From Patescibacteria group bacterium (lineage in GTDB: Bacteria > Patescibacteriota > Minisyncoccia > Minisyncoccales > JAHCRE01), in contig JAHCRF010000002.1 of NCBI GenBank assembly GCA_020148055.1, positions 28,138 to 92,137 of the forward strand: 64,000 nucleotides of DNA, read 5' to 3'. This document shows positions 1 through 64,000 of the stretch, one piece after another; positions within the stretch are counted from its first letter, which is position 1; each line of letters opens with the position of its first letter. A program made the translations under genes and the position numbers. Below the pieces are notes generated by a model. The model saw nothing but the letters and a program-made list of their open reading frames with translations, did not search any database and was not told the origin of the DNA.

Positions 1-208
1 AAAGTAAGGGCTTCATAATGAGCCGATGAATAGAATCACCATGGTCAAATAACCTCAAAACCCTTGCTTCCATTTCTTCTCTGGGAGCCTTCTTGAATTT
101 AAAAAATATTGCTCGGGAGCATTTTCCGGCATCAGTAATATAAAAATGATGCTGCTCTCTGTCTTTTCGTTGATCCAAATAAAATTTATTAATAAGTTCT
201 TTTAACAT
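1..208 (-). CDS. PD-(D/E)xK (Cas4/RecB-like) nuclease family protein, N-terminal fragment; gene continues beyond window start
   Basis: Own translation from ATG at 208 (absent from ORF track, no stop in window): MLKELINKFYLDQRKDREQHHFYITDAGKCSRAIFFKFKKAPREEMEARVLRLFDHGDSIHRLIMKPLL. The x-K-C-x-R ... G-x-x-IH layout resembles N-termini of PD-(D/E)xK nucleases. Confidence 0.35.
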   Translation of the reverse strand, partial: MLKELINKFYLDQRKDREQHHFYITDAGKCSRAIFFKFKKAPREEMEARVLRLFDHGDSIHRLIMKPLL

Positions 209-209
209 A

Positions 210-716
210 TTAACGTTTCTGCCACTGAGGAGCTCTTCTCGCGCGCTTTAATCCAAATTTTTTTCTTTCTCTCATTCGAGGATCTCGAGTTAAGAAACCG
301 GCTCTTCGAAGACGTTTTCGATAATCGGGATTAAAGAGAATTAAAGCCCGAGCTATCCCATGTTTTATGGCTTCAGCTTGAGCATGAAGACCTCCACCTT
401 TTACTCTAACTGAAACTCTAAATCGATTAAGAGATTTCATTTTTTTTAATGAGGATTGGGCAACCTGCTGAAGTTCTAAAGTAGAAAAATAAATATTGAG
501 AGGTTTTTCATTAATCAAAACAGTTTTTTCTCCACGGGTAAAAAGACGAATCCTGGCCACTGCCGTTTTTCTTCGGCCAACTGCCTCAAAATACCTTTCC
601 TGAATTATCTTGGGTTTTTTAACTTTTTCTTTTGAAACTGCTTTTTTAACTTTGATTTTTTTTGTTTTTACCCTTTTTTGGGTTTTGGTTTTTTTTATTT
701 TTTTAGGTCTTGGCAT
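210..716 (-). CDS. rpsI: 30S ribosomal protein S9 with ~35-aa Lys-rich N-terminal extension
   Basis: [17 protein letters not shown]...[19 protein letters not shown]...[27 protein letters not shown]; follows rplM as in the canonical L13-S9 operon. Confidence 0.95.
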
Positions 717-1062
717 ACACTATTTTTAATCTTTTAATTTGTTTTTTCTGTAATTTATTTTTAGGTAACATTCCAAAGACAGCCATTTTAAGAACCTTAG
801 CTGGATTTTTAGCAAAAAGTTTTTTGAGAGAAATTTCTTTTAAGCCTCCGGGGAAACCAGAATGACGATAATATTTTTTTTTCTCCATTTTTTTACCAGT
901 AAATCTAATTTGATTGACATTCTTAACAGTGACAAAATCGCCCATATCCTTATTGGGCTGGAAATCGGGTTTGTTTTTACCACGCAATAAGATAGCAATC
1001 TTAGTTGCCAATCTTCCTAGTACTTTGCCTGAAGCATCAATTGTATGAGTCTCTCTCTTCAT
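703..1062 (-). CDS. rplM: 50S ribosomal protein L13
   Basis: [26 protein letters not shown]...[12 protein letters not shown]; 14-nt overlap with rpsI. Confidence 0.95.
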
Positions 1063-1065
1063 AAC

Positions 1066-1416
1066 TTATTTTACTAATTCTATTATGGCCATTTTAGCCC
1101 CATTCGATTTCCTTGACCCGAGCTTAATAATCCTGGTATAGCCACCGCTTCTTTCTTTGTATCTTAGTCCAATTTCATCAATCAACTTTTTAACTATTTG
1201 AGGAGAAAAAAATTTTGCTAATAAACGCCTTGAAGCTAAATTTCCCCTTTTTGCTCGGGTGATAAATTTTTCTACAAAAGGACGTAATTCTTTTGCCTTA
1301 GCCTCAGTTGTCCTTATCTTTTCATTTAAAATCAGGGCGGAAGCCAACGATTTTAAAAGAGCTTTGCGTTGATTTAGTTTACGGGAAAGTTTTCTACCAC
1401 GTTTACGTTTTCTCAT
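1066..1416 (-). CDS. rplQ: 50S ribosomal protein L17
   Basis: RKLSRKLNQRKALLKSLASALILNEKIRTTEAKAKELRPFVEKFIT...GGYTRIIKLGSRKSNGAKMAIIELV; directly after rpoA. Confidence 0.95.
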   Translation of the reverse strand: MRKRKRGRKLSRKLNQRKALLKSLASALILNEKIRTTEAKAKELRPFVEKFITRAKRGNLASRRLLAKFFSPQIVKKLIDEIGLRYKERSGGYTRIIKLGSRKSNGAKMAIIELVK

Positions 1417-1423
1417 ATGATTC

Positions 1424-2341
1424 TTACTTTAATTCCAATTTTAGTTTCTTTAATGCTCTTTTAATCTCCTTTACTCCCGCCTGTCCCATCCCCTCTAATT
1501 TCAATAGGCTCTTTTCGCTTTTCCTTAAGATTCCAGCAACAGTTTTAATATTATTTTTTAGTAAAGCATTTAGAGTTCGAGTAGAAATCTTTAAATCCTC
1601 AACCCCAATTTTATTAAATTCTTCTTCAACTTTCTCTTTTTTAACTGGTATTTCCTTGGGTTTATATTTCTCGCCCAAGAAAGCGAAATGTTGAGTCAAA
1701 ATTTCTAAAGCTTTGAAGAATGCTTCCTCAGGAGTAATTGTTCCATCGGTTTCTATTTTCAGGATTAATCGGTCAAAATCAGTTCTTTCTCCCACTCTCA
1801 TATTTTCCACCCGACAGGCTACTTTTTTTACCGGAGTAAAGATGGCGTCTAAAGCAATTACTCCTACTTCCAATTTCCCTCTTTTCCTTCTTTCAACTGG
1901 AAGATAACCTATTCCCTTTTCAATTTGAATTTCCATTTCAAGCTCAGCTTTTCTATTAGTTAAAGTAGCAATAGGGGCATTTTTGTTTATCAATTCAGCT
2001 TGGGAAGGCAATTTGAAATCGGCTCCTTTGACTTGTTTTTCACCTTTAATTTTAAGGACTGCTTTTTGGGGCTCATCGGTATAAATCTTAAATCTCAATT
2101 GCTTCAAGTTTAGAAGAACTGAAATTACATCCTCCATCACCCCTGGAAGAGTTGAAAATTCGTGTTGAGCACCCTTAATTTTCACTTGAGTAACTGCTGC
2201 TCCTGGCAAAGAAGAAAGTAAAACCCTCCGGAGAGAATTGCCAATAGTTACTCCATAACCAGGATATAGAGCCTCAATCTTAAAGGAAGCTCGGTTTCCT
2301 TTTTTTTCAATAATTTTAGGTGGAAGAGGAAGAGGAATCAT
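1424..2341 (-). CDS. rpoA: DNA-directed RNA polymerase subunit alpha
   Basis: N-terminal domain FKIEALYPGYGVTIGNSLRRVLLSSLPGAAVT and C-terminal helix-hairpin-helix LKISTRTLNALLKNNIKTVAGIL; rpsD-rpoA-rplQ order. Confidence 0.95.
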   Translation of the reverse strand: MIPLPLPPKIIEKKGNRASFKIEALYPGYGVTIGNSLRRVLLSSLPGAAVTQVKIKGAQHEFSTLPGVMEDVISVLLNLKQLRFKIYTDEPQKAVLKIKGEKQVKGADFKLPSQAELINKNAPIATLTNRKAELEMEIQIEKGIGYLPVERRKRGKLEVGVIALDAIFTPVKKVACRVENMRVGERTDFDRLILKIETDGTITPEEAFFKALEILTQHFAFLGEKYKPKEIPVKKEKVEEEFNKIGVEDLKISTRTLNALLKNNIKTVAGILRKSEKSLLKLEGMGQAGVKEIKRALKKLKLELK

Positions 2342-2355
2342 ATGTTCATTAAATG

Positions 2356-2985
2356 TTATCGTGAGTAAAATTCAAAAATGGTTGGGATTTCAACTGGGGG
2401 CACAGCTTCTTCTAAGGAAGGTACAGCTGTAACCTTTCCTGTTAAGGTTTTAATATTTAAGGAAAGCCAAGAAGGAGGCTGATATTTTTTCAACTTGGCT
2501 CGAAGATTTTTAAATGTAAGTCTCTTTCGAGAAGTTTGGCGAAGAGTAATCTTATCTCCTTTTTTTAGTTGGAAACTGGGAATATTAACCGGTTTCCCAT
2601 TAATTAAAAAATGACTATGACTAACTAATTGGCGAGCCTGAGCCCGAGAGGAAGCGAATCCCAATCGAAAAATTACATTATCTAAACGACTTTCTAATTT
2701 CTGAATCAGGAATGTTGCAGCGTCTTCAATTTTCCCTCGAGATTCTAAGGTTTCCTTTATATATCTCTTAAATTGACGCTCCTCTAAATTATACCAATTT
2801 TTTAATCTTTGTTTCTCCCTTAATTCCTTTCCATATTCAGAAAGAGCCCTTAATCTTCTTTTTCTTTTCTGTCCCGGCGGATAAGGCCTTCTTACCATTG
2901 GACATTTTGGAGACAAACATTTTTCCCCCTTTAAAAAAAGCTTTACTCCTAATCTTCGACAGATTCTACATTTTGAGTCTTGCAT
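2356..2985 (-). CDS. rpsD: 30S ribosomal protein S4
   Basis: CRICRRLGVKLFLKGEKC zinc-type N-terminus, S4 RNA-binding domain RLDNVIFRLGFASSRAQARQLVSHSHFLINGKPVNIPS. Confidence 0.95.
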   Translation of the reverse strand: MQDSKCRICRRLGVKLFLKGEKCLSPKCPMVRRPYPPGQKRKRRLRALSEYGKELREKQRLKNWYNLEERQFKRYIKETLESRGKIEDAATFLIQKLESRLDNVIFRLGFASSRAQARQLVSHSHFLINGKPVNIPSFQLKKGDKITLRQTSRKRLTFKNLRAKLKKYQPPSWLSLNIKTLTGKVTAVPSLEEAVPPVEIPTIFEFYSR

Positions 2986-2986
2986 A

Positions 2987-3439
2987 TTATACTCGTCTTA
3001 CTTTTGGCGGTCGACAGCCATTGTGAGGAATAGGGGTAACATCTTGAATTGAAATAATATCCAAACCTCGATTAGCCAAAGATCTAATGGCTGATTCTCG
3101 ACCAGAACCTATACCCTTTACTAAAATTTCGACCCTATCTATCCCTAATTTTTTGGCTCGCTGAACCAAAACCTCAGCTACTTTAGAAGCAGCAAAAGGA
3201 GTGCCTTTCTTTGTCCCCTTAAATCCGACATTGCCGGCACTAGCCCAGGTAAGGGTATTCCCCTGGGAATCAGTCAAGGTCATTATTGTATTATTATAAG
3301 AAGAAAAAATAAAAACCTTCCCTTCTTTAATTTTCTGAGGAACCTTAATTTTAATCTCTTTTTTTACGGCTGCTTCTACTCTTTCTCTTTCTTTCAAAAG
3401 TTCTTCTTCAGTTTTTTTAATAATTCTTTTTTTACCCAC
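2987..3439 (-). CDS. rpsK: 30S ribosomal protein S11 (GTG start, N-terminal extension)
   Basis: [42 protein letters not shown]...[13 protein letters not shown]. Confidence 0.95.
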
Positions 3440-3440
3440 G

Positions 3441-3522
3441 ATTTAAGTGAACCAAGTTAATTAAGAGATTAAGTTAATTTTTAAATTACCTTTCCTTAAC
3501 TTAATCTTAATCGCTTAATCTT
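3441..3522. repeat. period-7 repeat hairpin filling the rpsM-rpsK spacer
   Basis: Left arm gatttaa/gtgaacc/aagttaa/ttaagag/attaagt. Right arm ccttaac/ttaatct/taatcgc/ttaatct. The arms share a 12-nt exact complement (agattaagttaa). Confidence 0.6.
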
Positions 3523-3524
3523 CT

Positions 3525-3914
3525 TTATTTTGGTGATGGCGGTGGCTTTCTTCCCGAGCCTACAGTCTTTCTTACATTTCCTCTAACTGTCCGGGTATTA
3601 GTTCGAGTTCTTTGACCCCTAACTGGTAATCCTTTAATATGACGAATCCCCCGAAAGGTTCCTATGTCTTTTACTCTTTTAATATTCATCATTATCTCTC
3701 TTCTAAGTCCTCCCTCAATTTTATATTTTTTTTCGATATTTCCTTTAAGTCGAGAAATCTCTTCGGGCGTCAAATCTTTAGCCCGGCGCCGACCTTCAAT
3801 TCCAACTTCAGCTAAAATCCTTCTACTTAAAGAAAGACCTATTCCATAAATATAGGTTAAAGCAATCTCTATTTGTTTTTGTTCTGGAATATTAATTCCG
3901 GCGATCCTTGGCAT
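3525..3914 (-). CDS. rpsM: 30S ribosomal protein S13
   Basis: [26 protein letters not shown]...[17 protein letters not shown]. Confidence 0.95.
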
Positions 3915-3917
3915 TAT

Positions 3918-4024
3918 TCGTAGAATTCAGGATTTAGAATTTAGGGTTCAGGTTTTTAGTTTGTAATAATTTTTTACTAAGCTTCAGAACCTAGGCGCTA
4001 TATTCTAAATTCTATATCCTAAAA
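3918..4024. repeat. period-7 repeat hairpin filling the rpmJ-rpsM spacer
   Basis: 3921-3962 reads tagaatt/caggatt/tagaatt/tagggtt/caggttt/ttagttt. 3981-4024 carries the imperfect complement (..tattcta/aattcta/tatccta..). Confidence 0.55.
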
Positions 4025-4138
4025 CTATCCCTGACGTTGCTTGTGTTTAGGATTTTTACATATTACATATATCCTTCCTTTGCGCCTCACAATTTTACAT
4101 TTTTTACAAATTTTTTTAACTGACGATCTAACCTTCAT
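4025..4138 (-). CDS. rpmJ: 50S ribosomal protein L36
   Basis: Own translation, too short for the ORF track: [37 protein letters not shown]; canonical infA-rpmJ-rpsM position. Confidence 0.9.
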
Positions 4139-4141
4139 GCT

Positions 4142-4363
4142 TTATTTACCCCGGTAAACAATTCTCCCTCTTTTTTTATCATAGGGACTAATCTCCACTG
4201 TCACTCGATCTCCTGGTAAAACTTTAATTCGATAAATCCTCAATTTACCAGCCAGATGGGCAATTATTTCTTTTCCGTCATCTAACATAACCCGAAAATG
4301 GGTACTAGGTAAAGCCTCTATCACCTTACCTTTTTTTCGTAAAATTTTTTTCCGGGGATTCAT
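4142..4363 (-). CDS. infA: translation initiation factor IF-1
   Basis: KGKVIEALPSTHFRVMLDDGKEIIAHLAGKLRIYRIKVLPGDRVTVEISPYDKKRGRIVYR. Confidence 0.95.
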   Translation of the reverse strand: MNPRKKILRKKGKVIEALPSTHFRVMLDDGKEIIAHLAGKLRIYRIKVLPGDRVTVEISPYDKKRGRIVYRGK

Positions 4364-4397
4364 CTTGTAATTATTAAAAATAGCAAAAATTTATAAT

Positions 4398-5597
4398 TTA
4401 GTCAACCCTTATTCTTAACTTGATTTTTTCAATATTTTGAGGAACTTTTTTCACCCAAAATGGCCAGGCACTTATTTGAGCTTTAATAATACCTGCTTGA
4501 TTTTCTAAAAGAACCTTAGTCTCTTCCAAAGATTTCCCTTTTAAGTTTTCTCTCAGAAGAGAAAGATCAATATCTAAGTAAATTTTAGCTGAGAACTTCA
4601 AATTTAAGATAATTTTTCCTGATTTAAGGTCGATTGATTCTGGCTGAAAGTCAACTTTTAAACTTTCAGTCTGAAATTTCTTATTTTGGGGAATTTGGGC
4701 CAAAATGAATTCTTTGGCAAAACTTTCAAGATCAGATTTTTTAAAAACTAGAGCTTTAGACTTTGCTTTTACCTGTAAGTTAAAGAATTGAACTTCAGCG
4801 CCTGGCTCAACCCCTGGAGAAGTTTCTAAAATCTCTTCTTTTATTGCCTCCTCCAAGAGAATGAAATCAGTCAAAATTTCGTTCTTTAAAGATTCATTTA
4901 GTCGAGCAAATAGCATTTCAGTTAAAATATTTTTTGCTGTTTCTAAATCGTCTTCAGTAACTCTTTGGATTTTTCCGCCACCTCCCATTGGTTCAAAAGA
5001 TTCTCCATGAATATAAAAGAACAAATCGGTACCACTTAGTCCGGGAACAGAAAATTTAGAAGGCCCAATGTTATATTTTTCACCTTCACCAGGACGACAA
5101 GCTTCTACTTTAATATCGATATAACTTTTAGCAGGAATAACTATTTTTTTTGATGAACAAAAATAGAGCACCTCTTCAAAAGGAGGTTGAAATCGGGTTC
5201 CTGACCTTAAAGTAACTAAGAGATGATAATTATTATAAACTCGAATTGTACCCTCAGCTTTCTTTTCAATTTCACCAGAAGAGGGAAATTCCTGAGAAAG
5301 GGCCTCTGTAATTTCAAAAATCCTTGCCGGGATAATCCCCTCGAGGGAATCTACTTGAAAAATTTTAGTGTTAGCAATAATCTTTTCCTCAAAATTTAAA
5401 ATCTCAGTTTCTGGCCAAATCTCAATTTCTACTTTAGCTAAGGTGAAATAACTAATAATTCCGAATAGAATCAAAAATAAAAAGGCAAAAACCAAACCTT
5501 TTCTAAATACTCTAGAAGAAGGTGTCTTCTGTTTCTTAATTTTCTTTTCAGCTAATTTTTTTGGTGGTAAAACATCAAAAAATTTTTTCCTAGTCAT
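4398..5597 (-). CDS. single-pass membrane protein of unknown function, translationally coupled to the upstream actin-fold ATPase
   Basis: Basic N-terminal tail (MTRKKFFDVLPPKK...) then one hydrophobic helix GLVFAFLFLILFGIISYFTLA and a ~340-aa extracytoplasmic part; 8-nt overlap with 5590..6795. Confidence 0.6.
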   Translation of the reverse strand: MTRKKFFDVLPPKKLAEKKIKKQKTPSSRVFRKGLVFAFLFLILFGIISYFTLAKVEIEIWPETEILNFEEKIIANTKIFQVDSLEGIIPARIFEITEALSQEFPSSGEIEKKAEGTIRVYNNYHLLVTLRSGTRFQPPFEEVLYFCSSKKIVIPAKSYIDIKVEACRPGEGEKYNIGPSKFSVPGLSGTDLFFYIHGESFEPMGGGGKIQRVTEDDLETAKNILTEMLFARLNESLKNEILTDFILLEEAIKEEILETSPGVEPGAEVQFFNLQVKAKSKALVFKKSDLESFAKEFILAQIPQNKKFQTESLKVDFQPESIDLKSGKIILNLKFSAKIYLDIDLSLLRENLKGKSLEETKVLLENQAGIIKAQISAWPFWVKKVPQNIEKIKLRIRVD

Positions 5598-6795
5598 AAG
5601 AAATCAAAAGGAGGGGAATTTCTTGAGGGCTGTTGAGGCCCTGAGTTTTATCTCCAATGTTTTTTAAATCTTTAGGATAGACAAGACTCACCTTCGGTTT
5701 AAAAACAAAAGGAAAGTCAGTCCAATCGCCTTTTTCTAAAATTTCTGGAATTTCTGGCAATAAACTCCCCCCACCAAAAAGAAAAATATTGGAAGGCAAT
5801 AATTTTTTGGAAAATTTCTTTAAAGTTTTTTTAAAATTTTTAAACCAATCTTGAACATTATCGGAAAAAATTTCTCTAACCTTTTTTCTTGTTTTCTCTG
5901 ATAAAAGTAACTGGGAATAATTGTGTTTTAAAACTCTTGCATCTTGAAAACTTAACCCTAAAACTTGGGAAAGCTTTCGGGTAAAATCAACTCCTCCCTT
6001 TTTAAATTCAGAAATTCCTTTTGGTTTCCCCTTTTCCATTAAAAAAATGTTTGAAAATTGGCCACCGATATCAAGGAAAATAGCATTTATCTTCTTTTTT
6101 TGGAAAAGAAGGGGCAGATTTTCAATCTGATGGACTGTTTTAGAAATTTTTAAATCTAAATCTTGGCAAATTTTCTTGATCTTTTTTAAATAATATTTTG
6201 ATAAAAAAACAGTTAAAACTCTAAAATCAAGATTTTTACCATTCAATCCTTGGAGTGAAGGGACTTCATAACCATCAATTTTTATTTCCAGAATTTTTAG
6301 ATTAGAAAAAAAGAAATCTTCGGGTAAGAGGCCCACTTCTCGAGCGAATTCTTGAGAAAGTTTTTCTTTAACCGAATCTGAAACCTCTTTATAAATTTGA
6401 TTTTTTTCAATCTCACTAATAATTTTTTTCTGATTTTTTCTTTTAAAATTTTGAGATACCACCCTTCCTCTTAAAACATTAGCTGGTAGTCCAAGAAAAA
6501 GAGTATCTGTCTTTACTTTGGTCTTCTTCTGAATCTCTTCAATTACTTTTGAGATTGCTTTTTTAAGAATTTCTTCCTCAAAATCTTTAGTATCAAAAAC
6601 TCCAAATTGCTCAAAATATTGCAATGCGCTTCCTAAAATTATGAGTTTTTTATTTTCATTTTTAAAAATTAAGGTCTTTACTGTTTCAGTTCCGATATCT
6701 AAGGCTAAAAAACATTCCGGCTTAGGGGCCCGCCAAAAGCGGGAGGGAGGTGGAGGGGTTGTAGTCTTTTTTAAAAAAGGCGATTTAAACTTCAT
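5590..6795 (-). CDS. actin-fold ATPase, FtsA/PilM-like (second paralogue in window)
   Basis: Phosphate-1 LALDIGTETVKTLIF, phosphate-2 IFLDIGGQFSNIFL, adenosine motif IFLFGGGSLLPEI. Distinct from the canonical ftsA at 26411..27619. Confidence 0.6.
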   Translation of the reverse strand: MKFKSPFLKKTTTPPPPSRFWRAPKPECFLALDIGTETVKTLIFKNENKKLIILGSALQYFEQFGVFDTKDFEEEILKKAISKVIEEIQKKTKVKTDTLFLGLPANVLRGRVVSQNFKRKNQKKIISEIEKNQIYKEVSDSVKEKLSQEFAREVGLLPEDFFFSNLKILEIKIDGYEVPSLQGLNGKNLDFRVLTVFLSKYYLKKIKKICQDLDLKISKTVHQIENLPLLFQKKKINAIFLDIGGQFSNIFLMEKGKPKGISEFKKGGVDFTRKLSQVLGLSFQDARVLKHNYSQLLLSEKTRKKVREIFSDNVQDWFKNFKKTLKKFSKKLLPSNIFLFGGGSLLPEIPEILEKGDWTDFPFVFKPKVSLVYPKDLKNIGDKTQGLNSPQEIPLLLISYD

Positions 6796-6823
6796 CTTTT
6801 GATTATACCACAGAATATGAATT

Positions 6824-8599
6824 TTATTCCAAGATTGCTCTGATCCGCCTTACCCCCGCGCCCGATGAGTCTTCTCTAATGATTTTAAATCTACCTAATT
6901 CTGAAGTTCTTTTGATATGGGGGCCAGCGCAAATTTCTTTTGAAAAAACTTGGCCTGAGGGATCCGAAGGGTCACCTATTGAATAAACACTGACAATTTT
7001 AGGATATTTTTCTTTGAAAAAAGCGAGAGCGCCTGATTTTAAGGCCCGCTCATAAGACATTTCTTCTTTCTTTATCTTCAAATCTTTTTTTATTTTTTGA
7101 TTAACTAAATCTTCAACTTTTTTAATCTCCTCAGTTGTTATTTTTTGGGGATGGGAAAAATCAAAACGAAGTCTTTGAGGACTAATGTCTGAACCCATTT
7201 GTTTAACATGAGATCCTAGAATTTTTCTTAAAGCGGCGTGGAGTAAATGGGTTGCGCTATGGAGTTTAGTAGCTTCATAAGTTGCTTCTCTTCCCACTCC
7301 TCCAAATTTTTTCTCTACTCCTGCCCGAGAAATTTCCCGATGTTTTTCAAGGGCTTTTTTAAATCCTTCAATATCAATTTCCAATTTTCTTTCTTTAGCT
7401 AATTCTTGAGTCAGTTCTAAAGGAAATCCATAAGTATCGAAAAGATGAAAGGCGTCAATTCCTGAAATCTTTCCTTTCGCTGAAATCTTTTCAAACTGTT
7501 TCAGGCCTCGTTTGAGAGTCTTTCCAAATTTCTCTTCTTCATTTTGAATAATGGTTAAAATATCAGCTTGTCGTGATCGGAGTTCAGGATAAATATCTCT
7601 GTAAATTTCAATAACTTTTTGAGCTAAAGAAATTAAAAAATTTTTAGGCAAATTTAATAATCTCCCAAATCTAATTGCCCTTCTTAAAATTCTTCGCAAA
7701 ACATATCCCCTTTCTACATTTGAAGGGAGAATTCCTTCTGACGCTAAGAAAACCGAACCTCTGGTGTGATCAGTAATAATTCTATAAGGGATAGGATTAA
7801 GAGAATAGGGTTTAGAAGAATTTTTTGAAATTTCCTTAATAACTGGCTCGAATAAATCGGTCTCATAGACTGAGGGTTTTTTCTGACAAATCATAGCTAA
7901 TCTTTCCAATCCCATACCAGTATCAACTCCCTTTGGTTTTAAAGGACTTAATTTTCCATTCTTATTCTGATAATATTCATTAAAAACTAAGTTCCAGAGT
8001 TCAATAAATCTACCACAGTCACAATTTGGAATACAATTTTTTCCTTTCTGACATGATTCGCCAATTAAATCATAGTGAATCTCAATTGTTGGGCCACAGG
8101 GTCCTTCTTGACCAGTTGGTCCCCAGAAATTTTCTTTAATACCGAACTTGTAAATTCTGTTTTTTGAAACCCCTATTTTTTTCAAAATTTCTAAAGATTC
8201 TTTATCTTCTGGAATATTTTCCTCACCTTTAAAGTAGGTAAACCATAATTTTGAGAGAGGGATTTTAAAATTTTTGGTTAAAAGTTCAAAAGCCAATTCA
8301 GTTGTCTCTTTCTTAAAATAATCTCCGAAGCTAAAATTTCCTAACATTTCAAGAAAAATTAAATGTTTAGTATCACCGACTTCTTCAATATCAGAAGTTC
8401 TGAAGCATTTCTGACAGGAAGTAACTTTATTTCCATAAGGAGAGGATTTTCCTAAGAAATATTCTTTAAACTGCTGCATCCCGGCGGTGGTAAATAGAAC
8501 AGTAGGATCTGATGGCAAAAGCGAAGAAGACGGTACAATTTTATGTCCTCTTTTTTCAAAAAAACCCAAAAATTTTTTTCGAATTTCCAAGGATTTCAT
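6824..8599 (-). CDS. alaS: alanine--tRNA ligase, short form (591 aa; catalytic, tRNA-recognition and editing domains, no C-Ala domain)
   Basis: MKSLEIRKKFLGFFEKRGHKIVPSSSLLPSDPTVLFTTAGMQQFK, FEMLGNFSFGDYFK, editing-domain HSATHLLHAALRKILG...CAGPH; protein ends right after the editing domain. Confidence 0.9.
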   Translation of the reverse strand: MKSLEIRKKFLGFFEKRGHKIVPSSSLLPSDPTVLFTTAGMQQFKEYFLGKSSPYGNKVTSCQKCFRTSDIEEVGDTKHLIFLEMLGNFSFGDYFKKETTELAFELLTKNFKIPLSKLWFTYFKGEENIPEDKESLEILKKIGVSKNRIYKFGIKENFWGPTGQEGPCGPTIEIHYDLIGESCQKGKNCIPNCDCGRFIELWNLVFNEYYQNKNGKLSPLKPKGVDTGMGLERLAMICQKKPSVYETDLFEPVIKEISKNSSKPYSLNPIPYRIITDHTRGSVFLASEGILPSNVERGYVLRRILRRAIRFGRLLNLPKNFLISLAQKVIEIYRDIYPELRSRQADILTIIQNEEEKFGKTLKRGLKQFEKISAKGKISGIDAFHLFDTYGFPLELTQELAKERKLEIDIEGFKKALEKHREISRAGVEKKFGGVGREATYEATKLHSATHLLHAALRKILGSHVKQMGSDISPQRLRFDFSHPQKITTEEIKKVEDLVNQKIKKDLKIKKEEMSYERALKSGALAFFKEKYPKIVSVYSIGDPSDPSGQVFSKEICAGPHIKRTSELGRFKIIREDSSGAGVRRIRAILE

Positions 8600-8628
8600 A
8601 ATCTAATTTATATTTTACAATTTTAAAG

Positions 8629-8778
8629 GCCACTTTAAAAGTGGCACTTTTAGAGAGCTCGAGAACCTTTTATTAAAAGGTTCTCGAATATATGCCTTCG
8701 GCTACGGGTATAAGGTCCCGAGCCGAAGGTAACCTCTAATTTTTGGCGGCTGGACACCTTTTTCTGAAAAAGGGGTCC
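8629..8778. other. four consecutive stable hairpins in the ykuK-like / alaS spacer (possible leader, regulatory element or small RNA)
   Basis: H1 8629-8645 GCCACTTT/AAAGTGGC. H2 8660-8686 CGAGAACCTTTT-att-AAAAGGTTCTCG. H3 8695-8729 CCTTCGGCT..CGGG..CCCG..AGCCGAAGG. H4 8752-8778 GGACACCTTTTT-ctg-AAAAAGGGGTCC. Confidence 0.4.
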
Positions 8779-8785
8779 ACTTTTG

Positions 8786-9304
8786 TTAGGAATATCGATC
8801 AGCCACCGTTGAAGCTACATAAGACTCTGGTTTAATTTTTGGCTCAAAGCCATTTCCTCGAATTAAACCAGTAACTTCTTTTATCATATCTCTTGTCTGA
8901 CCGTGCTCTCCAATATCAGCATGAATATAGCGAAGCTGATAATTAAAGACATCAGGTTCGTTTTCCATTTTTTTCTCAAAGTTCTCTCTTAAAAATAGAG
9001 CTAATTGACAAGATAATAAAACTTCTTCTAAAACTCGCATTTTCCAATTGGAAAATTTTTTTCTTATAGATGAAGGATAATTTATTTTCTTAAGAAAAAA
9101 TCTCCCTCCTTCTCCTACTCTTAAAATAACCACTGCCACCGGAAAATTGAATTTCTCTCCAGAAGAAGAATCACAGCCAACAATAATATCGTAGAATTTC
9201 TCCGGTTTCTCTTTTATGTAGCTCAGCATTTCTTCCATCACTTCTTCAATTTTCAGATTTCCCCGGCTGGGATTATAAAAATAGCCTTTTAAGAATTTTT
9301 CCAT
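8786..9304 (-). CDS. YkuK/DUF458-like RNase H-fold protein
   Basis: 172 aa; IVGCDSSSGEKFNFPVAVVILRVGEGGRFF ... IHADIGEHGQTRDMIKEVTGLIRGNGFEPKIKPESYVASTVADRYS recalled as the YkuK family pattern; not verified by search. Confidence 0.45.
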   Translation of the reverse strand: MEKFLKGYFYNPSRGNLKIEEVMEEMLSYIKEKPEKFYDIIVGCDSSSGEKFNFPVAVVILRVGEGGRFFLKKINYPSSIRKKFSNWKMRVLEEVLLSCQLALFLRENFEKKMENEPDVFNYQLRYIHADIGEHGQTRDMIKEVTGLIRGNGFEPKIKPESYVASTVADRYS

Positions 9305-9352
9305 ATTATTATATTAAAATAGCAAAAAGCACAAAAAAGTCAAGCTTTTAAA

Positions 9353-10114
9353 TCAAGATTTAACTCTACTGACACTTCTGAGGATTTTAATAAACTCTCG
9401 TGGATTCAAAGAAGCCCCTCCAACTAGAAGTCCCTGGAAATTAGCTTCCCTTACATAATCTGTAGCATTTTTAGAATTCACGCTACCCCCATAAATTATC
9501 CTGAGATTTTCAGCGATACCACGTGAATATTTTTTGACTATCATTTTTCTAATGAGCAAACCCATTTTTTGAGCTTCTTCCACATTGCAAGGTTTTCCAG
9601 TTCCAATCGCCCAGACAGGTTCATAGGCGATTGTAATTTTTTTGATTTCCTTTTTTGAAATTTTTGGGAGGCCTTTTTCAATCTGAGATTTTAAAATACT
9701 CTGGGTCTGACCTTTTTCTCGTTCCTCTTTGGTCTCCCCAATACAAAAAATTGGATTTAATTTAACTGATATCGCAGCTTTTATTTTTCTATTTATTATT
9801 TCATCGGTCTCACCAAAATATCTTCTCCTCTCAGAATGACCTAAGATTGCATATTTGCAGCCAAGATTTAAGAGCTGTTTTGGCGAAACTTCACCAGTAA
9901 ATGGTCCTGCTTCCTTCCAAAAACAGTTCTGTCCGCCTAGTTTGATACTTGATACTTGATACTGGACACTTGATAAATAGGTAAATGGCGGGCAAATTAC
10001 TACCTCAACATTTCTTATTTTTTTTATTCCTCTTTTGGCCGAGTTAAAAAGCCGCTTAGCTTCAGCTGAACTTTGAGGATTCATCTTCCAGTTTGCGACA
10101 ATTAATGATTTCAT
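9353..10114 (-). CDS. tpiA: triosephosphate isomerase
   Basis: IVANWKMN, AILGHSERR, IAYEPVWAIGTGK, IIYGGSV. Confidence 0.92.
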   Translation of the reverse strand: MKSLIVANWKMNPQSSAEAKRLFNSAKRGIKKIRNVEVVICPPFTYLSSVQYQVSSIKLGGQNCFWKEAGPFTGEVSPKQLLNLGCKYAILGHSERRRYFGETDEIINRKIKAAISVKLNPIFCIGETKEEREKGQTQSILKSQIEKGLPKISKKEIKKITIAYEPVWAIGTGKPCNVEEAQKMGLLIRKMIVKKYSRGIAENLRIIYGGSVNSKNATDYVREANFQGLLVGGASLNPREFIKILRSVSRVKS

Positions 10115-10172
10115 AGTCTATTTAAAATAAAAAAATAGAATTGACACTTTTTGGCTCACAATTAGATAACTT

Positions 10173-11237
10173 TTATTGTTTTCTCAAATATGCGGCAGCC
10201 CTTTCTGGTTCAATCGTTGAAATCTCCATTCTTGTTCCAATTTCAAATCCTGCCCAAACTGATGTTTTTGGTAAAATCGTCCAATGCCAGTGATAATGAT
10301 CATATTTTTTTCTATCACAAGGGGCGGTATGTAAATAAAAATTGTAGGCCGGATCATTTAGGGCTTTGTAAAGTTTATTCAAAGCCGTCTTAAAAGCCTC
10401 AGCTAAAGTCCTTTTTTCTTTTTCAGTTATTTTTTCAAAATAGGCTGAGTGTCTTTTTGGAGAGATTATAATTTGGAAGGCAGCCTTTGAGGCAAAAGGG
10501 CACAAAACTAAAAAATCTCTATTTTCAAAAACAATTCTTTTCTTGCTTTTTCTCTCCCAATTATTCATTTGGCAATAGATGCATTTTTTATGGGCTTTGA
10601 AGTATCTCCTCGAATTTGAAAGAGCTCTTCTCAAATCAACATCGATGAGGGGGGTGGTAATAATTTGAGAATGGGGATGAAAGATTGAGGCCCCTGCTTC
10701 AGTTCCATGATTGTGAAATATAGAAACATAATTTACAAATGGTTTTTTCATCAATTTTAAATATCTTTCATGATAGGCATCAATCACCTCTTTTACCTCC
10801 TCTATCTTAAATTGGCCTATTGACCTTTTGTGATCTTTAGTAATCGCTACTTCATGAAAACCCACTGCATTCATTGTTTGATAAAGATTACCTTCAATCC
10901 TTTTGTTTAATTGAAGGTGAGGAAAAAAGGCGGGGAATTTATTTGGAACAACAATTGTTGTCCAATTCTTAGGAATTTTTTGGCCGGGGATTTTTTTATT
11001 CTGAGCAAAAATAAGTAGAGGATTTTTTAGCTCTTCAATCTGACAAAAAGGGCAGAGTTTCTTAGGGGGTACTTTTTTTAATCTTCTTTCTTTTCTGAAA
11101 GTTTCGGGTCTTCTGGCTCTGCCAGTTGCAATGACAACCCAATCCTTTGAAACCAAATCAAATCGAAGCTCGGATGGAAATTTTATTCGACCAGATGCCT
11201 TCTGACCGTAGGTTATTTTTTTAGGCTGTTTAGTCAT
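10173..11237 (-). CDS. galT: galactose-1-phosphate uridylyltransferase-like (GalT branch of HIT superfamily)
   Basis: CPFCQ zinc motif, VVPNKFPAF, FHNHGTEAGASIFHPHSQIITTP (HxHxQ active site). Confidence 0.7.
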   Translation of the reverse strand: MTKQPKKITYGQKASGRIKFPSELRFDLVSKDWVVIATGRARRPETFRKERRLKKVPPKKLCPFCQIEELKNPLLIFAQNKKIPGQKIPKNWTTIVVPNKFPAFFPHLQLNKRIEGNLYQTMNAVGFHEVAITKDHKRSIGQFKIEEVKEVIDAYHERYLKLMKKPFVNYVSIFHNHGTEAGASIFHPHSQIITTPLIDVDLRRALSNSRRYFKAHKKCIYCQMNNWERKSKKRIVFENRDFLVLCPFASKAAFQIIISPKRHSAYFEKITEKEKRTLAEAFKTALNKLYKALNDPAYNFYLHTAPCDRKKYDHYHWHWTILPKTSVWAGFEIGTRMEISTIEPERAAAYLRKQ

Positions 11238-11949
11238 AAAGCTTTTTTATTAAGTTTAATCTTATTTTAAATACATCGATTAACATCTCTACCATTGATT
11301 TGAATTTTACTTTGCTTTCTGGGTCATTTATCCAGACTACTGGAATTTCCTTGAATCTATATCCAAGTTTCTTTGCTAGAATTAGAACCTCAACATCAAA
11401 GGCAAAACGATTAATCACTGTTTTTGGAAAAATATCCTCTGCAGCTTTTTTAATAAAGCCCTTAAAACCGCATTGAGTGTCCCAGATTCCCCACAGACCA
11501 GAAATTACTTGAACAATTAGATTAAAAATATCACCAAGTCTTCTTCTAAACCAGGACTGAGGAACGGCAATTACAGCTCCTTTTATATCTCTTGAACCAA
11601 TGATAATATCGAAACCTACTTCAAATTCCGGCCACATTTTCTCAACCTGATCAATCGAGGTTGAATTATCAGCATCAGTAAAAACTCGATATTCTCCCGA
11701 AGCTCTTAACATCCCTTGACGAACTCCAAAACCTTTTCCCCTCTTCTTTTCAAATTCAACTAATTTCAGGTTTTTAATTTCATTCATCAAATTTTTAACA
11801 ATCTCAACTGTTCTATCAGTCGAACCATCAGAAACAACAATAATTTCAGATTCATAATTCTGCTTCCTTAAATATTCATCAATCTCTCTCAAAGTCTTTG
11901 GTAATCTCTCTTCTTCATTATAAGCAGGAATAATAACAGAAAGATGCAT
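11230..11949 (-). CDS. family 2 glycosyltransferase (dolichyl/polyprenyl-phosphate glycosyltransferase-like)
   Basis: LSVIIPAYNEEERLPKTL, VVSDGSTDRT, FTDADNS (DxD). Confidence 0.8.
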   Translation of the reverse strand: MHLSVIIPAYNEEERLPKTLREIDEYLRKQNYESEIIVVSDGSTDRTVEIVKNLMNEIKNLKLVEFEKKRGKGFGVRQGMLRASGEYRVFTDADNSTSIDQVEKMWPEFEVGFDIIIGSRDIKGAVIAVPQSWFRRRLGDIFNLIVQVISGLWGIWDTQCGFKGFIKKAAEDIFPKTVINRFAFDVEVLILAKKLGYRFKEIPVVWINDPESKVKFKSMVEMLIDVFKIRLNLIKKLYD

Positions 11950-12051
11950 AAATTAAGTTAAAAATTAAAAGTGAAAAATTTAAAATTATAATTTAAAATA
12001 TCAACTTTCGATTATTATAACAAAAACAAGGAATAATGAATAGTGAATAAC

Positions 12052-12083
12052 AAAAAAACGGGCGAATCTTTGTTGAAACGCCC
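12052..12083 (-). terminator. candidate intrinsic terminator after map
   Basis: Minus strand GGGCG-14 nt loop-CCCGC followed by g + U7 (plus-strand a12052-12058); begins 9 nt after the map stop codon. The stem is only 5 bp. Confidence 0.4.
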
Positions 12084-12091
12084 TTTTATAG

Positions 12092-12841
12092 TTATTTCTT
12101 TAAATTTGTCAGGATATGACAGCTATTTTTTGTTACCGCAACCGTGTGTTCAAAATGAGCTGATAAAGAGCCATCCGCAGTTTTGAAACCTGAACCATCT
12201 CTTGTTTTTTTTATTTTGAAATCCCTTATTGATACCATGGGCTCTATGCAAAATGTCATTCCTTCTTTAATTTTTGGGCCTGATTTTCTTTTCCCAAAAT
12301 TTAAAACTTGGGGATCTTCATGTAGATTTTTACCAATACCATGACCACAAAGTTCTCTGATTACATTAAATCCTTGAGCCTCAACATATCTTTGGATTGC
12401 ATTTGAAATATCACCAAAAGTATTTCCGGGTCGAACTTTTCTCAAGGCTATTTTTAAAGCTTTTTTTGTCACTTTGATTAATCTCAATCTCTCAGGTTTT
12501 ACTTTTCCGATAGGTAAAGTGACTGCCATATCAGAATGAAATCCTTTATAAAAAATTCCAATATCGAGAGAAATAATATCCCCTTCTTTTAAGATTCTAT
12601 TGGATGGGACACCGTGAACAATTTCTTCATTTATTGAAGTACAGAGACAAGCTGGGAAACCATCATGACCTTTAAATGAACATTTTCCGTATTTTAAAAC
12701 AAGGCTCTCAGCGAGCCTATCTAATTCGCAGGTTTTAATCCCTGGCCTAACCTGCTTTTTCAATCGTTGCATAATTCTTGCCAGAATCTTACCGCCCTCT
12801 CTCATTATTCGAATTTCTTTTTGAGATTTAATGCTAATCAT
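12092..12841 (-). CDS. map: type I methionine aminopeptidase
   Basis: VHGVPS, DIGIFYKGFHSDMA, LCGHGIG, FCIEPM, HFEHTV metal-ligand blocks. Confidence 0.95.
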   Translation of the reverse strand: MISIKSQKEIRIMREGGKILARIMQRLKKQVRPGIKTCELDRLAESLVLKYGKCSFKGHDGFPACLCTSINEEIVHGVPSNRILKEGDIISLDIGIFYKGFHSDMAVTLPIGKVKPERLRLIKVTKKALKIALRKVRPGNTFGDISNAIQRYVEAQGFNVIRELCGHGIGKNLHEDPQVLNFGKRKSGPKIKEGMTFCIEPMVSIRDFKIKKTRDGSGFKTADGSLSAHFEHTVAVTKNSCHILTNLKK

Positions 12842-12880
12842 TCGTAAGATAGTACGTTTTCTACGGCCGTGGAAATTGTA

Positions 12881-13591
12881 CTATAACTGTTTTATCGCTT
12901 TTAGAGTGTCTTTAAAAACTTTCTCAACTGATTGTTCGCCATTTATTTTCTTTACTTTTAAACCCTTCTTTTTGAAATAATTGATTATGGGACAGGTCCT
13001 TTCCTTATATTCTTTTAATCTAACTTTAATAGTTTCTGGACTATCATCTTTGCGAATCACTAATTTCGAGCCATCAAGAGGGCATTCTGTAAGTTTAGCA
13101 GTTTCTCTTGTGTACAAAATTGGATGGCGTATCAGTTCGCATTCCCGTCTGTGAGAATTTCTCCAAATTGACTCTTTTTCGCTCAGTCTAATTAAAATTA
13201 CTTTAATATTTTTAGATCCATATAGTTTTTTTAAAAAAGGAGTAATTCTTTCTGCCTCATATAAGGTTCGGGGAGAGCCAATTAGTACGATTCCTTTTCC
13301 TTCTTTAGCTAAATCTTTAAGTTTTTTCTTTACAAAATAAACTAAAAAAGGGGGGTCCCATAATTTTCCCTCTTTTCGCAATTTTTTTTCTTTTTCAAAA
13401 TAATATCTTTTGCCCTCTATCGTAACATATTCTCCCTTTCTCGCATTTTCTATCACTCTTCCAACAATCTTGCTAGTTTCCCAATGATACAGATCAAATT
13501 TCTCAGTTAATAAACTCGCCTGGGTTCCTTTTCCTGCCCCAGGTGGTCCAAGAATAATCACCACTAATTTTTTGTTTTGTTTGCTGTTCAT
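12881..13591 (-). CDS. adk: adenylate kinase (long variant)
   Basis: P-loop IILGPPGAGKGTQASLL; secY-adk-map order. Confidence 0.85.
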   Translation of the reverse strand: MNSKQNKKLVVIILGPPGAGKGTQASLLTEKFDLYHWETSKIVGRVIENARKGEYVTIEGKRYYFEKEKKLRKEGKLWDPPFLVYFVKKKLKDLAKEGKGIVLIGSPRTLYEAERITPFLKKLYGSKNIKVILIRLSEKESIWRNSHRRECELIRHPILYTRETAKLTECPLDGSKLVIRKDDSPETIKVRLKEYKERTCPIINYFKKKGLKVKKINGEQSVEKVFKDTLKAIKQL

Positions 13592-13608
13592 TGTTTACCG
13601 CCTACTGA

Positions 13609-14892
13609 CTAAATAGTTTCATATTCCCTCATCTGAAGCTGAGCATTTATCTGACGTATAGTTTCCAAAACTACTGAAACCACAATTAACAAAGAGGTTC
13701 CTCCGATTAAAAATCGAAAAACCATTACCTTAGTTATTCCACCAATAATTGAGGGCATAATTGCGATTACTCCTAAGAATAAAGCTCCGATAAGTAAAAC
13801 CCGGTTTAGAATATAAGATAAATAATTGGCTGTTGAAGTTCCTGGTCTTATTCCTGGAACAAATCCTCCCGTTTTTTGGAGATTTTCAGAAATAGCTTTG
13901 GGATCAAAGGTTACGGCGGTATAAAAATAAACAAAGATAACAACTAATAAAAAGTATAAAATTCCATAAACCCAAGGGTTTTGAAGAGAATTGCTTATGC
14001 TCTGGGCAATATTGCCAATAGTACCACCAAAACCTACTAAAAAATTAGCAATCATTCCAGGAAAAGTTAAAATAGATAGGGCAAAAATTATTGGCATCAC
14101 TCCAGCTGGATTAACATTCAAAGGTAAGAAGGTCGAAACTCCCCCATACACTTTCGTTCCTCGAACTCTTTTAGCATAAGAAACCGGAATATTTCGTCTA
14201 GCCTCATTGATTAAAACGACTCCGGTAATAATCAATAAAGCCATGCTAAAAAAGAGTAAATAGCCTGAGATTTTTAAAGGACTCGTCTGAAGATCAAAAT
14301 AAACCTGACGAACACTCACCGGAACAGAGGAAACTATACCAGCGAAAATCAAAAGAGAAACACCATCGCCAATTCCTTTTTCAGAAATTAATTCCCCAAG
14401 CCACATTAAAAATAAGGCTCCAGCTGTAATCGTCAAAATTGAAGTGAAAAGCAAGATAGGAGAAAGAGGCCTAATTACTCCTTGGCGTTGAAATAAAGCC
14501 AGCATTGCATATCCCTGAAGCATTGCCAGAGGAACGGTTAGGATTCTTCCATATCGATTAAATTTCTGACGTCCCGCCTCTCCTTCTTCTCGATAAAGTC
14601 GCTCCAGTTGAGGAAAAATCATTGTTAAAAGTTGCAAAATAATGACAGCGGTAATATAAGGTCCCAATCCTAACATAATAATCGAAACTTTATCCAGAGA
14701 TCCACCAGTAAAAATATTTAAAAGGCCGAACATCTGAAATTGCTCAAAAAAAACTTTTAAGTCCTCGGCACTAATGCCGGGAATAGGGACATTAGCCATT
14801 AGCCGGAAAATAGCCAAAATTCCCAAAACAAAAAGAATTCTGTTTCTTAAATCTCTAATCTTAAAAATCTGAATAATTTTTTGAAGCCACAT
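13609..14892 (-). CDS. secY: preprotein translocase subunit SecY
   Basis: 427 aa polytopic; GLGPYITAVIILQLL, WLGELISEKGIGDGVSLLIFAGI. Confidence 0.95.
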   Translation of the reverse strand: MWLQKIIQIFKIRDLRNRILFVLGILAIFRLMANVPIPGISAEDLKVFFEQFQMFGLLNIFTGGSLDKVSIIMLGLGPYITAVIILQLLTMIFPQLERLYREEGEAGRQKFNRYGRILTVPLAMLQGYAMLALFQRQGVIRPLSPILLFTSILTITAGALFLMWLGELISEKGIGDGVSLLIFAGIVSSVPVSVRQVYFDLQTSPLKISGYLLFFSMALLIITGVVLINEARRNIPVSYAKRVRGTKVYGGVSTFLPLNVNPAGVMPIIFALSILTFPGMIANFLVGFGGTIGNIAQSISNSLQNPWVYGILYFLLVVIFVYFYTAVTFDPKAISENLQKTGGFVPGIRPGTSTANYLSYILNRVLLIGALFLGVIAIMPSIIGGITKVMVFRFLIGGTSLLIVVSVVLETIRQINAQLQMREYETI

Positions 14893-14894
14893 AG

Positions 14895-15329
14895 TTAGAT
14901 TTTTATTGTGCCGCCGGCTTTTTCGATTTTCTCTTTAGCACTTTTTGATACTTCGCATCCCTCAACAGCTAATTTTTTTGCTATTTTCCCCCTTCCTAAA
15001 ATTTTTACTTTTGGTATCTTTCCTTTTATTCTACGGATTAATCTAAGTTTAAGCAAGATTTGGGGATTGATCACCGAACCTGCTTTAAATTTTTTCTCAA
15101 GAGTCTCAATATTAATTACCGCCTTCTTTTCTTCCAAAGGTTTGAATTTATATCCTCTTAGCTTTGGGTATCTTTTTATTAACTCTCGAATTGCAGGTTT
15201 CAGCTTCCGACCAGCTCGAGCTTTCTGGCCCTTTATCCCACGACCAGAGTAAGTACCCCTTTTACCTCCCCTACCCACACGCTTTCTCTTTTTTAATTTA
15301 TGTTTTGGACGTAATTGATGTAGTTGCAT
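14895..15329 (-). CDS. rplO: 50S ribosomal protein L15
   Basis: MQLHQLRPKHKLKKRKRVGRGGKRGTYSGRGIKGQKAR. I start at the internal ATG 15329: the 15 upstream codons of the track ORF lie in the spacer hairpin. Confidence 0.9.
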   Translation of the reverse strand: MQLHQLRPKHKLKKRKRVGRGGKRGTYSGRGIKGQKARAGRKLKPAIRELIKRYPKLRGYKFKPLEEKKAVINIETLEKKFKAGSVINPQILLKLRLIRRIKGKIPKVKILGRGKIAKKLAVEGCEVSKSAKEKIEKAGGTIKI

Positions 15330-15334
15330 ATTCC

Positions 15335-15404
15335 GTGAAACATATGACCTGAAACATGAAACATTTTTTAACAATAGGTTTTAAGTTTCGAGTTTCAAGT
15401 TTCA
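15335..15404. repeat. period-7 repeat hairpin occupying the rpsE-rplO spacer (the usual rpmD position)
   Basis: gtgaaac/atatgac/ctgaaac/atgaaac versus gtttcga/gtttcaa/gtttcat (tgaaacatgaaac vs tgaaacttgaaac, 12 of 13). Confidence 0.6.
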
Positions 15405-15869
15405 TGACTTTTGTTTCAGTTCCTTTAGTGCTTTAATTGTTGCTCTGGCGTTATTGATTTTGTTTTTCGTGGCTCCTAAGACTTTTGAAGAAATATTTTT
15501 TATCCCAGCTAAAGTGCAAATAACTCTGACCGTACCGCCTGCCACCAGTCCTCTTCCTTTTCTTTGGGGTTTAAGTAAAACCTTGGCTGCCCCAAATTTT
15601 GCGAAAACTTCGTGCGCAATTGTATCATTGATAATTGGTACTTCAATCAAATTTTTCTTAGCTGATCTAGTCGCTTTTTCTACTGCCTGGGCAACATCTA
15701 AACCCTTAGCCACTCCCACCCCAATTTTTCCATTCTTATTGCCAATAATCATCAATGCCCGAAATCGAAAATGTTTACCTCCTGCGGTAACTCGAGTAAC
15801 TCGAGCTAAGTCAAGTAATTTAGACTCAAATTCCTCTTTTGGTTTCTCATTAATGGTTTTTTTGAACAT
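15402..15869 (-). CDS. rpsE: 30S ribosomal protein S5
   Basis: LLDLARVTRVTAGGKHFRFRALMIIGNKNGKIGVGVAKG...GRGLVAGGTVR. Confidence 0.95.
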   Translation of the reverse strand: MFKKTINEKPKEEFESKLLDLARVTRVTAGGKHFRFRALMIIGNKNGKIGVGVAKGLDVAQAVEKATRSAKKNLIEVPIINDTIAHEVFAKFGAAKVLLKPQRKGRGLVAGGTVRVICTLAGIKNISSKVLGATKNKINNARATIKALKELKQKS

Positions 15870-15873
15870 AAAT

Positions 15874-16281
15874 TTAGAATTTTAAACCCCCTTTCCTTGC
15901 TCCCTCAGCCAGGGCTTTTACACGTCCATGGTACTTGTAACCTCCTCGATCAAAAACTGCTTTTTCAATTTTTTGCTTTAAAGCTTTTTTGGCAATTAGT
16001 TTTCCAACTTCAAAAGCTGTTTCAATCTTACCGGAAAGTTTTTTTTCTACTTTTTTATCTTTAGTTTGTCTTTTTTGCTGTGTGTGAACGGTGGGCTTTT
16101 TAAATTCCAAGTCAGAGGCTTCTGCTAAAGTATAACTTTTTTCATCGTCGATTAGTTGGGCATATATATGTTTACTTGATCGAAAAACACAAAGCCGCGG
16201 CCGACCTTTCGTGCCAAATATCTTTGCCCTTACGCGTTCATGTCGTCTTAATTGTTTTTCGCGCTTAATCTTAATTTTCAT
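15874..16281 (-). CDS. rplR: 50S ribosomal protein L18
   Basis: [20 protein letters not shown]...[26 protein letters not shown]. Confidence 0.95.
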
Positions 16282-16285
16282 TATA

Positions 16286-16828
16286 CTAGCCAGCGGTTAC
16301 TACTTTCTTTCCTGGCTTTCTTTTAATTACTTCCCCAAGATATTTAATTCCTTTTCCCTTATAGGGTTCAGGGGGACGAACTTTTCTTATTTTTGCAGTA
16401 ATCTGGCCAACTAATTCTTTATTAATTCCCGAAACTGTAATAACATTTTTATCAACCGAGAATTTTATCCCTTTGGGAGTTTTTATTTTTACCGGATGAG
16501 TAAAACCAACTCGCAAAACTAATTCCTCACCTTCAAGGACGGCTTTAAACCCTAAACCCTCGATTACCAATTTTTTTTCGTACCCTGTGATTACCCCTTT
16601 AACGTTATTGGCCAAAAGGGATCGAGTCAAACCCCAAAAAGCCCTGGTCTTCTTAGTTTCAATTTGAGGAGAAACAAAAATCTTTCCCTCCTTTATTTCA
16701 ACTTTAATTTCCGGTCGAATTTTCAGGCATTGCTCCCCTTTAGGACCTTTAATAGTCACCAGATTTCCACTAATTTTTACTTCTACCTCTTTCGGTATTT
16801 CAATTGGTTTTTTACCTATTCTAGACAT
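16286..16828 (-). CDS. rplF: 50S ribosomal protein L6
   Basis: [31 protein letters not shown]...[11 protein letters not shown]. Confidence 0.95.
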
Positions 16829-16854
16829 ATGAATTTAGAATTATGAATTATGAA

Positions 16855-16988
16855 GCGAGGGAAACAATTTTTATGGACCATCCGCAGCGAGTTGGCATGG
16901 TCTCGCCGAAGGCGAGCAACTCGCGAGGAAAGGAGCTTGCTTCTCGCTGGGAAGCAGAGCGTGTCCTAAAAATTGTGTTCCCGAGCGG
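16855..16988 (-). repeat. ~135-nt structured intergenic element, copy A (rpsH-rplF spacer)
   Basis: Shares conserved blocks and hairpin architecture with 23615-23753 and 28704-28838; see findings. Strand assigned from the host operon only. Confidence 0.75.
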
Positions 16989-16989
16989 C

Positions 16990-17409
16990 CTACCAAATTT
17001 CGCATATCACCTCTCCTCCCAATTTTTGTTTTCTTATCTCCCTATCAGTCATTAAGCCTTCGGGAGTTGAAACTATAACCATCCCATATCCTCCCCGAAC
17101 TTTTTTAATTTTTTTATAGGAAAGGTAAATTCTTTGACCAGGTTTTGAAATCCTCTTCAGATTAGAAATAGCAGGCCGCCTTTGGCGAGCCTCGCCTTCG
17201 GCGGAAGTTTTTTCGATATATTTTAAGGTGATTCTAATAATTTTTTTTGCTTTCTTCCCTTTTTTTTCAAATTTTTCAATAAATCCCTCCTTTGCTAGAA
17301 TTTGAATAATCCTGTATTTAATTTGAGAAAAAGGAATGTCAACCGTGGGATGAAAAACGGCCTGGGCATTTCTTATTCGATTGAGAAGGTCGGTAATAGG
17401 ATCAGTCAT
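16990..17409 (-). CDS. rpsH: 30S ribosomal protein S8
   Basis: MTDPITDLLNRIRNAQ...ISKPGQRIY...GGYGMVIVSTPEGLMTDREIRKQKLGGEVICEIW. Confidence 0.95.
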   Translation of the reverse strand: MTDPITDLLNRIRNAQAVFHPTVDIPFSQIKYRIIQILAKEGFIEKFEKKGKKAKKIIRITLKYIEKTSAEGEARQRRPAISNLKRISKPGQRIYLSYKKIKKVRGGYGMVIVSTPEGLMTDREIRKQKLGGEVICEIW

Positions 17410-17420
17410 AATTTCATTTT

Positions 17421-17606
17421 TTACCAGCTACTTTTTTTTGCTCCTGGAATTAATCCTTTGTTTACTAATTCTCTGAAACAAATCCTACATAATCCAAATT
17501 TTCTCATGTATCCTCTTTTTCGACCACAACGAAAACAACGGCGAACCATTCGCGTTGAAAACTTTGGTTTTTTTTGTGATTTAATAATTTGAGCCTTTGT
17601 AGCCAT
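17421..17606 (-). CDS. rpsN: 30S ribosomal protein S14, zinc-binding type Z (61 aa)
   Basis: [25 protein letters not shown] (CxxC..CxxC). Confidence 0.95.
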
Positions 17607-17607
17607 C

Positions 17608-18162
17608 TTACTCTTTAATTGGGAAGCCTAATAATCTTAATAATTCTATTCCCTCTTCTTTATTTTTTGCTGTTGTCACTACTGTAATTTCAAAACCAAA
17701 AATATTTTTTACTTTTTCAGGAGATATCTCAGGAAAGGCAATATGTTCTTTTATGGCAATGGTTAAATTTCCTTCCCGATCAAAAGATTTAGGATCAATT
17801 CCTCGGAAATCTCGAGATCTTGGAAGAGCAATGTGAATTAATCTCTCTAAAAAATCAAACATTCTTTTTCCTCTTAAAGTACCTTGAGCACCAACCGGCA
17901 TCCCTTGGCGAATTTTGAAGCCGGAAATTGATTTTTTTGCCCTGGTTAAAACTGGTTTCTGACCAGTGATTAGGACTAAGTCATTTAAAATGGCTTCGTA
18001 AATTTTCTTTTGTTCATCAGAAGTTTTTCCAGTAATCAGCCTACCAAAACCAGTATTCACCATCACTTTCTCAATTTTAGGAACAGCCATAATATTTGGA
18101 TAGCCAAACTTTTTTTGCATGGCAGGAATAACCTCTTTTTTATACTTCTCTGGTAATCGCAT
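17608..18162 (-). CDS. rplE: 50S ribosomal protein L5
   Basis: [16 protein letters not shown]...[23 protein letters not shown]. Confidence 0.95.
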
Positions 18163-18165
18163 TGT

Positions 18166-18255
18166 CTTTTAAGTATTTAGTATTAAGTAGTTAATATTTA
18201 GGATTTAGATTTTTAAAAACTATACTCGATACTTAATACTTCATACTATATACTA
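18166..18255. repeat. period-7 repeat hairpin filling the rplX-rplE spacer
   Basis: 18171-18212 aagtatt/tagtatt/aagtagt/taatatt/taggatt/tagattt. 18221-18255 tatactc/gatactt/aatactt/catacta/tatacta. The arms are complementary over ~20 nt (agtattaagta core). Confidence 0.6.
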
Positions 18256-18603
18256 AATCTTTTGTCCGCACTTCTTGCATATTCTAACTTTTGATTTTTG
18301 ATCTTTGCTGGAGCCTTTTGCTCCTCCCCGTAGGGTCCTTTTTGATATAACTTTATATCCTACCTTAGTTGCTTTTTTGCATTTCGGACAAATAAGCTTG
18401 ACATTGGAAATATGAATGGGAGCAGGCAATTCAACGATTTGACCCTTTTCTCCCTCCCTTTTCGGTCTGATATGCTTTTTTCTTAGATTAACTCCTTCAA
18501 TTAAAAGTCTTTGCTCTTTTGGAAAGGCCTTTAAAACTTTACCTTTTTTGCCACGATACTTTCCAGAGATTATAAGAACCTGGTCACCTTTTTTTATTTT
18601 CAT
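18253..18603 (-). CDS. rplX: 50S ribosomal protein L24 with CxxC..CxxC C-terminal extension
   Basis: MKIKKGDQVLIISGKYRGKKGKVLK (KOW) ... IHISNVKLICPKCKKATKVGYKV...RICKKCGQKI. Confidence 0.93.
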   Translation of the reverse strand: MKIKKGDQVLIISGKYRGKKGKVLKAFPKEQRLLIEGVNLRKKHIRPKREGEKGQIVELPAPIHISNVKLICPKCKKATKVGYKVISKRTLRGGAKGSSKDQKSKVRICKKCGQKI

Positions 18604-18605
18604 AA

Positions 18606-18977
18606 TTAAACTAATTCTTCAGCTAATCCCGCTATTTTGTCAAATCCTTTCTCTTTTAATTCCCTGGGTACCGGCCCGAGGACTCTTCCTCCTTTTGGAT
18701 CTTTTGTTTTCCCTTCTAAAATTACAATAGCATTATCGTCAAATCGAATATAGCTCCTATCTGACCTCCGATAAGATTTTTTTTGACGAACTATTACTGC
18801 TCTTACAATATCGTGTTTTTTTACCAGCCTTCTCGGTTCAGCCTCTTTTACAGTACCAACAATAATATCGCCGATCCGGGCATATCTTCTACGAGTTCCG
18901 CCTAAAATTCTAAAACATTGGACGATTTTAGCACCGGTATTGTCAGCTACTTTTAACATTGTTCTTGGTTGTATCAT
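18606..18977 (-). CDS. rplN: 50S ribosomal protein L14
   Basis: MIQPRTMLKVADNTGAKIVQCFRILGG. Confidence 0.95.
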   Translation of the reverse strand: MIQPRTMLKVADNTGAKIVQCFRILGGTRRRYARIGDIIVGTVKEAEPRRLVKKHDIVRAVIVRQKKSYRRSDRSYIRFDDNAIVILEGKTKDPKGGRVLGPVPRELKEKGFDKIAGLAEELV

Positions 18978-18982
18978 AAAAA

Positions 18983-19079
18983 CTGAGAATTACGAATTAG
19001 GAATAAAGAATAAGGATATATCGTTCTCATAATTCATAATTCATTATTCATTATTCATTATTCATTATTCATTATTCTA
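18983..19079. repeat. period-7 repeat hairpin filling the rpsQ-rplN spacer
   Basis: ctgagaa/ttacgaa/ttaggaa/taaagaa/taaggat versus ttctcat/aattcat/aattcat followed by tattcat x4 and tattcta. Confidence 0.6.
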
Positions 19080-19308
19080 ATTTTCTTATTACTCTCCACT
19101 TTTTCTCTTTACTGATGGGTCTAGATTCCTCAATTATCACTTTGTCCCCAACTTTATATTTACCACTTTCATCATGAGCTTTATATCTTTTATGGGCTTT
19201 ATATCTCCTCTTATATTTTGGATGTTCTTTAATTCGTTCAACTTCAACCACCACCGTTTTTTCCATTTTATCTGATACTACTATTCCTTTTAATCTTTTT
19301 TTAGGCAT
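19072..19308 (-). CDS. rpsQ: 30S ribosomal protein S17
   Basis: [43 protein letters not shown]. Confidence 0.95.
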
Positions 19309-19314
19309 ACTCCA

Positions 19315-19390
19315 GTGAACAAAAAACAGTAAACAGAGAACAATAACTTTATTAAGAACTAATTTGTTTATCGTTCTTTGTTCTTTGTTT
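19315..19390. repeat. period-7 repeat hairpin across the rpmC-rpsQ junction
   Basis: gtgaaca/aaaaaca/gtaaaca/gagaaca versus tttgttt/atcgttc/tttgttc/tttgttt. The right arm encodes the last residues of L29 (..[10 protein letters not shown]). Confidence 0.55.
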
Positions 19391-19564
19391 ATTTAGTAGA
19401 GTTAATATTCTGGCAATATCTTTTTTTAATTCTTTGATTTCCCGAACGTTTTTAATCTTTCCGGAAGCCAAATTAAAACAAATATCTCCTAATTTTTCTC
19501 GTTTATCCCGAAGAATCTTTTGAAGTTTAGCTTTTGGTTTTTTGCGTAATTCTTTAGCTTTCAT
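19352..19564 (-). CDS. rpmC: 50S ribosomal protein L29
   Basis: [25 protein letters not shown]...; position between rplP and rpsQ. Confidence 0.9.
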
Positions 19565-19574
19565 AATTAGTAAG

Positions 19575-19979
19575 CTATCTTTTAATAAACTTTGTTTTTA
19601 TTGGCAACTTATCACTAGCTTTTCTTAAGGCTTCCCGGGCTTCTTTTTCAGTTATTCCCTCGATCTCAAAAATAACCCGGCCAGGCTTTATGGGAAAAAC
19701 ATAATGGGAGACTTTTCCTTTTCCTCCACCCATAGGAACCTCGGTTCCTTTAGTTGTTACCGGTTTTTGAGGAAAAATTCTAATCCAAAGTTTTCCTCCT
19801 TTTTTCAAATATCTAATAATTGCTCTTCTGGCTGCTTCAATTTGACGAGAAGTAATCCAGCGAGTTTCCAATGATTTTAAACCAAAGGCACCAAAAACCA
19901 ACTCAGTGCCCCGAGTTTCAATTCCTTTACTGCGGCCTTTCATCCATTTTCTATGCTTTACTTTTTTTGGATATAACAT
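19575..19979 (-). CDS. rplP: 50S ribosomal protein L16
   Basis: [16 protein letters not shown]...[10 protein letters not shown]...[13 protein letters not shown]. Confidence 0.95.
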
Positions 19980-19982
19980 ATT

Positions 19983-20624
19983 TTAAAATTTTTCTCCTTT
20001 ATAAATCCAAACTTTCACCCCCACTACTCCATATCTACAATAGGCTCTGGCCTGAGAATAATCAATATCAGCTCTGATAGTCTGGCGAGGTAATCTTCCT
20101 TTCTTTAGCCATTCGGTTCGAGCAATCTCCACCCCATCCAATCTCCCAGATACCTCTACCCTTGCACCTTTAACTTCCTTACGAGATATAATTCTATCTA
20201 AAGCTCGTTTTAAAACTCTTCGGTAACGAACCCGTTTTTCAATTTGTTGGGCAATCCACTGAGCAGAAAGACTAGCGGAAAGCCAGGGATCTCTAATCCC
20301 CTTGATTTCTATTTTTAATTCTTTTTTCTTATCATTTTTTAGAATTTTTCTCTTCAATCTTCCTCTTAATGCCTCAATTCCTTCCCCTCGCCGACCAATA
20401 ACTAAACCTGGTCTGGCGGTAAAAATAATCACATTTATCTTGGTTGGGAATCTTTCAATTTCAATTCGATCAACTGCACATTTTGCCAATTTCTTTTTTA
20501 AAAATTCTCTAATTTCAAAATCTTCTTTCAAATGTTCTGAAAATTTTTTTTCATAAAAACCCCGAGAATGCCAATCAGTTATTTCTTTTATCCGAAAAAT
20601 TTTAGGATGAACTTTATGAGTCAT
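19983..20624 (-). CDS. rpsC: 30S ribosomal protein S3
   Basis: KVHPKIFRIKEITDWHSR...GRRGEGIEAL...GRLDGVEIARTEW. Confidence 0.95.
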   Translation of the reverse strand: MTHKVHPKIFRIKEITDWHSRGFYEKKFSEHLKEDFEIREFLKKKLAKCAVDRIEIERFPTKINVIIFTARPGLVIGRRGEGIEALRGRLKRKILKNDKKKELKIEIKGIRDPWLSASLSAQWIAQQIEKRVRYRRVLKRALDRIISRKEVKGARVEVSGRLDGVEIARTEWLKKGRLPRQTIRADIDYSQARAYCRYGVVGVKVWIYKGEKF

Positions 20625-20626
20625 AA

Positions 20627-21121
20627 TTAGAAGGCTTTTCGCCTAAAGATTCTTCTAAATCCTCTTTCAATCTTTGGTTTAGGTGTTTCCAATCCTGGTC
20701 TTAATTTTGGTTTTTTCACTTTTGGAACCTTTTTAATTTTTTTTGCTTTCTCAACTTTCTTTACTTTTTTAATTTCCTTTGGTTTTTTCTCAATCTTATC
20801 TAAAATAAGGGTTATATGGGAAGTTTTTTTCTGGATTTCAAAGGCCTGACCGCGAGCTCTTGGTCTCCACCTTTTTAGTTTTGGTCCTTCATCAACAAAA
20901 ATTTTATAAACATAAAGATTTGATTCAGGTAATTGAAAGTTATGAGTGGCGTTAGCAATAGCCTGTTTTAAAAGTTTAGTCAAAACAGGGGCAGCTTTTT
21001 TGGGTAAAAATTTAAGTAAAGTTAAAGCTTCAGAAACTCTTTTTCCTCGAATTAAATCAGCCACTAATCTTACTTTTCGGGGAGCAATCCGTAAATAGCG
21101 ACGTTTGGCAGTGATTTTCAT
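20627..21121 (-). CDS. rplV: 50S ribosomal protein L22 with Lys-rich C-terminal extension
   Basis: [29 protein letters not shown]...[20 protein letters not shown], then the [28 protein letters not shown] tail. Confidence 0.95.
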
Positions 21122-21123
21122 TT

Positions 21124-21209
21124 TAGCATTTAGTATTAAGTATTTAGTGTCAAGTATAAAATCGAAATTAAAAATTGCTTAATACTTAATACTCGATACT
21201 TTATACTTA
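21124..21209. repeat. period-7 repeat hairpin filling the rpsS-rplV spacer
   Basis: tagcatt/tagtatt/aagtatt/tagtgtc/aagtata versus ttgctta/atactta/atactcg/atacttt/atactta. Confidence 0.6.
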
Positions 21210-21521
21210 CTTTTTAATTTTTTCGGCTTCTTTTTGACCCACTTTTTTCTCAAGTTCCCTCTGTATTCTTCCTCCATGTTTGAAGAATTTAGTAGTTGGG
21301 GCAAATTCGCCAAGTCGATGACCAACCATTCCCTCGGTTACATACACCTGCACATGTTCCTTGCCATTATGAACTCCAAAAGTAAAACCAACCATTTCAG
21401 GGGTAATGACTGAAGCCCGAGACCAGGTCTTGATAATTTCCTTAGTTCTCGGTTTCAGATTTTTCATTTTCTTAAGTAGTTTTTGGTCAACAAAAGGGCC
21501 TTTTTTAAGTGATCTAGCCAT
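21207..21521 (-). CDS. rpsS: 30S ribosomal protein S19
   Basis: [18 protein letters not shown]...[27 protein letters not shown]. Confidence 0.95.
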
Positions 21522-21526
21522 AAAAT

Positions 21527-21596
21527 TAAGCTAACTAAGCGACTAAGCGGTTAAGTTAATTAAGTTAAAAAAGTCTCTTAATCACTTAATCTCTTA
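21527..21596. repeat. period-7 repeat hairpin filling the rplB-rpsS spacer
   Basis: taagcta/actaagc/gactaag/cggttaa/gttaatt/aagttaa versus tctctta/atcactt/aatctct (ttaagttaattaag vs ttaagtgattaag). Confidence 0.5.
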
Positions 21597-22394
21597 TTTT
21601 CGCTTTTTCTTTCTTCGCTGAATAATGTATTTATCTGTCTGTTTCCTTTTTCTCGTTTTTACTCCCCTGGCCGGTTTTCCCCAGGGAGTCTTTGGATGTT
21701 TTAATCCAATCGGTCTCTTTCCTCCTCCTGCTCCACCATGAGGATGGTCATAAGGATTCATTGCTGCTCCTCGAACCACTGGTCGCCGTCTTAAGTGACG
21801 AACTCTGCCGGCCTTTCCTAAGATTCTAAACCGATGCTCTGGCCGAGAAACACTACCAATGGAGGCAAAACATTCTTCAGAAATCTTTCTAATTTCTTTC
21901 GACGGCATCTCGAGATGAGTATATCCACCCTCATTAGCTAAAACTTTTGCTGCCGTCCCGGCACCTCTAACCAATTTTCCTCCTTTGTCAGGTACAATCT
22001 CAATATTATAAATCAGGGTACCTGGTGGAATATTTTTTAATTTCATTCGATTCCCCGGTTTGATCTCGGCTTTCTCCGAAATAATAACTGGGTCTCCCAC
22101 TTTTAAATTTTGAGGAGCTAAAATGTATCTTTTCTCTCCGTCAGCATATTCTAAAAGGCAGATATCAGCTGTCCGATAGGGATCGTATTCTAAAGCAATA
22201 ACTTTTGCCGAAATATCAATTTTTTCCTGGCTGAAATCGATTATTCGATAAAGTCTTTTTGCTCCCCTTCCTCGATGACGAACGGTTATTCGACCCGACT
22301 TTGCTCTTCCTGCCCTTTTCTTTAATGCTAAAAGCAACCTTTTTTCAGGTTTTTTTTTACTTAATTTTTTCTTGGAAGTAATAGTCTTTTTCAT
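21594..22394 (-). CDS. rplB: 50S ribosomal protein L2
   Basis: GRITVRHRGRGAKRLYRIIDF...RGAAMNPYDHPHGGAGGGKRPIG. Confidence 0.95.
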   Translation of the reverse strand: MKKTITSKKKLSKKKPEKRLLLALKKRAGRAKSGRITVRHRGRGAKRLYRIIDFSQEKIDISAKVIALEYDPYRTADICLLEYADGEKRYILAPQNLKVGDPVIISEKAEIKPGNRMKLKNIPPGTLIYNIEIVPDKGGKLVRGAGTAAKVLANEGGYTHLEMPSKEIRKISEECFASIGSVSRPEHRFRILGKAGRVRHLRRRPVVRGAAMNPYDHPHGGAGGGKRPIGLKHPKTPWGKPARGVKTRKRKQTDKYIIQRRKKKRK

Positions 22395-22439
22395 TTGATT
22401 TTACCGAGCACATAATTTGTTATATGATTCGGTTAATTT

Positions 22440-22820
22440 TTATTTCGGGAAAAGCTCAATCTTCTGACCTTCTTTTACCTTAACAATTGCCTTTTTATAC
22501 CCTTTTTTCCAGCCTGAAATTCTACCAAGTCTTCTTCTTTTTGGTGGAACTTTGATAATTTTCACATCGATTACCTTAACTTTATAAATATCTTCAATCG
22601 CCTTCTTTACCTCAACCTTGTTTACCCCTTCCCAAATTCTAAAAACATATTGATTTTTCCTTGCTAAATCAGTGGCTTTCTCAGTGATATGAGGCTCTTT
22701 CAAAACTCGGTAAGTCTCACTTATTTTAGAAACCCGTTTTGGGGGCTCTGCTCTGGGAGTTGGAATTTTTTCAACCGGCTTTTCTTTTGGCTTTTTTTTG
22801 AAAATATTACGTATAGCCAT
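22440..22820 (-). CDS. rplW: 50S ribosomal protein L23 with N-terminal extension
   Basis: VLKEPHITEKATDLARKNQYVFRIWEGVNKVEVKKAIEDIYKVKVIDV. Confidence 0.93.
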   Translation of the reverse strand: MAIRNIFKKKPKEKPVEKIPTPRAEPPKRVSKISETYRVLKEPHITEKATDLARKNQYVFRIWEGVNKVEVKKAIEDIYKVKVIDVKIIKVPPKRRRLGRISGWKKGYKKAIVKVKEGQKIELFPK

Positions 22821-22847
22821 GCTTTAAGATATCTAATTCTTAATAAC

Positions 22848-22920
22848 GAATGTTTAATTAATGTCTAATACTGGAATGTCTAAGTTAAATTTAGTCATTT
22901 GTCATTAGAAATTAGTCATT
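22848..22920. repeat. period-7 repeat hairpin in the rplD-rplW spacer
   Basis: gaatgtttaattaatgtctaatactggaatgtctaag versus ttagtca/tttgtca/ttagaaa/ttagtca (aatgtctaa pairs with ttagtcatt with one G-U). Confidence 0.45.
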
Positions 22921-23560
22921 TCATAAAAGTCTCTTTTATTACTTTTAGTGCTTCTTTTGGTATCAGTAAATATTTAAAAGAAAGTAAATCTAAAACATTA
23001 AGATTGCGAGCTTCAATGGTTTGGAGATTTGGAATATTTCTAGCAGCCAAAATTACATTTTCATCCTTTTGAGGAAGGGCAACAAGAACACTTCCTTTTT
23101 TAAAATCTTTGATTTTTGACCTTAAATTTTCTATTATTTCAGCCATTAATTTTGTTTTTGGCTTTTCGATTTTCAAGAAATCTAAAGAAATAAGTAATTT
23201 CTCTTTTGCCTTAGCCGACAAAACCATAAACAAAGCCTTTCTTCTCATTTTTTTAGGAATTTTCTTTTTAAAAACTCGTTCTTTTGTTGGCCCAAAAGTT
23301 ACCCCGCCGCCTCGCCAAATGGGTGAGCGAATTGAACCATGTCTGGCTCTTCCTGTTCCTTTTTGTCGCCAAGGTTTTCTACCTCCTCCTCTCGCTTCAG
23401 CCCTTGTTTTAGTATGAGCAATAACTTTCCTTCTATTTGCCATCTGAGAGACAGCAATCTGATGAACTAAATCAGGATTTGCTGGAAGCTCAAAAATTTC
23501 CTTAGGTAATCTCGTTTGTCCAATTTTTTCTCCTTTTTGATTATAAGTATTGATGAGCAT
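22916..23560 (-). CDS. rplD: 50S ribosomal protein L4
   Basis: RGGGRKPWRQKGTGRARHGSIRSPIWRGGGVTFGP. Confidence 0.95.
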   Translation of the reverse strand: MLINTYNQKGEKIGQTRLPKEIFELPANPDLVHQIAVSQMANRRKVIAHTKTRAEARGGGRKPWRQKGTGRARHGSIRSPIWRGGGVTFGPTKERVFKKKIPKKMRRKALFMVLSAKAKEKLLISLDFLKIEKPKTKLMAEIIENLRSKIKDFKKGSVLVALPQKDENVILAARNIPNLQTIEARNLNVLDLLSFKYLLIPKEALKVIKETFMK

Positions 23561-23614
23561 AATTTAATTTGTTATCGGGCGGACGCTAAATGTCCGTTTT
23601 TTATTTCTCCTTAA

Positions 23615-23753
23615 GCGAGGGAAGTAATTTTTAGGAGCATCCGCAGGCAAATTTGCTTGGTGTTTCGACGAAGTCGAAACAAATTTGCCGAGGACCTGAG
23701 TGAGCTCATCGCTGGAATGAGCGAGAGTATCCTAAAAATTAGCTTCCTGAGCG
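23615..23753 (-). repeat. ~135-nt structured intergenic element, copy B (rplC-rplD spacer; overlaps the rplC 3' end)
   Basis: Same conserved blocks as copies A and C. The inner helices have different sequence but keep pairing (GGCAAATTTG/CAAATTTGCC, TTTCGAC-gaa-GTCGAAA, GCTCAT-cgctgga-ATGAGC). Confidence 0.75.
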
Positions 23754-24335
23754 AATCTCTAATAATGTTCCTCTTCTTCCAGGGATGGCTCCTTTTACAG
23801 CCATTAGATTCTTCTCTTTATCAATTTTAATTATTTCTAAATTTTTGACCGTTATTCTCCGATAACCCATTCTTCCAGGCATTTTTTTTCCCTTAATTAC
23901 TCTTTGGGGCCAACGCGATCCAATTGAACCAGGAGTTCTCAGTTCATGCTTTACTCCATGGCTAGCCGGTCCGCCGGCGAAATGCCATCTTTTAACTACA
24001 CCGGCAAAACCTTTTCCCTTACTGAGGCCTGAAACCGAGACTTTCCCTCCCTCTTGAAAAGATGAAACATCAATTTCTTGTCCTATTTTATATTTTGAAA
24101 TGTCCTCTTTGAATTCTCGTAAATATCTAAAGGGTTTTTCTTTTTGTGGTTTTTTTATTTTTTTCGCTTTTAATTTTTTAAACCCAATTTGAATAGCTTC
24201 GTAACCATCTTTCTCTTTTGTCCTTATCTGGGTAATATAACAAGGACCGGTCTCAATTAAAGTTATCGGAATTACTTTTCCTTTTTCGTCAAAAATCTGA
24301 CTCATTTCCAATTTTAATCCAAGAATAAATTTCAT
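23739..24335 (-). CDS. rplC: 50S ribosomal protein L3
   Basis: GKGFAGVVKRWHFAGGPASHG...GSIGSRWPQRVIKGKKMPGRMG. Confidence 0.95.
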   Translation of the reverse strand: MKFILGLKLEMSQIFDEKGKVIPITLIETGPCYITQIRTKEKDGYEAIQIGFKKLKAKKIKKPQKEKPFRYLREFKEDISKYKIGQEIDVSSFQEGGKVSVSGLSKGKGFAGVVKRWHFAGGPASHGVKHELRTPGSIGSRWPQRVIKGKKMPGRMGYRRITVKNLEIIKIDKEKNLMAVKGAIPGRRGTLLEIRSGS

Positions 24336-24341
24336 AAATCA

Positions 24342-24513
24342 GCGAAAAACGAATCTAGTACGAATCTACGAATAGGAAATAAAAATGTCGGGGTAACCCG
24401 ACATTCTCAGGTTATTTCCCTAGTTAATATTATCAGTTTGTAAATGATTTGAAAAGAAAAATCATAATTATAATAAAAATATTCGTTTATTCGTAAAAAA
24501 TTCGCTATTCGTT
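24342..24513. repeat. composite spacer (rpsJ-rplC): period-7 arms flanking an AT-rich core and a GC hairpin
   Basis: Left arm 24342-24375 gcgaaaaacgaatctagtacgaatctacgaatagg. Right arm 24481-24513 attcgtttattcgtaaaaaattcgctattcgtt (complementary acgaat/attcgt words). Confidence 0.5.
24375..24404 (-). terminator. intrinsic terminator-like hairpin between rpsJ and rplC
   Basis: Minus strand AUGUCGGG-uuac-CCCGACAU (8 bp) followed directly by UUUUUAUUU. Confidence 0.5.
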
Positions 24514-24518
24514 GATGG

Positions 24519-24863
24519 CTACATTTTTATTTCAATATCCACTCCGGCAGGCAGGTTTAAAGTCATTAAAGCATCAATCACTTTAGGCTTAGGATTTAAA
24601 ATATCAATTAATCTTTTATGAATCCTAATTTCAAATTGTTCCCGAGCATCTTTATGAATAAAAGTGGAGCGATTTACAGTATATTTGTGAATCTCAGTTG
24701 GTAAAGGCACGGGACCTAAAACCTCTGTCCCATAACGTAAAGCGGTCTCGACAATCTGGCGAGCACTATTATCAAGCACTTTATGATCATAAGCTCTCAA
24801 TTTAATCCGAATCTTTTGCTTAATTTCTTCTTCAACTTCAGTAGTTTTCTTCCGGGCCATCAT
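24519..24863 (-). CDS. rpsJ: 30S ribosomal protein S10
   Basis: [16 protein letters not shown]...[35 protein letters not shown]. The track ORF starts at a TTG (24878); ATG at 24863 or 24860 is more likely. Confidence 0.93.
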
Positions 24864-24885
24864 CTTAAAAGAACACAAAAAAACT

Positions 24886-24959
24886 GAATAATGAATTATG
24901 AATCACGAATCACGAGAAAAAATATTCATTCTTAATTCATAATTCTTGATTCGTAATTC
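24886..24959. repeat. period-7 repeat hairpin filling the tuf-rpsJ spacer
   Basis: gaataat/gaattat/gaatcac/gaatcac versus attcatt/cttaatt/cataatt/cttgatt/cgtaatt (GAATTATGAATCACGAATCA vs GAATTACGAATCAAGAATTA, 17 of 20). Confidence 0.6.
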
Positions 24960-24962
24960 TTT

Positions 24963-26162
24963 TTATTTAACTATCTTGGTCACCACTCCTGCCCCAACCG
25001 TTTTTCCTCCTTCCCTAATGGCAAATCTCTGTTTTTCTTCTAGGGCAATTGGAGCAATTAGTTTAATTTTCAAATTAACCGTATCACCAGGCATAACCAT
25101 TTCAGTACCCTCTGCCAATGTTACATCACCTGTTACATCAGTAGTCCTAAAATAAAACTGAGGCTTGTAACCGGAAAAGAAAGGAGTGTGACGACCGCCT
25201 TCTTCTTTAGTTAAAACATAAATCTCGCCTTCAAATTCTGTATGGGGAGTAATTGAACCTGGTTTAGCTAGTACCTGACCCCTCTCTATTTCCTCTTTTT
25301 TAAGACCTCTAAGGAGTATTCCCACATTATCTCCAGCTCTTCCTTCATCAAGAATTTTATTAAACATCTCAATACTGACCGCCACCGTCTTTTTGGTTGG
25401 TCGAAAACCAACTAATTCAACCTCATCGTTTGGTTTAATTATTCCTCTCTCAATTCTTCCAGTAGGTACGGTACCTCTTCCAGCAATTGAGAAGACATCT
25501 TCAATTGCCATCAAAAATGGTTTATCTGTTTCTCGAGTAGGTGTAGGAATATGGTCATCTACAGCCTTAATTAAGTCTAAAATTGGTTTAGCTGCCTCGT
25601 CATCTGGAGATTTTACCTCCAAAGCTTTTAAGGCTGACCCTCGAATTATCGGGATTTTACCTCCAGGATAATTATATTTTTTGAGAAGTTCTCGAATCTC
25701 AGACTCAACTAAATCAATAATCTCTGGATCATCCACAGCATCGCATTTGTTCAAAAAAACTACTAAGGCTGGTAAGCCAACCTGACGAGCGAGTAAAATA
25801 TGTTCTCTGGTCTGAGGCATTGGACCGTCGGGAGCCGAAACAACTAAAACTGCTCCATCCATTTGAGCCGCTCCAGTTATCATATTCTTGATATAGTCGG
25901 CATGGCCAGGACAATCGATGTGGGCGTAGTGGCGCTTTTCAGTCTCATATTCAAGATGGGAAATTGAAATAGTTAAGCCACGGGCTTTTTCCTCGGGAGC
26001 AGCATCAATTTGATCTACTGATTTTTTGACTATCTTCGGATTTTTAAAATGTAAAACGTGTAAGATAGCCGATACTAAAGTAGTTTTTCCATGGTCAACA
26101 TGACCAATGGTACCGATGTTAACATGGGGTTTTGCCCTAACAAATTTTTCTTTTTCTGCCAT
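24963..26162 (-). CDS. tuf: elongation factor Tu
   Basis: [28 protein letters not shown]; 399 aa. Confidence 0.97.
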
Positions 26163-26167
26163 AAGTT

Positions 26168-26266
26168 TAGAATTATGAATAATGAATGAAGAATAATGAA
26201 TCGTTAAACCTATAATAACCAGAGGCGATGTATTCTTAATTCATAATTCTCAATCCATAATTCAAG
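26168..26266. repeat. period-7 repeat hairpin immediately upstream of tuf
   Basis: tagaattatgaataatgaatgaagaataatgaatcg versus cgatgtattcttaattcataattctcaatccataattcaag; 12-nt exact complement agaattatgaat. Confidence 0.6.
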
Positions 26267-26285
26267 TTTAAATAATTATATTTTT

Positions 26286-26364
26286 ATTCTATTAAAATTG
26301 GAAAGATAGTCAACTTTTAAGAGAATACTTTAATTATTTTAAGATTTTATTCTTCAAAAGTCAA
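26286..26364 (-). promoter_or_regulatory. two candidate sigma70-type promoters for tuf (and the downstream r-protein genes)
   Basis: Minus strand TTGACT (26364-26359) -17 nt- TAAAAT (26341-26336), and TTGACT (26313-26308) -16 nt- TAGAAT (26291-26286). Confidence 0.35.
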
Positions 26365-26410
26365 CAACTCAAATTTATTCTAACATTTATTTTAAAAAAA
26401 GAAAAGAGAT

Positions 26411-27619
26411 CTAAGGTAGAAAGATTCTAAATATCTTTTTTAATCGAGAGGTGATTTTTTTCCCAAAGGCAGGAAAAGTTCTTTCAGTCTCAAGATCGGT
26501 TCCTAAAAGAACTAAACCACAAACAGTTGATAGTTCTGGATCTTCTAAAGGAGAAGAAAATCCCTGAGGAGTTCCGATTCGACAGGGCAACCTTAGTTCT
26601 TTTTTAGCTAAATCTTTGATTTTTGGCAACTTTGCTCCCCCACCAGTTAAAACTACACCTCCGGGAAGTAAAGCTCGACGGGAAATTTTCTTTAATTCTC
26701 TATTAATTTCTCCAAAAATCTCGGAAACTCTAGCTTCAATAATTCGACTCAACATCTTTTGAGAAAAAATCAAAGTCTCTCCAGAAACGGTCTCAACTCT
26801 TTTCTTCTTATCAGCTCCTTTAAAAATACAAACGCCTGACTCTAATTTTACTTTTTCAGCCGTATCAATATCACATCTAAGACCAATGGCAATATCACTG
26901 GTAATGTGGGTGGAACCAATTGGTAAAATAGTCGTCTGGATTAAACCACCCTCTTCAAATACAGCTAACCCAGTAGTCCCCGCCCCAATATCCAAAAGAG
27001 CCACCCCCAGTTCTTTTTCTCGAGGAGTTAAAACTGCTCTTGAACTAGCTAAGGGAGTTAAAATTAAATCATCAATCTGAAAGCCGGCATCTAAAACAGC
27101 CTGAGTCAAATTTTTTAAATAAGGAGAAAAACCTCCGAGAACCAAAACTTCCACCTCCAACCTCACTCCTTTCATTCCTAAAGGTTCTTTTATCCTTTTT
27201 TCACCATCAACAGTAAATTCTTTTGGGAAAACCGATAAAATTTCTTTATTTGAAGGAAGAGAAAAGGTCTGGGCAGCCTGAAGCACCCTCTCAATATCCT
27301 CCTGAGAGATCTTCTGATCAGCTCTAGAAACTGAGATTAGGCCATGGGAAGTGGTAGAAAAAATGTGAGCTCCCCCAACATTAGTAAAAACTGATTTGAT
27401 TTTTTTATTAGAAATTTCTTGGACTTTATCAAGAGAAGATTTGATGATATCAGCCACCTCTTCAGTATTAATCACTACACCTTTTCTCACACCCGAGGAA
27501 ATCTCTTTACTTTGACCTAAAACCTCAAGATCCAATTCACTTGATTTTTTTTGGCAAAGTAAAGTTTTTATAGTTCTTGTTCCAATATCTAAACCGGTTA
27601 TGATATGAGTTTTAGCCAT
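26411..27619 (-). CDS. ftsA: cell division protein FtsA
   Basis: ITGLDIGTRTIKTLL, ALLDIGAGTTGLAVF, VVLTGGGAKLPKIKDLAKKEL. Confidence 0.85.
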   Translation of the reverse strand: MAKTHIITGLDIGTRTIKTLLCQKKSSELDLEVLGQSKEISSGVRKGVVINTEEVADIIKSSLDKVQEISNKKIKSVFTNVGGAHIFSTTSHGLISVSRADQKISQEDIERVLQAAQTFSLPSNKEILSVFPKEFTVDGEKRIKEPLGMKGVRLEVEVLVLGGFSPYLKNLTQAVLDAGFQIDDLILTPLASSRAVLTPREKELGVALLDIGAGTTGLAVFEEGGLIQTTILPIGSTHITSDIAIGLRCDIDTAEKVKLESGVCIFKGADKKKRVETVSGETLIFSQKMLSRIIEARVSEIFGEINRELKKISRRALLPGGVVLTGGGAKLPKIKDLAKKELRLPCRIGTPQGFSSPLEDPELSTVCGLVLLGTDLETERTFPAFGKKITSRLKKIFRIFLP

Positions 27620-27655
27620 TGCTACATTGCTAAAAATTAAATTACAACATCAAAA

Positions 27656-28135
27656 TTAAAAAACTTTTGAAAGGTAATATTTCTGCTTTTTTCCCATCTC
27701 TTTTGCTTTTTCTTCAGAAATTTCATGGTCGTATCCTAAAAGATGCAAAATTCCGTGGATTAAACAGGTGGCTAATTCTTTCTTAAAAGTTGATTCAAAT
27801 CTTTTAGCATTTTTTTTCACCTCTCTTAAACAAATAACTATTTCGCCTAATCCTCTAAGAGATTTTGGAATTTGGAATTTGGACTCCAACCCACCCGCCA
27901 CCCTCCCGCTTCCGCGGGCCCCATTTGGAATTTTGTTTTCGCTGAAGGCAAGCACATCGGTCACCCGATTTTTCCCCCGATATCTCTTATTCAACTTTCT
28001 CATTCTTCCTTGGCCAATCAAGGCAATAGATAATCCTGATTTTTCTTTTCCTTCACCCTTTAAAACTTTTTGAGCGAGTTTTTTAAAAGAATTTTCATCA
28101 ACCAGATTAGCAGTTAAATTATTAATTTCAATCAT
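27656..28135 (-). CDS. ybeY: rRNA maturation endoribonuclease YbeY
   Basis: TDVLAF...GEIVIC...HGILHLLGYDH (HxxxHxxxxxH zinc site). Confidence 0.9.
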   Translation of the reverse strand: MIEINNLTANLVDENSFKKLAQKVLKGEGKEKSGLSIALIGQGRMRKLNKRYRGKNRVTDVLAFSENKIPNGARGSGRVAGGLESKFQIPKSLRGLGEIVICLREVKKNAKRFESTFKKELATCLIHGILHLLGYDHEISEEKAKEMGKKQKYYLSKVF

Positions 28136-28191
28136 AACACATTAAAAAACTTATTTCGCAATAGCAAATTTAGCTATTCAATATATTTCAA

Positions 28192-28692
28192 TTAAGGGCC
28201 TAATAATTCTTTTACTATTTTACTTACCAAGCCCCCTTCTGCCTTACCTTTTACTTTTGGCATCAAAACTCCCATTACCCTGCCTATATCTTTAATATTA
28301 ATAGCCCCAATTTCCTCAATTATTTCTTCTGCCAGTCTTTTAATCTCCTCTTCAGAAAGAAGTCCTGGTAAATATTTCTTTAAAATTTCCATTTCCCTTT
28401 TTTCTTTTTCTACCAGATCCATCCTTTCCCCTTTTTTAAATTCTACTATTGCCTCTTTTCTCTTTTTTACTTCAGAAAAGATTACTTCGATTATCTCTTC
28501 ATCTGTTAATTGACTTTCTTTTTCCAAATCTTTTTCTTTTAAATTCGGTTTCTCCTTACTTAATTTATATCTTTTCTTTTTTTCCCGATTTAAGATAGCG
28601 GCATTTAACATCCTTAAGGTTGAAATTTCAATTTCTTTTTTTTCCTTTAAGATTTTTTTAAAATCTTTTCGAATTTTTTCTTTTAAGGTCAT
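28192..28692 (-). CDS. GatB/YqeY domain protein
   Basis: ISTLRMLNAAILNREK...LTDEEIIEVIFSEVKKRKEAIVEFKKGERMDLVEKEKREMEILKKYLP...DIGRVMGVLMPKVKGKAEGGLVSKIVKELL. Confidence 0.8.
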   Translation of the reverse strand: MTLKEKIRKDFKKILKEKKEIEISTLRMLNAAILNREKKKRYKLSKEKPNLKEKDLEKESQLTDEEIIEVIFSEVKKRKEAIVEFKKGERMDLVEKEKREMEILKKYLPGLLSEEEIKRLAEEIIEEIGAINIKDIGRVMGVLMPKVKGKAEGGLVSKIVKELLGP

Positions 28693-28703
28693 TTACCGTT
28701 AGA

Positions 28704-28838
28704 GCAAAGGAAATAATTTTTAGGAGCATCTGGAGCCGAGCGGGCACGGTGTCGCCGAAGGCGACGAGCGAGGCGAGGAAAGGAACGAGCGAGCGCGCTG
28801 GGCGAGTGAGCGTATCCTAAAAATTAGCTTCCCGAGCA
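28704..28838 (-). repeat. ~135-nt structured intergenic element, copy C (rpsU / yqeY-like spacer)
   Basis: gcaaaggaaataatttttaggagcatctggag...gtcgccgaaggcgac...cgaggaaaggaac...gcgctgggcga...gcgtatcctaaaaattagcttcccgagca; fills 135 of the 147 spacer nt. Confidence 0.75.
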
Positions 28839-28839
28839 C

Positions 28840-29061
28840 TCATTTTTTAAGTTTTCCTAATTTTCTCAATTTTTCGTATTCTTTTTTTAACTCCTCTCTT
28901 CTGAGAGCTGCTCTTCTTTTAGCTTCCCCGGATTTTTTTCTTTGTTTAAATCTTATTTTTCTTTTCCGGACCAAAATCCCGCTTTCTTTAATACTTCTTG
29001 TAAAGCGGCGAACTAAACTATGAGAGCTCTCTTTTCCTCGACGATGAATTTTCAAAGCCAT
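28840..29061 (-). CDS. rpsU: 30S ribosomal protein S21
   Basis: MALKIHRRGKESSHSLVRRFTRSIKESGILVRKRKIRFKQRKKSGEAKR. The internal ATG 29061 is chosen because the track ORF start overlaps the HIT gene. Confidence 0.85.
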   Translation of the reverse strand: MALKIHRRGKESSHSLVRRFTRSIKESGILVRKRKIRFKQRKKSGEAKRRAALRREELKKEYEKLRKLGKLKK

Positions 29062-29068
29062 GTTAAAA

Positions 29069-29407
29069 TTAAATATTGTGCATTGGAATTTTATCCTTCC
29101 AGCCACCTAAGAGATGCAAATGGATATGGGTAATGTGTCCGGTTTTACCTACATTGAAGATGAGTTTATAAGCTTCGTCAATCTTTTGTTGAACAGCAAT
29201 TTTCTTAGCAACAGAGATAAGTCTGGCCAACAGCTGTAAATCTTTTTGATCAAACTCACCTTTCCATTCAACGTGTCTTTTTGGTATAAAAAGTAAATGA
29301 ACAGGAGCTTCTGGCTGGATATTCTCGAGACCTAAAATTTCTTCATCTTCATAAACAATATCTGAAGGGGTTTCTTTCTTAATAATTTTACAGAATAAGC
29401 AATCCAT
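29069..29407 (-). CDS. HIT (histidine triad) family protein
   Basis: CLFCKII...PEAPVHLLFIPKRH...GHITHIHLHLLGG. Confidence 0.9.
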   Translation of the reverse strand: MDCLFCKIIKKETPSDIVYEDEEILGLENIQPEAPVHLLFIPKRHVEWKGEFDQKDLQLLARLISVAKKIAVQQKIDEAYKLIFNVGKTGHITHIHLHLLGGWKDKIPMHNI

Positions 29408-29415
29408 AAAGTTTT

Positions 29416-29506
29416 AATGTCAAATGTCAAAGCTCAAATGTCAAAAATCGTTTCGGATTTTGGATTTTGACATTAATTTGAAATTTGGATTTTGTCATTT
29501 GGATTT
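29416..29506. repeat. period-7 repeat hairpin filling the hisS / HIT spacer
   Basis: aatgtca/aatgtca/aagctca/aatgtca/aaaatcg versus tttcgga/ttttgga/ttttgac/attaatt/tgaaatt/tggattt/tgtcatt/tggattt. Confidence 0.55.
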
Positions 29507-30805
29507 AAGACGACGCTTCATCACCTTAACTATCTTGTCTAACTTTACTAATTCCTGGCTTCCGGTTTTCATATTTCGAATCATTATTGTTCCTTCCAGG
29601 GTTTCTTTTTGTCCTAAAATTAGAGTGAATTTTACTCCCATCCGATTCGCTCTGTTTAACTGAGCCTTTAAAGAATCTCGGCCAAAAGATTCAGTAACTT
29701 CAATTTTCGCTTTTCTAAATTCTTCAATAATTTTTAAACTCTTACGCTTGGCCAGATTACCAATCTGAGCTAAAAATATTTTAGGTTTAGGAAATGAACT
29801 AAGTCTTATCTTTTTCCCCTTCATTAAATTTATGATTCTTTCAATCCCAGCCGATCCTCCACAAGCAGGAACATCTTTTCTACCCAAAAGTTTAACTAAA
29901 GTATCATATCTCCCTCCTCCAACTAATACTCCCTGTTTTCGGCCCTCTTCAGTATCTTCAAAAATTTCAAAGACCGTTTTAGTATAATAATCTAATCCGC
30001 GAACTAAATAGGGATTTAATCGATAGGGAAGCTCCAGTGTATCTAAAAACTCCAAAACTTCCTTAAAATGCCAATGACATTCCTTGCAAAGATGATCAAT
30101 TAGCTGGGGAGCCTGAGCTTTAATTGGCTGACATTTTTCTTCTTTACAATCTAAAACTCTTAAAGGATTTTCTCTTAACCTTCTCCGGCAATTAGCACAT
30201 AAACTGGCTTCTCTCGATCTAAAATAGCTTGTCAAAAGTTTTTTATAATAAGGCCTACACTGAGAATCTCCAATGCTATTTATTTCAATAATTAAATTTT
30301 TAAATTTGAGAGTTTTTAAAATTTGGAAAAAAATTTGAATAATCTGAGCATCAACTATCGGACTCTTTTCTCCCAAAGTTTCAAAGCCAAATTGATGGAA
30401 TTGGCGATATCTACCGGCCTGAGGACGTTCATAGCGAAAAAAGGGACCAAAATACCAAAGTTTTACTGGTTGAGGAAGATTGAACATTCCATTTTCAATG
30501 AAAGATCTGACTATTGGAGCTGTCCCTTCCGGTCTTAAAGTCAAGAAATCCCCGCCTCTACTTTTGAAACTATACATTTGTTTTTGGACAATATCAGTGG
30601 AAAGACCAATTCCTCTTGAAAATAGCTCAGTTTCCTCTAAAATTGGGGTATCAATTTTTTCAAATCGATAGAAATTGGCAATTTCTTCCACGACATTATA
30701 AATTTTTTTAAAATAGCGTTGATTTTCAAATAAGATATCGTGCATTCCAGCAGGTTTCTGAAATTTTGATCTTTTTGTTTGTTTAAATTCTTTTTCCATA
30801 ATCAA
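29495..30805 (-). CDS. hisS: histidine--tRNA ligase
   Basis: GMHDILF, LRPEGTAPIVR, FRYERPQAGRYRQFHQFGFE, GGGRYD, C-terminal anticodon-binding domain. Confidence 0.93.
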   Translation of the reverse strand: MIMEKEFKQTKRSKFQKPAGMHDILFENQRYFKKIYNVVEEIANFYRFEKIDTPILEETELFSRGIGLSTDIVQKQMYSFKSRGGDFLTLRPEGTAPIVRSFIENGMFNLPQPVKLWYFGPFFRYERPQAGRYRQFHQFGFETLGEKSPIVDAQIIQIFFQILKTLKFKNLIIEINSIGDSQCRPYYKKLLTSYFRSREASLCANCRRRLRENPLRVLDCKEEKCQPIKAQAPQLIDHLCKECHWHFKEVLEFLDTLELPYRLNPYLVRGLDYYTKTVFEIFEDTEEGRKQGVLVGGGRYDTLVKLLGRKDVPACGGSAGIERIINLMKGKKIRLSSFPKPKIFLAQIGNLAKRKSLKIIEEFRKAKIEVTESFGRDSLKAQLNRANRMGVKFTLILGQKETLEGTIMIRNMKTGSQELVKLDKIVKVMKRRLKSK

Positions 30806-31362
30806 GGAGTTTCATAATTGGGTTCCTCAATTAAAGCTAAAGCTGTAATTGGCCAAGCCCTGAAGAATACCCGGCCAATAATATTTTCCCTAGACAATGG
30901 TCCCCAGCTCCTGGAATCAGCTGAAAGTCGCCGGTTATCTCCTAAGACAAAAAATCCATTTTCGGCCAAGGTGATCCGGAGATTGCCGGGAGTCTTTAAA
31001 GACTCTAGAAGATAGCTGGATTCATCTAATATTTGAGTTTTATCATCTTTAGTTATTGTTACTTCACCGCCCTTTATCTCCACCGTTTCCCCAGGCAAAC
31101 CAATAATTCTTTTAATGAAGCGCTGGGAAGGGTTTTGAGGGTATTTAAAAACTACCACCTCTCCTCTTTCAGGTTCTCTAAACCGGTAAGAAATTTCATC
31201 AATAATTAAATAATCGCTGTTTTGAAAAGTAGGTTCCATTGATTGACCTTTAACTAAAAAAGGTTGAAACAAAAAATAGCGAATTGGAACAACTATCACT
31301 AAGGCCAGGAGAATAATTTTAAATATCTCCCAGATGAATATGAAAAAATTCTTCAATTTCAT
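30802..31362 (-). CDS. lepB: signal peptidase I
   Basis: VKGQSMEPTF (catalytic Ser), IKRIIGLPGE (Lys box), VLGDNRRLSADSR. Confidence 0.9.
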   Translation of the reverse strand: MKLKNFFIFIWEIFKIILLALVIVVPIRYFLFQPFLVKGQSMEPTFQNSDYLIIDEISYRFREPERGEVVVFKYPQNPSQRFIKRIIGLPGETVEIKGGEVTITKDDKTQILDESSYLLESLKTPGNLRITLAENGFFVLGDNRRLSADSRSWGPLSRENIIGRVFFRAWPITALALIEEPNYETP

Positions 31363-31416
31363 ATTTCTAATTATAGCAAAATTTTTTAGTTTTACAAGAT
31401 TAAACTATAATTAAAT

Positions 31417-31992
31417 ATGATACTTATTATCGGTCTTGGCAATCCCGGGGAAGAATTTAAGAAAACCCGACATAATCTTGGTTTTCGAGTTGTTAATCAA
31501 TTCGTGAAAGAAAAGAAATTCTTGAAATTTAAATTTTCAAAAAAATTCAATTCTTTAATTTCTGAAGGATTTTTAGATAAGAAAAAAACAGCTTTAGCTA
31601 AACCTCAAACTTTTATGAATGAATCAGGAAAAGCAGTAAAAAAATTGTTTACTGTTTACTGTTCACTATTGACTGATTTGTGGGTGATTCATGATGATGT
31701 TGACTTGCTTTTAGGAAAAATAAAAATTGTCAAAAATCGTGGAGCAGCTGGCCACAAAGGAGTTAAATCGATAATTAACGAACTAGGGACAAAAAACTTT
31801 GTGAGATTTAGAGTTGGAATTAAACCACAGAGAACAGAGAACAGAAAACAGAAAACAGAAAAGTTTGTTCTTCAAAAATTTACAAAAGAAGAAGAAAAAA
31901 TTATAAAGAAAGTTATTAAAAAAGGCTGTCTGGCAATTAAGATAGCGATAACCGAAGGAATTGAAAAAGCAATGAATCGGTTTAATAAATAA
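31417..31992 (+). CDS. pth: peptidyl-tRNA hydrolase
   Basis: LIIGLGNPGEEFKKTRHNLGF...PQTFMNESG...VIHDDVDL...GAAGHKGVKS. Confidence 0.93.
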   Translation: MILIIGLGNPGEEFKKTRHNLGFRVVNQFVKEKKFLKFKFSKKFNSLISEGFLDKKKTALAKPQTFMNESGKAVKKLFTVYCSLLTDLWVIHDDVDLLLGKIKIVKNRGAAGHKGVKSIINELGTKNFVRFRVGIKPQRTENRKQKTEKFVLQKFTKEEEKIIKKVIKKGCLAIKIAITEGIEKAMNRFNK

Positions 31993-32060
31993 AAAATCGA
32001 GTAAGATTTTCTTTTACTCGACAGAAAATGGGGAAAGAGAACAAATAAAACTTTATATCC

Positions 32061-32305
32061 AATCCCGCCCTCCGGTCTATCTGCGAGCCCCGTAATGAAA
32101 ATACATTAGTATTTTACCACGAGCTTCACCCTTTAGTAAAAATTTACTACGGGCGAGCGCTATAATTAAAGGAAGATTACTTCCTAACCGTAGCTAGGGC
32201 TCGATAAGGTTTTCAGGAGGGATAACCCTATTCTTTTCATTTATTAAAACTTCAAAGAAATTTTAATAAGCGGAGCCACTCGCAGATAGGCTGGAAGGTG
32301 GAATC
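32061..32305. ncRNA. candidate structured RNA (or MITE-like inverted-repeat element), family unknown
   Basis: 32061-32087 pairs with 32279-32305 (22 Watson-Crick, 3 G-U on the plus strand, 2 C-A). Internal hairpins include TTATTAAAA-10 nt-TTTTAATAA, GGAAG-atta-CTTCC, AGGG-ataa-CCCT and AAAATAC-atta-GTATTTT. By eye it is G+C-richer than its surroundings. Confidence 0.4.
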
Positions 32306-32382
32306 TTATTCAATTTATATTATAAAAAATAAAAGTTAATTTGTCAAGCCCCCTTCTGCCGGTTTCATTGGTGGGGGTTAAG

Positions 32383-34335
32383 ATGATAAAAGAAAAAAAT
32401 CTAAATCGAGTTTTAATTGTTAGTATAATCCCCTATTTTTTAGAAAAGGGAAGTTTTTGGTTTGAAGAAAATTTTGAAAAAATTTTACAAATAAGAAAAG
32501 TTCAAAGCTGGTGGCAAGATAATACTTTAATTCCAGAAGAAAATCAAATTTTTAATTTTTCTCAATTTTTAAGAAAATTAGATGAATTAGGTTATGAAAA
32601 AGTTTATAAAGTCGGGGGTATTGGTGAATTTTCTCAAAGAGGAGGAATCATTGAGGTCTTTCCAATAAATTTGAATTTTCCTTTAAGATTTGAATTTTTA
32701 GGAAATAAAATTTTAGAAATCGAGAGATTAAAAATTGAAGTTAAAAATGAGAAGGAGGTAAAAGAAAGATTAAAGAAAAAATTAAAATATCAAAAAATTT
32801 ATTCTCAGTTAGATCATTTAAAAACAGGGGATTTTTTGGTCCACTTAGATCACGGAATTGGAATTTACAATCAGCAATTAACAATTAATAATCAACAATA
32901 TCACCAACTCGAATACGCGGAAGGTGACAGACTATATGTCCCAGTAGGATTGGAGAGAAAATTATCAAGATACATAGGCTTTACTCAGCCAAAAATTTCT
33001 AGATTAGGCAGTCCTCTTTGGCAGAGAACAAAGAAAAAAATTAAGGAAGAAGCTGAAAAACTGGCTAAAGAACTTTTAGAGATCGCAACCATTAGAGAAA
33101 TTGCCACCCGCCCCCCTTATTTGCCTTCTAATGAAATTGATTTTCAATTGGCATCGGGCTTTCAATATACCGAAACTCCAGACCAAATCCAAGTAATTGA
33201 AGAAATAGAAAAAGATTTAGAAAAAAATCGACCAATCGATAGATTGATTTGTGGTGACGTTGGTTTTGGAAAAACTGAAATTGCTTTAAGAACAATGATA
33301 AGAGTGGTGAACTCAGGCTATCAGGCAGTGATGATTTGCCCGACGACAATCTTAGCCAATCAACATTTCCAAAATTTTAAAGAAAGGTTAAAAAATCTCC
33401 CAGTGAAAATCAATTTACTTTCAAGATTACAATTGAAAAGAGAACAAAAGGAAATAATCAAAAAATTAAGAGAAGGAAAAATTGACATTATAATTGGCAC
33501 TCACCGAATTTTATCAAAAGATGTAGCATTTAAAAATTTAGGGATCTTAATTATTGATGACGAGCAAAGGTTTGGAGTCAGACAAAAAGAGAAATTGAGA
33601 AAGATACGTTCATCTCTTGATGTTCTTTCACTTTCTGCCACTCCAATCCCCAGAACCTTATATTTAGCCCTATCTTCTTTAAAGAAAATTTCTTTAATCC
33701 AAACTCCACCAGTAGGCCGATTACCGGTTAAAACTTTTATTTTACCCTGGTCAGAAAAAGTTATTAAAGAGGCAATTGAAAACGAAATTTCAAGAGGAGG
33801 TCAGATTTATTATTTACACAATAGAATTGAAACAATTGGGGTAGTCAAAAATCTTTTGGAAAATTTAGTTCCCGGGGCAAGAATTGGCATCGCCCATGGT
33901 AGGTTAAGGGAAAAAGAACTGATAAAAGTAATGACTAAATTTCAAAATAAAATTATTAATGTTTTAGTTGCTACCACTATAATTGAAAATGGTCTTGATT
34001 TTCCTAATGTTAATACCTTAATTGTTGCTGATGGAACGAGATTAGGTTTAGCTGAGGCATATCAAATAAGAGGAAGAGTTGGTAGGTCTCATATCAAGGC
34101 TTTTGCCTATTTTCTCTATGGCAGAAATCTTTCAGAGAAAGCAAAAATGAGATTAAAAGCCCTAAAGGAAGCTGAAGCCCTGGGTTCCGGTTATAGAATT
34201 GCCTTAAAAGATTTGGAAATTCGAGGAGCTGGAAATATTTTGGGAAGGGAACAATCTGGAAATATAAATCAGGTGGGATTAAATTTATATTGCCAAATGT
34301 TATCTGAAGCTATCGAAAAATTAAAACCGAAATAA
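32383..34335 (+). CDS. mfd: transcription-repair coupling factor, short form (650 aa; lacks N-terminal UvrB-homology module and C-terminal domain)
   Basis: RNAP-interaction/CarD-like GDFLVHLDHGIGIY, helicase motifs GDVGFGKTE, DDEQRFG, SATPIPRTL, QIRGRVGR. ATG 32383 is preferred over TTG 32341 (purine-rich GGTGGGGG 6 nt upstream). Confidence 0.85.
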   Translation: MIKEKNLNRVLIVSIIPYFLEKGSFWFEENFEKILQIRKVQSWWQDNTLIPEENQIFNFSQFLRKLDELGYEKVYKVGGIGEFSQRGGIIEVFPINLNFPLRFEFLGNKILEIERLKIEVKNEKEVKERLKKKLKYQKIYSQLDHLKTGDFLVHLDHGIGIYNQQLTINNQQYHQLEYAEGDRLYVPVGLERKLSRYIGFTQPKISRLGSPLWQRTKKKIKEEAEKLAKELLEIATIREIATRPPYLPSNEIDFQLASGFQYTETPDQIQVIEEIEKDLEKNRPIDRLICGDVGFGKTEIALRTMIRVVNSGYQAVMICPTTILANQHFQNFKERLKNLPVKINLLSRLQLKREQKEIIKKLREGKIDIIIGTHRILSKDVAFKNLGILIIDDEQRFGVRQKEKLRKIRSSLDVLSLSATPIPRTLYLALSSLKKISLIQTPPVGRLPVKTFILPWSEKVIKEAIENEISRGGQIYYLHNRIETIGVVKNLLENLVPGARIGIAHGRLREKELIKVMTKFQNKIINVLVATTIIENGLDFPNVNTLIVADGTRLGLAEAYQIRGRVGRSHIKAFAYFLYGRNLSEKAKMRLKALKEAEALGSGYRIALKDLEIRGAGNILGREQSGNINQVGLNLYCQMLSEAIEKLKPK

Positions 34336-34391
34336 AAAAGAGCCAAGTTTCAAGATTTGTAAACTTTAAATTTAATGATAGACTTGTTCTA

Positions 34392-35261
34392 ATGGAGGAA
34401 ATAAAAAAAATTTCAATTGAGGATAACAATTATCCAAAACTTTTAAAGAAGATTAAAAATCCACCAAAAATTCTTTATTATTTAGGTGAGATGAAAGCTG
34501 AAGAACCATGTTTTGCAATTGTTGGCACTAGAAGATTTTCTCCTTATGGAAAAAGAATTGCTTTAGAAATTGCTGGAGACTTAGCCGAAGCCGGACTAAC
34601 TATTGTTTCAGGTTTAGCTCCTGGAATTGATACCTTTGTTCACCAGGCAACAATTGAAGAGGAGAAAAGAACAATTGCTATTTTGGGCACTGGGCTTGAT
34701 GAAAAAAGTATTTATCCTCAATCTAACTTAAAACTAGCTAAAAAAATTTTGGAATTAGGAGGTTGTCTAATTTCTGAATACCCCCCGGGAACTCGGGGAA
34801 CCCAATTTACTTTCCCTCAAAGAAATAGAATAATTTCAGGAATTTCTTTGGGCGTATTAGTAGTTGAAGCAAAAGAGAGAAGTGGGGCCTTAATTACTGC
34901 TAATTGGGCAAAGACACAGAATCGGAAGGTTTTTGCCATTCCTGGCTCAATTCATTCTTCAAATTCAAAGGGCTGTCATCTCCTGATTAAAAAAGGAGCT
35001 AAATTGGTAGAAAATGCTAACAACATCATAAAAGAACTAAATCTCCCTCATTTGAAGCGGAAGTTTAAACAGGAATTTGAGGGAGAAAATATTGAGGAAA
35101 ATTTAATTTTAGAGGCCCTAAAAGAAGACGCCTTGTATATTGACAAAATTATTGAGAAAACAAAACTTGAAGCTTCAACAGTGGCGAGCACCCTTGCAAT
35201 AATGGAAATAAAAGGTACAGTAAGAAACTTAGGAGGTAATAATTATGCGTTGGCGCGCTAA
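34392..35261 (+). CDS. dprA: DNA processing protein DprA
   Basis: AIVGTRRFSPYG, SGLAPGIDTFVHQA, FPQRNRIISGISLGVLVVEAKERSGALITA, VFAIPGS. Confidence 0.9.
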   Translation: MEEIKKISIEDNNYPKLLKKIKNPPKILYYLGEMKAEEPCFAIVGTRRFSPYGKRIALEIAGDLAEAGLTIVSGLAPGIDTFVHQATIEEEKRTIAILGTGLDEKSIYPQSNLKLAKKILELGGCLISEYPPGTRGTQFTFPQRNRIISGISLGVLVVEAKERSGALITANWAKTQNRKVFAIPGSIHSSNSKGCHLLIKKGAKLVENANNIIKELNLPHLKRKFKQEFEGENIEENLILEALKEDALYIDKIIEKTKLEASTVASTLAIMEIKGTVRNLGGNNYALAR

Positions 35262-35280
35262 AATCTGTTAAATATTAAAT

Positions 35281-37344
35281 ATGAACTTAATTTTAGTAGA
35301 AAGTCCTACAAAATCTAAAACTCTAAAAAAATTTTTAGGCAAAGATTATCAAATTGCCGCAACTTTTGGGCATATTCGCGATTTACCAGAAAAAAAATTC
35401 GGAGTAGATATTAAAAATGATTTTAAGCCAAAGTATATCATTGTCTCTAAATCTAAAAAGATAATTCAATTCTTAAAAAAACTTACTGAAAAATCAAAAT
35501 TAACAATTTTAGCTACTGATAGTGACAGAGAAGGAGAGGCTATTGCCTGGCACTTAACTCAGGCTTTGAATTTGGACGGGAAAAATCCTTATCAAAGAAT
35601 TGTCTTCCATGAAATTACCAAATCGGCAATTAAGGAAGCTTTAGAAAATCCAAGAAAAATTGATATGAACTTAGTTGGTGCCCAACAGGCCAGAAGGATT
35701 TTAGATAGAATTGTTGGTTATAGATTATCTCCTTTTTTATGGAAAAAAGTAGCCAGAGGATTGTCAGCGGGAAGAGTCCAATCAGTGGTAGTAAGGTTGG
35801 TAGTTGAAAGAGAAAGAGAAATTAAAAACTTTGTTCCTCAGGAATACTGGAAAATTACTGCCATGCTAAAAAAACAGAACGAGAACATTTCTCGCTCTGG
35901 TGAATTTGAGGCGGTTTTAATTAAAAAAGATGGAAAAATTATTCCGAAATTAGGAATTAAAACACAAAAAGAAGCAGATAAAATTTTAAAAGATTTAAAA
36001 GGAGCCAAATACAAAGTAATCAACGTTGAGAAAAAAGAAATAAAGCGAAATCCTCTCCCTCCTTTTACTACCAGCACCCTTCAGCAAGAAGCCTGGAAAA
36101 GATTTCACTGGCCAGCCAAATTAACAATGAGAGTCGCTCAGAATCTTTATGAAAAAGGACATATCACCTATCATAGAACCGATTCTTTAAATCTTTCTGA
36201 TCAATCTTTATTTGCAGCTAAAAAATTTATCATTAAGAATTATGGTAAAGAATATTGGGCTGGTTTTTTAAGAAAATATAAAGCCAAAGGAAAAGTCCAG
36301 GAGGCTCACGAGGCCATAAGACCTACCTATCCTAGCAAAATCCTCGAGAAACTAAAATTGGATGAGAACAGTTCCCGGCTCTATGACTTAATCTGGCGAA
36401 GATTCATTGGCTGCCAGATGGCCCAAGCTATTTTTGATTCAACAACAGTTGATGTATTAACGACAAACGACAAGCGACAAGTGACAAGTTATACTTTTCG
36501 GGCCACGGGGCAAATTTTAAAATTCGATGGATTCCTAAAGGTCTATCCTATTAAATTTGAGGAAAAAGAATTGCCACCACTTGAAATTGATGAAATTTTA
36601 GAACTTATCAAATTAATTCCTTCTCAGCATTTTACCCAGCCTCCGTCAAGATACACTGAGGCCACTTTAATTAAAGCCCTAGAAAAAAATGGAATTGGCC
36701 GGCCCTCAACTTATGCTCCAATATTATCTAAAATTCAAGGAAGAAATTATGTTGAAAAAGATGAAAAAAAACGTTTCAAACCAGCTGAAATCGGAACAGT
36801 GGTTAATGATCTTTTGGTAAATCATTTCCCAAAAATTGTTGATGTCAAATTTACAGCCGGGATGGAAGAAAATTTAGACAAAATTGCCCAGGGAAAAGAA
36901 AAATGGACCAAGATTTTAGGGAGATTTTATGAACCTTTTGAAGAAAATCTAAAACAAAAAGATAAAGAAATCTCAAAAAAGGACTTAATTGAAAAAACTG
37001 AAAAAGTCTGTCCCAGGTGTGGTTCGCTGCTTTTAATTAGGCTTGGAAAATTTGGAAGATTTTATGCCTGCCCAAAATTCCCTAAATGCAAATATACTGA
37101 ACCTCTTGAAGAGAAAACTCTGGGAATAAAATGTCCGAAATGTAAAAAAGGTGAATTGGTTGAAAAAAGAACTAAAAAAGGAAAAATTTTTTATGGCTGC
37201 TCAAATTGGCCGGAATGTGATTTTGCCTTATGGGATAGACCGACTGGCGAGTTTTGTCCAAAATGTAAATCGCTTTTAGTCAAAACAAAAAGAGGGCAAA
37301 TAAAATGCTCGAAGAAAGAATGTGATTTTAAAATTGACAGATGA
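35281..37344 (+). CDS. topA: DNA topoisomerase I with C-terminal zinc ribbons
   Basis: LVESPTKSKTL (Toprim), ATDSDREGEAI, ITYHRTDS (catalytic Tyr), three CxxC..CxxC ribbons at the C-terminus. Confidence 0.95.
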   Translation: MNLILVESPTKSKTLKKFLGKDYQIAATFGHIRDLPEKKFGVDIKNDFKPKYIIVSKSKKIIQFLKKLTEKSKLTILATDSDREGEAIAWHLTQALNLDGKNPYQRIVFHEITKSAIKEALENPRKIDMNLVGAQQARRILDRIVGYRLSPFLWKKVARGLSAGRVQSVVVRLVVEREREIKNFVPQEYWKITAMLKKQNENISRSGEFEAVLIKKDGKIIPKLGIKTQKEADKILKDLKGAKYKVINVEKKEIKRNPLPPFTTSTLQQEAWKRFHWPAKLTMRVAQNLYEKGHITYHRTDSLNLSDQSLFAAKKFIIKNYGKEYWAGFLRKYKAKGKVQEAHEAIRPTYPSKILEKLKLDENSSRLYDLIWRRFIGCQMAQAIFDSTTVDVLTTNDKRQVTSYTFRATGQILKFDGFLKVYPIKFEEKELPPLEIDEILELIKLIPSQHFTQPPSRYTEATLIKALEKNGIGRPSTYAPILSKIQGRNYVEKDEKKRFKPAEIGTVVNDLLVNHFPKIVDVKFTAGMEENLDKIAQGKEKWTKILGRFYEPFEENLKQKDKEISKKDLIEKTEKVCPRCGSLLLIRLGKFGRFYACPKFPKCKYTEPLEEKTLGIKCPKCKKGELVEKRTKKGKIFYGCSNWPECDFALWDRPTGEFCPKCKSLLVKTKRGQIKCSKKECDFKIDR

Positions 37345-37369
37345 ATAATTTTTGGTAAGCTAAAATTAA

Positions 37370-37457
37370 GCCGCGGTGCTGGAACTGGAAGACAGGATGG
37401 ACTCAAAATCCATTGTCCCAAAAGGACGTGTGGGTTCAATTCCCACCCGCGGCACCA
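37370..37457 (+). tRNA. tRNA-Leu (anticodon CAA), long variable arm, genomically encoded CCA
   Basis: Acceptor GCCGCGG/CCGCGGC, anticodon stem-loop ATGGA-CTCAAAA-TCCAT, variable arm TGTCCCAAAAGGACG, T arm GTGGG-TTCAATT-CCCAC, discriminator A + CCA. Confidence 0.9.
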
Positions 37458-37461
37458 ATAC

Positions 37462-37484
37462 AAAAAGCCCTTAAAGGGCTTTTT
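37462..37484. terminator. bidirectional intrinsic terminator after tRNA-Leu
   Basis: AAAAAGCCC-ttaaa-GGGCTTTTT (A-tract / stem / T-tract symmetric). Confidence 0.75.
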
Positions 37485-37489
37485 GTAAT

Positions 37490-37519
37490 ATCACAAATAA
37501 TACCGAGAAGGGTTCTCGG
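37490..37519 (-). terminator. candidate terminator after the BadF-type kinase gene
   Basis: Minus strand CCGAGAA-ccc-TTCTCGG followed by UAUUAUUUGUG; 8 nt after the stop codon. Confidence 0.4.
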
Positions 37520-37526
37520 ACTAATT

Positions 37527-38504
37527 TTATTTTAGATTTTCAATAGCTAGTTTTATTGCTCCTATTACTGGTTCAGCTTTAGGTTTTAAAAACTTAACTT
37601 TTGAAGCAAATTTTTTGATTTCTTTCTTTGCTGTATTTAAAAGAATTTTTGATTTAAACATTTTACCAACCAAGACTAAAGAAAATTTTTGATTTTGAAA
37701 ATTTAATTTTTTAATTACTGAAATCGCAGCTAAAGCTAATTCTTTCCCGGCTTTTTCCATAATTGAAATAGCGATTTTATCTCCCGTTTTAGAGGCCTTA
37801 TCAATAATTCTTGAAATTAAAGAGGTCCGCAAGATTGAATCTTTCGAATAAGCTTTTTTTAATAAATCTTCTTTTCGTTTTAACTTCCATTCTTTAAAAA
37901 TTAATTTTGTGATTTTAGTTTTAGGACTTCTTCCATCTAATTCTTTAAAAATTGCCTGAAAACCCTTTAGGCCGGCCCAAAATCCAGAACCCTCATCATC
38001 TAACCAACCCCAACCACCAACTTTTGCCTCTTTTTTGCCACGCCAGCCATGGGCTACACAACCGGTGCCTGAAATTAAAACAACGCCTTCTTTCTCATCA
38101 GTTCCTGCTCTAAAAGCTATAATCTGATCTGAACCAATTTCTATTTTTCCTTTTAAAATTTTAGAAATTCCCTTTTCCTTCAGAATCTCTTTTTTAATTT
38201 TGTCTTTTTTAAATTTATATTCTTCCTCAACTGCTGCCAAAGCTATGAAAGCTGATAAAATTTTTCCTTTCTTTGGTAAAACTTTTTTGATTGCTAAAGC
38301 AATATTTTGAGCTGCTTCTTTTATTCCAACATTCCTCAAATTTGAAGGGCCAGTCTTTGCCAATCTCAGAATTTTTCCTTTTAAATTGCCTAAAGCAGCA
38401 ATTGTCTTTGTCCCTCCCCCATCAACTCCGATTACATACCCGCCTGCCATCGGCCTGAGCCGAAGGCTCTGGGGGGCAAGTTGCTTCTTATTTTCTTTTT
38501 TCAT
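37527..38504 (-). CDS. BadF/BadG/BcrA/BcrD-type ATPase (N-acetylglucosamine kinase-like)
   Basis: YVIGVDGGGTKT, LISGTGCVAHG, GGWGWLDDEGSGFW. The true start may be Met19 (38450): the first 18 codons cover a GAGCC-gaa-GGCTC hairpin and lie 15 nt from a terminator. Confidence 0.8.
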   Translation of the reverse strand: MKKENKKQLAPQSLRLRPMAGGYVIGVDGGGTKTIAALGNLKGKILRLAKTGPSNLRNVGIKEAAQNIALAIKKVLPKKGKILSAFIALAAVEEEYKFKKDKIKKEILKEKGISKILKGKIEIGSDQIIAFRAGTDEKEGVVLISGTGCVAHGWRGKKEAKVGGWGWLDDEGSGFWAGLKGFQAIFKELDGRSPKTKITKLIFKEWKLKRKEDLLKKAYSKDSILRTSLISRIIDKASKTGDKIAISIMEKAGKELALAAISVIKKLNFQNQKFSLVLVGKMFKSKILLNTAKKEIKKFASKVKFLKPKAEPVIGAIKLAIENLK

Positions 38505-38518
38505 TTTTTAATTTTAAC

Positions 38519-38554
38519 AAAAAAATGGGCGTTAAGCCAATTTTGACTAACGCC
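38519..38554 (-). terminator. intrinsic terminator downstream of the 68-aa ORF
   Basis: Minus strand GGCGUUA-13 nt-UAACGCC followed by CAUUUUUUUG. Confidence 0.5.
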
Positions 38555-38652
38555 ATGGATTAAAATAAGGTTTTTAAAGAGCAATTCTGTTGTCGGAAGA
38601 AAAAAGGGAAAAAAGGGGGGGAGAGAAATTGGTTGATTAATTGGTGAGAGAA

Positions 38653-38859
38653 TTATGTAGTCTCGTATGTTGCCAGACGCGTTCGGGACCCTGGTTCTTT
38701 TATAAACAGTTGTCCTCCTAGAGATACTAAATTGGGGAATTTTTTCTGTGTTTCTTTATCAATGATTACTATCGTATTAAGAACTGCTTTTTTTTCAATT
38801 GTTATCTTTTTGGTTGCTGTACTTTTTACTCCTCTGTCCTTCATCTTTCTTCCAGTCAT
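38653..38859 (-). CDS. small hypothetical protein (68 aa)
   Basis: Own promoter, purine-rich GAAGGGG before the ATG and a downstream terminator; no family recognised. Confidence 0.5.
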   Translation of the reverse strand: MTGRKMKDRGVKSTATKKITIEKKAVLNTIVIIDKETQKKFPNLVSLGGQLFIKEPGSRTRLATYETT

Positions 38860-38940
38860 TCGTTCCCCTTCTTTCTTTGCTTCAATATTTCTTTCGGCGT
38901 TATGAAACGCTATAGTCCTTGGTCTTTCAAAGACATTTCA

Positions 38941-38969
38941 ATTATAACAAATTAAGTTATCCCCATCAA
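38941..38969 (-). promoter_or_regulatory. sigma70-type promoter for the 68-aa ORF
   Basis: Minus strand TTGATG (38969-38964) -17 nt- TATAAT (38946-38941); ~80-nt leader with hairpins GTCTT-tga-AAGAC and GCGTT-tcat-AACGC. Confidence 0.45.
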
Positions 38970-38997
38970 GTCTTTTACTTCAACAATCCTTTAAATT

Positions 38998-39120
38998 TTA
39001 CTTCCGCTTGAGTTTCTTAAAATTTTGAGAAGTGTAGTAAATAGTATTATCTTCGATATTTTTAAATACTAAAGAACCGGGTCCGATTTGACAATCAGAC
39101 CCTACTAAAATTCCAGGCAT
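38998..39120 (-). pseudogene. C-terminal remnant of a second GlmU-like hexapeptide-repeat transferase gene
   Basis: Own translation MPGILVGSDCQIGPGSLVFKNIEDNTIYYTSQNFKKLKRK aligns with the C-terminus of 40756..42006 ([32 protein letters not shown]), about 70% identity over ~30 aa. No upstream coding continuation. Confidence 0.6.
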
Positions 39121-39194
39121 TAAAAAAAGATTATAGCAAATTTTGTATTTTCACCAATAATAAGCCTTAAGGAATTAAGCCCTGTTTTACTTTG

Positions 39195-39827
39195 TTATTT
39201 TATATTGTATATTATTTTTTTCAATTCTCTTAGATTTTTTACTAAAAAATCAATGTTCTTATTATTTTTTTCTTTAGAACATTTCCCCTCCCCTCGATTA
39301 ATTCTTATAGTAGTGATATTTAGGAAATTTTTTTTAATCTCAGAAAGCGCCGCAGGGCTATCATCAACAAATACCGCTTTTTCGTTGTCCTTCAAAAATT
39401 TTTTAAAAATAGAAACTTTATTAATATCTTTGCTTATGAAAAATTTTTTGAAATAATCAGCGACTTCTGATTTTTTAATTTTTTCACTCTGAAATTTCTC
39501 TTCTCCATAAGACACAATAATCAAGTCAAAATCCTTTTTTATCTTTCTCAAAAAAGGTAGAACATCAGAATATAAAAATTGTTTAGATTGATTTAAAACT
39601 TTCTTGAATGATTTTTCCAATTCTTTAAGAGAAATTTCTGGTTTTTCCTTAATAATTAATTCAAATTGTCGAGAAGGTCTATAGTTTTTGCCTTCGCTTT
39701 TTGATTCTTGGTAAGTTTTTTGAAACGATTTCTTATCTACCTTTAACTTTAAAAGGGAATATTTAAGGGTTTCGTAGAATTTTTTAGCTGAAAATAAGGT
39801 GTGGTCAAAATCAAAAATTATTTTCAT
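39195..39827 (-). CDS. HAD-superfamily hydrolase
   Basis: MKIIFDFDHTLF (DxDxT), IIVSYGEE, VFVDDS. Confidence 0.75.
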   Translation of the reverse strand: MKIIFDFDHTLFSAKKFYETLKYSLLKLKVDKKSFQKTYQESKSEGKNYRPSRQFELIIKEKPEISLKELEKSFKKVLNQSKQFLYSDVLPFLRKIKKDFDLIIVSYGEEKFQSEKIKKSEVADYFKKFFISKDINKVSIFKKFLKDNEKAVFVDDSPAALSEIKKNFLNITTIRINRGEGKCSKEKNNKNIDFLVKNLRELKKIIYNIK

Positions 39828-39829
39828 AT

Positions 39830-40597
39830 TTAGCCTTGGATTTTTTTAAATTTTCGGCCGTGGAAAATTTTTGTTACATCTCCTACTTCTTCCAAATCTT
39901 TAACAAATAATTCATAATTTTTATTAACTTTATGAACCGCCAATACTTCAACTTTATTACAGGTTTTTTTTCGATAGGGGGAATAAATTAATGAGAAATA
40001 AACATTAAGCCCTTCCACTAATTGAGAATATCCTCCTTCTTTTTCTTGAGAAGTATGCAACCTAATTGTCCTTCTTTTTTTCTTCCATTGTTTATCAATT
40101 GGGATTCTTAATACTTTTTCAATAGCACCGGGATCTTGTTTTAAAAAAGGAAAAAACCAGGCACAATAATATACTTCCAATGGTTTTATTTTACTTCTTT
40201 TGATTGCCTCTCTTCCTATTTGATAAGTTGCTCTATGATCTATATGGGCTTCTGTTTTTCCAGGTAAAAAGACAATATTTGGTTTAAGATCCTCTATTAA
40301 TTTAATTAATTTTTCTATAATTTTATCTCGTTTTTTCCTATTTATTTTTCCCAAAGTTCCGTCCTCAATATCAAAATTATAAAATTTATCTATACCTAGA
40401 AATTCTCTTTCTTCTTTAGCTTCTTTTGCTCTAATTATTCTTAATTTATTCGGAGAAATTTTATTACTCCCGTGCCTCCCATCAGTCATTTGAATATACA
40501 TAATTCTCCAACCCTTCTCTAAAAGTTGAATTAATGTTCCGCCCATCCCTATTATTCCATCGTCATCATGATAATTTATAATAATAGCTTTTGGCAT
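39830..40597 (-). CDS. PIG-L / LmbE family deacetylase
   Basis: IINYHDDDGIIGMGGTL and EAHIDHRATY resemble the AHPDDE and HxDH zinc motifs. Confidence 0.65.
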   Translation of the reverse strand: MPKAIIINYHDDDGIIGMGGTLIQLLEKGWRIMYIQMTDGRHGSNKISPNKLRIIRAKEAKEEREFLGIDKFYNFDIEDGTLGKINRKKRDKIIEKLIKLIEDLKPNIVFLPGKTEAHIDHRATYQIGREAIKRSKIKPLEVYYCAWFFPFLKQDPGAIEKVLRIPIDKQWKKKRRTIRLHTSQEKEGGYSQLVEGLNVYFSLIYSPYRKKTCNKVEVLAVHKVNKNYELFVKDLEEVGDVTKIFHGRKFKKIQG

Positions 40598-40755
40598 ATT
40601 TTGATTGAGATTAACAAAGTTAACTTGTTCTCGCTTATAGTTTTCCCTCCTAATCTCTTAGAAATCCAAGTCTGCGGCCGAGACTTCTATTCCCTCTTGA
40701 CATATCCACTCAGAATTCACTCAGAAATCTTTTCTTTTCAAGTCTCAGAAAAGCT

Positions 40756-42006
40756 TTATCGGGAGGATTTTTTAATTCCTTTAAATTCAGTATAAAAAGT
40801 GGTGTTGTCTTCAATATTTTCGAAAACAACTGAATTAGGACTGATATTACAATTAGCACCAATTAAAATTCCTGGCATTAGAGAGACGTTGATTCCGGTT
40901 TTTGAATTTTCTCCCATAATAACACCCAGAGAATCAAGTCCCGTTCTAATTTTCTCACCCTTAACTACTGATTTTATCTCCCTCCTATCAATTCTAACAT
41001 TGGCGGTTATTGTCCCTGCTCCAATCCGACAGCCTTTACCAAATATTGAATCACCAAAGAAACCAGAATGAGTATGAACCTTTTCTTGACAAATAGATCT
41101 GGTAACCTCAGCCATTGCCCCAATTAAGACATTATCTTCTAAATTAGTATATTCTCGAATTAAAGAATTATTTCCTATAATACAATTTTTGCCAATATAA
41201 CAAGGTCCTCTAATTGTAGCTCCCTCAAAAATTCTTGTATAACCTCCAATAAAAACTTTACCTTTAATGGTTGCCTTTTTTGAAATCTTAGAAGTTTTGC
41301 TTATTTTTGAATTTAAATGGTTCTCGAATAAATATTTACAAATTCTAAACAAATGCCAGGGATATTTTAAAGAAGGGGTTTCAACTTCGCTCTTTTTTAA
41401 AATTACCACTCTAACATCATTTTTTTTCATATATTCTGATAAAGCATCTTCGAAATCATAGAGATGTTTTTTAACTTTTTGATAAATTTTGAAAAATCCA
41501 GACTCTAAAAGATAAACCCCTATTACTCTTATATTTGATGGCTCTTTTCCTTTTTTGGGTTTCTCAATGATTTCCAAAACTCTATCTCCCTTAAGCCTCA
41601 TCGTTCCATAAAGTTGAGGATATTTTGTTTTTTGGCCAAACAAAATATTTCTGGATTTTGATTTTATATTCTGAACTATCTCATCTACATCTACCCTCTC
41701 GGCATTCAGAACTAAAAACCTACTTTTCACTAACTTTCTTGCCTGCCAAAGGGCATTTCCCATCCCCTTAGATGTTGATTGAACAAGATATTTTATATTT
41801 ATTCCGAATTTATATTTTTTTAATTCTCTCTCAATATCTCTTTTGGATCCCTGAACAATTATGATTTCTTTAGATCCTGCCCTTTTTAAGCCTTTCAAAG
41901 TATAAAAAATCAAGGGCTTTCCCATGATTTTAATTAGGGATTTATGTCTCTTATTCAACGGCCAAAAACGAGAGGATTGACCAGCAGCCAAAATTACAGC
42001 TTGCAT
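40756..42006 (-). CDS. sugar-1-phosphate nucleotidylyltransferase with C-terminal left-handed beta-helix acetyltransferase-like domain (GlmU-like)
   Basis: [18 protein letters not shown] (NTP-transferase G-loop); hexapeptide repeats from ~aa 240 ([13 protein letters not shown].., [10 protein letters not shown]..). Confidence 0.8.
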
Positions 42007-42938
42007 AATTTAATAATTACTTTAGTTATTTTTTGGGGATCGTGCTCAATTGCTTCCTTTAATAAAAGATTCCTGCCGATAAATTTTGCCTTCGGTAAAT
42101 TTTCATTCACCTCTACTAACTTCAATAACTCTGGATGTTTCTTTTTATATTTTTTAACTATCTCTTTTCTTGGAACAAAATTATTATAAATAACATAATC
42201 TAATTTGTCTTTTAAATATCTTTCTATTTGGTTTACAAAATCTAAAACAGTAAAATCATTAGTTTCACCATATTTTGTCATCAAATTGCAGAGATAAACT
42301 TTTTTGGCTTTGCTTTTTTTGATTGCCTCTGGTATTCCTTGAGTTAATAAAATTTGAGAAAGAGTAGAATACAAATCACCTGGCCCTATAACTATCAAGT
42401 TGGCTTTATTTATTGCCTTTAAAGCCTCAGGGTAGGCCTTAGCTTTTGGTTTCAAAAAAACTTTTTTAATTTTTAAATTCGCATTGTGTTTTGGTTTATC
42501 AATATTTGTCTCACCTGAAATTATCTTTCCATTTTCCAAAATGGCATAGAGGTTTGCCTTATCAAGGGTTGAGGGTATTACCTGGTGGGAAATATTTAAA
42601 AGCCTTTTTACTTCTTTAATAGTTTTTTCGTAATCTCCGGTGGCGAGTTCCAAAGCGGTAATTAAAAGATTGGCAAAATTTTGCCCTTTTAGTTCGCCTG
42701 CCTGAAAACGATAATTAAAAAGGTCTTGAATTATCGGAGAGGTGTTGGCAAGGGCGATAAATGATCTCCGGATATCACCAGGGGATAAAATCTTGTAATC
42801 TTTTCTCAATCTGCCAGCTGACCCTCCCGAATCTAACATGGCGCAAATTGCCGATATTTTGACTGGATATTTTTTAAGCCCTTGCAAGACTGTCTTCGGC
42901 ATAGCATTTCCTCCACCAAGACACACAATTTTTTTCAT
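41994..42938 (-). CDS. YvcK/CofD-family protein (UPF0052, gluconeogenesis-factor-like)
   Basis: [22 protein letters not shown]...[30 protein letters not shown]. Confidence 0.75.
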
Positions 42939-42946
42939 ATTTTAAA

Positions 42947-43516
42947 TTACTTAGCTAATTTGAAGGTTTTTAAATTTAAATCTAAATATTTTTTAGGAAT
43001 TACTTTTTTGATTGCCTTTGAAATTGCATGCGGTTTCAGGGGTATTAAATTGTTAACAGAAGCATAGCTCAAAAGAAAAATTCCAGCTGTAATCTTGGCG
43101 CCCACTCCTTTTTGACAGATTTCTGAAGCTGGAATGAAAATTATTTTTTGGGAAAACTTTTTAATCTCTTTTAAAATTTCTTTTTTATCCTTGATTTTTC
43201 GATTTGGAATAGGAATAAAAAAATCATTAACCAGGAAAATAGTCTCTTTTGAAGCGAAATGGCATCCTCTTAAAGATTCCTGAGCTTCTAGAGAAATTAT
43301 TAAATCGGCTCCTCCTTGGCTAACCAGGGGAGAATAAATAGTCTTGCCAAATCTAAGATGAACCTCTACCGATCCCCCTCGCTGGGAAAGTCCATGGAGT
43401 TCAGAAGTTTTCACATCATATCTTTCCATTAAAGCCGCTTCGGCAATAATCTGCAAAAGAGTCAATATTCCCTGTCCTCCAACACCATTAATGAAAAGAT
43501 TAAAGTTTTTTTCCAT
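42947..43516 (-). CDS. iorB: indolepyruvate/2-oxoacid:ferredoxin oxidoreductase, beta (gamma-domain) subunit
   Basis: INGVGGQGILTLLQIIAEAAL...SELHGLSQRGGSVEVHLRFG. Confidence 0.75.
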   Translation of the reverse strand: MEKNFNLFINGVGGQGILTLLQIIAEAALMERYDVKTSELHGLSQRGGSVEVHLRFGKTIYSPLVSQGGADLIISLEAQESLRGCHFASKETIFLVNDFFIPIPNRKIKDKKEILKEIKKFSQKIIFIPASEICQKGVGAKITAGIFLLSYASVNNLIPLKPHAISKAIKKVIPKKYLDLNLKTFKLAK

Positions 43517-43523
43517 TTTTGAA

Positions 43524-45212
43524 TTATTTATTTTTCACGAATAAACAAGGTCTTTTACTAACAATGACCGAAACTTCCTTTTTCTTCAGGAAGTCCTTTA
43601 TTGTTTTGATAAATTCTTTCTGATTGATTGGGTCAATAACTTTAAAATATTTAACTCCACAGGCCTGAACAATATCCTCAATTTTTATTGCCCGGGTTTT
43701 CTCACCCATTCCAGTCTTTCCAACCCCCGGATGAGGCTGATGTCCAGTCATAGCAGTTGTTCGATTATCTAAAATTATAATTAAAGGATTAGATTTATTA
43801 ACAACTGCATTAATCAAGGCTGGGATTCCGGCATGAAAGAAAGAGGAGTCGCCAATAAAAGTGATTAATTTTTGGCCACTGGCTTTTTTAATTCCATGGG
43901 CGATTCCGATTGAAGAACCCATACACGACAAATAATCTTGCATCTCAATTGGTGGGAGACGGAAAATCATATAACAACCAATACCACCTCCAAAAATTAC
44001 TTTTTTAGGATCAACCACTTTATTCACGGCTGAAAGGACTAACCAATAAGGGCAACCAGGGCAAAGTTGAGGAGGTCTTTTCTGGAAAACTGAATCAGGT
44101 GTGGAAATTTTATATTTTGAGCGATAGCGAAAAATATCCCCAGAGGCATACTTTCTCCCGACAAATCTCGCCAAGGCAAAAGTAACATCTTCAGGATGTA
44201 ATTCACCAATCTCAGATAACAAGTTTTTACCGAAAACCTGAAGCTTTGGATTAATATCTTTGGCAAAAGCTTTTATTTCTTTTTCCAAATACCCTTCTAA
44301 TTCCTCAATAATTAAAACTTTTTTAAGATTTTTTATAAATTTTTTTATTTTTTTCTCAGGCAAAGGATGAAAAAATGCAAGTTTCAAAACCGGCAACTTT
44401 AAATTAAGCTCCTTTTGAGCCTCCATAATATATTGATAGGAAATCCCTGAGGTTACAATACCTCCCTCTTGTCTCTTGTTGCTTGTTGCTAGTTGCTCAA
44501 TTAAATTTATCTCACTTTTTTCCGAAAATTCTTTAATTTTTTCAATTTTTTCTAAAAGCTCTCTTTTCATTTCCAAAACCCGGGGAGGCATAGTTGAGAA
44601 TTTCTCTGGATTTTTAATAAACTTTCCCAATTTTCTTTTAATTTTTGGGAGTTTATCAAGCTTAACCGGACACTTCTGATGAGAAACCCTGGTGGTCACT
44701 CTAATCATTATTGGTATTTTAAATTTTTTAGAAAGTTTGAAGGCCAATTTTGTAAAATCTTTACATTCCTGAGGATTTGATGGTTCTAAAATTGGAATGT
44801 GGGCTAAATAGGCAAAGGCTCTTGTGTTCTCTTCGGATTGGGCTGAGCTCCAACAAGAGGGATCATCGGCAACTAAAATAACCATTTCTCCCTCAACACC
44901 AATATAACAGAGAGGCATTAAAGCATCAGAGGCCACATTCAATCCAAAATGCTTCATAGCTACCAAAGATTTTAGACCGGAAAAACTAGCCCCAGCTCCT
45001 GCTTCCAAAGCCACTTTTTCATTGGTTGAAAATTCAAAATAAACACCGGCAGCCTTGGCAATTTTTGAAAAAACATTCCCAATTTCTGAAGCTGGTGTAC
45101 CTGGATAAGTAGAGACAAAATTGACCCCTGACTCTAAAGCTCCTCTGATAATTGCTTCATTACCAAGAAGGATTATTTTTTTACCTGGTCTGTTTAAAAG
45201 AATTTCTCTCAT
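43524..45212 (-). CDS. iorA: indolepyruvate/2-oxoacid:ferredoxin oxidoreductase, alpha subunit (no C-terminal ferredoxin domain)
   Basis: GNEAIIRGALESGVNFVSTYPGTPASEI, CPGCPYW, TPP-binding GDSSFFHAG...LDNRTTAMTGHQ. Confidence 0.75.
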   Translation of the reverse strand: MREILLNRPGKKIILLGNEAIIRGALESGVNFVSTYPGTPASEIGNVFSKIAKAAGVYFEFSTNEKVALEAGAGASFSGLKSLVAMKHFGLNVASDALMPLCYIGVEGEMVILVADDPSCWSSAQSEENTRAFAYLAHIPILEPSNPQECKDFTKLAFKLSKKFKIPIMIRVTTRVSHQKCPVKLDKLPKIKRKLGKFIKNPEKFSTMPPRVLEMKRELLEKIEKIKEFSEKSEINLIEQLATSNKRQEGGIVTSGISYQYIMEAQKELNLKLPVLKLAFFHPLPEKKIKKFIKNLKKVLIIEELEGYLEKEIKAFAKDINPKLQVFGKNLLSEIGELHPEDVTFALARFVGRKYASGDIFRYRSKYKISTPDSVFQKRPPQLCPGCPYWLVLSAVNKVVDPKKVIFGGGIGCYMIFRLPPIEMQDYLSCMGSSIGIAHGIKKASGQKLITFIGDSSFFHAGIPALINAVVNKSNPLIIILDNRTTAMTGHQPHPGVGKTGMGEKTRAIKIEDIVQACGVKYFKVIDPINQKEFIKTIKDFLKKKEVSVIVSKRPCLFVKNK

Positions 45213-45265
45213 AAAAATAAAAAATAATTTGCATTGCCAAATAATAAATCTTCTAAAATTTAATT

Positions 45266-47086
45266 TTACTCTACAGTAACTGATTTAGCAAGATTCCTGG
45301 GCTTGTCAACATCGCATCCTTTTAATACTCCAATGTAGTAGGCGAAAAGTTGTAAGGGTGTAACACTTAAAATCGGAGTTAACATCTCCAGGGTTTTTGG
45401 AATATAAATCACACTATCTACTAATTCTTCAATTTTTTTATTTCCTTCTGTTGTTAAGACAATAACTCTACCTTTTCTTGCTCTTATTTCTTCGATATTA
45501 GAAATCATTTTATCATAGACTGAATCTTTAGGACAAATAGCAAAGATAGGGAAATTTTCATCAATTAAGGCAATGGGTCCGTGTTTCATTTCTCCAGCTC
45601 CATAACCTTCGGCATGGATATAAGAAATTTCTTTTAATTTTAAGGCACCCTCTAAAGCAATCGGGAAATTGTATTTTCTACCAAGAAACAAAAAGTTATT
45701 ATAATTTTTATACTTTTCTGCTAATTTTTTAATCTGAGAAGAACTTTTCAAAACCTCTTTTACCAAATCGGGAATTTTTAAAATTTCTTTAGCAATCCTT
45801 TGGCCAATTACCAAAGACATTTCCCTTTGTCTTCCCAAAAACAAAGTCAAAAGGGCCAAAACTTCAAGTTGAGAAGTGAGAGCTTTAGTTGAAGCTACTC
45901 CAATTTCAGGACCAGCGTGATTATAAACGCCCGCTATAGTTTCTCTGGCAATTGAAGAACCAACAACATTCACAATCCCCAAAGTTAATATCCCCTTTTC
46001 TTTTGCTTCTCTAATTGCTGCCAATGTATCAGCTGTTTCGCCACTTTGGGAGATTGCTAAAACTGCTGTGTTTTTATCTAAAATTGGTTTTTTATAACGA
46101 AACTCAGATGCAATCTCAACCTCTACTGGGATTCTGGCATATTCCTCTAACATATATTCACCAACTAAGGCAGCGTGATAGGCAGTTCCACAGGCAACAA
46201 TAATTAACCTTTTAATTTTTCTTAATTTTTCTTTTACACTTTCTAATCCTCCTAATTTTGCCCGACCCGTTTCTAAAATTATCCTTCCTCTTTGAGAATT
46301 TTCTAAACTTTCAGGCTGTTCCATTATTTCTTTCAGCATGAAATGAGGGTAGCCTCCTTTCTCAGCTTCTTCAAGAGTAAATTCTATTTCTTCTGGAACT
46401 TTTTCTTTGAGAATGAAAAACTTTTCTTGAGTAATTACCGCTGTTTCATAATCATCGAGATTTATTATCTTTCTTGTAAAAGGAACAATTGCTGCTGGAT
46501 CAGAAGCTATAATATACTCCCTTTCATTCAATCCGATTAAAAGAGGGGAGGATAATCTAGCAGCAACAATTTTTCGAGGATCCTGACGAGAAATTACACA
46601 AATTGCATAAGTTCCCTTAACTAACCTCAAAGCTTTTCTAACGGCTTCTTCTAAATTTCCTTGAAAAAGCTTCTCAATCAAATGGCACAAAACTTCAGTA
46701 TCTGTTTCAGATGAAAATTTATGACCTTCTTTTATCAATTGCTCTTTTAATTCTTTGTAATTTTCAATTATTCCATTATGAACTAAAAAAAGATTTTTTT
46801 GACAGTCCCAGTGAGGGTGAGCGTTTTCGTCAGTTACCTCTCCATGAGTTGCCCATCTTGTATGGAAAATCGAGGGGTTTCCGCTCAAATCAAATTTAGA
46901 CTCTTCGAGTTTCTTTTCTAATAAATTTATTCTTCCTGCACTTTTCAAACAAAAAATTTCTTTTTTTTCTGAATTAAAAAAAGCTAGGCCAGCTGAATCG
47001 TATCCTCTATACTCTAATCTCTTTAAAGCATCAAGGCCTGTTTTTATATTATTATTTTTTCCGATTAAGCCGATTATTCCGCACAT
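45266..47086 (-). CDS. glmS: glutamine--fructose-6-phosphate aminotransferase
   Basis: MCGIIG (Ntn Cys), HTRWATHG, two SIS domains, C-terminal ..KPRNLAKSVTVE. Confidence 0.95.
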   Translation of the reverse strand: MCGIIGLIGKNNNIKTGLDALKRLEYRGYDSAGLAFFNSEKKEIFCLKSAGRINLLEKKLEESKFDLSGNPSIFHTRWATHGEVTDENAHPHWDCQKNLFLVHNGIIENYKELKEQLIKEGHKFSSETDTEVLCHLIEKLFQGNLEEAVRKALRLVKGTYAICVISRQDPRKIVAARLSSPLLIGLNEREYIIASDPAAIVPFTRKIINLDDYETAVITQEKFFILKEKVPEEIEFTLEEAEKGGYPHFMLKEIMEQPESLENSQRGRIILETGRAKLGGLESVKEKLRKIKRLIIVACGTAYHAALVGEYMLEEYARIPVEVEIASEFRYKKPILDKNTAVLAISQSGETADTLAAIREAKEKGILTLGIVNVVGSSIARETIAGVYNHAGPEIGVASTKALTSQLEVLALLTLFLGRQREMSLVIGQRIAKEILKIPDLVKEVLKSSSQIKKLAEKYKNYNNFLFLGRKYNFPIALEGALKLKEISYIHAEGYGAGEMKHGPIALIDENFPIFAICPKDSVYDKMISNIEEIRARKGRVIVLTTEGNKKIEELVDSVIYIPKTLEMLTPILSVTPLQLFAYYIGVLKGCDVDKPRNLAKSVTVE

Positions 47087-47135
47087 AAATTTGATTTTTT
47101 ATTTTAACATTTAATTTTAAAAAAGAATAGGAGAG

Positions 47136-47169
47136 ATAAAAAATAGGCGTTAAAGCAATTTTTAACGCC
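47136..47169 (-). terminator. intrinsic terminator upstream of glmS / after the 99-aa ORF
   Basis: Minus strand GGCGUUAAA-aauugc-UUUAACGCC followed by UAUUUUUAU; the hairpin overlaps the ORF stop codon. Confidence 0.6.
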
Positions 47170-47461
47170 TTCTGGAAACTAACTTGCTGGCTGTTGTGCT
47201 CAGTAAGACCTCGACATCTTTTGCCCATTCTGCATCTTCTGTTTTTTTCTTCCCAGATGTAGATTTTGGACACAGCTTACAAAGTTTGTGTCCGGAATAC
47301 TCTCTAAAACATTTGCTATCTTTGTATTTTTCATAGCAAATCATTATCCATTCTTCATCAGATAGTCCCTTTTCTTTTTTTTCTTTCAGGGTTGGGACAA
47401 TTATCTCCTTTTTAGGTTCCTCTAATTCCCACCTCCATCCAACAATTTCTCTCCTTTTCAA
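47162..47461 (-). CDS. hypothetical Cys-containing protein (99 aa)
   Basis: ORF ending in a terminator; CYEKYKDSKCFREYSGHKLCKLCP; no family recognised. Confidence 0.4.
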   Translation of the reverse strand: MKRREIVGWRWELEEPKKEIIVPTLKEKKEKGLSDEEWIMICYEKYKDSKCFREYSGHKLCKLCPKSTSGKKKTEDAEWAKDVEVLLSTTASKLVSRRR

Positions 47462-47601
47462 TTTTTTTCACTTTTGAAGATTCTAATTTTATATTAGCAA
47501 ATTATCATTCTCTGTCAAAAACTAAGATTTTTTAAATATCACAATCTTTGTCCAGTCTGGCTTTAAAAATTGTTTTAAATTCATATTCCTATTCCCAATA
47601 A

Positions 47602-47796
47602 TTATTTTTTTCCTTTTACTTCTTTAAAACACTTGTTGCAAAAATGAATCTCTAATTTAAATCCTCCCTTATTTAACCAAACATGCCAAGCTTTTCTTAT
47701 TTTTCTTTGACATTTCGCACATCTAAATTCTCTATACTCGGGAGTTTTCTTTATCTTCCAGGTTTTAACGATTTTAAATATTTTATTTTCATTCAT
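47602..47796 (-). CDS. small zinc-ribbon protein (64 aa from Met12)
   Basis: CAKCQRK...HFCNKCFKE (CxxC-23-CxxC). ATG 47796 avoids a long overlap with the Nudix gene. Confidence 0.45.
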   Translation of the reverse strand: MNENKIFKIVKTWKIKKTPEYREFRCAKCQRKIRKAWHVWLNKGGFKLEIHFCNKCFKEVKGKK

Positions 47797-47797
47797 C

Positions 47798-48232
47798 TTA
47801 TATACCAAGTTTTTTAAAAGCATCTTCAATCATTTCTCTATGATCCCATCCTATGTCTATATTTTTCAATTCTTGTTTAGAGAAAAATTTCACATCTTGT
47901 ATATTTTCTCCAGGCTTTAAATCCCCTCCAACTAATTTGCACAAAAAAACTAGTGCAACAAAATGTCCCCTTCTGTCTCTTTTAGGATTAGTATAGGCGC
48001 TAACTAAAGACCCTTTTTCAAAAGGATAATAAAAATCGATTTTTAATCCAGTTTTTCTTAGGGTATGTCTTTTCAATTCATCTAAAATAGTGTCGCTATA
48101 CAAAACCTGCCCTCCGGGCAAATGCCATTTACCACCCTCTTCTATGCCTTCTGTTCTTAGGGCCAAAACAACTCTATAATCTTTAGTAATAATTACTGGG
48201 TCTACATGAACAGTTGGATATTTTGCATTCAT
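47798..48232 (-). CDS. NUDIX-fold protein with degenerate Nudix box
   Basis: WHLPGGQVLYSDTILDELKRHTLRKTGL occupies the GX5EX7REUXEEXGU position, but the REXXEE glutamates are replaced (RHTLRK). Confidence 0.65.
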   Translation of the reverse strand: MNAKYPTVHVDPVIITKDYRVVLALRTEGIEEGGKWHLPGGQVLYSDTILDELKRHTLRKTGLKIDFYYPFEKGSLVSAYTNPKRDRRGHFVALVFLCKLVGGDLKPGENIQDVKFFSKQELKNIDIGWDHREMIEDAFKKLGI

Positions 48233-48235
48233 AAT

Positions 48236-50725
48236 TTACACAACTATATTAATTAATTTCCCGGGAACAAAAATGACTTTTTTAATTTCTTTTCCTTTTA
48301 TCCATTTTTTGATTTTTTCACAAGAAAGAGCTAATTTTTTGGCTTTTTTTTCAGAAATACCAGCTTCAACTTTTGCTCTATCTCTAACTTTTCCATTCAC
48401 CTGGATAACCAGAGTAATCATTTCTTCTTTTACCAATTTCGGATCATATTTTGGCCAGGGCTGATTGTGAATTGAATTTTTAGCTTTGAATTCTGAACTT
48501 TCAATAAAATATTTTTGCCAAATTTCCTCAGTTAGATGAGGCGCAAAAGGAGCTAAAAGTAAAAGTAATGTCTTTATATGCTGTGGGCTGTAGTCCCTAG
48601 ACTGTAGATTATTTACTAAAATCATTAGTTGAGAAATAGCTGTATTGAATTTAAAGTTTTCAATGTCTTCGGTAACTTTCTTTATTGTCTGATGAATTAA
48701 TTTCTCGAGTCTTACGTCTTGTCGCTTGTCGCTTGTCCCTTGTCGCTCAACCTTTTCTTGAAGTCTCCAGGCTTTCTCTAAAAATCTCCTCGTCCCGATT
48801 ATTCCTTTGATATTCCAATTTATTGCCTCATCAAAAGGACCCATAAACATCTCATATAATCTAAAAGCATCGGCTCCATATTTTTCAATTATTTCATCAG
48901 GTAAAATCACATTTCCTCTTGATTTTGACATTTTTTGACCATCTGGAGCCAAAATCAAACCCAAAGTTTTAAGTTTTAAAAATGGTTCTTTAAACTTTAT
49001 TAAGCCAGCATCATATAAAACTTTTGTCCAGAATCTAGCATAAAGTAAGTGTAAAACTGCATGCTCAGCCCCCCCAACATATAAATCTACCGGCAGCCAA
49101 TAATTTATCTTCTTTCTATTCCAGCTAAATTCTTTATTCTTATGTAAGAGATAAGCAATGAAGTACCAACAAGATCCTGCCCACTGAGGCATTGTATTTG
49201 TTTCTCTCTTAGCTGAACCCCCACATTTTGGGCAAATAGTTTGTACCCATTTTTTAATTGCTGCTAAAGGAGATTCTCCAGTTCCAGTAGGCAGATATTT
49301 TTTAATTCTTGGAAGCTTCAAAGGCAGATCTTTCTTTCTTAAGGGAACTACCCCACATTTTTGACAATGAACTATTGGGACGGGTTCTCCCCAATATCTC
49401 TGTCTTGAAAAAATCCAGTCTCTCAGTTTAAAATATACGGCTTTTTTGGCTAAATTTTTCTTAGTCAACCATTCCCCTATTCTTTCTCTAGCTTCCCTTG
49501 ATTTCATTCCAGTAAAACGATCAGAATTAATTAAAATTCCTTCTTTCTCATAAGCCCGGTCAAATCTTCCATCAGACACTATTAAAGGAGCTTCTTTCTT
49601 TGATTCTTTTTTTTCATAATAGGGCTTAATGACTTCGATTACTGGCAAATTATATTTTCTGGCAAAATCAAAGTCCCTTTGGTCGTGAGCAGGGACAGCC
49701 ATAATAGCCCCTGTTCCATAATGAATCAAAACATAATCAGCCACGAAAATAGGAATAGCTCGGCCATTTACCGGATTAATTGCTTTAATTCCCCTAATTT
49801 CTATCCCAGTTTTCTCTTTTACCTCGCTTATTCTTTCTCTCTCAGTTTTTTTCTTTGACTCTTTAATATATCTTTCGACAGATTTGAAATTTGAGATTTG
49901 AGATTTAAGCTTTGAAATAATTTGATGCTCTGGTGCTAATACCAAATAAGTGCAACCAAAAAGAGTATCTGTCCTTGTAGTAAAAACTGGAATTTTATTT
50001 TTGATTTTTGAGATTTGAGATTTGAGATTAAATACTATTTCCCATCCCTCTGATTTTCCAATCCAATTTCTCTGCATTTCCTTTATTTGCTCTGGCCAAT
50101 CAAGTAAATCCAAATCTTTCAATAATCTATTAGCATAGGCAGTGATCTTTAAAACCCACTGTCTTAGATCTTTTTTTGTTACCTCAGTGCCACACCTTTC
50201 ACATTTCCCTTCAATCACTTCCTCGTTAGCTAATCCTGTTTTACAAGAAGGACACCAATTAATCGGCAAGGTTGCTTTGTAAGCCAAACCCATTTTATAA
50301 AGTAAAAGGAAGATGAATTGAGTCCATTTGTAATATTCAGGATCGGTTGTGTTTATTTCTCTTGACCAATCATAGCTTAAACCAATCATCTGAAGTTGTT
50401 TTTTCATTCGCTTTATATTTCTCCTGGTAATAATTTCTGGATGAATTCCGGTTTTTATGGCATAGTTTTCAGTTGGCAGGCCAAAAGCATCCCAACCCAT
50501 TGGATGCAAAAGATTAAAACCCTTCCTTCTCATAAAATGGGCGAAAACATCAGTAGCAATATAACCTCTTGGATGACCAACATGCAAACCTTCGGCTGAT
50601 GGATAGGGAAACATATCCAAAATATAAAATTTTGGCTTTTTCGAAAAATCTTTTGCCTTGAAAATCCCGAGTTCTTCCCAAATCTTTTGCCACCTCTTTT
50701 CAATTTTGCACGGATTATATTCCAT
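48236..50725 (-). CDS. leuS: leucine--tRNA ligase
   Basis: PYPSAEGLHVGH (HIGH), TTRTDTLFG (editing domain), KMSKSRGN. Confidence 0.95.
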   Translation of the reverse strand: MEYNPCKIEKRWQKIWEELGIFKAKDFSKKPKFYILDMFPYPSAEGLHVGHPRGYIATDVFAHFMRRKGFNLLHPMGWDAFGLPTENYAIKTGIHPEIITRRNIKRMKKQLQMIGLSYDWSREINTTDPEYYKWTQFIFLLLYKMGLAYKATLPINWCPSCKTGLANEEVIEGKCERCGTEVTKKDLRQWVLKITAYANRLLKDLDLLDWPEQIKEMQRNWIGKSEGWEIVFNLKSQISKIKNKIPVFTTRTDTLFGCTYLVLAPEHQIISKLKSQISNFKSVERYIKESKKKTERERISEVKEKTGIEIRGIKAINPVNGRAIPIFVADYVLIHYGTGAIMAVPAHDQRDFDFARKYNLPVIEVIKPYYEKKESKKEAPLIVSDGRFDRAYEKEGILINSDRFTGMKSREARERIGEWLTKKNLAKKAVYFKLRDWIFSRQRYWGEPVPIVHCQKCGVVPLRKKDLPLKLPRIKKYLPTGTGESPLAAIKKWVQTICPKCGGSAKRETNTMPQWAGSCWYFIAYLLHKNKEFSWNRKKINYWLPVDLYVGGAEHAVLHLLYARFWTKVLYDAGLIKFKEPFLKLKTLGLILAPDGQKMSKSRGNVILPDEIIEKYGADAFRLYEMFMGPFDEAINWNIKGIIGTRRFLEKAWRLQEKVERQGTSDKRQDVRLEKLIHQTIKKVTEDIENFKFNTAISQLMILVNNLQSRDYSPQHIKTLLLLLAPFAPHLTEEIWQKYFIESSEFKAKNSIHNQPWPKYDPKLVKEEMITLVIQVNGKVRDRAKVEAGISEKKAKKLALSCEKIKKWIKGKEIKKVIFVPGKLINIVV

Positions 50726-50817
50726 ATTTTTTATTTTATCACATAAAAAAGAAAATAAGCTTTTTTATATTGTTAATAAAGCAATTGATAACGATCTTGA
50801 TAGAGAACGATTATAAT

Positions 50818-51777
50818 TTAGAGACTTATTGGGCTAATATAATGATTTGGTTTATCCAATGTAATATACTCTCTCCTACCATCTTTTCTATAATTGCCGA
50901 AAATTTCTACCACGTCTCCTTCATAAACACAAGAAAAGAATAACCAATAATAAGTTATTATATCAAACACTTTATCATCAATCTTTACCTTTGCTATTCT
51001 GGGACAAAAATGAGTTCCAGTAGAGTCTAAGACTTCTCCTTTGGTTTTTATTTCTTTAATTGGTGGGGTTGTGATGGGATTGGGGGGTATTTCATTCTTC
51101 TTATATACAAATCTGATACACATAGTTTCTTCTCCATAAATGTTTACTCTACTCCATTTTCTTTTTTCTATTTTAAATATTCGATTTACATCAATGGGAC
51201 AATATTCAGACCAACCTTCACTTTTAAGTAGACGCTGTTCATCTGTAGCTTTTTTTATTTTCGCGTTTTTTAAAATTAAATCGAATTTTTTTCTTAATTT
51301 GCTTAAATTCTCTCTTCCGTATATAACTAAATCTATATCACTAGTTTCTCTGCCCAAACCAACAAGAAAAGAGCCATAAATTCCTATATCTTCTATAGGT
51401 ACTTGACCAATTTCATTAATGGAAAGAATCAAATTCTCCCATTTTGTGCCTTTAAAAATTTCACCATCCCAACATTCTTTCATTTTACTTTGGGGAGTAT
51501 AGTGAGTAATAATATCTTGAGTGAGGACTAATACACCATATCTATGTAAATCTGATGCTTCAGGCAAATAATCTGGATGTAATTTTGAGATTAATTTACT
51601 GGAATGCTCTTCTACTCGTCGCCTAAATCTTTTCCCAGTTGCTCTTTCAATTCGATCCCCATTCTTGTCCGGAAAAAACACAGGGACTACTCTAACTTTC
51701 TCTGGGGGATGATAATAACCTTTTACGATAAAAATTATATCATCAAAAGTTTTGATATAATCACAATCTCTGGACAT
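50818..51777 (-). CDS. Pol-beta-superfamily nucleotidyltransferase with a C-terminal region guessed to be OB-like
   Basis: IGIYGSFLVGLGRETSDIDLVIYG (GS..DxD NTase motif). The OB-like idea for the C-terminus (VFDIITYYWLFFSCVYEGDVVEIFGNYRKDGR) and a resemblance to archaeal uncharacterised NTases are from memory only. Confidence 0.5.
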   Translation of the reverse strand: MSRDCDYIKTFDDIIFIVKGYYHPPEKVRVVPVFFPDKNGDRIERATGKRFRRRVEEHSSKLISKLHPDYLPEASDLHRYGVLVLTQDIITHYTPQSKMKECWDGEIFKGTKWENLILSINEIGQVPIEDIGIYGSFLVGLGRETSDIDLVIYGRENLSKLRKKFDLILKNAKIKKATDEQRLLKSEGWSEYCPIDVNRIFKIEKRKWSRVNIYGEETMCIRFVYKKNEIPPNPITTPPIKEIKTKGEVLDSTGTHFCPRIAKVKIDDKVFDIITYYWLFFSCVYEGDVVEIFGNYRKDGRREYITLDKPNHYISPISL

Positions 51778-51854
51778 AATTAAGTCAAAGTTATCAAAAA
51801 TTTAAATTATCTTAATTTTTCATTTTATCATAAAAATTAGATTTTTAAACTAAA

Positions 51855-51883
51855 TTGAGTGAAAAATTTATTTAAAATATAAT
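51855..51883 (+). promoter_or_regulatory. sigma70-type promoter predicting a leaderless deacetylase mRNA
   Basis: TTGAGT (51855-51860) -17 nt- TATAAT (51878-51883), with the ATG at 51890, 7 nt after the -10 hexamer. Confidence 0.45.
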
Positions 51884-51889
51884 GGAAAA

Positions 51890-52993
51890 ATGGAACAAAG
51901 AACTGCTCTAATTTATAATCCAGAAATAAAAAAATATAGTTTTGGAAAATATCATCCTTTTACCAGTAAAAGATTTGAAAATTTTTTAGATTTTATAAAA
52001 AAATTATCAAATTTTGAAGAATATTTTGAGGAAATAACACCTAAACCTGCAACTGAAAAAGATTTAAAACTATTTCACAGTCAAGAATATATTGAGGCAA
52101 TGAGAAAAGCATCTAAAGGGGTAATTTTGCCAAATATTTTAAAGTATGCAACTGTAGATAATTTTGATCCCTCAACCGGTTATTTACCGAGAGGAATTGA
52201 AAAAGCCACAAGAATAGCTGTTGGAACTTCTTTGTTGGCCGGGGAATTAGTTTTTGAAGGAAAATTTAAAAAAGCAATTGCAATTGGTGGCGGTCTTCAT
52301 CATGCAAAAAAAGAAAGGGGAGAAGGGTTTTGTGTCTATAATGACGTTGTAATTTGTGCCAAAAATTTATTCAGAAGGGGTTTGAAAAGAATTTTAATTT
52401 TAGATACTGATGCCCATGCTGGCAATGGAACGGCAGAAGCATTTTATACCGAGGATCAGGTTTTATTTATAGATATTCATCAGAATCCAAGAACAATCTA
52501 TCCTGGCACCGGATTTTTAAATGAAGTAGGTGCAGAAAAAGGAGAAGGATTTACGGTAAACATTCCTTTACTTCCTGGAACAGGTGATAATGCTTATCAA
52601 TTCATTTTTGAAAAAATAATTTTCCCTTTAGCTCAAGAGTTTAAACCAGAAATGATAATAAGATATGGGGGCTCTGATCCTTATTTCGCCGACGGTTTAA
52701 CTAATCTTGGCTTAACCTTAGAAGGATTTAAAATGATTGGAGGAAGTGTAAAAATTTTAGCAGATAAAGTTTGCCAAGGTAAAGAAGTTGACCTTATTGC
52801 CTCAGGTTATAACCAAGAAATTTTACCTTTGGCTTGGACAGCTTTGATTTCTGGTCTATTGAATTTAAAAATAAAATTAAAAGACCCAAGAGCAAAATTA
52901 GCTCCACCAAAAAATTCAAAGCTCGAAGAAACAAAAGAAATAATAAAAGAACTTAAAAAAATTCTCAAAAAATATTGGAAGTGTTTTAAATAA
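51890..52993 (+). CDS. histone deacetylase / acetoin-utilisation (AcuC) / acetylpolyamine amidohydrolase family
   Basis: GGGLHHAKKERGEGFCVYNDV, ILDTDAHAGNGT. Confidence 0.85.
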   Translation: MEQRTALIYNPEIKKYSFGKYHPFTSKRFENFLDFIKKLSNFEEYFEEITPKPATEKDLKLFHSQEYIEAMRKASKGVILPNILKYATVDNFDPSTGYLPRGIEKATRIAVGTSLLAGELVFEGKFKKAIAIGGGLHHAKKERGEGFCVYNDVVICAKNLFRRGLKRILILDTDAHAGNGTAEAFYTEDQVLFIDIHQNPRTIYPGTGFLNEVGAEKGEGFTVNIPLLPGTGDNAYQFIFEKIIFPLAQEFKPEMIIRYGGSDPYFADGLTNLGLTLEGFKMIGGSVKILADKVCQGKEVDLIASGYNQEILPLAWTALISGLLNLKIKLKDPRAKLAPPKNSKLEETKEIIKELKKILKKYWKCFK

Positions 52994-53045
52994 AAAAGCC
53001 TGTTTTGTCCCGGCTTTCTTAGAATTTAGCTTACCTTTTTGCAAC

Positions 53046-54299
53046 TTAATATCTTTTAACTAATTCTTTCGCCCTTTGAGTTGCCTTTTTAATAATTTCT
53101 CTTTCCCCTTTAACCTTTCTTTCCCTCATTAATATTTTTCCATTACAAATGACATCGGAAACGCAATTTCCTGTGGTTGAATAAACAATATCCGAGATAA
53201 AATTGTGGCCAGGTTTAAAACAAATTTGATTTAAATCAATTAAAATTAAATCTGCCAATTTTCCTTCTTTAATCTCTCCTATATTTACTTTCAAAGCTTT
53301 AGCGCCATTTTTAGTTGCTATCTTTATTACTTCTTTTGCCGGCAAAATTGTCGGATTTTTTTCTTTGTGTTTTTGCAATAAAGAGGCAATTTTCATTTCC
53401 AAAAACATATCTAATGAATTATTTGAAGCTGGCCCATCGGTTCCCAAACACACATTCACTTTATTTTCTTTAAATTTTTTGTAAGGAAAAATATTTCCGA
53501 CTGCTAATTTCAAATTAGAGGTAGGGTTGTAAACTACGCTACATTTTCTTTTGGCCAAAATTTTTATTTCTTTATCATTTAGCCAAACTGAATGAGCTAA
53601 AATACAATCCTCTCCCAGAAAACTAATTTTTTCCAAATATTCAACAGGTCTTAAATCATATTTTTTAAGACAATCTTTTACTTCTTTTTTAGTTTCCGAA
53701 ATATGAATATGTAAGGGCAAATTATATTTTCTAGCAAAATTTTTTGCCCAAATTAAATTTTTTCTGGAGACAGCATAGATTGAGTGAGGAGCAATAGATA
53801 GGGAAATAGGTTCTAGGTTTTTAGCATCTAGTCTTTTATATAATTTCTCAACATTCTCTTTACTTCCTTTGGAATCAAAATCAATTAATACTAGTCCAAT
53901 CATTGCCCTTAAACCAATTTCTTTCACAGCCTCAATTGCCGCTTTTGGATGCCAATACATATCATTAAAGAAAGTTGTTCCAGTTTTAATCATTTCAAGA
54001 CAAGCTAATTTTGTCCCCCAGTAAATATCATCTTCGGTCAATTTTGCTTCCAAGGGCCAAATCTTTTTTTCCAGCCATTCTTTCAAGAGTAAATCATCGC
54101 CATACCCTCGAAAAAGGGTCATAGCTGCATGAGTGTGGCAATTAATTAAACCAGGTAAAACTGCATTTTCCCCCTTACCATCGATTTTTTCTTTAGCTTT
54201 GGAATCTAAATTTTTGCCAATCTTTTTGATTTTATTTCCTTCAATTAAAATATCTTTCTTTTCCCCGTCTAAAATAATGTTTTTAATTAAAATGCTCAT
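53046..54299 (-). CDS. mtaD: amidohydrolase, 5-methylthioadenosine/S-adenosylhomocysteine deaminase-like
   Basis: PGLINCHTHAAMTLFRGYGDDLLLKEWL, HISET, LGTDGPASNN. Confidence 0.75.
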   Translation of the reverse strand: MSILIKNIILDGEKKDILIEGNKIKKIGKNLDSKAKEKIDGKGENAVLPGLINCHTHAAMTLFRGYGDDLLLKEWLEKKIWPLEAKLTEDDIYWGTKLACLEMIKTGTTFFNDMYWHPKAAIEAVKEIGLRAMIGLVLIDFDSKGSKENVEKLYKRLDAKNLEPISLSIAPHSIYAVSRKNLIWAKNFARKYNLPLHIHISETKKEVKDCLKKYDLRPVEYLEKISFLGEDCILAHSVWLNDKEIKILAKRKCSVVYNPTSNLKLAVGNIFPYKKFKENKVNVCLGTDGPASNNSLDMFLEMKIASLLQKHKEKNPTILPAKEVIKIATKNGAKALKVNIGEIKEGKLADLILIDLNQICFKPGHNFISDIVYSTTGNCVSDVICNGKILMRERKVKGEREIIKKATQRAKELVKRY

Positions 54300-54300
54300 T

Positions 54301-55134
54301 TTATTCTAATTTAAATAATTCTTTTGCATTTTTTGTGGTAATCTCAGCCAATTCTTCAAAACTTATGTTTTTTATTTTAGCAATTTCCTGGGCAATATAT
54401 TTAACATATAAAGGTTCATTTCTCTGATTCTCAAATTGTGGTGGAGGTAAATAGGGACAATCGGTTTCAATTAAAATTTTTTCCAGTGGAGTGTTTTTGA
54501 TTATTTTACCAAGATCTAATTTAAAAATTATTCCATTAAAACCTAAGTAGAGTCCCGTCTCCAAAAATTTTTGAGCCTGATCCCAGTTTCCGGTAAAACA
54601 ATGAATCACCCCTCTAATTTTTGATTTTTGAGATTTGATATTTGATTTCAAGATTTCGATAAGATCTTGATGGGCCATCCGACAATGAAAAATTATTGGC
54701 AAATTCAATTCTTGAGCTAATTTTATTTCCTCTAAAAATAAATTTTTTTGTTTTTCTTTAAAAAGTTCTAATTTTTTTTTCGTTTTTGGCTTCCAATAAT
54801 AATCCAAGCCAATTTCACCAATAGCCACTACCTTTTCGGACTGGGCTAATCTTTTGTATTCTTCAAAATCAAATTCTTTTTCAAAATGACTTCCTTCTTT
54901 TTCATCAACTTTTATTTTTACTAATCCTGTATCTAAATTTATTGGATGAAGACCAACAGTAGCATAAACTCCTTTTTGACATTTTTTTGCAATTTCAACT
55001 GCTCTTTTTGAAGTTTCAAAATTTGTTCCAATATTTATCATCCAGATATCATTTTCTAAAGACCGACGAATGATTTCGTCGGCATCTTCTTGAAAGGCAT
55101 TAAAATTTAAATGGGCATGGGTATCAATGAACAT
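54301..55134 (-). CDS. tatD: TatD-family metal-dependent hydrolase
   Basis: MFIDTHAHLN, AIGEIGLDY, IIFHCR, IHCFTG, LIETDCPYL. Confidence 0.9.
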   Translation of the reverse strand: MFIDTHAHLNFNAFQEDADEIIRRSLENDIWMINIGTNFETSKRAVEIAKKCQKGVYATVGLHPINLDTGLVKIKVDEKEGSHFEKEFDFEEYKRLAQSEKVVAIGEIGLDYYWKPKTKKKLELFKEKQKNLFLEEIKLAQELNLPIIFHCRMAHQDLIEILKSNIKSQKSKIRGVIHCFTGNWDQAQKFLETGLYLGFNGIIFKLDLGKIIKNTPLEKILIETDCPYLPPPQFENQRNEPLYVKYIAQEIAKIKNISFEELAEITTKNAKELFKLE

Positions 55135-55137
55135 GAT

Positions 55138-56694
55138 TCATATTCTTGGGAATAATGGCTCAATCTTTTTAATCTTAGTTCCAGGTTTAATATTGGTCCA
55201 ACTATCTTTATAGTTTGGATTTTCCACTAATATTTTTTCTAATTCTAAAGCTTTGGCAATTTTTAAAGCAGTATCCGGCAAAAAGATAAAAATTTGCCAA
55301 GCAATTTGATGAATAGCATCTAACAAACCATATAATATCCAGTTCAATTCTTTTTTCTTCCTCTTCTGAGCTAGATCCCAGGGTCTATTTTCTTCAATAT
55401 ATCTATCAGCTTCAGTAATGAATTTCCAGATAGAAGAAAGTGCTTCATTGAATTGATAAGTAACGGTTAAAGAATTATCTACATCCTGCCAAGCTTTTTT
55501 CCAGTTATGAATCTTTTTATCAATCCTTAATGGGTGACTATCTGGATCTTTGTCAATCTCGGGTACTCTCCCATTGCAATATTTCTCTACCATTGTAAAA
55601 GTTCTGGCTACTAAGTTTCCGAGGCCTTTTGCCAAATCTGAATTATATCTTTGTTCAAATTTATCATAAGTAAAGTCTCCATCTTCAGTTGAAGGAATTT
55701 CTCGCAAAAGAAAATATCTCACCGGATCTGTTCCGTATTTTTTAACTAACTCAAAGGGATCAACGATATTCCCCAAACTCTTTGACATTTTTTGACCGCC
55801 AATAGTAAGATATCCGTGTACAAAAATTTTATTTGGCGAGGGCAACCCCGCCGAAAGCAAAAAAGCAGGCCAATATAGAGCATGAAAGCGAATAATCCCT
55901 TTACCTATGACGTGCAATTTATTTTCATTTCTCTGCCAAAATTTTTGAAAATTTTCGCCATTTTCTCCATATCCTAAAGCATTGATATAGTTACTTAAGG
56001 CCTCTAGCCATACCCAGACTTTTTGACTCGGATCTCCAGGAACATTAATTCCCCATCCATGAGCTCTCTTCGCTGAACGAGAAATACAGATATCTTCTAA
56101 ACCTTGATTTATAAAACTTAAAACTTCATTTTTTCGAGTTTCTGGAATTATTTCTACTTCATCATCCTCAATGATCTTTTTAAGTTGATTTTGATATTCA
56201 GAAAGTCTAAAAAAATGATTTTCTTCCTCTACTAATTCAGGTTTTGTTTTGTGTTCAGGACAAAGACCATCTTCAAGTTCGCTCTCTTGATAAAATTCCT
56301 CACATCCTAAGCAATAAAGCCCTCTATAAGTTTTTTTATAAATATCTTTTTTGCAAGCTAACCAAAGTTTTTGAGCTCCTTTAATATGCCGTTCCTCGGT
56401 AGTTCTTATAAAATCATTAAAAGATAAATTTAAAGCTTTTTTTAATTCATAAAATCTTTTGGCATTTCTATCTACCAGTTTTTTAACTGGAATTCCTTCT
56501 TCTTTTGCAGCTTGAACATTTTTAAGAGAGTTCTCATCTGTGCCGGTTAAGAAAAAAACTTCCTCGCCTAAAAGTCGATGATAACGAGCAATCACATCAG
56601 CTTGAATTTTCTCCAGAGCATGCCCACAATGTGGTGGCGCATTTATATAATCAATAGCAGTAGTTAAATAAAATTTTTTCTTTTTTCTTAGCAT
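55138..56694 (-). CDS. metG: methionine--tRNA ligase
   Basis: APPHCGH (HIGH-like), CPEH zinc knuckle, KMSKSLGN. Confidence 0.93.
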   Translation of the reverse strand: MLRKKKKFYLTTAIDYINAPPHCGHALEKIQADVIARYHRLLGEEVFFLTGTDENSLKNVQAAKEEGIPVKKLVDRNAKRFYELKKALNLSFNDFIRTTEERHIKGAQKLWLACKKDIYKKTYRGLYCLGCEEFYQESELEDGLCPEHKTKPELVEEENHFFRLSEYQNQLKKIIEDDEVEIIPETRKNEVLSFINQGLEDICISRSAKRAHGWGINVPGDPSQKVWVWLEALSNYINALGYGENGENFQKFWQRNENKLHVIGKGIIRFHALYWPAFLLSAGLPSPNKIFVHGYLTIGGQKMSKSLGNIVDPFELVKKYGTDPVRYFLLREIPSTEDGDFTYDKFEQRYNSDLAKGLGNLVARTFTMVEKYCNGRVPEIDKDPDSHPLRIDKKIHNWKKAWQDVDNSLTVTYQFNEALSSIWKFITEADRYIEENRPWDLAQKRKKKELNWILYGLLDAIHQIAWQIFIFLPDTALKIAKALELEKILVENPNYKDSWTNIKPGTKIKKIEPLFPRI

Positions 56695-56724
56695 AATTTG
56701 GACTAATAATAATTTTCGCTTTTT

Positions 56725-57393
56725 TTATCTTCCAACTATCACTACAAACTCTCCTTTTATTTTCTCTTTTTTGATTTTTTTTATCACTTCATTAATTTTT
56801 CCTCGATAAATTGTCTCAAACTTTTTTGTTAACTCTCTGGCTACAACCATTCTCAATCCATAATTCATACTGCGTAATTCATTTAAAGTCTTTAAAATTC
56901 GATATGGTGATTCGTAAAATATAACCGGATATTCTGACTCTAAAACTTTTTTAAAAAAATTTTTCCTTTTTCTTTTTGTGGGTGGAAATCCTAAAAATAA
57001 AAATTTATTCATCGGAAATCCTGAAATCGAAGCTACACAAGTAACTGCTGAAGGACCAGGAATCGGAACTATTGTTAAATTGTTACATTGTTTCATTGCC
57101 GCACTGATTAATTTATTGCCCGGGTCAGAGATCCCAGGAGTTCCAGCATCAGAAACCAGAGCTAAATTTTTTCCCTTTTTTAAGAGATCTAAAATATAAT
57201 TTATCTTCTTTAACCTACTATGTTGATGATAACTTAAAGTTTTTGTCTTTGTATTATAATAATTCAATAATTTCTTTGTCACCCTTGTGTCTTCGCATAA
57301 AATTAAATCAACCTCCTTTAAAATTCGGAGGGCGCGAGATGAAAGATCTTCTAAATTTCCAATTGGAGTGGCAACAATATATAAAATAGCCAT
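56725..57393 (-). CDS. rsmI: 16S rRNA (cytidine1402-2'-O)-methyltransferase
   Basis: LYIVATPIGNLEDLSSRALRILKEVDLILCEDTR. Confidence 0.9.
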   Translation of the reverse strand: MAILYIVATPIGNLEDLSSRALRILKEVDLILCEDTRVTKKLLNYYNTKTKTLSYHQHSRLKKINYILDLLKKGKNLALVSDAGTPGISDPGNKLISAAMKQCNNLTIVPIPGPSAVTCVASISGFPMNKFLFLGFPPTKRKRKNFFKKVLESEYPVIFYESPYRILKTLNELRSMNYGLRMVVARELTKKFETIYRGKINEVIKKIKKEKIKGEFVVIVGR

Positions 57394-57401
57394 TTTAAAT
57401 T

Positions 57402-58427
57402 CTAAAGGACTAAGGCTTTCTCTTTTCTCTTTTGTAAAAACTCTTTAAAAAACTCAAATACAATCCCAAAAAATGGAATAGCTAAAATTGCCCCCCAAAT
57501 TCCCCATAAAATTCCTCCAACTGTTAGAGCTAGCAATACTACAACTGGTGGCAAACCAATAAATTTTTTTGTTAAGGCCGGTAACAGGATATTATTTTCA
57601 ATCTGCTGAATTAAGATGAAGACAATTAATACAAAAATTGCCTGGAAAAAATTATCTAAACAAACTATCACAAAAATGATAATTCCAGTAATAATCGGCC
57701 CAACTATTGGCACAAAATTAAGGATACCCGCTAAAATTCCCAAGGAAAAAGGATATTTTGTATTAAAAAGAGAAAAAGCAACGAAGCTTGAAATTCCAAC
57801 AAAAAGACAACCAAAAATTCTTGATAAAAACCAACCGGAAACCCTGATTTTACATCTTGACCAAAGATCTAACAAAGAGGCTTCATATTTTTTGGGAAAA
57901 ATAAGGCTCAGAGCTTTTTGGATTGGTTTTTCTTCTAAAGAAAGAAAGAGGGAAATCGAAAAAATTGAAAGAGTTGCCAGAATTCCTCCAAAAATAGCAG
58001 CTATAGCACTAAAAACAGTGTCAGCCATTCTTTCCAGGTTTTTACTTAATAAATCTGTAAACTCTTCTATATTCTCAAAAGCTCGCAAACCAAGCGCTTT
58101 AAAAGGAGGAGAAATCTTTTCAAAATATTGGGGTAAAGCTTTTGTAAATTGACGAATCTCAGAAGTAAATATGGAAACAGTAAAATAAATCGAGAGAGCA
58201 ATTAATCCAAAGATAATGAAATAGACGAAAACAACCGAGATTAGTCTGGGGATTTTTCGTTTTGTTAAAAAATCAATTAAGGGTTCAAATAAGACCGAGA
58301 TTATTACAGCAAAGATAAACCAGATAAGAACATTTCTGATTAAATAAAGAAAATAAAGGCAAATAACAGCAAAAAGAATTTTAAAAATCGTCTCCCAGGA
58401 AATATCTAATAATTTTTCATTGTTCAT
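57402..58427 (-). CDS. AI-2E (PerM) family transporter
   Basis: 341 aa polytopic; ...IENNILLPALTKKFIGLPPVVVLLAL.. Confidence 0.8.
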   Translation of the reverse strand: MNNEKLLDISWETIFKILFAVICLYFLYLIRNVLIWFIFAVIISVLFEPLIDFLTKRKIPRLISVVFVYFIIFGLIALSIYFTVSIFTSEIRQFTKALPQYFEKISPPFKALGLRAFENIEEFTDLLSKNLERMADTVFSAIAAIFGGILATLSIFSISLFLSLEEKPIQKALSLIFPKKYEASLLDLWSRCKIRVSGWFLSRIFGCLFVGISSFVAFSLFNTKYPFSLGILAGILNFVPIVGPIITGIIIFVIVCLDNFFQAIFVLIVFILIQQIENNILLPALTKKFIGLPPVVVLLALTVGGILWGIWGAILAIPFFGIVFEFFKEFLQKRKEKALVL

Positions 58428-59689
58428 ATTCTTAAAAGTTTTTTGAATTTATTTTTATTTTTAAATGGGCCAATTAAACTTAAATTTAATTTTTGGGGCT
58501 GGAAGATATCTTTTGCTACCTTCAAAATATCAATCTGGCTAACTTTATCAATTTTTTTACATTCCTGCTCAGGAGTTGAAATTTTTCTTTTTAAAATCTC
58601 TTGACTTCCCAAAAAAGTTGCCCAGACATCAGAAGTTTCCAGGTTTAAATAAAGACGGCCCTTAATATTTTCCTTTGCTTTTTTAAGTTCTCTTTTGGAA
58701 ACTTTTTTTGTTTTAAGATTATTATATTCATTTAGAATAATTTTTATTGCCTCCTCAATTCTTTTATTATCTATCCCGGTATGAGTGACTAGGAAACCTG
58801 TATCAGTGTAATGTTCAGGAAGTGTTCTAATATAATAAGCTAAACTTCTTTTTTCCCGAACTTTTATAAAAAGCCGAGAACTCATAATTCCTCCTAAGAT
58901 TACTGACATCACAGCCAGGGGATATTTTTCTGGTTGAAATAAATCAAAAGTTCTAACTCCGAGACACAAATGAGTCTGATCAGTTTCTTTAAAATTAAGT
59001 AGAACTTGCGGCGAATTTTGAAGCTCTTTTGTTGGTTTTTTGGAAAATGGTTTGATTTTTTTAAATTTTCCAAAAAATCTTTTAATTTTTAAAATAGCTT
59101 CCTTTTCTTTAAAATTTCCAGCTAAAGAAATAATAATATTAGTTGGTATAAATTGTTTTTTAAAATAGTCCAGAATATTTTTTCTGGAAATTTTCTTAAC
59201 GGTTTCTTTTTCTCCGGAAATCAGCCAGCCAGCTGGTTGATCGCCATAAAGAAGTTTTTCCCAGAGATCTAAAACATATTTTGAGGGATTATCTTTCATC
59301 ATATTAATCTCCTCAAAAATCACTTTCTTTTCTTTTTTAATTTCTTCTTCTTTAAATAAAGAATTAAAAATCATATCTGATAAAACATCAGCCGCTAAAT
59401 CAAAATGGGATGCATCAACCTTAACCCAAAATCCCATCAATTCTTTGCCAGTGAAGGCGTTATAAATACCACCAACTCTATCTAATTCTTTGGCAATATC
59501 TATTGTTTGAGGCCTCTTTTTTGTTCCTTTGAAAGCCATATGTTCCAATAAATGGGAAAGGCCGGAGATTTCTTTTTTTTCATACTTTGAGCCAGTTGCG
59601 ACCAGAAGCAAAAGAGTCAAGGCTCTAGTGTTTTCCATAGGAAAAGTAATAATCCTCAGACCGTTTTTGAGAATGGTTTTTTTAAACAT
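58424..59689 (-). CDS. M16-family zinc peptidase
   Basis: GLSHLLEHMAFKGT (HxxEH). Met28 (59689) is preferred: the upstream 27 track codons (to 59770) cover a 10-bp GC hairpin. Confidence 0.85.
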   Translation of the reverse strand: MFKKTILKNGLRIITFPMENTRALTLLLLVATGSKYEKKEISGLSHLLEHMAFKGTKKRPQTIDIAKELDRVGGIYNAFTGKELMGFWVKVDASHFDLAADVLSDMIFNSLFKEEEIKKEKKVIFEEINMMKDNPSKYVLDLWEKLLYGDQPAGWLISGEKETVKKISRKNILDYFKKQFIPTNIIISLAGNFKEKEAILKIKRFFGKFKKIKPFSKKPTKELQNSPQVLLNFKETDQTHLCLGVRTFDLFQPEKYPLAVMSVILGGIMSSRLFIKVREKRSLAYYIRTLPEHYTDTGFLVTHTGIDNKRIEEAIKIILNEYNNLKTKKVSKRELKKAKENIKGRLYLNLETSDVWATFLGSQEILKRKISTPEQECKKIDKVSQIDILKVAKDIFQPQKLNLSLIGPFKNKNKFKKLLRI

Positions 59690-59726
59690 AGCTAATTTAA
59701 TTATAGTCGAAAATTTTCGAAATAGG

Positions 59727-59749
59727 AAGCGCCGCCGGGGGCGGCGCTT
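59727..59749. other. strong GC hairpin in the 5' region of the M16 peptidase gene
   Basis: AAGCGCCGCC-ggg-GGCGGCGCTT, 10 bp (8 G-C). It is preceded on the minus strand by U6, not followed by a U-tract. Confidence 0.5.
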
Positions 59750-59920
59750 AAAAAACCAAAAAGTATTCAAAACTTCAATTAAACAATGGATTTACTCTAT
59801 CATGGTCCATTAAATTTTAGAAAAGTCTCGGTCTTTCTATAAAGATCCAAATCTTGCTAAAAATCCTTAAATCATTTAATATAATATTAGCAATCTTAAC
59901 AACATAAGAGGTGATAGAAG

Positions 59921-60526
59921 GTGAGGAGATTAAAGAAGTTTGGATTAATTATGGCAGTGATTCTCTGTTGCTCTTTCGGTGTAATAATAGCCACTTATCC
60001 GGCCGAAATCCAGATAGCATTCAGTGATTCTTGGGAGACAGCTCGGAGTCTGGCAGAGAGAATAGCTAATCTAGGAAGAAAAACAGGTATTATTGAGAGA
60101 CTTACGAACGTAGTCACTGAAGATGAGACAAAAGAACATTCTTATCTGGCCACTTTACCCCATGAATTAGCCGAGAAGATCAAAGTAAGCTACAACTACC
60201 AAAAAGTCTATAGTGCAGAATGGGATGAGATTCAAGAAGAATACAAACCAAAAGTATTAACAGATATCCGATATGGAGGTTGGATAAAAAATCTTTCCAA
60301 TCAGACCATCGTAAAGATCCAATATGAAGTCATTATAAAAGACGTCAACGGGAACATCCTTACTTCTTCGGAAGAAGAAATTTGGACCGACACTTTGCCT
60401 GGACAGAAATGTTCTATTACGGGCGAGATATGGATAAAAGACGCCCTTGAGAAAGCCGGTATCAGTGCAACCGAGGACCCAACGCTCAAGATAGAAATGG
60501 TCGTAATATCAGTAAAGTTTGATTAA
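59921..60526 (+). CDS. hypothetical exported/membrane-anchored protein (201 aa, GTG start)
   Basis: Strong SD AAGAGGTGA 6 nt before the GTG; N-terminal hydrophobic segment FGLIMAVILCCSFGVIIA; terminator follows. Confidence 0.6.
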   Translation: MRRLKKFGLIMAVILCCSFGVIIATYPAEIQIAFSDSWETARSLAERIANLGRKTGIIERLTNVVTEDETKEHSYLATLPHELAEKIKVSYNYQKVYSAEWDEIQEEYKPKVLTDIRYGGWIKNLSNQTIVKIQYEVIIKDVNGNILTSSEEEIWTDTLPGQKCSITGEIWIKDALEKAGISATEDPTLKIEMVVISVKFD

Positions 60527-60532
60527 AATCAA

Positions 60533-60561
60533 ACCCTGCTAAAAGGCAGGGTCTTTATTTT
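60533..60561 (+). terminator. intrinsic terminator
   Basis: ACCCTGC-taaaag-GCAGGGT followed by CTTTATTTT. Confidence 0.7.
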
Positions 60562-60596
60562 AAAACACGCTTCTCATTTTCTACTTAGCTTATTTT

Positions 60597-61403
60597 CTAG
60601 TTACAGTTTTTATTTTCTTGAGCAATAGCCCATAATGCTAGGGATGTCGTATGAGGGCTATCAAACCAGCTTCCATTTTCTGCCTGGCAACGGAGAATAT
60701 TTTCAACCCAGGTTTCTTTTATTGAGTCACCAGCGTAACCGATAATTGCTGCTCGCTCAGCATAAATATCAAGATAGGAGGGATTGCAGAGATAAGGGAG
60801 GTTTTCTGATTCCCCTTCCTTATCCTGGATTATTGTTAAATCCTCGACTAACTCGTCTATCAAGGCATTTAAGATAATCTGATCATAACAACCCTTTTCT
60901 TTTATTATTGCCAGAGCTAAAAGAAGGTGAGCAGAACTATAGCTATCATCCCTCTCAATCTGATTTATATCTTCAAGAACATCTTTATAAGAAAACTTTT
61001 CACAATAGGTTGCCTTGGCAATCAGCCGAGTATTCAAATCAGGAATATTTTCCAGACCAGAAATGTCCTGATATTGATGAGTAGGGTAATAAAGCCGGTA
61101 TAAAAATTCTTGATCGCCAATATCTTCATCGATTTTTCTCTTCCATAAATCCTCTAATCTTTCATCTCTACATATTTCATTTAATTTCTTAATCAAGAAA
61201 GTTGTACCGCCAATAAATTTTTCATTTGTTGTTAAAAGAAAATTTATTCCTTTTTGAATAGGGGTTTCCTTTTCTGGCTGGGTTATTTTACCAAGGCTTT
61301 CAACCCGCCTCTCTAAATAATTCAATCCCAAAACAAACAAAACTCCAACTATTACAATACTTAATAGTAGAACAAAGATGAATTGTTTTTTATCCAATTT
61401 CAT
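60597..61403 (-). CDS. membrane-anchored hypothetical protein with one QW-type (QxxxGxW) repeat
   Basis: N-terminal helix FIFVLLLSIVIVGVLFVLGL; C-terminal ILRCQAENGSWFDSPHTTSLALWAI matches the QxxxGxW motif of alpha/alpha-toroid prenyltransferase/terpene-cyclase repeats (weak). Confidence 0.5.
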   Translation of the reverse strand: MKLDKKQFIFVLLLSIVIVGVLFVLGLNYLERRVESLGKITQPEKETPIQKGINFLLTTNEKFIGGTTFLIKKLNEICRDERLEDLWKRKIDEDIGDQEFLYRLYYPTHQYQDISGLENIPDLNTRLIAKATYCEKFSYKDVLEDINQIERDDSYSSAHLLLALAIIKEKGCYDQIILNALIDELVEDLTIIQDKEGESENLPYLCNPSYLDIYAERAAIIGYAGDSIKETWVENILRCQAENGSWFDSPHTTSLALWAIAQENKNCN

Positions 61404-61415
61404 TTTGAAGGGCCT

Positions 61416-63377
61416 TTATTGATTAACAGCAATTATGACAAGATTTCTTTGTCCAAGGACTGCTCTTGCTGAACCATCTCCTGTTCTATCAGAACCCTGA
61501 ATACGTATAGTATAGGTTCCCGGGCTAACTGCATAAGTACACATTGTCTGAAAATTATCTGCCCAGCGACCTCCTCCACCAGCAGCAGTTGGAGATTCGT
61601 GTTGTCGGACACTTCCAGAACAGGCAGTTCCACCTACAGTTATTCTATAGTAACCCCAACTATGAGGCTCGGCGAATTGGATGAATGGAACACTATCGTC
61701 GCGGTAATTAATTTGACCTGAAGCCCATATCATTAAGAGACTATTTTGAGTAACGGTTATACTTTTCCATAAATTCGGATCATTATAATAAGTCCCGGCA
61801 CCGTCGCTTTCTGGTATATCCCAGCCGCCTGTTTCTACATCGTATGCATATGGGGGTTTAAGACTAGTTATCCCATCTATCCTTGTCCCACCTTCAAAAT
61901 CTCCTGCATAGTTTACTACTAAAACATCACTGTTATCATGTACTAATGCCCTCTGATTTGGTTTTGAACCAATACTTCTGCCATCATTAAGACCCATTTT
62001 AAAATCTGAACCATCCATATATATCCAACCACCTAACTTGACATCACTATTAACTCTTATATTACCCGCAACTTGTAGTTTTTCTCCTGGACTCTCCGTC
62101 CCGATGCCAACGTTGCCGTTATCTCCAAAAATTAAACTACCATCTGAACCTAATCTGATTCCAGCTCGGTCGCTATTTTGCATTCCGTATATTCCAAGAG
62201 TATTGGCTACATCTATGTCCGTTAAATAACTATCGTCTCCGATGATGAGATTCTGGCCTCCAGCTGCGAATATATCCATTGCTCTTATTGTGCCAGAAAC
62301 ATCTAACTTATAGGTTGGACTGATTGTTCCAATGCCAACTTTCCAGGCAGTATTATTGGGATAGAGGTTTAAACCAGATTGGGTCCAATAACCTACTCCA
62401 CCAGAAGGCCAGGTATCCCGACAATCATCTTTCATACAAAGATAATTGGCTCTGATACTATTGTTTCCCCAGGTACCATCAGATTCTAAAACTCTAATTC
62501 CTGTTGAACCTCTAAAATCAATGTAGCCATTGTTGTAATCATAAAATCCACCATCATCTGAAATCCAGATACCACCGCCTCCAGTATTCCTTCTATTGGC
62601 ATAGAGCATGTCAGCATTTGAGCCTACCATTTCATAACCATCTACTTGAAATCCATTATCAGCTCGAACCATTTTATTAACATATATATCTTTATTACCG
62701 TATGAACGAATCCAAGTAGTATCTATCATATACCATCCACCACCATAAGTCTGTGAGTACCAACCTGTATTACCATAAGTTCTGACCCAACCGCCTCCAT
62801 CATCACGAAGAGTTCCTTCAGGAGCCACAATTGCTCCATCAACTCTCAAATTACCAGCTACATGCAATTTTTGAGCAGGACTAGTCGTCCCGATGCCGAC
62901 ATTCCAGGCAGTATTATTGGGATAGAGACGATCAGGAGCTGTAAAGTCCCAATAACCTGCTGCTGCTCCACTTTGATCTACTCCACAGATAATATCACCG
63001 GAAGCATTAGCATAGAGCTTACTGGTGATTGGATCTGAACAAGCATTAAGACCTGTAACCCGAACATTTCCAACCACATGAAGCCTTTGAGCTGGAGTGG
63101 TTGTTCCGATGCCAACCTTGCCTTGAAAGAGGGCAGAATAACCCCCAGCTCCACCAGCTGGATCAACCCACCAACTATTATCATTTGAGTCATAAAATGT
63201 TGGGAAAGAAAGCGTGCCAGTTTTAGTCTGGGCACCTCCACCAACATTTAAAGGAGCTGGAACATTCCCTCCTGGTGGACCGACTGCTGGCTCAGTCCAG
63301 GCAAGAACTAAGTAGCCAACCAAAAAACTCATTATTAAAACCCCTAAGATTAGGGCGAATGATTTTAGTTTAGACAT
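61416..63377 (-). CDS. large secreted repeat protein (tail-fibre-like VGIGT repeats)
   Basis: Signal/anchor FALILGVLIMSFLVGYLVLA|WTEP. Four copies of the (G/W)(K/N)VGIGTxxPxxxLxVxGNxRV motif. Gly/Asn/Trp/Tyr-rich beta-type sequence. Confidence 0.7.
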   Translation of the reverse strand: MSKLKSFALILGVLIMSFLVGYLVLAWTEPAVGPPGGNVPAPLNVGGGAQTKTGTLSFPTFYDSNDNSWWVDPAGGAGGYSALFQGKVGIGTTTPAQRLHVVGNVRVTGLNACSDPITSKLYANASGDIICGVDQSGAAAGYWDFTAPDRLYPNNTAWNVGIGTTSPAQKLHVAGNLRVDGAIVAPEGTLRDDGGGWVRTYGNTGWYSQTYGGGWYMIDTTWIRSYGNKDIYVNKMVRADNGFQVDGYEMVGSNADMLYANRRNTGGGGIWISDDGGFYDYNNGYIDFRGSTGIRVLESDGTWGNNSIRANYLCMKDDCRDTWPSGGVGYWTQSGLNLYPNNTAWKVGIGTISPTYKLDVSGTIRAMDIFAAGGQNLIIGDDSYLTDIDVANTLGIYGMQNSDRAGIRLGSDGSLIFGDNGNVGIGTESPGEKLQVAGNIRVNSDVKLGGWIYMDGSDFKMGLNDGRSIGSKPNQRALVHDNSDVLVVNYAGDFEGGTRIDGITSLKPPYAYDVETGGWDIPESDGAGTYYNDPNLWKSITVTQNSLLMIWASGQINYRDDSVPFIQFAEPHSWGYYRITVGGTACSGSVRQHESPTAAGGGGRWADNFQTMCTYAVSPGTYTIRIQGSDRTGDGSARAVLGQRNLVIIAVNQ

Positions 63378-63380
63378 ATT

Positions 63381-63464
63381 ATTAGATGTTAGATATTGGA
63401 TATTAGATGTTAGATGTAAAAGATAATATCAAACACCCAAGTATCAAATATCTAAGATTATTTG
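63381..63464. repeat. period-7 repeat hairpin upstream of the large secreted protein gene
   Basis: attagat/gttagat/attggat/attagat/gttagat versus ataatat/caaacac/ccaagta/tcaaata/tctaaga (gttagatattggatat vs cttagatatttgatac, 13 of 16). Confidence 0.55.
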
Positions 63465-63517
63465 ATTATATTTAGTTTACCATTTTTATTATAACACATT
63501 TAAAAAACAATGAAGCT

Positions 63518-63542
63518 AAAAAATCCCGCAAAATAGGCGGGG
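63518..63542 (-). terminator. intrinsic terminator after glyQS
   Basis: Minus strand CCCGC-cuauuuu-GCGGG followed by AUUUUUU. Confidence 0.6.
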
Positions 63543-63596
63543 AAAGGCTGTAAAATTTTAATCTTTTGTAATTGTTCCCTTGAACTTTTTCCAATT

Positions 63597-64000
63597 TTAG
63601 GAAGACAATTTTTCTTTTAAGACATCGATTAAATTTTCAACTTTTACTCTCTCCTGAGCCATTGTATCGCGATCACGGATTGTTAAATCGTCTTGTTTTA
63701 AACTCTCGAAATCAACAGTAAGAGCAAAAGGAACTCCTATTTCATCGATTCTGCGATATCTTCTCCCAATTGAACCAAGCTCATCGTATTGGCAGACAAA
63801 ATGGGGTTTTAATAATCGATAAACTTCTTTTGCTTTTTTCACTATTTTTGGTTTGTTTCTAACCAAAGGTAAAACTGCTACTTTAACTGGTGCTAATTTT
63901 TTGTGAATTTTCAATAAGATTTCTATTTCTTTTGCTGCCTTTGTTGTTTTTGTTCGACCTCCCTTTATTTCTTGGTAAGCGTCTGTTAGAAAAACAAAGA
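63597..64000 (-). CDS. glyQS: glycine--tRNA ligase (dimeric class II type), C-terminal anticodon-binding part; gene continues past window end
   Basis: APVKVAVLPL...DELGSIGRRYRRIDEIGVPFALTVDFES. The frame stays open upstream of the track start (TTG 63914) to position 64000 (..FVFLTDAYQEIKGGRTKTTKAAKEIEILL). Confidence 0.85.
   Translation of the reverse strand, partial: FVFLTDAYQEIKGGRTKTTKAAKEIEILLKIHKKLAPVKVAVLPLVRNKPKIVKKAKEVYRLLKPHFVCQYDELGSIGRRYRRIDEIGVPFALTVDFESLKQDDLTIRDRDTMAQERVKVENLIDVLKEKLSS

Follow-up and report, generated by a model that had tools for sequence, protein, structure and literature searches.

How do tandem repeats of seven nucleotides come to lie in frame inside the essential genes of genome-reduced bacteria? 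Repeats with a unit that is not a multiple of three are expected to be purged from such genes; here they are common, near-perfect, and recur in the same loops across a huge uncultured radiation. The stretch that we analyzed (hereafter the window; 64,000 nt of scaffold_36 of a Patescibacteria/CPR MAG, GC ca. 33%) contained 15 tandem arrays at period 7 in a period scan with a score cut-off of 12. Every other period from 3 to 15 gave 0-1 arrays at this cut-off, except the multiple 14, which gave 9, and trinucleotide-block shuffles of the window gave approximately zero period-7 arrays. Tandem Repeats Finder (TRF) also assigned period 7 to the arrays listed in an initial annotation of this DNA. Across 160 related loci (1.7 Mb) we found 166 arrays at period 7, whereas each of the other periods between 4 and 12 gave 1-20, and a 50-kb control from E. 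coli that includes leuS and ybeY had zero period-7 arrays. Thus, the period-7 excess far exceeds chance. ORFs contain 12 of 25 arrays in the window and 144 of 186 in the wider set. The density in the window is ca. 0.21 per kb within coding sequences versus at least 1.4 per kb in intergenic DNA. The canonical units are A/T-rich and diverse, with 86 distinct units among 179 arrays.

Twelve arrays of the window lie in frame within genes, including all eleven that the initial annotation had described as having 4-6 units. That description holds except for ybeY, which has only about three units, and mfd, in which the tract is degenerate. The genes had been correctly identified as leuS, tatD, topA, iorA, tpiA, mfd, pth, and ybeY, and translation bore out the in-frame status of all of the arrays and their low-complexity peptides. 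The coordinates and sequences also agree with the DNA, as in leuS at 49881-49915 (gatttga/aatttga/gatttga/gatttaa/gctttga) and 49997-50031 (atttttg/atttttg/agatttg/agatttg/agattaa). The annotation had further equated these arrays with the intergenic ones, which is accurate for period and architecture, but the unit families differ and the arrays within genes lack inverted partners.

The leuS gene (48236..50725, minus strand; 829 aa) hosts three of the arrays. Site 1 (49993..50031, minus strand) has the sense sequence (AATCTCA)x3 plus (AAAATCA)x2, encodes the peptide NLKSQISKIKNK, and forms a beta-hairpin directly ahead of the VFTTR motif (LeuS aa ca. 233-245). Site 2 (49880..49915, minus strand), in identical orientation 116 nt downstream of site 1, has five sense units of the (AAATCTC) type that encode KLKSQISNFK (LeuS aa ca. 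271-282), and site 3 (48718..48747, minus strand), with sense (CGACAAG)x4 and the peptide QGTSDKRQ (LeuS aa ca. 660-668), lies in a loop of the anticodon-binding domain. The tatD array (54617..54658, core 54617-54646, minus strand) is built of the sense units AAATATC/AAATCTC/AAAAATC and encodes SNIKSQKSK; that of topA (36459..36489, plus strand) is (CGACAAG)x4.4, encoding TTNDKRQVTS; and that of iorA (44466..44500, minus strand) reads AGCAACT/AGCAACA/AGCAACA/AGAGACA/AGAGGGA in the sense direction, encoding QLATSNKRQE. In tpiA, 4-5 sense GTATCAA units (9942..9976, minus strand) encode SSVQYQVSSI in the variable segment following beta-2. The pth gene carries two arrays on the plus strand, site A (31646..31675; (TGTTTAC)x4, FTVYCSLLT) and site B (31827..31862; (ACAGARA)x5, QRTENRKQKTE). 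The short ybeY array (27861..27883, minus strand) has sense (TCCAAAT)x3.3 and the peptide SKFQIP, and the degenerate mfd tract (32862..32908, plus strand), the weakest member of the set, contains TTTACAA/TCAGCAA/TTAACAA/TTAATAA/TCAACAA.

When synonymous codons were redrawn according to the codon usage of the window, with the encoded peptide held constant, 9 of the 11 arrays surpassed the resamples at P <= 0.005. The mfd tract was not significant in this comparison (P ca. 0.1), and the tatD array, with its degenerate outer units, gave P ca. 0.14 over 54617-54658. The periodicity thus has a nucleotide-level origin and does not stem from codon bias. This disposes of the possibility, raised in the initial annotation, that the peptides are ancestral and periodic through codon bias only; it is also rejected by relatives, which have perfect arrays built of other units at these sites. 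On the sense strand the arrays are 47% A and 8% G, and their peptides are enriched 1.35-2.9-fold in K, S, N, Q, I, and F and depleted in A, G, D, V, and W. The sense-strand bias (A over T, 40:8; C over G, 35:8) remains in units that are stop-free in both orientations. We attribute this residual A/C bias to peptide tolerance; the same signature would be expected if a constraint acted on the RNA or if the mechanism were strand-specific.

Alignment to solved structures showed that the length changes at array sites range from -2 to +7 aa. Thus, leuS site 1 is 4 aa longer than in T. thermophilus LeuS, the tatD segment 3 aa longer than in 1j6o, and the topA segment, a hairpin turn, 7 aa longer than in E. 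coli TopA (4rul), whereas the tpiA segment is 2 aa shorter than in 1b9b; relative to 7y52, pth site A is unchanged in length and site B is 3 aa longer. The ybeY loop gave no alignment to solved YbeY structures. These shifts, together with the placement of the leuS arrays in the least conserved columns, support the proposal that the arrays occupy variable loops. As to whether they are lineage-specific insertions or replacements, alignment of orthologs points to replacement at near-constant length: 156 of ca. 240 LeuS sequences belong to the 17-aa length class at site 1, and the ortholog lengths at array sites have no mode at +7 or +14 aa, which would correspond to steps of three units. The comparative data show turnover of unit sequence at fixed length, that is, concerted evolution, and not gain or loss of units.

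A survey of 127 non-redundant Patescibacteria leuS genes revealed 97 arrays in 48 genes and none in the other 79. The arrays concentrate at ca. seven variable sites, of which the three in the window are the busiest, with 27, 27, and 11 arrays; site 1 ranks first and site 3 third. Seventeen of the 97 arrays fall in insertion columns, and 94% of the other 80 are within the 20% of core columns that have the lowest conservation. This ranking drew on array-free orthologs only and was confined to core columns, because gap-only columns distort the percentiles. An insertion of ca. 1.2 kb, suspected to be an intein or intron in the leuS of L086-L088 and L090, proved to be an artifact of the way in which tblastn pieces had been joined, and the ORFs there have normal ends.

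At leuS site 1, 91 distinct orthologs of the 17-aa class run from non-periodic segments (FKIKDSDEKI-type, with a median between-unit identity of 0.37) to near-perfect arrays, with units that differ by lineage (AAATTCG, GAATTCA, AAATTTC, AAATTCC, and GAATTAT) between conserved flanks. Close relatives keep the segment length and have different but internally homogeneous units. In L081-L085 the differences at site 1 are clustered, multi-nucleotide, and free of length change; this pattern is observed directly, and the enzymology behind it would plausibly be that of template-switch homogenization. Site 2 has the same unit family in many relatives, and the site 3 array is missing from the closest relatives, where the segment reads SIVPIKEDKE; the very closest, L001, has only degenerate arrays in leuS. 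As in leuS, arrays recur at the same sites in tatD (other units in L154 and L088) and in iorA (a different unit in L079). Seven near-identical locus pairs, which cover only three arrays, had no 7-nt indels, and such indels as they did have fell outside the arrays; exact-protein look-ups for strain variants yielded nothing beyond the source scaffold itself and a single Logan contig of 1,236 nt, which was identical.

The arrays are also related to one another. The 22-nt string ATTTTTGATTTTTGAGATTTGA, which the initial annotation had noted as common to leuS and tatD, is indeed exact at leuS 49997-50018 and tatD 54617-54638, 4.6 kb apart, where shuffles lead one to expect none; it is absent from all 160 related loci. 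In addition, a stretch of 17 nt is common to leuS sites 1 and 2, and one of 14 nt is common to leuS site 3 and topA, which both use CGACAAG in the coding sense. In the window, the CGACAAG unit is present at leuS site 3, in topA, and approximately in iorA; in the closest relatives it is found at leuS site 1 instead. More generally, the arrays of the window group into dispersed unit families, which mostly differ between coding and intergenic arrays. Within one leuS gene, units from different sites are more alike than units between genomes (permutation P = 0.02), a modest effect measured between different leuS sites only, since hairpin pairs confound comparison of whole loci. Identical units at unrelated sites could also reflect convergence on the few units that are tolerated, rather than copying.

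Concerted change between arrays is also seen in pth. In L161 and L162, the same array is present at both site A and site B, which are separated by 177 nt, in the form of exact direct repeats of 25 and 23 nt, and the unit core changes from ACCCTA to AAGCTA between these two relatives in every unit of both arrays. This is the pattern of template-switch homogenization, to which we would ascribe it. Among 120 orthologs, six share a peptide of at least 4 residues between the two sites, versus ca. 0.9 expected. In the window the sites are instead inverted, with ca. 6/7 positions per unit complementary, and the predicted fold includes a long-range A-B stem (z = -3.2). Because the sites are inverted here and direct repeats in relatives, no RNA structure is conserved. 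Pairing is otherwise a property of the intergenic arrays, 8-9 of 10 of which have an inverted partner within 400 nt; for 9 of the 11 arrays within genes, none was found in the 400 nt on each side beyond chance in a random-segment control. Thus, the suggestion that arrays within genes pair with nearby complementary arrays fails against random segments, with the pth pair alone passing. The leuS region has a fold z of +0.7, its arrays are predicted to be unpaired, and Rfam gave no family match besides tRNA.

The arrays are thus microsatellite-like, with 3-5 heptanucleotide units (ca. 21-40 nt) in frame in tolerant, poorly conserved segments of housekeeping genes, and we think that they were probably made and homogenized by short-patch templated copying and then filtered by selection. 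From the patterns above we infer that templates were switched, that selection filtered the products, and that the arrays have no dedicated function. The arrays within genes would be the coding-region side of a lineage-wide period-7 process that would also make the intergenic hairpins of paired arrays. A polymerase may misalign or switch template, or a short gene-conversion tract may form, between copies offset by 7 nt or between nearby arrays; copying would then return to register, leaving the resident sequence overwritten, the units alike, and the length unchanged. An array within a gene would be retained by selection only if the frame is kept and the loop stays close to its ancestral length, if the unit is free of stop codons in all three reading phases, and if the peptide is benign, hydrophilic, and rich in K, S, N, Q, and I, with a period of seven residues. 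Because the gain or loss of one or two units would throw an essential gene out of frame, copy number would be effectively frozen and evolution would proceed by turnover of units. The finding that the same loops bear arrays with different units in many relatives argues for lineage-wide copy-correction rather than a regulatory device. The 7-nt register itself lies outside what templated copying explains.

Several other explanations need to be weighed against templated copying. The arrays might be selected as nucleic acid cis-elements, for example as A/C-rich landing pads for a Csp/S1-type protein with a footprint of ca. 7 nt, as modulators of translation or mRNA decay, or as trans targets of the intergenic hairpins. 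The sense-strand A/C excess even where stops do not set orientation, the predicted unpaired state of the leuS arrays, and the long-range pth stem in the predicted fold are all compatible with this idea, as is the binding of CspB to heptamer repeats with one protein per heptamer, according to a passage in PMC4679880, which reviews it. Moreover, perfect arrays recur at the same three leuS sites over deep divergence (50-80% protein identity), which could mean selection for the arrays themselves. Nevertheless, 86 distinct units among 179 arrays leave no common motif, array positions coincide with the least conserved protein segments, and 79 of 127 leuS genes, with L001 in addition having degenerate arrays only, do without them. 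The composition of the peptides would be enough to explain the strand bias, the pth structure is not conserved, and Rfam offers no family match; we therefore regard cis-elements as rather improbable. Decidedly improbable, in our view, is classical slipped-strand behavior, whether as contingency or phase switches, as hazardous hot spots, or as growth and shrinkage by three units (7 aa). The sequence implies that any one-unit slip must frameshift, the unit not being a multiple of three, the topA array is exactly 7 aa longer than E. coli TopA, and heptamer SSRs are ascribed to polymerase slippage in the literature. However, the hosts are essential, single-copy housekeeping genes, not dispensable genes of the surface or restriction-modification kind that carry contingency tracts, the tracts are internal and in frame in all relatives, 3-5 units are short for efficient slippage, and site length is conserved, even among arrays of different units, as the dominant 17-aa class of LeuS and the missing +7/+14 aa mode attest; the near-identical locus pairs without 7-nt indels add weakly to this, as they cover three arrays.

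It is very unlikely that the arrays were pasted in by an active element or enzyme, be it a mobile micro-repeat, an RT that adds templated sequence in the manner of a telomerase, DGR, or retron, or a homing process that starts from intergenic arrays. The compound 22-mer common to leuS and tatD, the appearance of CGACAAG at separate sites here and in the closest relatives, and the dispersed unit families would fit such a source, but there is no net insertion: segments grade in place from non-periodic to perfect at the ancestral length. Unit diversity excludes a single template, unit families within genes and between them are mostly different, and neither the 19 window proteins scanned nor the gene calls for 21417-41992 include a reverse transcriptase or transposase. 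Hardly tenable is the reading in which the periodicity is a by-product of protein-level periodicity (a heptad-like helix or a beta-hairpin) combined with AT-rich codon bias. A 7-nt unit read in three frames does yield a 7-residue period, leuS site 1 forms a hairpin of the type F-x-I...N-S...F-x-I in which AAATT cores encode K, F, I, or N by frame, and the site 2 pattern LKxxIxNxKxV is widely conserved. Yet resampling under a fixed peptide falls far short of the observed number of period-7 matches, and those unit positions that are free to change do so together within an array and are not the same from lineage to lineage. The period-7 excess also extends to intergenic DNA, where nothing is encoded, and the E. 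coli leuS region is without arrays. Unit co-variation, the wider excess, and the resampling largely refute this by-product reading.

An active, Patescibacteria-specific process that works in a fixed 7-nt register, continuously rewriting tolerant DNA, including essential loops, and changing dispersed arrays in concert, with the arrays or their products perhaps put to use, seems to us unlikely. Such a process, if real, might be a property of the reduced replication and repair machinery or the work of a dedicated enzyme. Its usable products might be peptides with a 7-residue period or A/C-rich unstructured RNA.

On the reading that we prefer, templated copying followed by selection, the arrays are a natural readout of templated multi-nucleotide mutation in the coding DNA of genome-reduced bacteria, and the process could be a hidden source of rapid loop change in otherwise very conserved proteins. 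The arrays also show, empirically, where in LeuS, TopA, Pth, TpiA, and the remaining hosts arbitrary sequence is tolerated. On the practical side, CPR marker genes that contain arrays can give misleading results in alignment, phylogeny, and selection (dN/dS) analyses, and the arrays are likely trouble spots for MAG assembly and frameshift calls.

Rickettsia palindromic elements are insertions of ca. 100-150 bp that add a peptide module, and DNA uptake sequences consist of a single conserved motif. Both resemble the arrays in being nucleotide-level repeats tolerated in frame at permissive protein sites, but neither is a tandem heptamer, and the arrays are not discrete insertions that add a module, as most relatives keep the segment length. 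Nor do they have the form of a DGR: instead of a TR/VR pair of ca. 100 nt, they are tandems of 21-40 nt, and no RT was found in the 19 scanned proteins and the gene calls. The cyanobacterial STRR heptamers, reportedly described by Mazel et al. in 1990, are also comparable. Like the present arrays, STRR and the Xanthomonas/Nostoc GGGAATC/GGGGAYT repeats, as outlined in PMC4692102, are 7-nt arrays that often occur as inverted intergenic stem-loop pairs and vary in length and sequence between close relatives. In those systems, however, each genome has a small number of defined, G/C-rich units that are essentially confined to intergenic DNA, whereas here there are dozens of A/T-rich units (86 in all), most of the wider set lies in ORFs, and, apart from the pth pair, the arrays within genes do not form REP-like paired hairpins. 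The TAACTGA repeats of marine Beggiatoaceae, in the account given by PMC4679880, are likewise direct heptamer repeats in which stop codons within the unit dictate coding tolerance and orientation; they differ in having a single conserved unit, located upstream of starts and proposed as a regulator site, in place of many gene-internal units.

Template switching of the quasipalindrome type makes length-neutral, multi-nucleotide changes that turn imperfect repeats lying close together into identical or complementary ones, also in coding DNA (PMC7202029, PMC8604942, PMC5941160), and what we see at leuS site 1 and at the two pth sites fits this description. The published cases concern inverted pairs and not tandem 7-nt registers (PMC7202029, PMC8604942, PMC5941160), and here the mechanism is one that we infer. 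Borg tandem repeats are also fast-evolving, near-perfect repeats within ORFs that encode low-complexity peptides, in that case disordered regions, but their units are multiples of three and expand, unlike the 7-nt units at constant length described here (PMC9879509). A further close system is that of the heptanucleotide long SSRs, which the summaries of Mrazek et al. 2007 in PMC4679880 and PMC4692102 present as outnumbering every other class of long SSR in the majority of prokaryotic genomes and ascribe to polymerase interaction. With these SSRs (Mrazek, Guo & Shah 2007, via PMC4679880 and PMC4692102) the arrays share head-to-tail 7-nt tandems, a period-7 excess, diverse units, and an origin that is attributed to polymerase misalignment; by TRF, the period scan against shuffles, and synonymous-codon resampling, they have head-to-tail units of the 5-11-nt class beyond chance, with period 7 over-represented. 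As portrayed in those two sources, published heptanucleotide SSRs are, by contrast, mainly intergenic and scattered across phyla (PMC4679880, PMC4692102). Our literature search found no report of heptamer repeats in Patescibacteria/CPR and no description of arrays that recur in the same loops of essential proteins or that exchange their units while keeping their length. The arrays extend the known heptamer-repeat excess of bacteria, and what appears to be new about them is their recurrence in particular loops of essential proteins and the turnover of their units at fixed length.

When the window was scanned for tandem periodicity (match +1, mismatch -2), 15 arrays of period 7 reached a score of at least 12, versus zero or one at any of the remaining periods between 3 and 15, the multiple 14 aside. 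Shuffling the window in trinucleotide blocks left approximately zero arrays, and the same scan found none at any period in a 50-kb stretch of E. coli that includes leuS and ybeY. At a score of at least 10, the window contains 25 arrays: 12 wholly within open reading frames (ORFs), three at the borders of ORFs, and 10 in intergenic sequence. Arrays are sparser in coding sequence (ca. 0.21 per kb) than in non-coding sequence (at least 1.4 per kb). The initial annotation had listed 11 in-frame arrays of four to six units within genes. The arrays at leuS sites 1 (49993-50031, minus strand) and 2 (49880-49915, minus strand) read exactly as it gave them, the others also have period 7 by Tandem Repeats Finder, and the 22-nt string common to leuS and tatD is an exact match. 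Thus, the listed arrays are real, although ybeY has only about three units, mfd carries a degenerate array, and tatD has weak outer units. The gene names (leuS, tatD, topA, iorA, tpiA, mfd, pth, and ybeY) are likewise right, with scores at or near equivalog level.

The window matches ENA ERZ23498930 scaffold_36 (109,955 nt; sample SAMN13740702) at 100% identity and has a GC content of ca. 31-39%; ORFs of at least 100 amino acids cover ca. 89% of it, the majority on the minus strand. Skew tracks the direction of transcription, and between 30000 and 38000 both GC and AT skew change sign exactly at the gene-orientation switch, where the pth-mfd-dprA-topA-tRNA-Leu block (31417-37457) occupies the plus strand. 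The mfd gene (32341-34335, plus strand) is short, encoding 664 amino acids from a TTG start; its product aligns only to positions 283-820 of the Mfd profile (907 positions in all), under the equivalog cut-off, and is apparently a truncated form of the transcription-repair coupling factor.

An inverted partner array lies 10-60 nt away from eight or nine of the 10 intergenic arrays, and the pairs are predicted to fold into long stem-loops (z -1.9 to -4.2) with approximately one mismatch per 7-nt unit. These paired arrays are at 3921-4023, 18172-18258, 18980-19090, 21128-21209, 24885-24961, 26170-26264, 29416-29501, and 63382-63458. A partner of this kind is absent from 9 of the 11 arrays within genes, and predicted folding of the leuS region is no better than that of shuffles (z = +0.7). 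The unit families of the two classes are mostly distinct. Several intergenic pairs lie in gaps between genes of the ribosomal-protein operon (S19/L22, S17/L14, and L24/L5), and others in the tuf-rpsJ and ftsA-tuf gaps; the intergenic arrays make up two dispersed unit families, GAATTAT and AGTATTN, with stretches of up to 19 nt in common. Among all arrays in the window, (TCATTAT)x7.3 at 19027-19090 is both the longest and the most perfect; it overlaps at its upstream end the final codons of a 78-amino acid S17 gene (ca. 19072-19308; ENA gene calls) and was counted as intergenic because this gene falls below the 100-amino acid ORF cut-off. The hairpin at 63382-63458 is directly upstream of the start codon of a 653-amino acid ORF (61416-63377, minus strand); this ORF, at the end of the window where GC is slightly higher (38-39%), has no NCBIfam match, and its sole Pfam match is a short Shufflon_N (pilin-like) segment at residues 175-240.

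Within proteins, the arrays overlie variable segments that were already there, without adding modules. Relative to solved homologues, the length change is -2 amino acids in tpiA, 0 at pth site A (31646-31675, plus strand), +3 at pth site B (31827-31862, plus strand), +3 in tatD, +7 in topA, where the array is in a hairpin turn, +4 at leuS site 1, and +1 at leuS site 2. The ybeY array falls in a non-aligning loop, and the segment at leuS site 3 (48718-48747, minus strand) is shorter than its T. thermophilus counterpart.

A comparison set of relatives comprised 160 leuS loci (1.7 Mb total) from genome and metagenome collections. These contain 166 period-7 arrays, with 1-20 at each of the other periods between 4 and 12. 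At least one period-7 array is present in 68 of the 160 loci; the phenomenon is therefore lineage-wide, rather than confined to this genome. Among 127 non-redundant leuS genes, 48 carry a total of 97 arrays. Seventeen of these are in insertion columns, and 94% of the remaining 80 lie within the 20% of core columns that are least conserved, as calculated from the 79 array-free orthologues only. They group at about seven sites, corresponding to residues 222-255 (27 arrays), 271-285 (27), 657-674 (11), 447-461 (7), 705-718 (7), 361-386 (6), and 522-536 (5) of the window LeuS, and the three busiest are the locations of the window's own three leuS arrays. Arrays of other units also occupy the tatD site in two related loci (L154 and L088) and the iorA site in one (L079). 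The closest sequenced relative (L001, JAHCRH010000001.1) has 82% LeuS identity; over 14.5 syntenic kb it has no array scoring at least 12, versus four in the window, and at leuS site 1 it has only a degenerate array built from another unit. Thus, array perfection shifts fast between close lineages.

Codons flanking leuS site 1 are conserved, and the length of the segment itself is constant in most relatives (17 amino acids in 156 sequences; 21 in the window and its closest clade), yet its five in-register heptamers vary by lineage. The units are AATCTCA/AAAATCA in the window, a degenerate GCGACAA type in L001, AAATTCG x4 in L002, AAATTTC x4 in L003, AAATTCC x3-4 in L081 and L084, a GAATTAT type in L082, and GAATTCA x4 in L083 and L085. 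The 91 distinct sequences of the 17-amino acid class form a continuum from non-periodic (FKIKDSDEKI-type; median between-unit identity 0.37) to near-perfect arrays. The arrays thus form in place, overwriting resident sequence, and the units of one array change together, in concerted evolution at constant length.

Homogenization acts between arrays as well as within them. In two loci encoding Pth orthologues, L161 (3233-3256 and 3409-3433) and L162 (3144-3173 and 3317-3350), pth sites A and B, 177 nt apart, carry one and the same array, repeated exactly and in direct orientation over 25 and 23 nt. Each unit of both arrays has a different core in the two genomes (ACCCTA versus AAGCTA). Peptides of at least four residues are common to the two sites in 6 of 120 orthologues, versus ca. 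0.9 expected. The window's pth arrays are instead mutually ca. 6/7 complementary, and in the predicted minimum-energy mRNA fold they form a long-range stem (z = -3.2) closing a 150-nt domain. The two sites are therefore co-evolving, without conservation of relative orientation. Elsewhere in the window, the AAATCTC family is found at leuS sites 1 and 2 and in tatD, and the CGACAAG family at leuS site 3, in topA, and roughly in iorA; the two intergenic families are separate from both. Units at different sites of the same leuS gene are more similar than units across genomes (P = 0.02).

Codon bias or protein periodicity alone does not explain the arrays. When the encoded peptide was held fixed and synonymous codons were drawn according to codon usage in the window, for 9 of the 11 arrays no more than 0.5% of 5,000 resamples had as many period-7 matches as the real sequence (exceptions: mfd, P ~0.10; the broad tatD interval, P ~0.14). 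The period-7 excess is also present between genes, where there is no translation. Selection on the products is suggested by composition: taken over all loci, arrays within genes have a sense strand of 47% A and 8% G, versus 32% and 22% for ORFs overall, and their peptides show an excess of K, S, N, Q, I, and F and a deficit of A, G, D, V, and W. Even units without a stop codon in either orientation are orientation-biased (A>T, 40 versus 8; C>G, 35 versus 8). We take this bias to reflect what the loops tolerate, namely hydrophilic peptides; a cause at the RNA level, or one specific to a strand, could also orient the units.

A two-part model, mutational process plus selection, fits the data. A process with a 7-nt register would copy short patches among adjacent units, and between nearby similar arrays, leaving length unchanged; candidate routes are polymerase misalignment, template switching, or short gene-conversion tracts. 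Selection would then keep products only in permissive loops, where they are in frame, stop-free, and encode hydrophilic peptides. Template switching homogenizes short imperfect repeats length-neutrally, including in coding DNA (PMC7202029, PMC8604942), and a prokaryotic excess of heptanucleotide SSRs has been ascribed to polymerase interaction (Mrazek et al. 2007, as cited in PMC4679880 and PMC4692102). Whole-unit slippage, for which the initial annotation considered the arrays possible hot spots, is a logical hazard that orthologue lengths do not support; they show no +7-amino acid mode at leuS site 1. We consider it unlikely that a dedicated or lineage-specific process rewrites sequence in 7-nt register, yielding products that the cell may use.

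Contingency loci, STRR or GGGAATC repeats, Rickettsia-type inserted elements, DGR targets, and REP-like hairpins each have defining features that the arrays within genes lack. No account of heptamer repeats in Patescibacteria emerged from the searchable literature, nor any of arrays repeatedly occupying the same loops in essential proteins or replacing their units while length stays fixed. By tandem structure and period-7 excess, the arrays do fall within the definition of heptanucleotide long SSRs.

Follow-up and report, generated by a model that had tools for sequence, protein, structure and literature searches.

Analysis of a 64,000-nucleotide stretch of DNA (hereafter the window) from an uncultured Patescibacteria genome indicated that a three-gene region near its end, encoding proteins of 201, 268, and 653 residues (p201, p268, and p653), is very likely a surface adhesin module with a compositional shift in G+C content. 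It is probably a chromosomal fiber-adhesin module that evolves rapidly yet is held at its site, and not a recently imported island. The locus is of an ordinary kind, to which two uncharacterized accessory families (p268 and p201) are added.

Organization and expression signals of the region

The features of the region are listed in Table 1. Each of the three proteins carries a single hydrophobic helix of about 20 residues after a short K/R-rich N-terminus, and no further transmembrane segments were found beyond this helix in p201, p268, or p653, so an N-in, C-out topology is predicted for all of them. The p201 cassette is autonomous, with its own sigma-70 promoter, a conserved leader, a strong Shine-Dalgarno sequence (SD), a non-ATG start, and its own terminator. 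Its SD is the strongest anti-SD match among 66 ORFs of the window (-12.7 kcal/mol; mean -1.65) and the only strong one in an SD-poor genome, and the promoter, leader, and SD (59854-59920) are kept upstream of homologs at six other loci in unrelated contexts. The terminator forms an 8-pair stem with a T-rich tail on the plus strand (60533-60552) and a 9-pair stem on the minus strand (60554-60531). p268 is predicted to be co-transcribed with p653, the two genes being separated by a terminator-free gap of 12 nt. p653 has no SD, as in native genes; in its leader, a heptamer array (63382-63417, 5.1 copies) pairs with 63442-63458, and as RNA this hairpin (dG -20.2 kcal/mol, z -4.4) ends 11 nt before the ATG. 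The genes around the region are housekeeping genes, encoding an aminoacyl-tRNA synthetase (aaRS), an M16 peptidase, and an AI-2E transporter. The M16 peptidase gene starts at ATG 59690 and not at the mechanical TTG 59770, so the divergent promoter region really spans 59691-59920.

Much of this had been anticipated by a sequence-only reading of the same DNA, which described three genes for exclusively exported or anchored proteins, an unusually strong SD and a separate terminator for p201, a minus-strand operon of p653 and p268, and a heptamer hairpin bounding the region, all of which were confirmed. The divergent promoter region that it placed at 59771-59920 does exist, with the larger extent given above.

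Table 1. Features of the three-gene region and of the encoded proteins
Feature	Position	Strand	Details
p201 gene	59921-60526	+	201 aa; start GTG; ORF list
p268 gene	60597-61403	-	268 aa; ORF list
p653 gene	61416-63377	-	653 aa; ORF list
p201 indel segment	59731-60590		860 bp (gene, promoter, terminator) vs 112 bp in L096
p201 -35	59854-59859	+	TTGCTA
p201 -10	59877-59882	+	TAATAT; 17-nt spacer from -35
p201 leader	59886-59903	+	ATTAGCAATCTTAACAAC
p201 SD	59906-59914	+	AAGAGGTGA; 6 nt upstream of GTG start
Bidirectional intrinsic terminator	60531-60554	both	between convergent p201 and p268 genes
p653 promoter and leader	63378-63496	-	extended -10 TGTTATAAT (63496-63488); leader ~100 nt
p201 anchor or signal	aa 7-25
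p201 a/d heptad helix	aa ~37-62
p201 beta-sandwich	aa 75-201
p653 N-terminal leader	aa 1-45		K-rich n-region, 21-residue TM helix, AWTEP..PPGGNVPAPLNVG
p653 tail-fiber motifs GIGTxxPxxKLxVxG (n = 4)	aa 89-103, 161-175, 348-362, 424-438
p653 Shufflon_N-like segment	aa 175-240; 62658-62855	-	APEGTLRDDGGGWVRTYGNTGWYSQTYGGGWYMIDTTWIRSYGNK; Pfam match
p653 module common to P0002, P0003, P0004, P0017	aa 240-330
p653 Cys-containing C-terminal domain	aa 495-653; 61419-61895	-

Conservation at the site and the p201 cassette

Comparison with the closest relative found, L096 (locus L096/L009), revealed an adhesin gene and a p268 homolog at the equivalent site, immediately upstream of the M16 peptidase and AI-2E transporter genes, without p201. 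The identity between the window and L096 is 76% for the M16 peptidase, 45% for p268, and 33-57% for the adhesin, which, together with the membrane anchoring of all three proteins and the tail-fiber-type and PilV-type modules of p653, supports the earlier proposal of a fast-evolving cell-surface or attachment module. The L096 adhesin (G+C 0.399, GC3 0.226) displays the same compositional pattern as p653. The adhesin-p268 pair, whose genes also neighbor each other in L001/L002, L006/L007, and L008, is likely ancestral at this site. p201 is missing from L001/L002 and L096, and p268 from L010-L012, L093, and L095, so neither accessory protein is obligatory. Alignment of the adhesin C-terminal domains separated type A, found in the window, P0011, P0022, L006, L008, L010, and L011, from type B, found in P0014/L096, L093, and L012/L094. 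p268 shares 64-69% identity with non-syntenic homologs (69% with that of L001), more than with the syntenic L096 copy; since it is closer to the L001 protein, cassettes may have been exchanged by recombination inside the module.

Within the region, an indel and foreign-looking signals are confined to the 860-bp p201 segment, and p201 is the sole true compositional outlier among the three genes (z 3.4-3.8). Its G+C content is 0.398 against 0.350 expected, and its GC3 (0.390 vs 0.263, z 3.8) ranks top of 67 window ORFs. A recent gain of this cassette alone is plausible because it is absent from L096, has the top GC3 and the only strong SD, and comes with a promoter, leader, and SD of its own, conserved in all loci; loss in L096 is equally possible. 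Recent horizontal acquisition of only the p201 cassette, possibly with the adhesin 3' end and p268, by recombination with a related module of another lineage is a possible though not favored explanation. The clean indel, the GC3 and SD of p201, its conserved cassette, the far flank of p201, which differs per context (M16, an IS200/RAYT-like gene, AbiEii, or NTP_transf_2) and often holds mobile or defense genes (the last three of these), and the type A domain in the window against type B in L096 are consistent with it. However, GC3 of p201 homologs exceeds that of their neighbors in every locus, so the bias may stem from the gene itself (its expression or structure) and not from recent transfer; in addition, the indel is explained equally well by loss in the L096 lineage, and its boundaries lack repeats or a recombinase.

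p653 is a predicted fiber adhesin

Profile searches showed that p653 is a modular protein built of tail-fiber-type and PilV-type segments, in line with a phage-tail-fiber-like adhesin. PHROG tail and tail-fiber families match it at 1e-12 to 1e-7, and Pfam Shufflon_N at 1.6e-8 (34.9 bits, threshold 27.5), with just 64 of the 324 profile positions covered. The Shufflon_N-like segment recurs as a repeat in P0002, P0003, P0005, and P0008, and the p653 gene carries four 66-nt repeats. Modules are shuffled among the 2608 homologs, most of which have partial coverage; the N-terminal leader is common to 30 of the top 120. The C-terminal domain is beta-rich and contains Cys, as in receptor-binding heads, with no sequence relatives in the PDB and no matches to toxin or enzyme families, and is presumed to be the receptor-binding tip. 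PilV, the NCBI name of p653, was rejected on the PilV criteria that were applied.

A type IV pilus tip subunit (minor-pilin-like, without Glu5), with the machinery encoded elsewhere and p268 and p201 as pilus accessories, is an unlikely identity for p653. Such a role is suggested by L001/L002, where the pair lies 37 nt after pilD, between pilO-pilB-pilT-pilC-pilins and further N_methyl pilin genes. The p653 leader also resembles a degenerate prepilin N-terminus of the form KS-F(A/T)LILGVL (KS-FALILGVL vs the canonical KG-FTLIELLV; KSFTLI in homolog P0099), JGI labels homolog P0014 as archaellin-like, and the Shufflon_N match points the same way. Absence of Glu5 is also a trait of tip pilins such as GspK. 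Nevertheless, p653 lacks Gly-1 as well as Glu5, GFTLxE is present in only 1 of 120 homologs, and a Pro-rich stretch directly follows the helix, so there is no long alpha-1. Moreover, pilus genes were not found in the flanks (59 kb within the window on one side, 10 kb on the opposite side) or in L096 and L098. We lean slightly toward a free-standing fiber over one displayed on a type IV pilus.

Most of the G+C excess follows from the adhesin composition

Sliding-window analysis within the window confirmed that the region is extreme: at 0.399, its G+C content exceeds the window value of 0.340 and is the highest of all 3457-bp sliding windows (mean 0.338, sd 0.018); the tetranucleotide maximum falls here too. 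The p653 G+C of 0.422 is nevertheless reproduced by its amino acids and background codon usage (expected 0.421, z -0.1), its GC3 (0.267) is normal, and its Gly content is 15.2% vs a background of 6.9%. The Gly/Asp/Thr/Ala-rich, Lys-poor adhesin thus contributes most of the G+C excess, which arises as a side effect of this composition. Since amino-acid composition fully accounts for p653, and the adhesin-p268 pair sits at the equivalent site in L096, whose adhesin has this pattern too, a horizontally acquired three-gene island, as put forward in the sequence-only reading, is unsupported. The compositional shift described there stands as a regional maximum, but it is not uniform, only p201 deviating. 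The contrast had been overstated by a value of ~23% for a typical gene, taken from one 60-bp sample of a gene with 0.293 overall (typical genes 0.31-0.38), and 59941-60000 has 38% G+C instead of ~40%. The explanation held there to count against an island, namely amino-acid composition together with conserved synteny, largely applies to p653 and p268, with p201 excepted.

Acquisition of the whole block from a higher-G+C donor is accordingly most improbable, and largely refuted for p653 and p268. Besides the regional maxima, it could draw on the foreign-looking GC3 and SD of p201, the identity of p268 with non-syntenic homologs, and the upstream flank, which is the aaRS in the window vs a ~170-aa TM protein in L096. 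Against this, GC3 of p653 is native and the gene lacks an SD like native genes, p268 composition is within range (z 1.5), and the pair lies beside M16 in the closest relative, where the adhesin is equally high in G+C and low in GC3. In line with the earlier reading, no integrase and no flanking direct repeats were found at the region, and no tRNA within 22 kb; an Rfam search of the region gave zero family matches.

Predicted structures of p268 and p201

AF2 and Foldseek analyses were performed for p268 and p201. In the p268 model (pLDDT 87.7), a TM anchor at the N-terminus precedes an all-alpha ectodomain with 12-13 helices. The protein contains, in a single copy, the QW-type motif noticed earlier, QAENGSW (QX3GXW), followed by HTTxLALWA. 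Four Cys in the ectodomain are invariant in the close family, and C134, Y155, H159, C172, D212, E216, W246, and H251 are kept across the whole family. p268 has 268 relatives among 1.84 billion representatives; DUF4735 is matched by 26 of 75 relatives, while p268 itself falls below threshold (E 0.034). Foldseek returned only weak alpha/alpha-toroid matches (prob <=0.69, best TM 0.50) and no significant structural match. Terpene cyclase QW repeats give weak profile matches (E 1e-3 to 3e-2) and a fusion with a UbiA prenyltransferase occurs in one relative, but a conserved DxDD or DDxxD catalytic motif is absent from the family. The toroid, QW, and DUF4735 signals, though weak, agree with one another. 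p268 is thus a membrane-anchored, all-helical, distantly DUF4735-like protein.

In the p201 model, pLDDT exceeds 90 for the beta-sandwich and is low for the coiled-coil region (monomer model). The best PDB match is SadB (4c47; E 4e-4, 210 aligned columns), a borderline match with an rmsd of 22 Å over the whole chain; DUF1425, ApaG, and MATH follow, and generic Ig-like sandwiches (ApaG, DUF1425, a GH3 Fn3-like domain) score almost as well as SadB. With hhalign, no sequence homology was found to YajI, a paralog of SadB (probability 0.7%), and p201 has no lipobox. The p201 gene is convergent to a tail-fiber-like adhesin gene in 8/8 distinct contexts, mostly metagenome contigs of 2-5 kb that may be less independent than this count suggests, and its identity roughly tracks that of the adhesin C-terminal domain (61/58% in L006, 50/51% in L010, 36/39% in L008). 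A functional tie of p201 to the adhesin is fairly likely, and a role as a SadB-like assembly helper, proposed by analogy, is rather doubtful.

This linkage and rough co-divergence, together with the modularity of the large protein and its swappable C-termini, could also suggest a polymorphic-toxin-like pair, with the C-terminal domain as a delivered effector and p201 as an exported immunity or neutralizing protein. That is very improbable. The domain has no toxin or enzyme family match and resembles Cys-containing, beta-rich receptor-binding heads. An immunity gene normally lies just downstream in the same orientation, but p201 is convergent and has a promoter of its own, and L001/L002 have the domain without p201. 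A prophage remnant, with p653 as tail-fiber gene and its neighbors as chaperones, has the PHROG matches in its favor but is close to refuted by the absence of other phage genes between the housekeeping flanks, the membrane anchor of p653, the zero relatives of p201 or p268 in IMG/VR and BFVD, and the conservation of the locus in L096.

Proposed model of the module

In the proposed model of the fiber-adhesin module, the single TM helix, which looks like a degenerate pilin helix, would insert p653 with its N-terminus in and its C-terminus out. p653 would form a fiber, probably trimeric by analogy with tail fibers, and the C-terminal domain at its tip would bind a host or partner surface. p268, anchored beside p653, may act on a glycan or lipid-linked ligand, by binding or processing it, or may help fiber maturation, a proposal drawing on the conserved His/Asp/Glu/His set in its alpha/alpha-toroid-like, DUF4735-related ectodomain. 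Membrane-anchored p201, with its coiled coil and beta-sandwich, could, as an oligomer at the membrane's outer face, help the fiber or its C-terminal domain; this role is modeled, from structure and gene linkage, on trimeric SadB assisting the trimeric adhesin SadA. At this site, only the p201 cassette would have been gained or lost.

Comparison with known systems

p653 shares with phage tail fibers and receptor-binding proteins (PHROGs 3269, 9942, 18345) the four GIGTxxPxxKLxVxG motifs and a modular build with exchangeable segments and a C-terminal domain varying among relatives. In contrast, it is a cellular gene product, is anchored in the membrane by its N-terminus, and lacks both a phage neighborhood and a Peptidase_S74 chaperone domain. 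PilV is the shufflon-encoded tip adhesin of the conjugative type IVb thin pili of IncI plasmids (R64/TP114; Pfam PF04917, Shufflon_N). p653 resembles it in the Gly/Trp/Tyr-rich segment of ~65 residues (aa 175-240), which scores above the Pfam threshold, in being a surface adhesin with a variable C-terminus, and in having one relative within a type IV pilus cluster. It differs in the 64/324 profile coverage, in lacking the prepilin signal (Gly-1 and Glu5), in a locus without sfx inverted repeats, Rci recombinase, or alternative C-terminal segments, and in its chromosomal housekeeping context instead of a conjugative plasmid.

The QX3GXW and HTTxLALWA motifs and 12-13 helices of p268 recall alpha/alpha-toroid QW proteins (squalene-hopene and terpene cyclases, prenyltransferase beta-subunits), but its ectodomain has just ~220 residues with a single QW motif, neither DxDD nor DDxxD is conserved, and Foldseek gave no significant match; DUF4735 is similar through the matching relatives and not through p268 itself. 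Patescibacteria, unlike the Salmonella setting of SadA and SadB, are not typical diderms. p653 lacks the YadA-type beta-barrel anchor of SadA, and p201, without sequence homology to SadB, is anchored by a TM helix or signal instead of a lipobox and is convergent to the adhesin gene instead of being its upstream operon partner. In Salmonella, SadA is a trimeric autotransporter adhesin and SadB its trimeric inner-membrane helper lipoprotein (PDB 4C47; PMC3953254). p201 shares with SadB the tight linkage to a fiber-adhesin gene and the same three-part build of membrane attachment, N-terminal coiled coil, and C-terminal Ig/MATH-like beta-sandwich.

Composition of the three-gene region

The adhesin gene p653 (653-aa fibre-like protein), the p268 gene downstream of it (268-aa membrane-anchored protein) and the convergent p201 gene (201-aa anchored protein with a coiled coil and a beta-sandwich) had been interpreted, in a sequence-only reading, as a G+C-rich island, horizontally acquired or fast-evolving and devoted to the cell surface. 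The three ORFs are where that reading placed them, and each protein starts with a K/R-rich stretch, behind which lies one hydrophobic helix of ~20 residues. The signals that it described are likewise present: the Shine-Dalgarno (SD) sequence of p201, the terminator behind p201 and a heptamer hairpin (RNA dG -20.2 kcal/mol, z -4.4). The start of p201 is a GTG, and a gap of 12 nt separates p653 from p268. The ends of the region are unmarked, with no tRNA within 22 kb, no integrase and no bounding direct repeats. An Rfam search of 59000-64000 returned no family, with sub-threshold noise at most.

Features of the locus and of the loci compared with it
Feature	Sequence	Position	Strand	Remark
Three-gene region	window	59921-63377		p201, p268 and p653
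p201 gene	window	59921-60526	+	GTG start at 59921
SD of p201	window	59906-59914	+	AAGAGGTGA
Terminator	window	60533-60552	+	terminator on the minus strand too
Segment missing in L096	window	59731-60590		860 bp; p201 gene, promoter and terminator
p268 gene	window	60597-61403	-	
p653 gene	window	61416-63377	-	
p653 upstream region	window	63378-63496	-	leader ~100 nt
Perfect extended -10 of p653	window	63496-63488	-	TGTTATAAT
Heptamer array	window	63382-63417		5.1 copies
Arm pairing with the array	window	63442-63458		
M16 peptidase, mechanical ORF	window	58424-59770		TTG start, too long
M16 peptidase, start by L096 homology	window	59690		ATG, 421 aa
G+C-rich hairpin	window	59728-59750		GCGCCGCC / GGCGGCGC
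~170-aa TM protein	L096	1-330		
~170-aa TM protein	L098	9408-9932 / 12503-13009		
~170-aa TM protein	L099	9484-9996		
bAvd-like gene (23S_rRNA_IVP/bAvd)	L001	15369-15722		117 aa
bAvd-like gene (23S_rRNA_IVP/bAvd)	L002	6724-7077		117 aa
Repeats and IS200/RAYT-like N-terminus	L006	2340-2540		AAAATGGGGTCA; MPRPLRITVPNLFFHILDRGNNRQIVF
Repeats and IS200/RAYT-like N-terminus	L007	2380-2437		
AbiEii + DUF6922	L010	67-1037		
NTP_transf_2/Polbeta	L011	1-527		

Sliding-window analysis confirmed that the region stands out in the window. Its G+C of 0.399, against a window average of 0.340, is the highest among 3457-bp sliding windows (mean 0.338, sd 0.018), and it is the tetranucleotide outlier (distance 0.042 versus 0.0156 ± 0.0044). 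The contrast drawn with a typical gene of ~23% G+C was exaggerated: that value came from one 60-bp sample of a gene with 0.293 overall, and typical genes lie at 0.31-0.38. We split the genes by codon position and predicted the G+C of each from its amino-acid content and the codon usage of the 64 other ORFs.

Observed and expected G+C of the three genes
Gene	G+C observed	G+C expected	z	GC3	GC3 z
p653	0.422	0.421	-0.1	0.267	-0.5
p268	0.350	0.328	1.5	0.292	1.3
p201	0.398	0.350	3.4	0.390	3.8

Since p653 matches its expected G+C and p201 does not, the adhesin gene, which makes up 57% of the "island", is compositionally native, and foreign-looking signals are confined to the p201 gene. The G+C excess of p653 is held by codon positions 1 and 2 (0.509 and 0.486); glycine accounts for 15.2% of the protein, compared with 6.9% in the background, and lysine is scarce. 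No island-wide deviation of synonymous-site composition or codon usage was seen across the three genes. The region is thus a cautionary case, in which a glycine-rich fibre protein alone can produce a G+C "island".

The p201 gene has the highest GC3 of the 67 ORFs (runner-up 0.337). At every locus compared, the GC3 of p201 homologs exceeds that of the adjacent genes, so the bias may be the gene's own and not a sign of recent transfer. The genome is almost without SD sequences, with an anti-SD duplex energy averaging -1.65 kcal/mol over the 25 nt upstream of each of 66 window ORFs and only 3 ORFs below -8; among them p201 ranks first (-12.7 kcal/mol) and p653 65th.

Synteny with the closest relative

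Metagenome contigs were more informative than species representatives. On the contig of the closest relative found (L096/L009), the M16 peptidase is 76% identical in amino acids and 75% in nucleotides to that of the window. The gene order there, consisting of a ~170-aa TM protein, a 575-aa adhesin, a 273-aa p268 homolog, M16 and AI-2E, shows that the site of the adhesin and p268 genes is shared with the window. Identity between the two loci is 45% for p268, 57% for the adhesin leader and ~33% for the remaining adhesin, so the module diverges much faster than its flank. The L096 adhesin gene again combines high G+C (0.399) with low GC3 (0.226). Comparison of the two loci revealed a presence/absence polymorphism of p201 only: the p653-p268 pair is retained, and 112 bp of L096 correspond to the 860-bp segment that carries p201. 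An account by amino-acid composition and conserved synteny therefore holds for the p653-p268 operon and not for p201, and horizontal acquisition of a three-gene island is largely refuted, because p653 is compositionally native and the pair stands at the same site in L096. M16-based comparison with GTDB species representatives was too distant to inform (best M16 43-47% identical, in Levyibacteriota/Microgenomates, with no common flanking gene).

Homology to L096 also moves the M16 start to an internal ATG, and a G+C-rich hairpin of the window lies at the position of the operon terminator in L096. The TM protein of ~170 aa (..GEIGEPKEGE.P.IELP..I.NT..) is conserved and is encoded ahead of adhesin paralogs in three loci, with a possibly related copy also downstream in L098; the window is without this gene. 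L099 carries two tandem adhesin paralogs with the common leader MS(K/E)IKSFTLILGVL.

The p653 adhesin and its display

Homology searches with p653 yielded 2608 homologs, nearly all of partial coverage, in which modules vary in order and number. Its matches to phage tail and tail-fibre families in PHROGs (3269, 9942 and 18345; 1e-12 to 1e-7) run through the motif GIGTxxPxxKLxVxG, whose four copies correspond to four 66-nt repeats in the DNA. The last ~160 residues make up a domain of their own, which comes in two subtypes; apart from the context loci, just three of the top 120 homologs have it. Sequence searches of the PDB with p653, a profile of this domain and a p201 profile gave nothing significant, and NCBIfam had no match to p653, p268 or p201. 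The anchor of p653 is its N-terminal TM helix, not a C-terminal YadA-type beta-barrel, and YadA_anchor gave no hit.

At the N-terminus of p653, a TM helix and, behind it, AW(T/V)EP..PP.GNV.AP(I/L)NVG make up a leader that is common to 30 of the top 120 homologs, some of them labelled as Aerophobetes, Cyanobacteria or archaeal MAGs. This leader looks like a degenerate prepilin N-terminus (KS-FALILGVL in p653, KSFTLI in the homolog P0099). The main rival to direct display on the membrane is a location at the tip of a type IV pilus, in keeping with this leader and with the loci L001/L002, where a homologous adhesin-p268 pair lies 37 nt after pilD within a pilO-pilB-pilT-pilC-pilin cluster. The p653 N-terminus (MSKLKS-FALILGVL) carries Ser at -1 and Leu at +5, with Gly-1 and Glu5 absent; the canonical prepilin signal (GF[TS]L.E) occurs in 1 of the top 120 homologs and not in p653, and no pilus genes were found in the window, L004, L096 or L098. 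We consider a pilus-tip location fairly unlikely.

The tail-fibre matches might also bring a prophage to mind. No phage or prophage structural module was found around p653, however; the flanks are housekeeping genes and the partner genes are absent from IMG/VR. A prophage is thus unlikely, as is a toxin/immunity function. A shufflon or invertible segment, to which the convergent p201 and the Shufflon_N match had pointed, was rejected: p201 forms an intact gene that has a promoter and a signal of its own, sfx-like repeats are absent, the inverted repeats being short, imperfect and chance-like, and the neighbourhood has no recombinase. Pfam Shufflon_N exceeds its threshold for aa 175-240 of p653 alone (profile positions 215-278, 64 of 324), and the PGAP name "shufflon ... 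PilV" is an over-annotation that fails each defining test except this short domain match.

Upstream of p653, the leader contains five 7-nt repeats (ACATCTA-type) that form one arm of the stable hairpin, which ends 11 nt before an SD-less ATG. This hairpin may be a site of translational control or of slipped-strand phase variation. The L096 and L001 homologs show no conserved counterpart of it upstream, and L005, an independent Logan assembly, agrees with the window in copy number. In the type IV pilus cluster of L001 and L002, the bAvd-like gene follows a gene for a 1367-aa PKD/DUF2341 surface protein and may point to a diversity-generating retroelement or to what is left of one; the 20 kb seen there contain no reverse transcriptase.

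The p268 protein family

The five close homologs of p268 (45-69% identity) are encoded immediately downstream of an adhesin gene wherever upstream DNA is visible. A profile search of 1.84 billion representatives extended the family to 268 relatives, mostly of 250-300 aa, with conserved residues C134, Y155, H159, C172, D212, E216, W246 and H251. Relatives of p268 and p201 were found neither in GTDB representative genomes nor in IMG/VR. The AlphaFold model of p268 (pLDDT 87.7) predicts a TM helix followed by 12-13 helices. A Foldseek search with it returned nothing significant in the PDB or among BFVD viral structures; its top matches, weak as they are, are without exception alpha/alpha toroids (polysaccharide lyase 5noa, transcobalamin, C5 thioester domain and GH105; E >=0.8, probability <=0.69). 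A thioester domain was rejected on inspection, since p268 has no CxEQ motif.

Pfam DUF4735 matches 26 of 75 relatives at E <=0.01 (best 1.6e-9), and p268 itself scores 14.1 bits (E 0.034) against a gathering threshold of 31.2 bits, which indicates no more than a distant relationship. A literature search on 'AWTEP' and 'DUF4735' found nothing relevant. The QW-type motif read earlier in p268 is present, as a single copy, and the family profile touches the QW repeat, and that repeat alone, of squalene-hopene/terpene cyclases in the PDB (E 1e-3 to 3e-2). Membership in the cyclase/prenyltransferase family was not established: the Prenyltrans and SQHop_cyclase Pfam models do not match p268 and each matches 1 of 75 relatives weakly. 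In P0151 (754 aa), a UbiA prenyltransferase (aa 265-481) is naturally fused to a p268-family domain (aa 512-752), a single hint of a link to membrane polyprenyl chemistry. The distant relative P0133 lies on a 1.4-kb contig without context.

p201 and its linkage to the adhesin gene

All nine p201 homologs are metagenomic (P0128-P0132, L093-L095 and the near-identical P0127). AlphaFold predicts a beta-sandwich at aa 75-201 (pLDDT >90), preceded by the anchor helix and a helix with a/d heptads (consensus I-L-V-L-I-I-L). Of the structural comparisons that had been proposed as a check, the one with p268 found no significant match and the one with p201 found Salmonella SadB (4c47) as the best PDB match (E 4e-4, probability 1.0, 210 aligned columns), closely followed by DUF1425, ApaG, GH3 Fn3-like, UNC119 and SPOP-MATH sandwiches. 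The gene for SadB adjoins that for SadA, a trimeric fibre adhesin, and SadB improves the surface display of SadA (PMC3953254). p201 shares with the trimeric helper lipoproteins SadB and YajI, which are paralogs, an architecture of membrane attachment, coiled coil and MATH-like beta-sandwich. In contrast, hhalign of the family alignment against E. coli YajI gave a probability of 0.7%, the profile search of the PDB did not return 4c47, and the lipobox ([LVI][ASTVI][GAS]C) is absent from the family alignment. The linkage also differs from that of sadB, the p201 gene being convergent to the adhesin gene and not in an operon with it. The likeness of the p201 model to SadB is thus architectural only.

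In all eight contexts with visible downstream DNA, the p201 homolog points in convergent orientation towards the 3' end of a gene for a tail-fibre-like adhesin. The p268 gene intervenes in the window, L006/7 and L008, and the two genes abut directly in L010, L011, L012/L094, L093 and L095. Adhesin and p268 occur without p201 in L001/L002 and L096. Neither accessory protein is therefore obligatory. Where both are measurable, p201 identity roughly tracks that of the adhesin C-terminal domain (L006, 61/58%; L010, 50/51%; L008, 36/39%). All p201 genes share an expression cassette consisting of a -35 (TTGACA or TTGCTA), a 17-nt spacer, a -10 (TAATAT), the leader ATTAGCAAyCTTAACAACTAAATA, the SD (G)GAGGTGA and a TTG, GTG or CTG start. 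An exact scan of GTDB genomes for a 17-mer of this leader gave at least 119 matches in unrelated organisms; none of the 80 loci listed held a relative of p201, p268 or p653, and we regard these as chance hits.

The far flank of p201 varies among M16, an IS200/RAYT-like gene, AbiEii and NTP_transf_2. Upstream of the homolog in L006 and L007, four tandem ~12-nt repeats precede the N-terminus of an IS200/RAYT-like protein. Toxin-antitoxin-type genes adjoin the p201/adhesin pairs of L010 and L011, so the module tends to occupy variable genome regions. The L011 contig, just 2.8 kb long, is labelled Thermoplasmatota archaeon and may be misbinned.

Discussion

To our knowledge, every member of the Patescibacteria in culture lives attached to a host cell, and few contact molecules besides type IV pili are known. 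The locus is a testable candidate for an attachment module, with a modular tail-fibre-like adhesin and two uncharacterised extracytoplasmic partner families. In direct display, which we hold to be the most likely mechanism, p653 would be inserted N-in/C-out by its leader helix, possibly as a trimer, and would form a fibre presenting the C-terminal domain to bind a host or partner surface. p268, presumably co-transcribed with p653, would be anchored beside it and carry a small toroid-like domain. p201 would be transcribed separately, and strongly so judging by its signals, and may act by analogy with SadB as a coiled-coil oligomer that assists fibre assembly or stabilisation on the membrane's outer side. 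If so, a way of assembling trimeric fibres at the external side of the cytoplasmic membrane would have arisen convergently. Gene order, anchors, module homologies, gene linkage, composition and synteny are established by the analysis; the trimeric state, the binding function and the helper role are inferred.

It is quite unlikely, though conceivable, that the locus exemplifies an unrecognised system for fibre display, complete in itself, that Patescibacteria share with further uncultured lineages. In such a system, the conserved degenerate-pilin leader would define a large class of tail-fibre-like adhesins. Its two dedicated accessory families would be a SadB-like oligomeric helper, coiled-coil and MATH-like, outside diderm type V secretion, and a DUF4735-like toroid protein. 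The helper would travel as an autonomous cassette with a conserved promoter and leader, a strong SD and a non-ATG start, and its constant convergent docking at the adhesin 3' end would suggest a joint exchange of helper and tip domain.

Current concepts are unchanged by these results, and their value lies mainly in the families nominated for structural and genetic work. The locus is of a familiar kind, a quickly diversifying adhesin with accessory genes. It adds a modest amount: two families of accessory proteins that are uncharacterised, the strict linkage of p201, in its conserved and autonomous cassette, to the adhesin, the presence of a SadB-like architecture beyond type V secretion, and a degenerate-pilin leader that is widespread.
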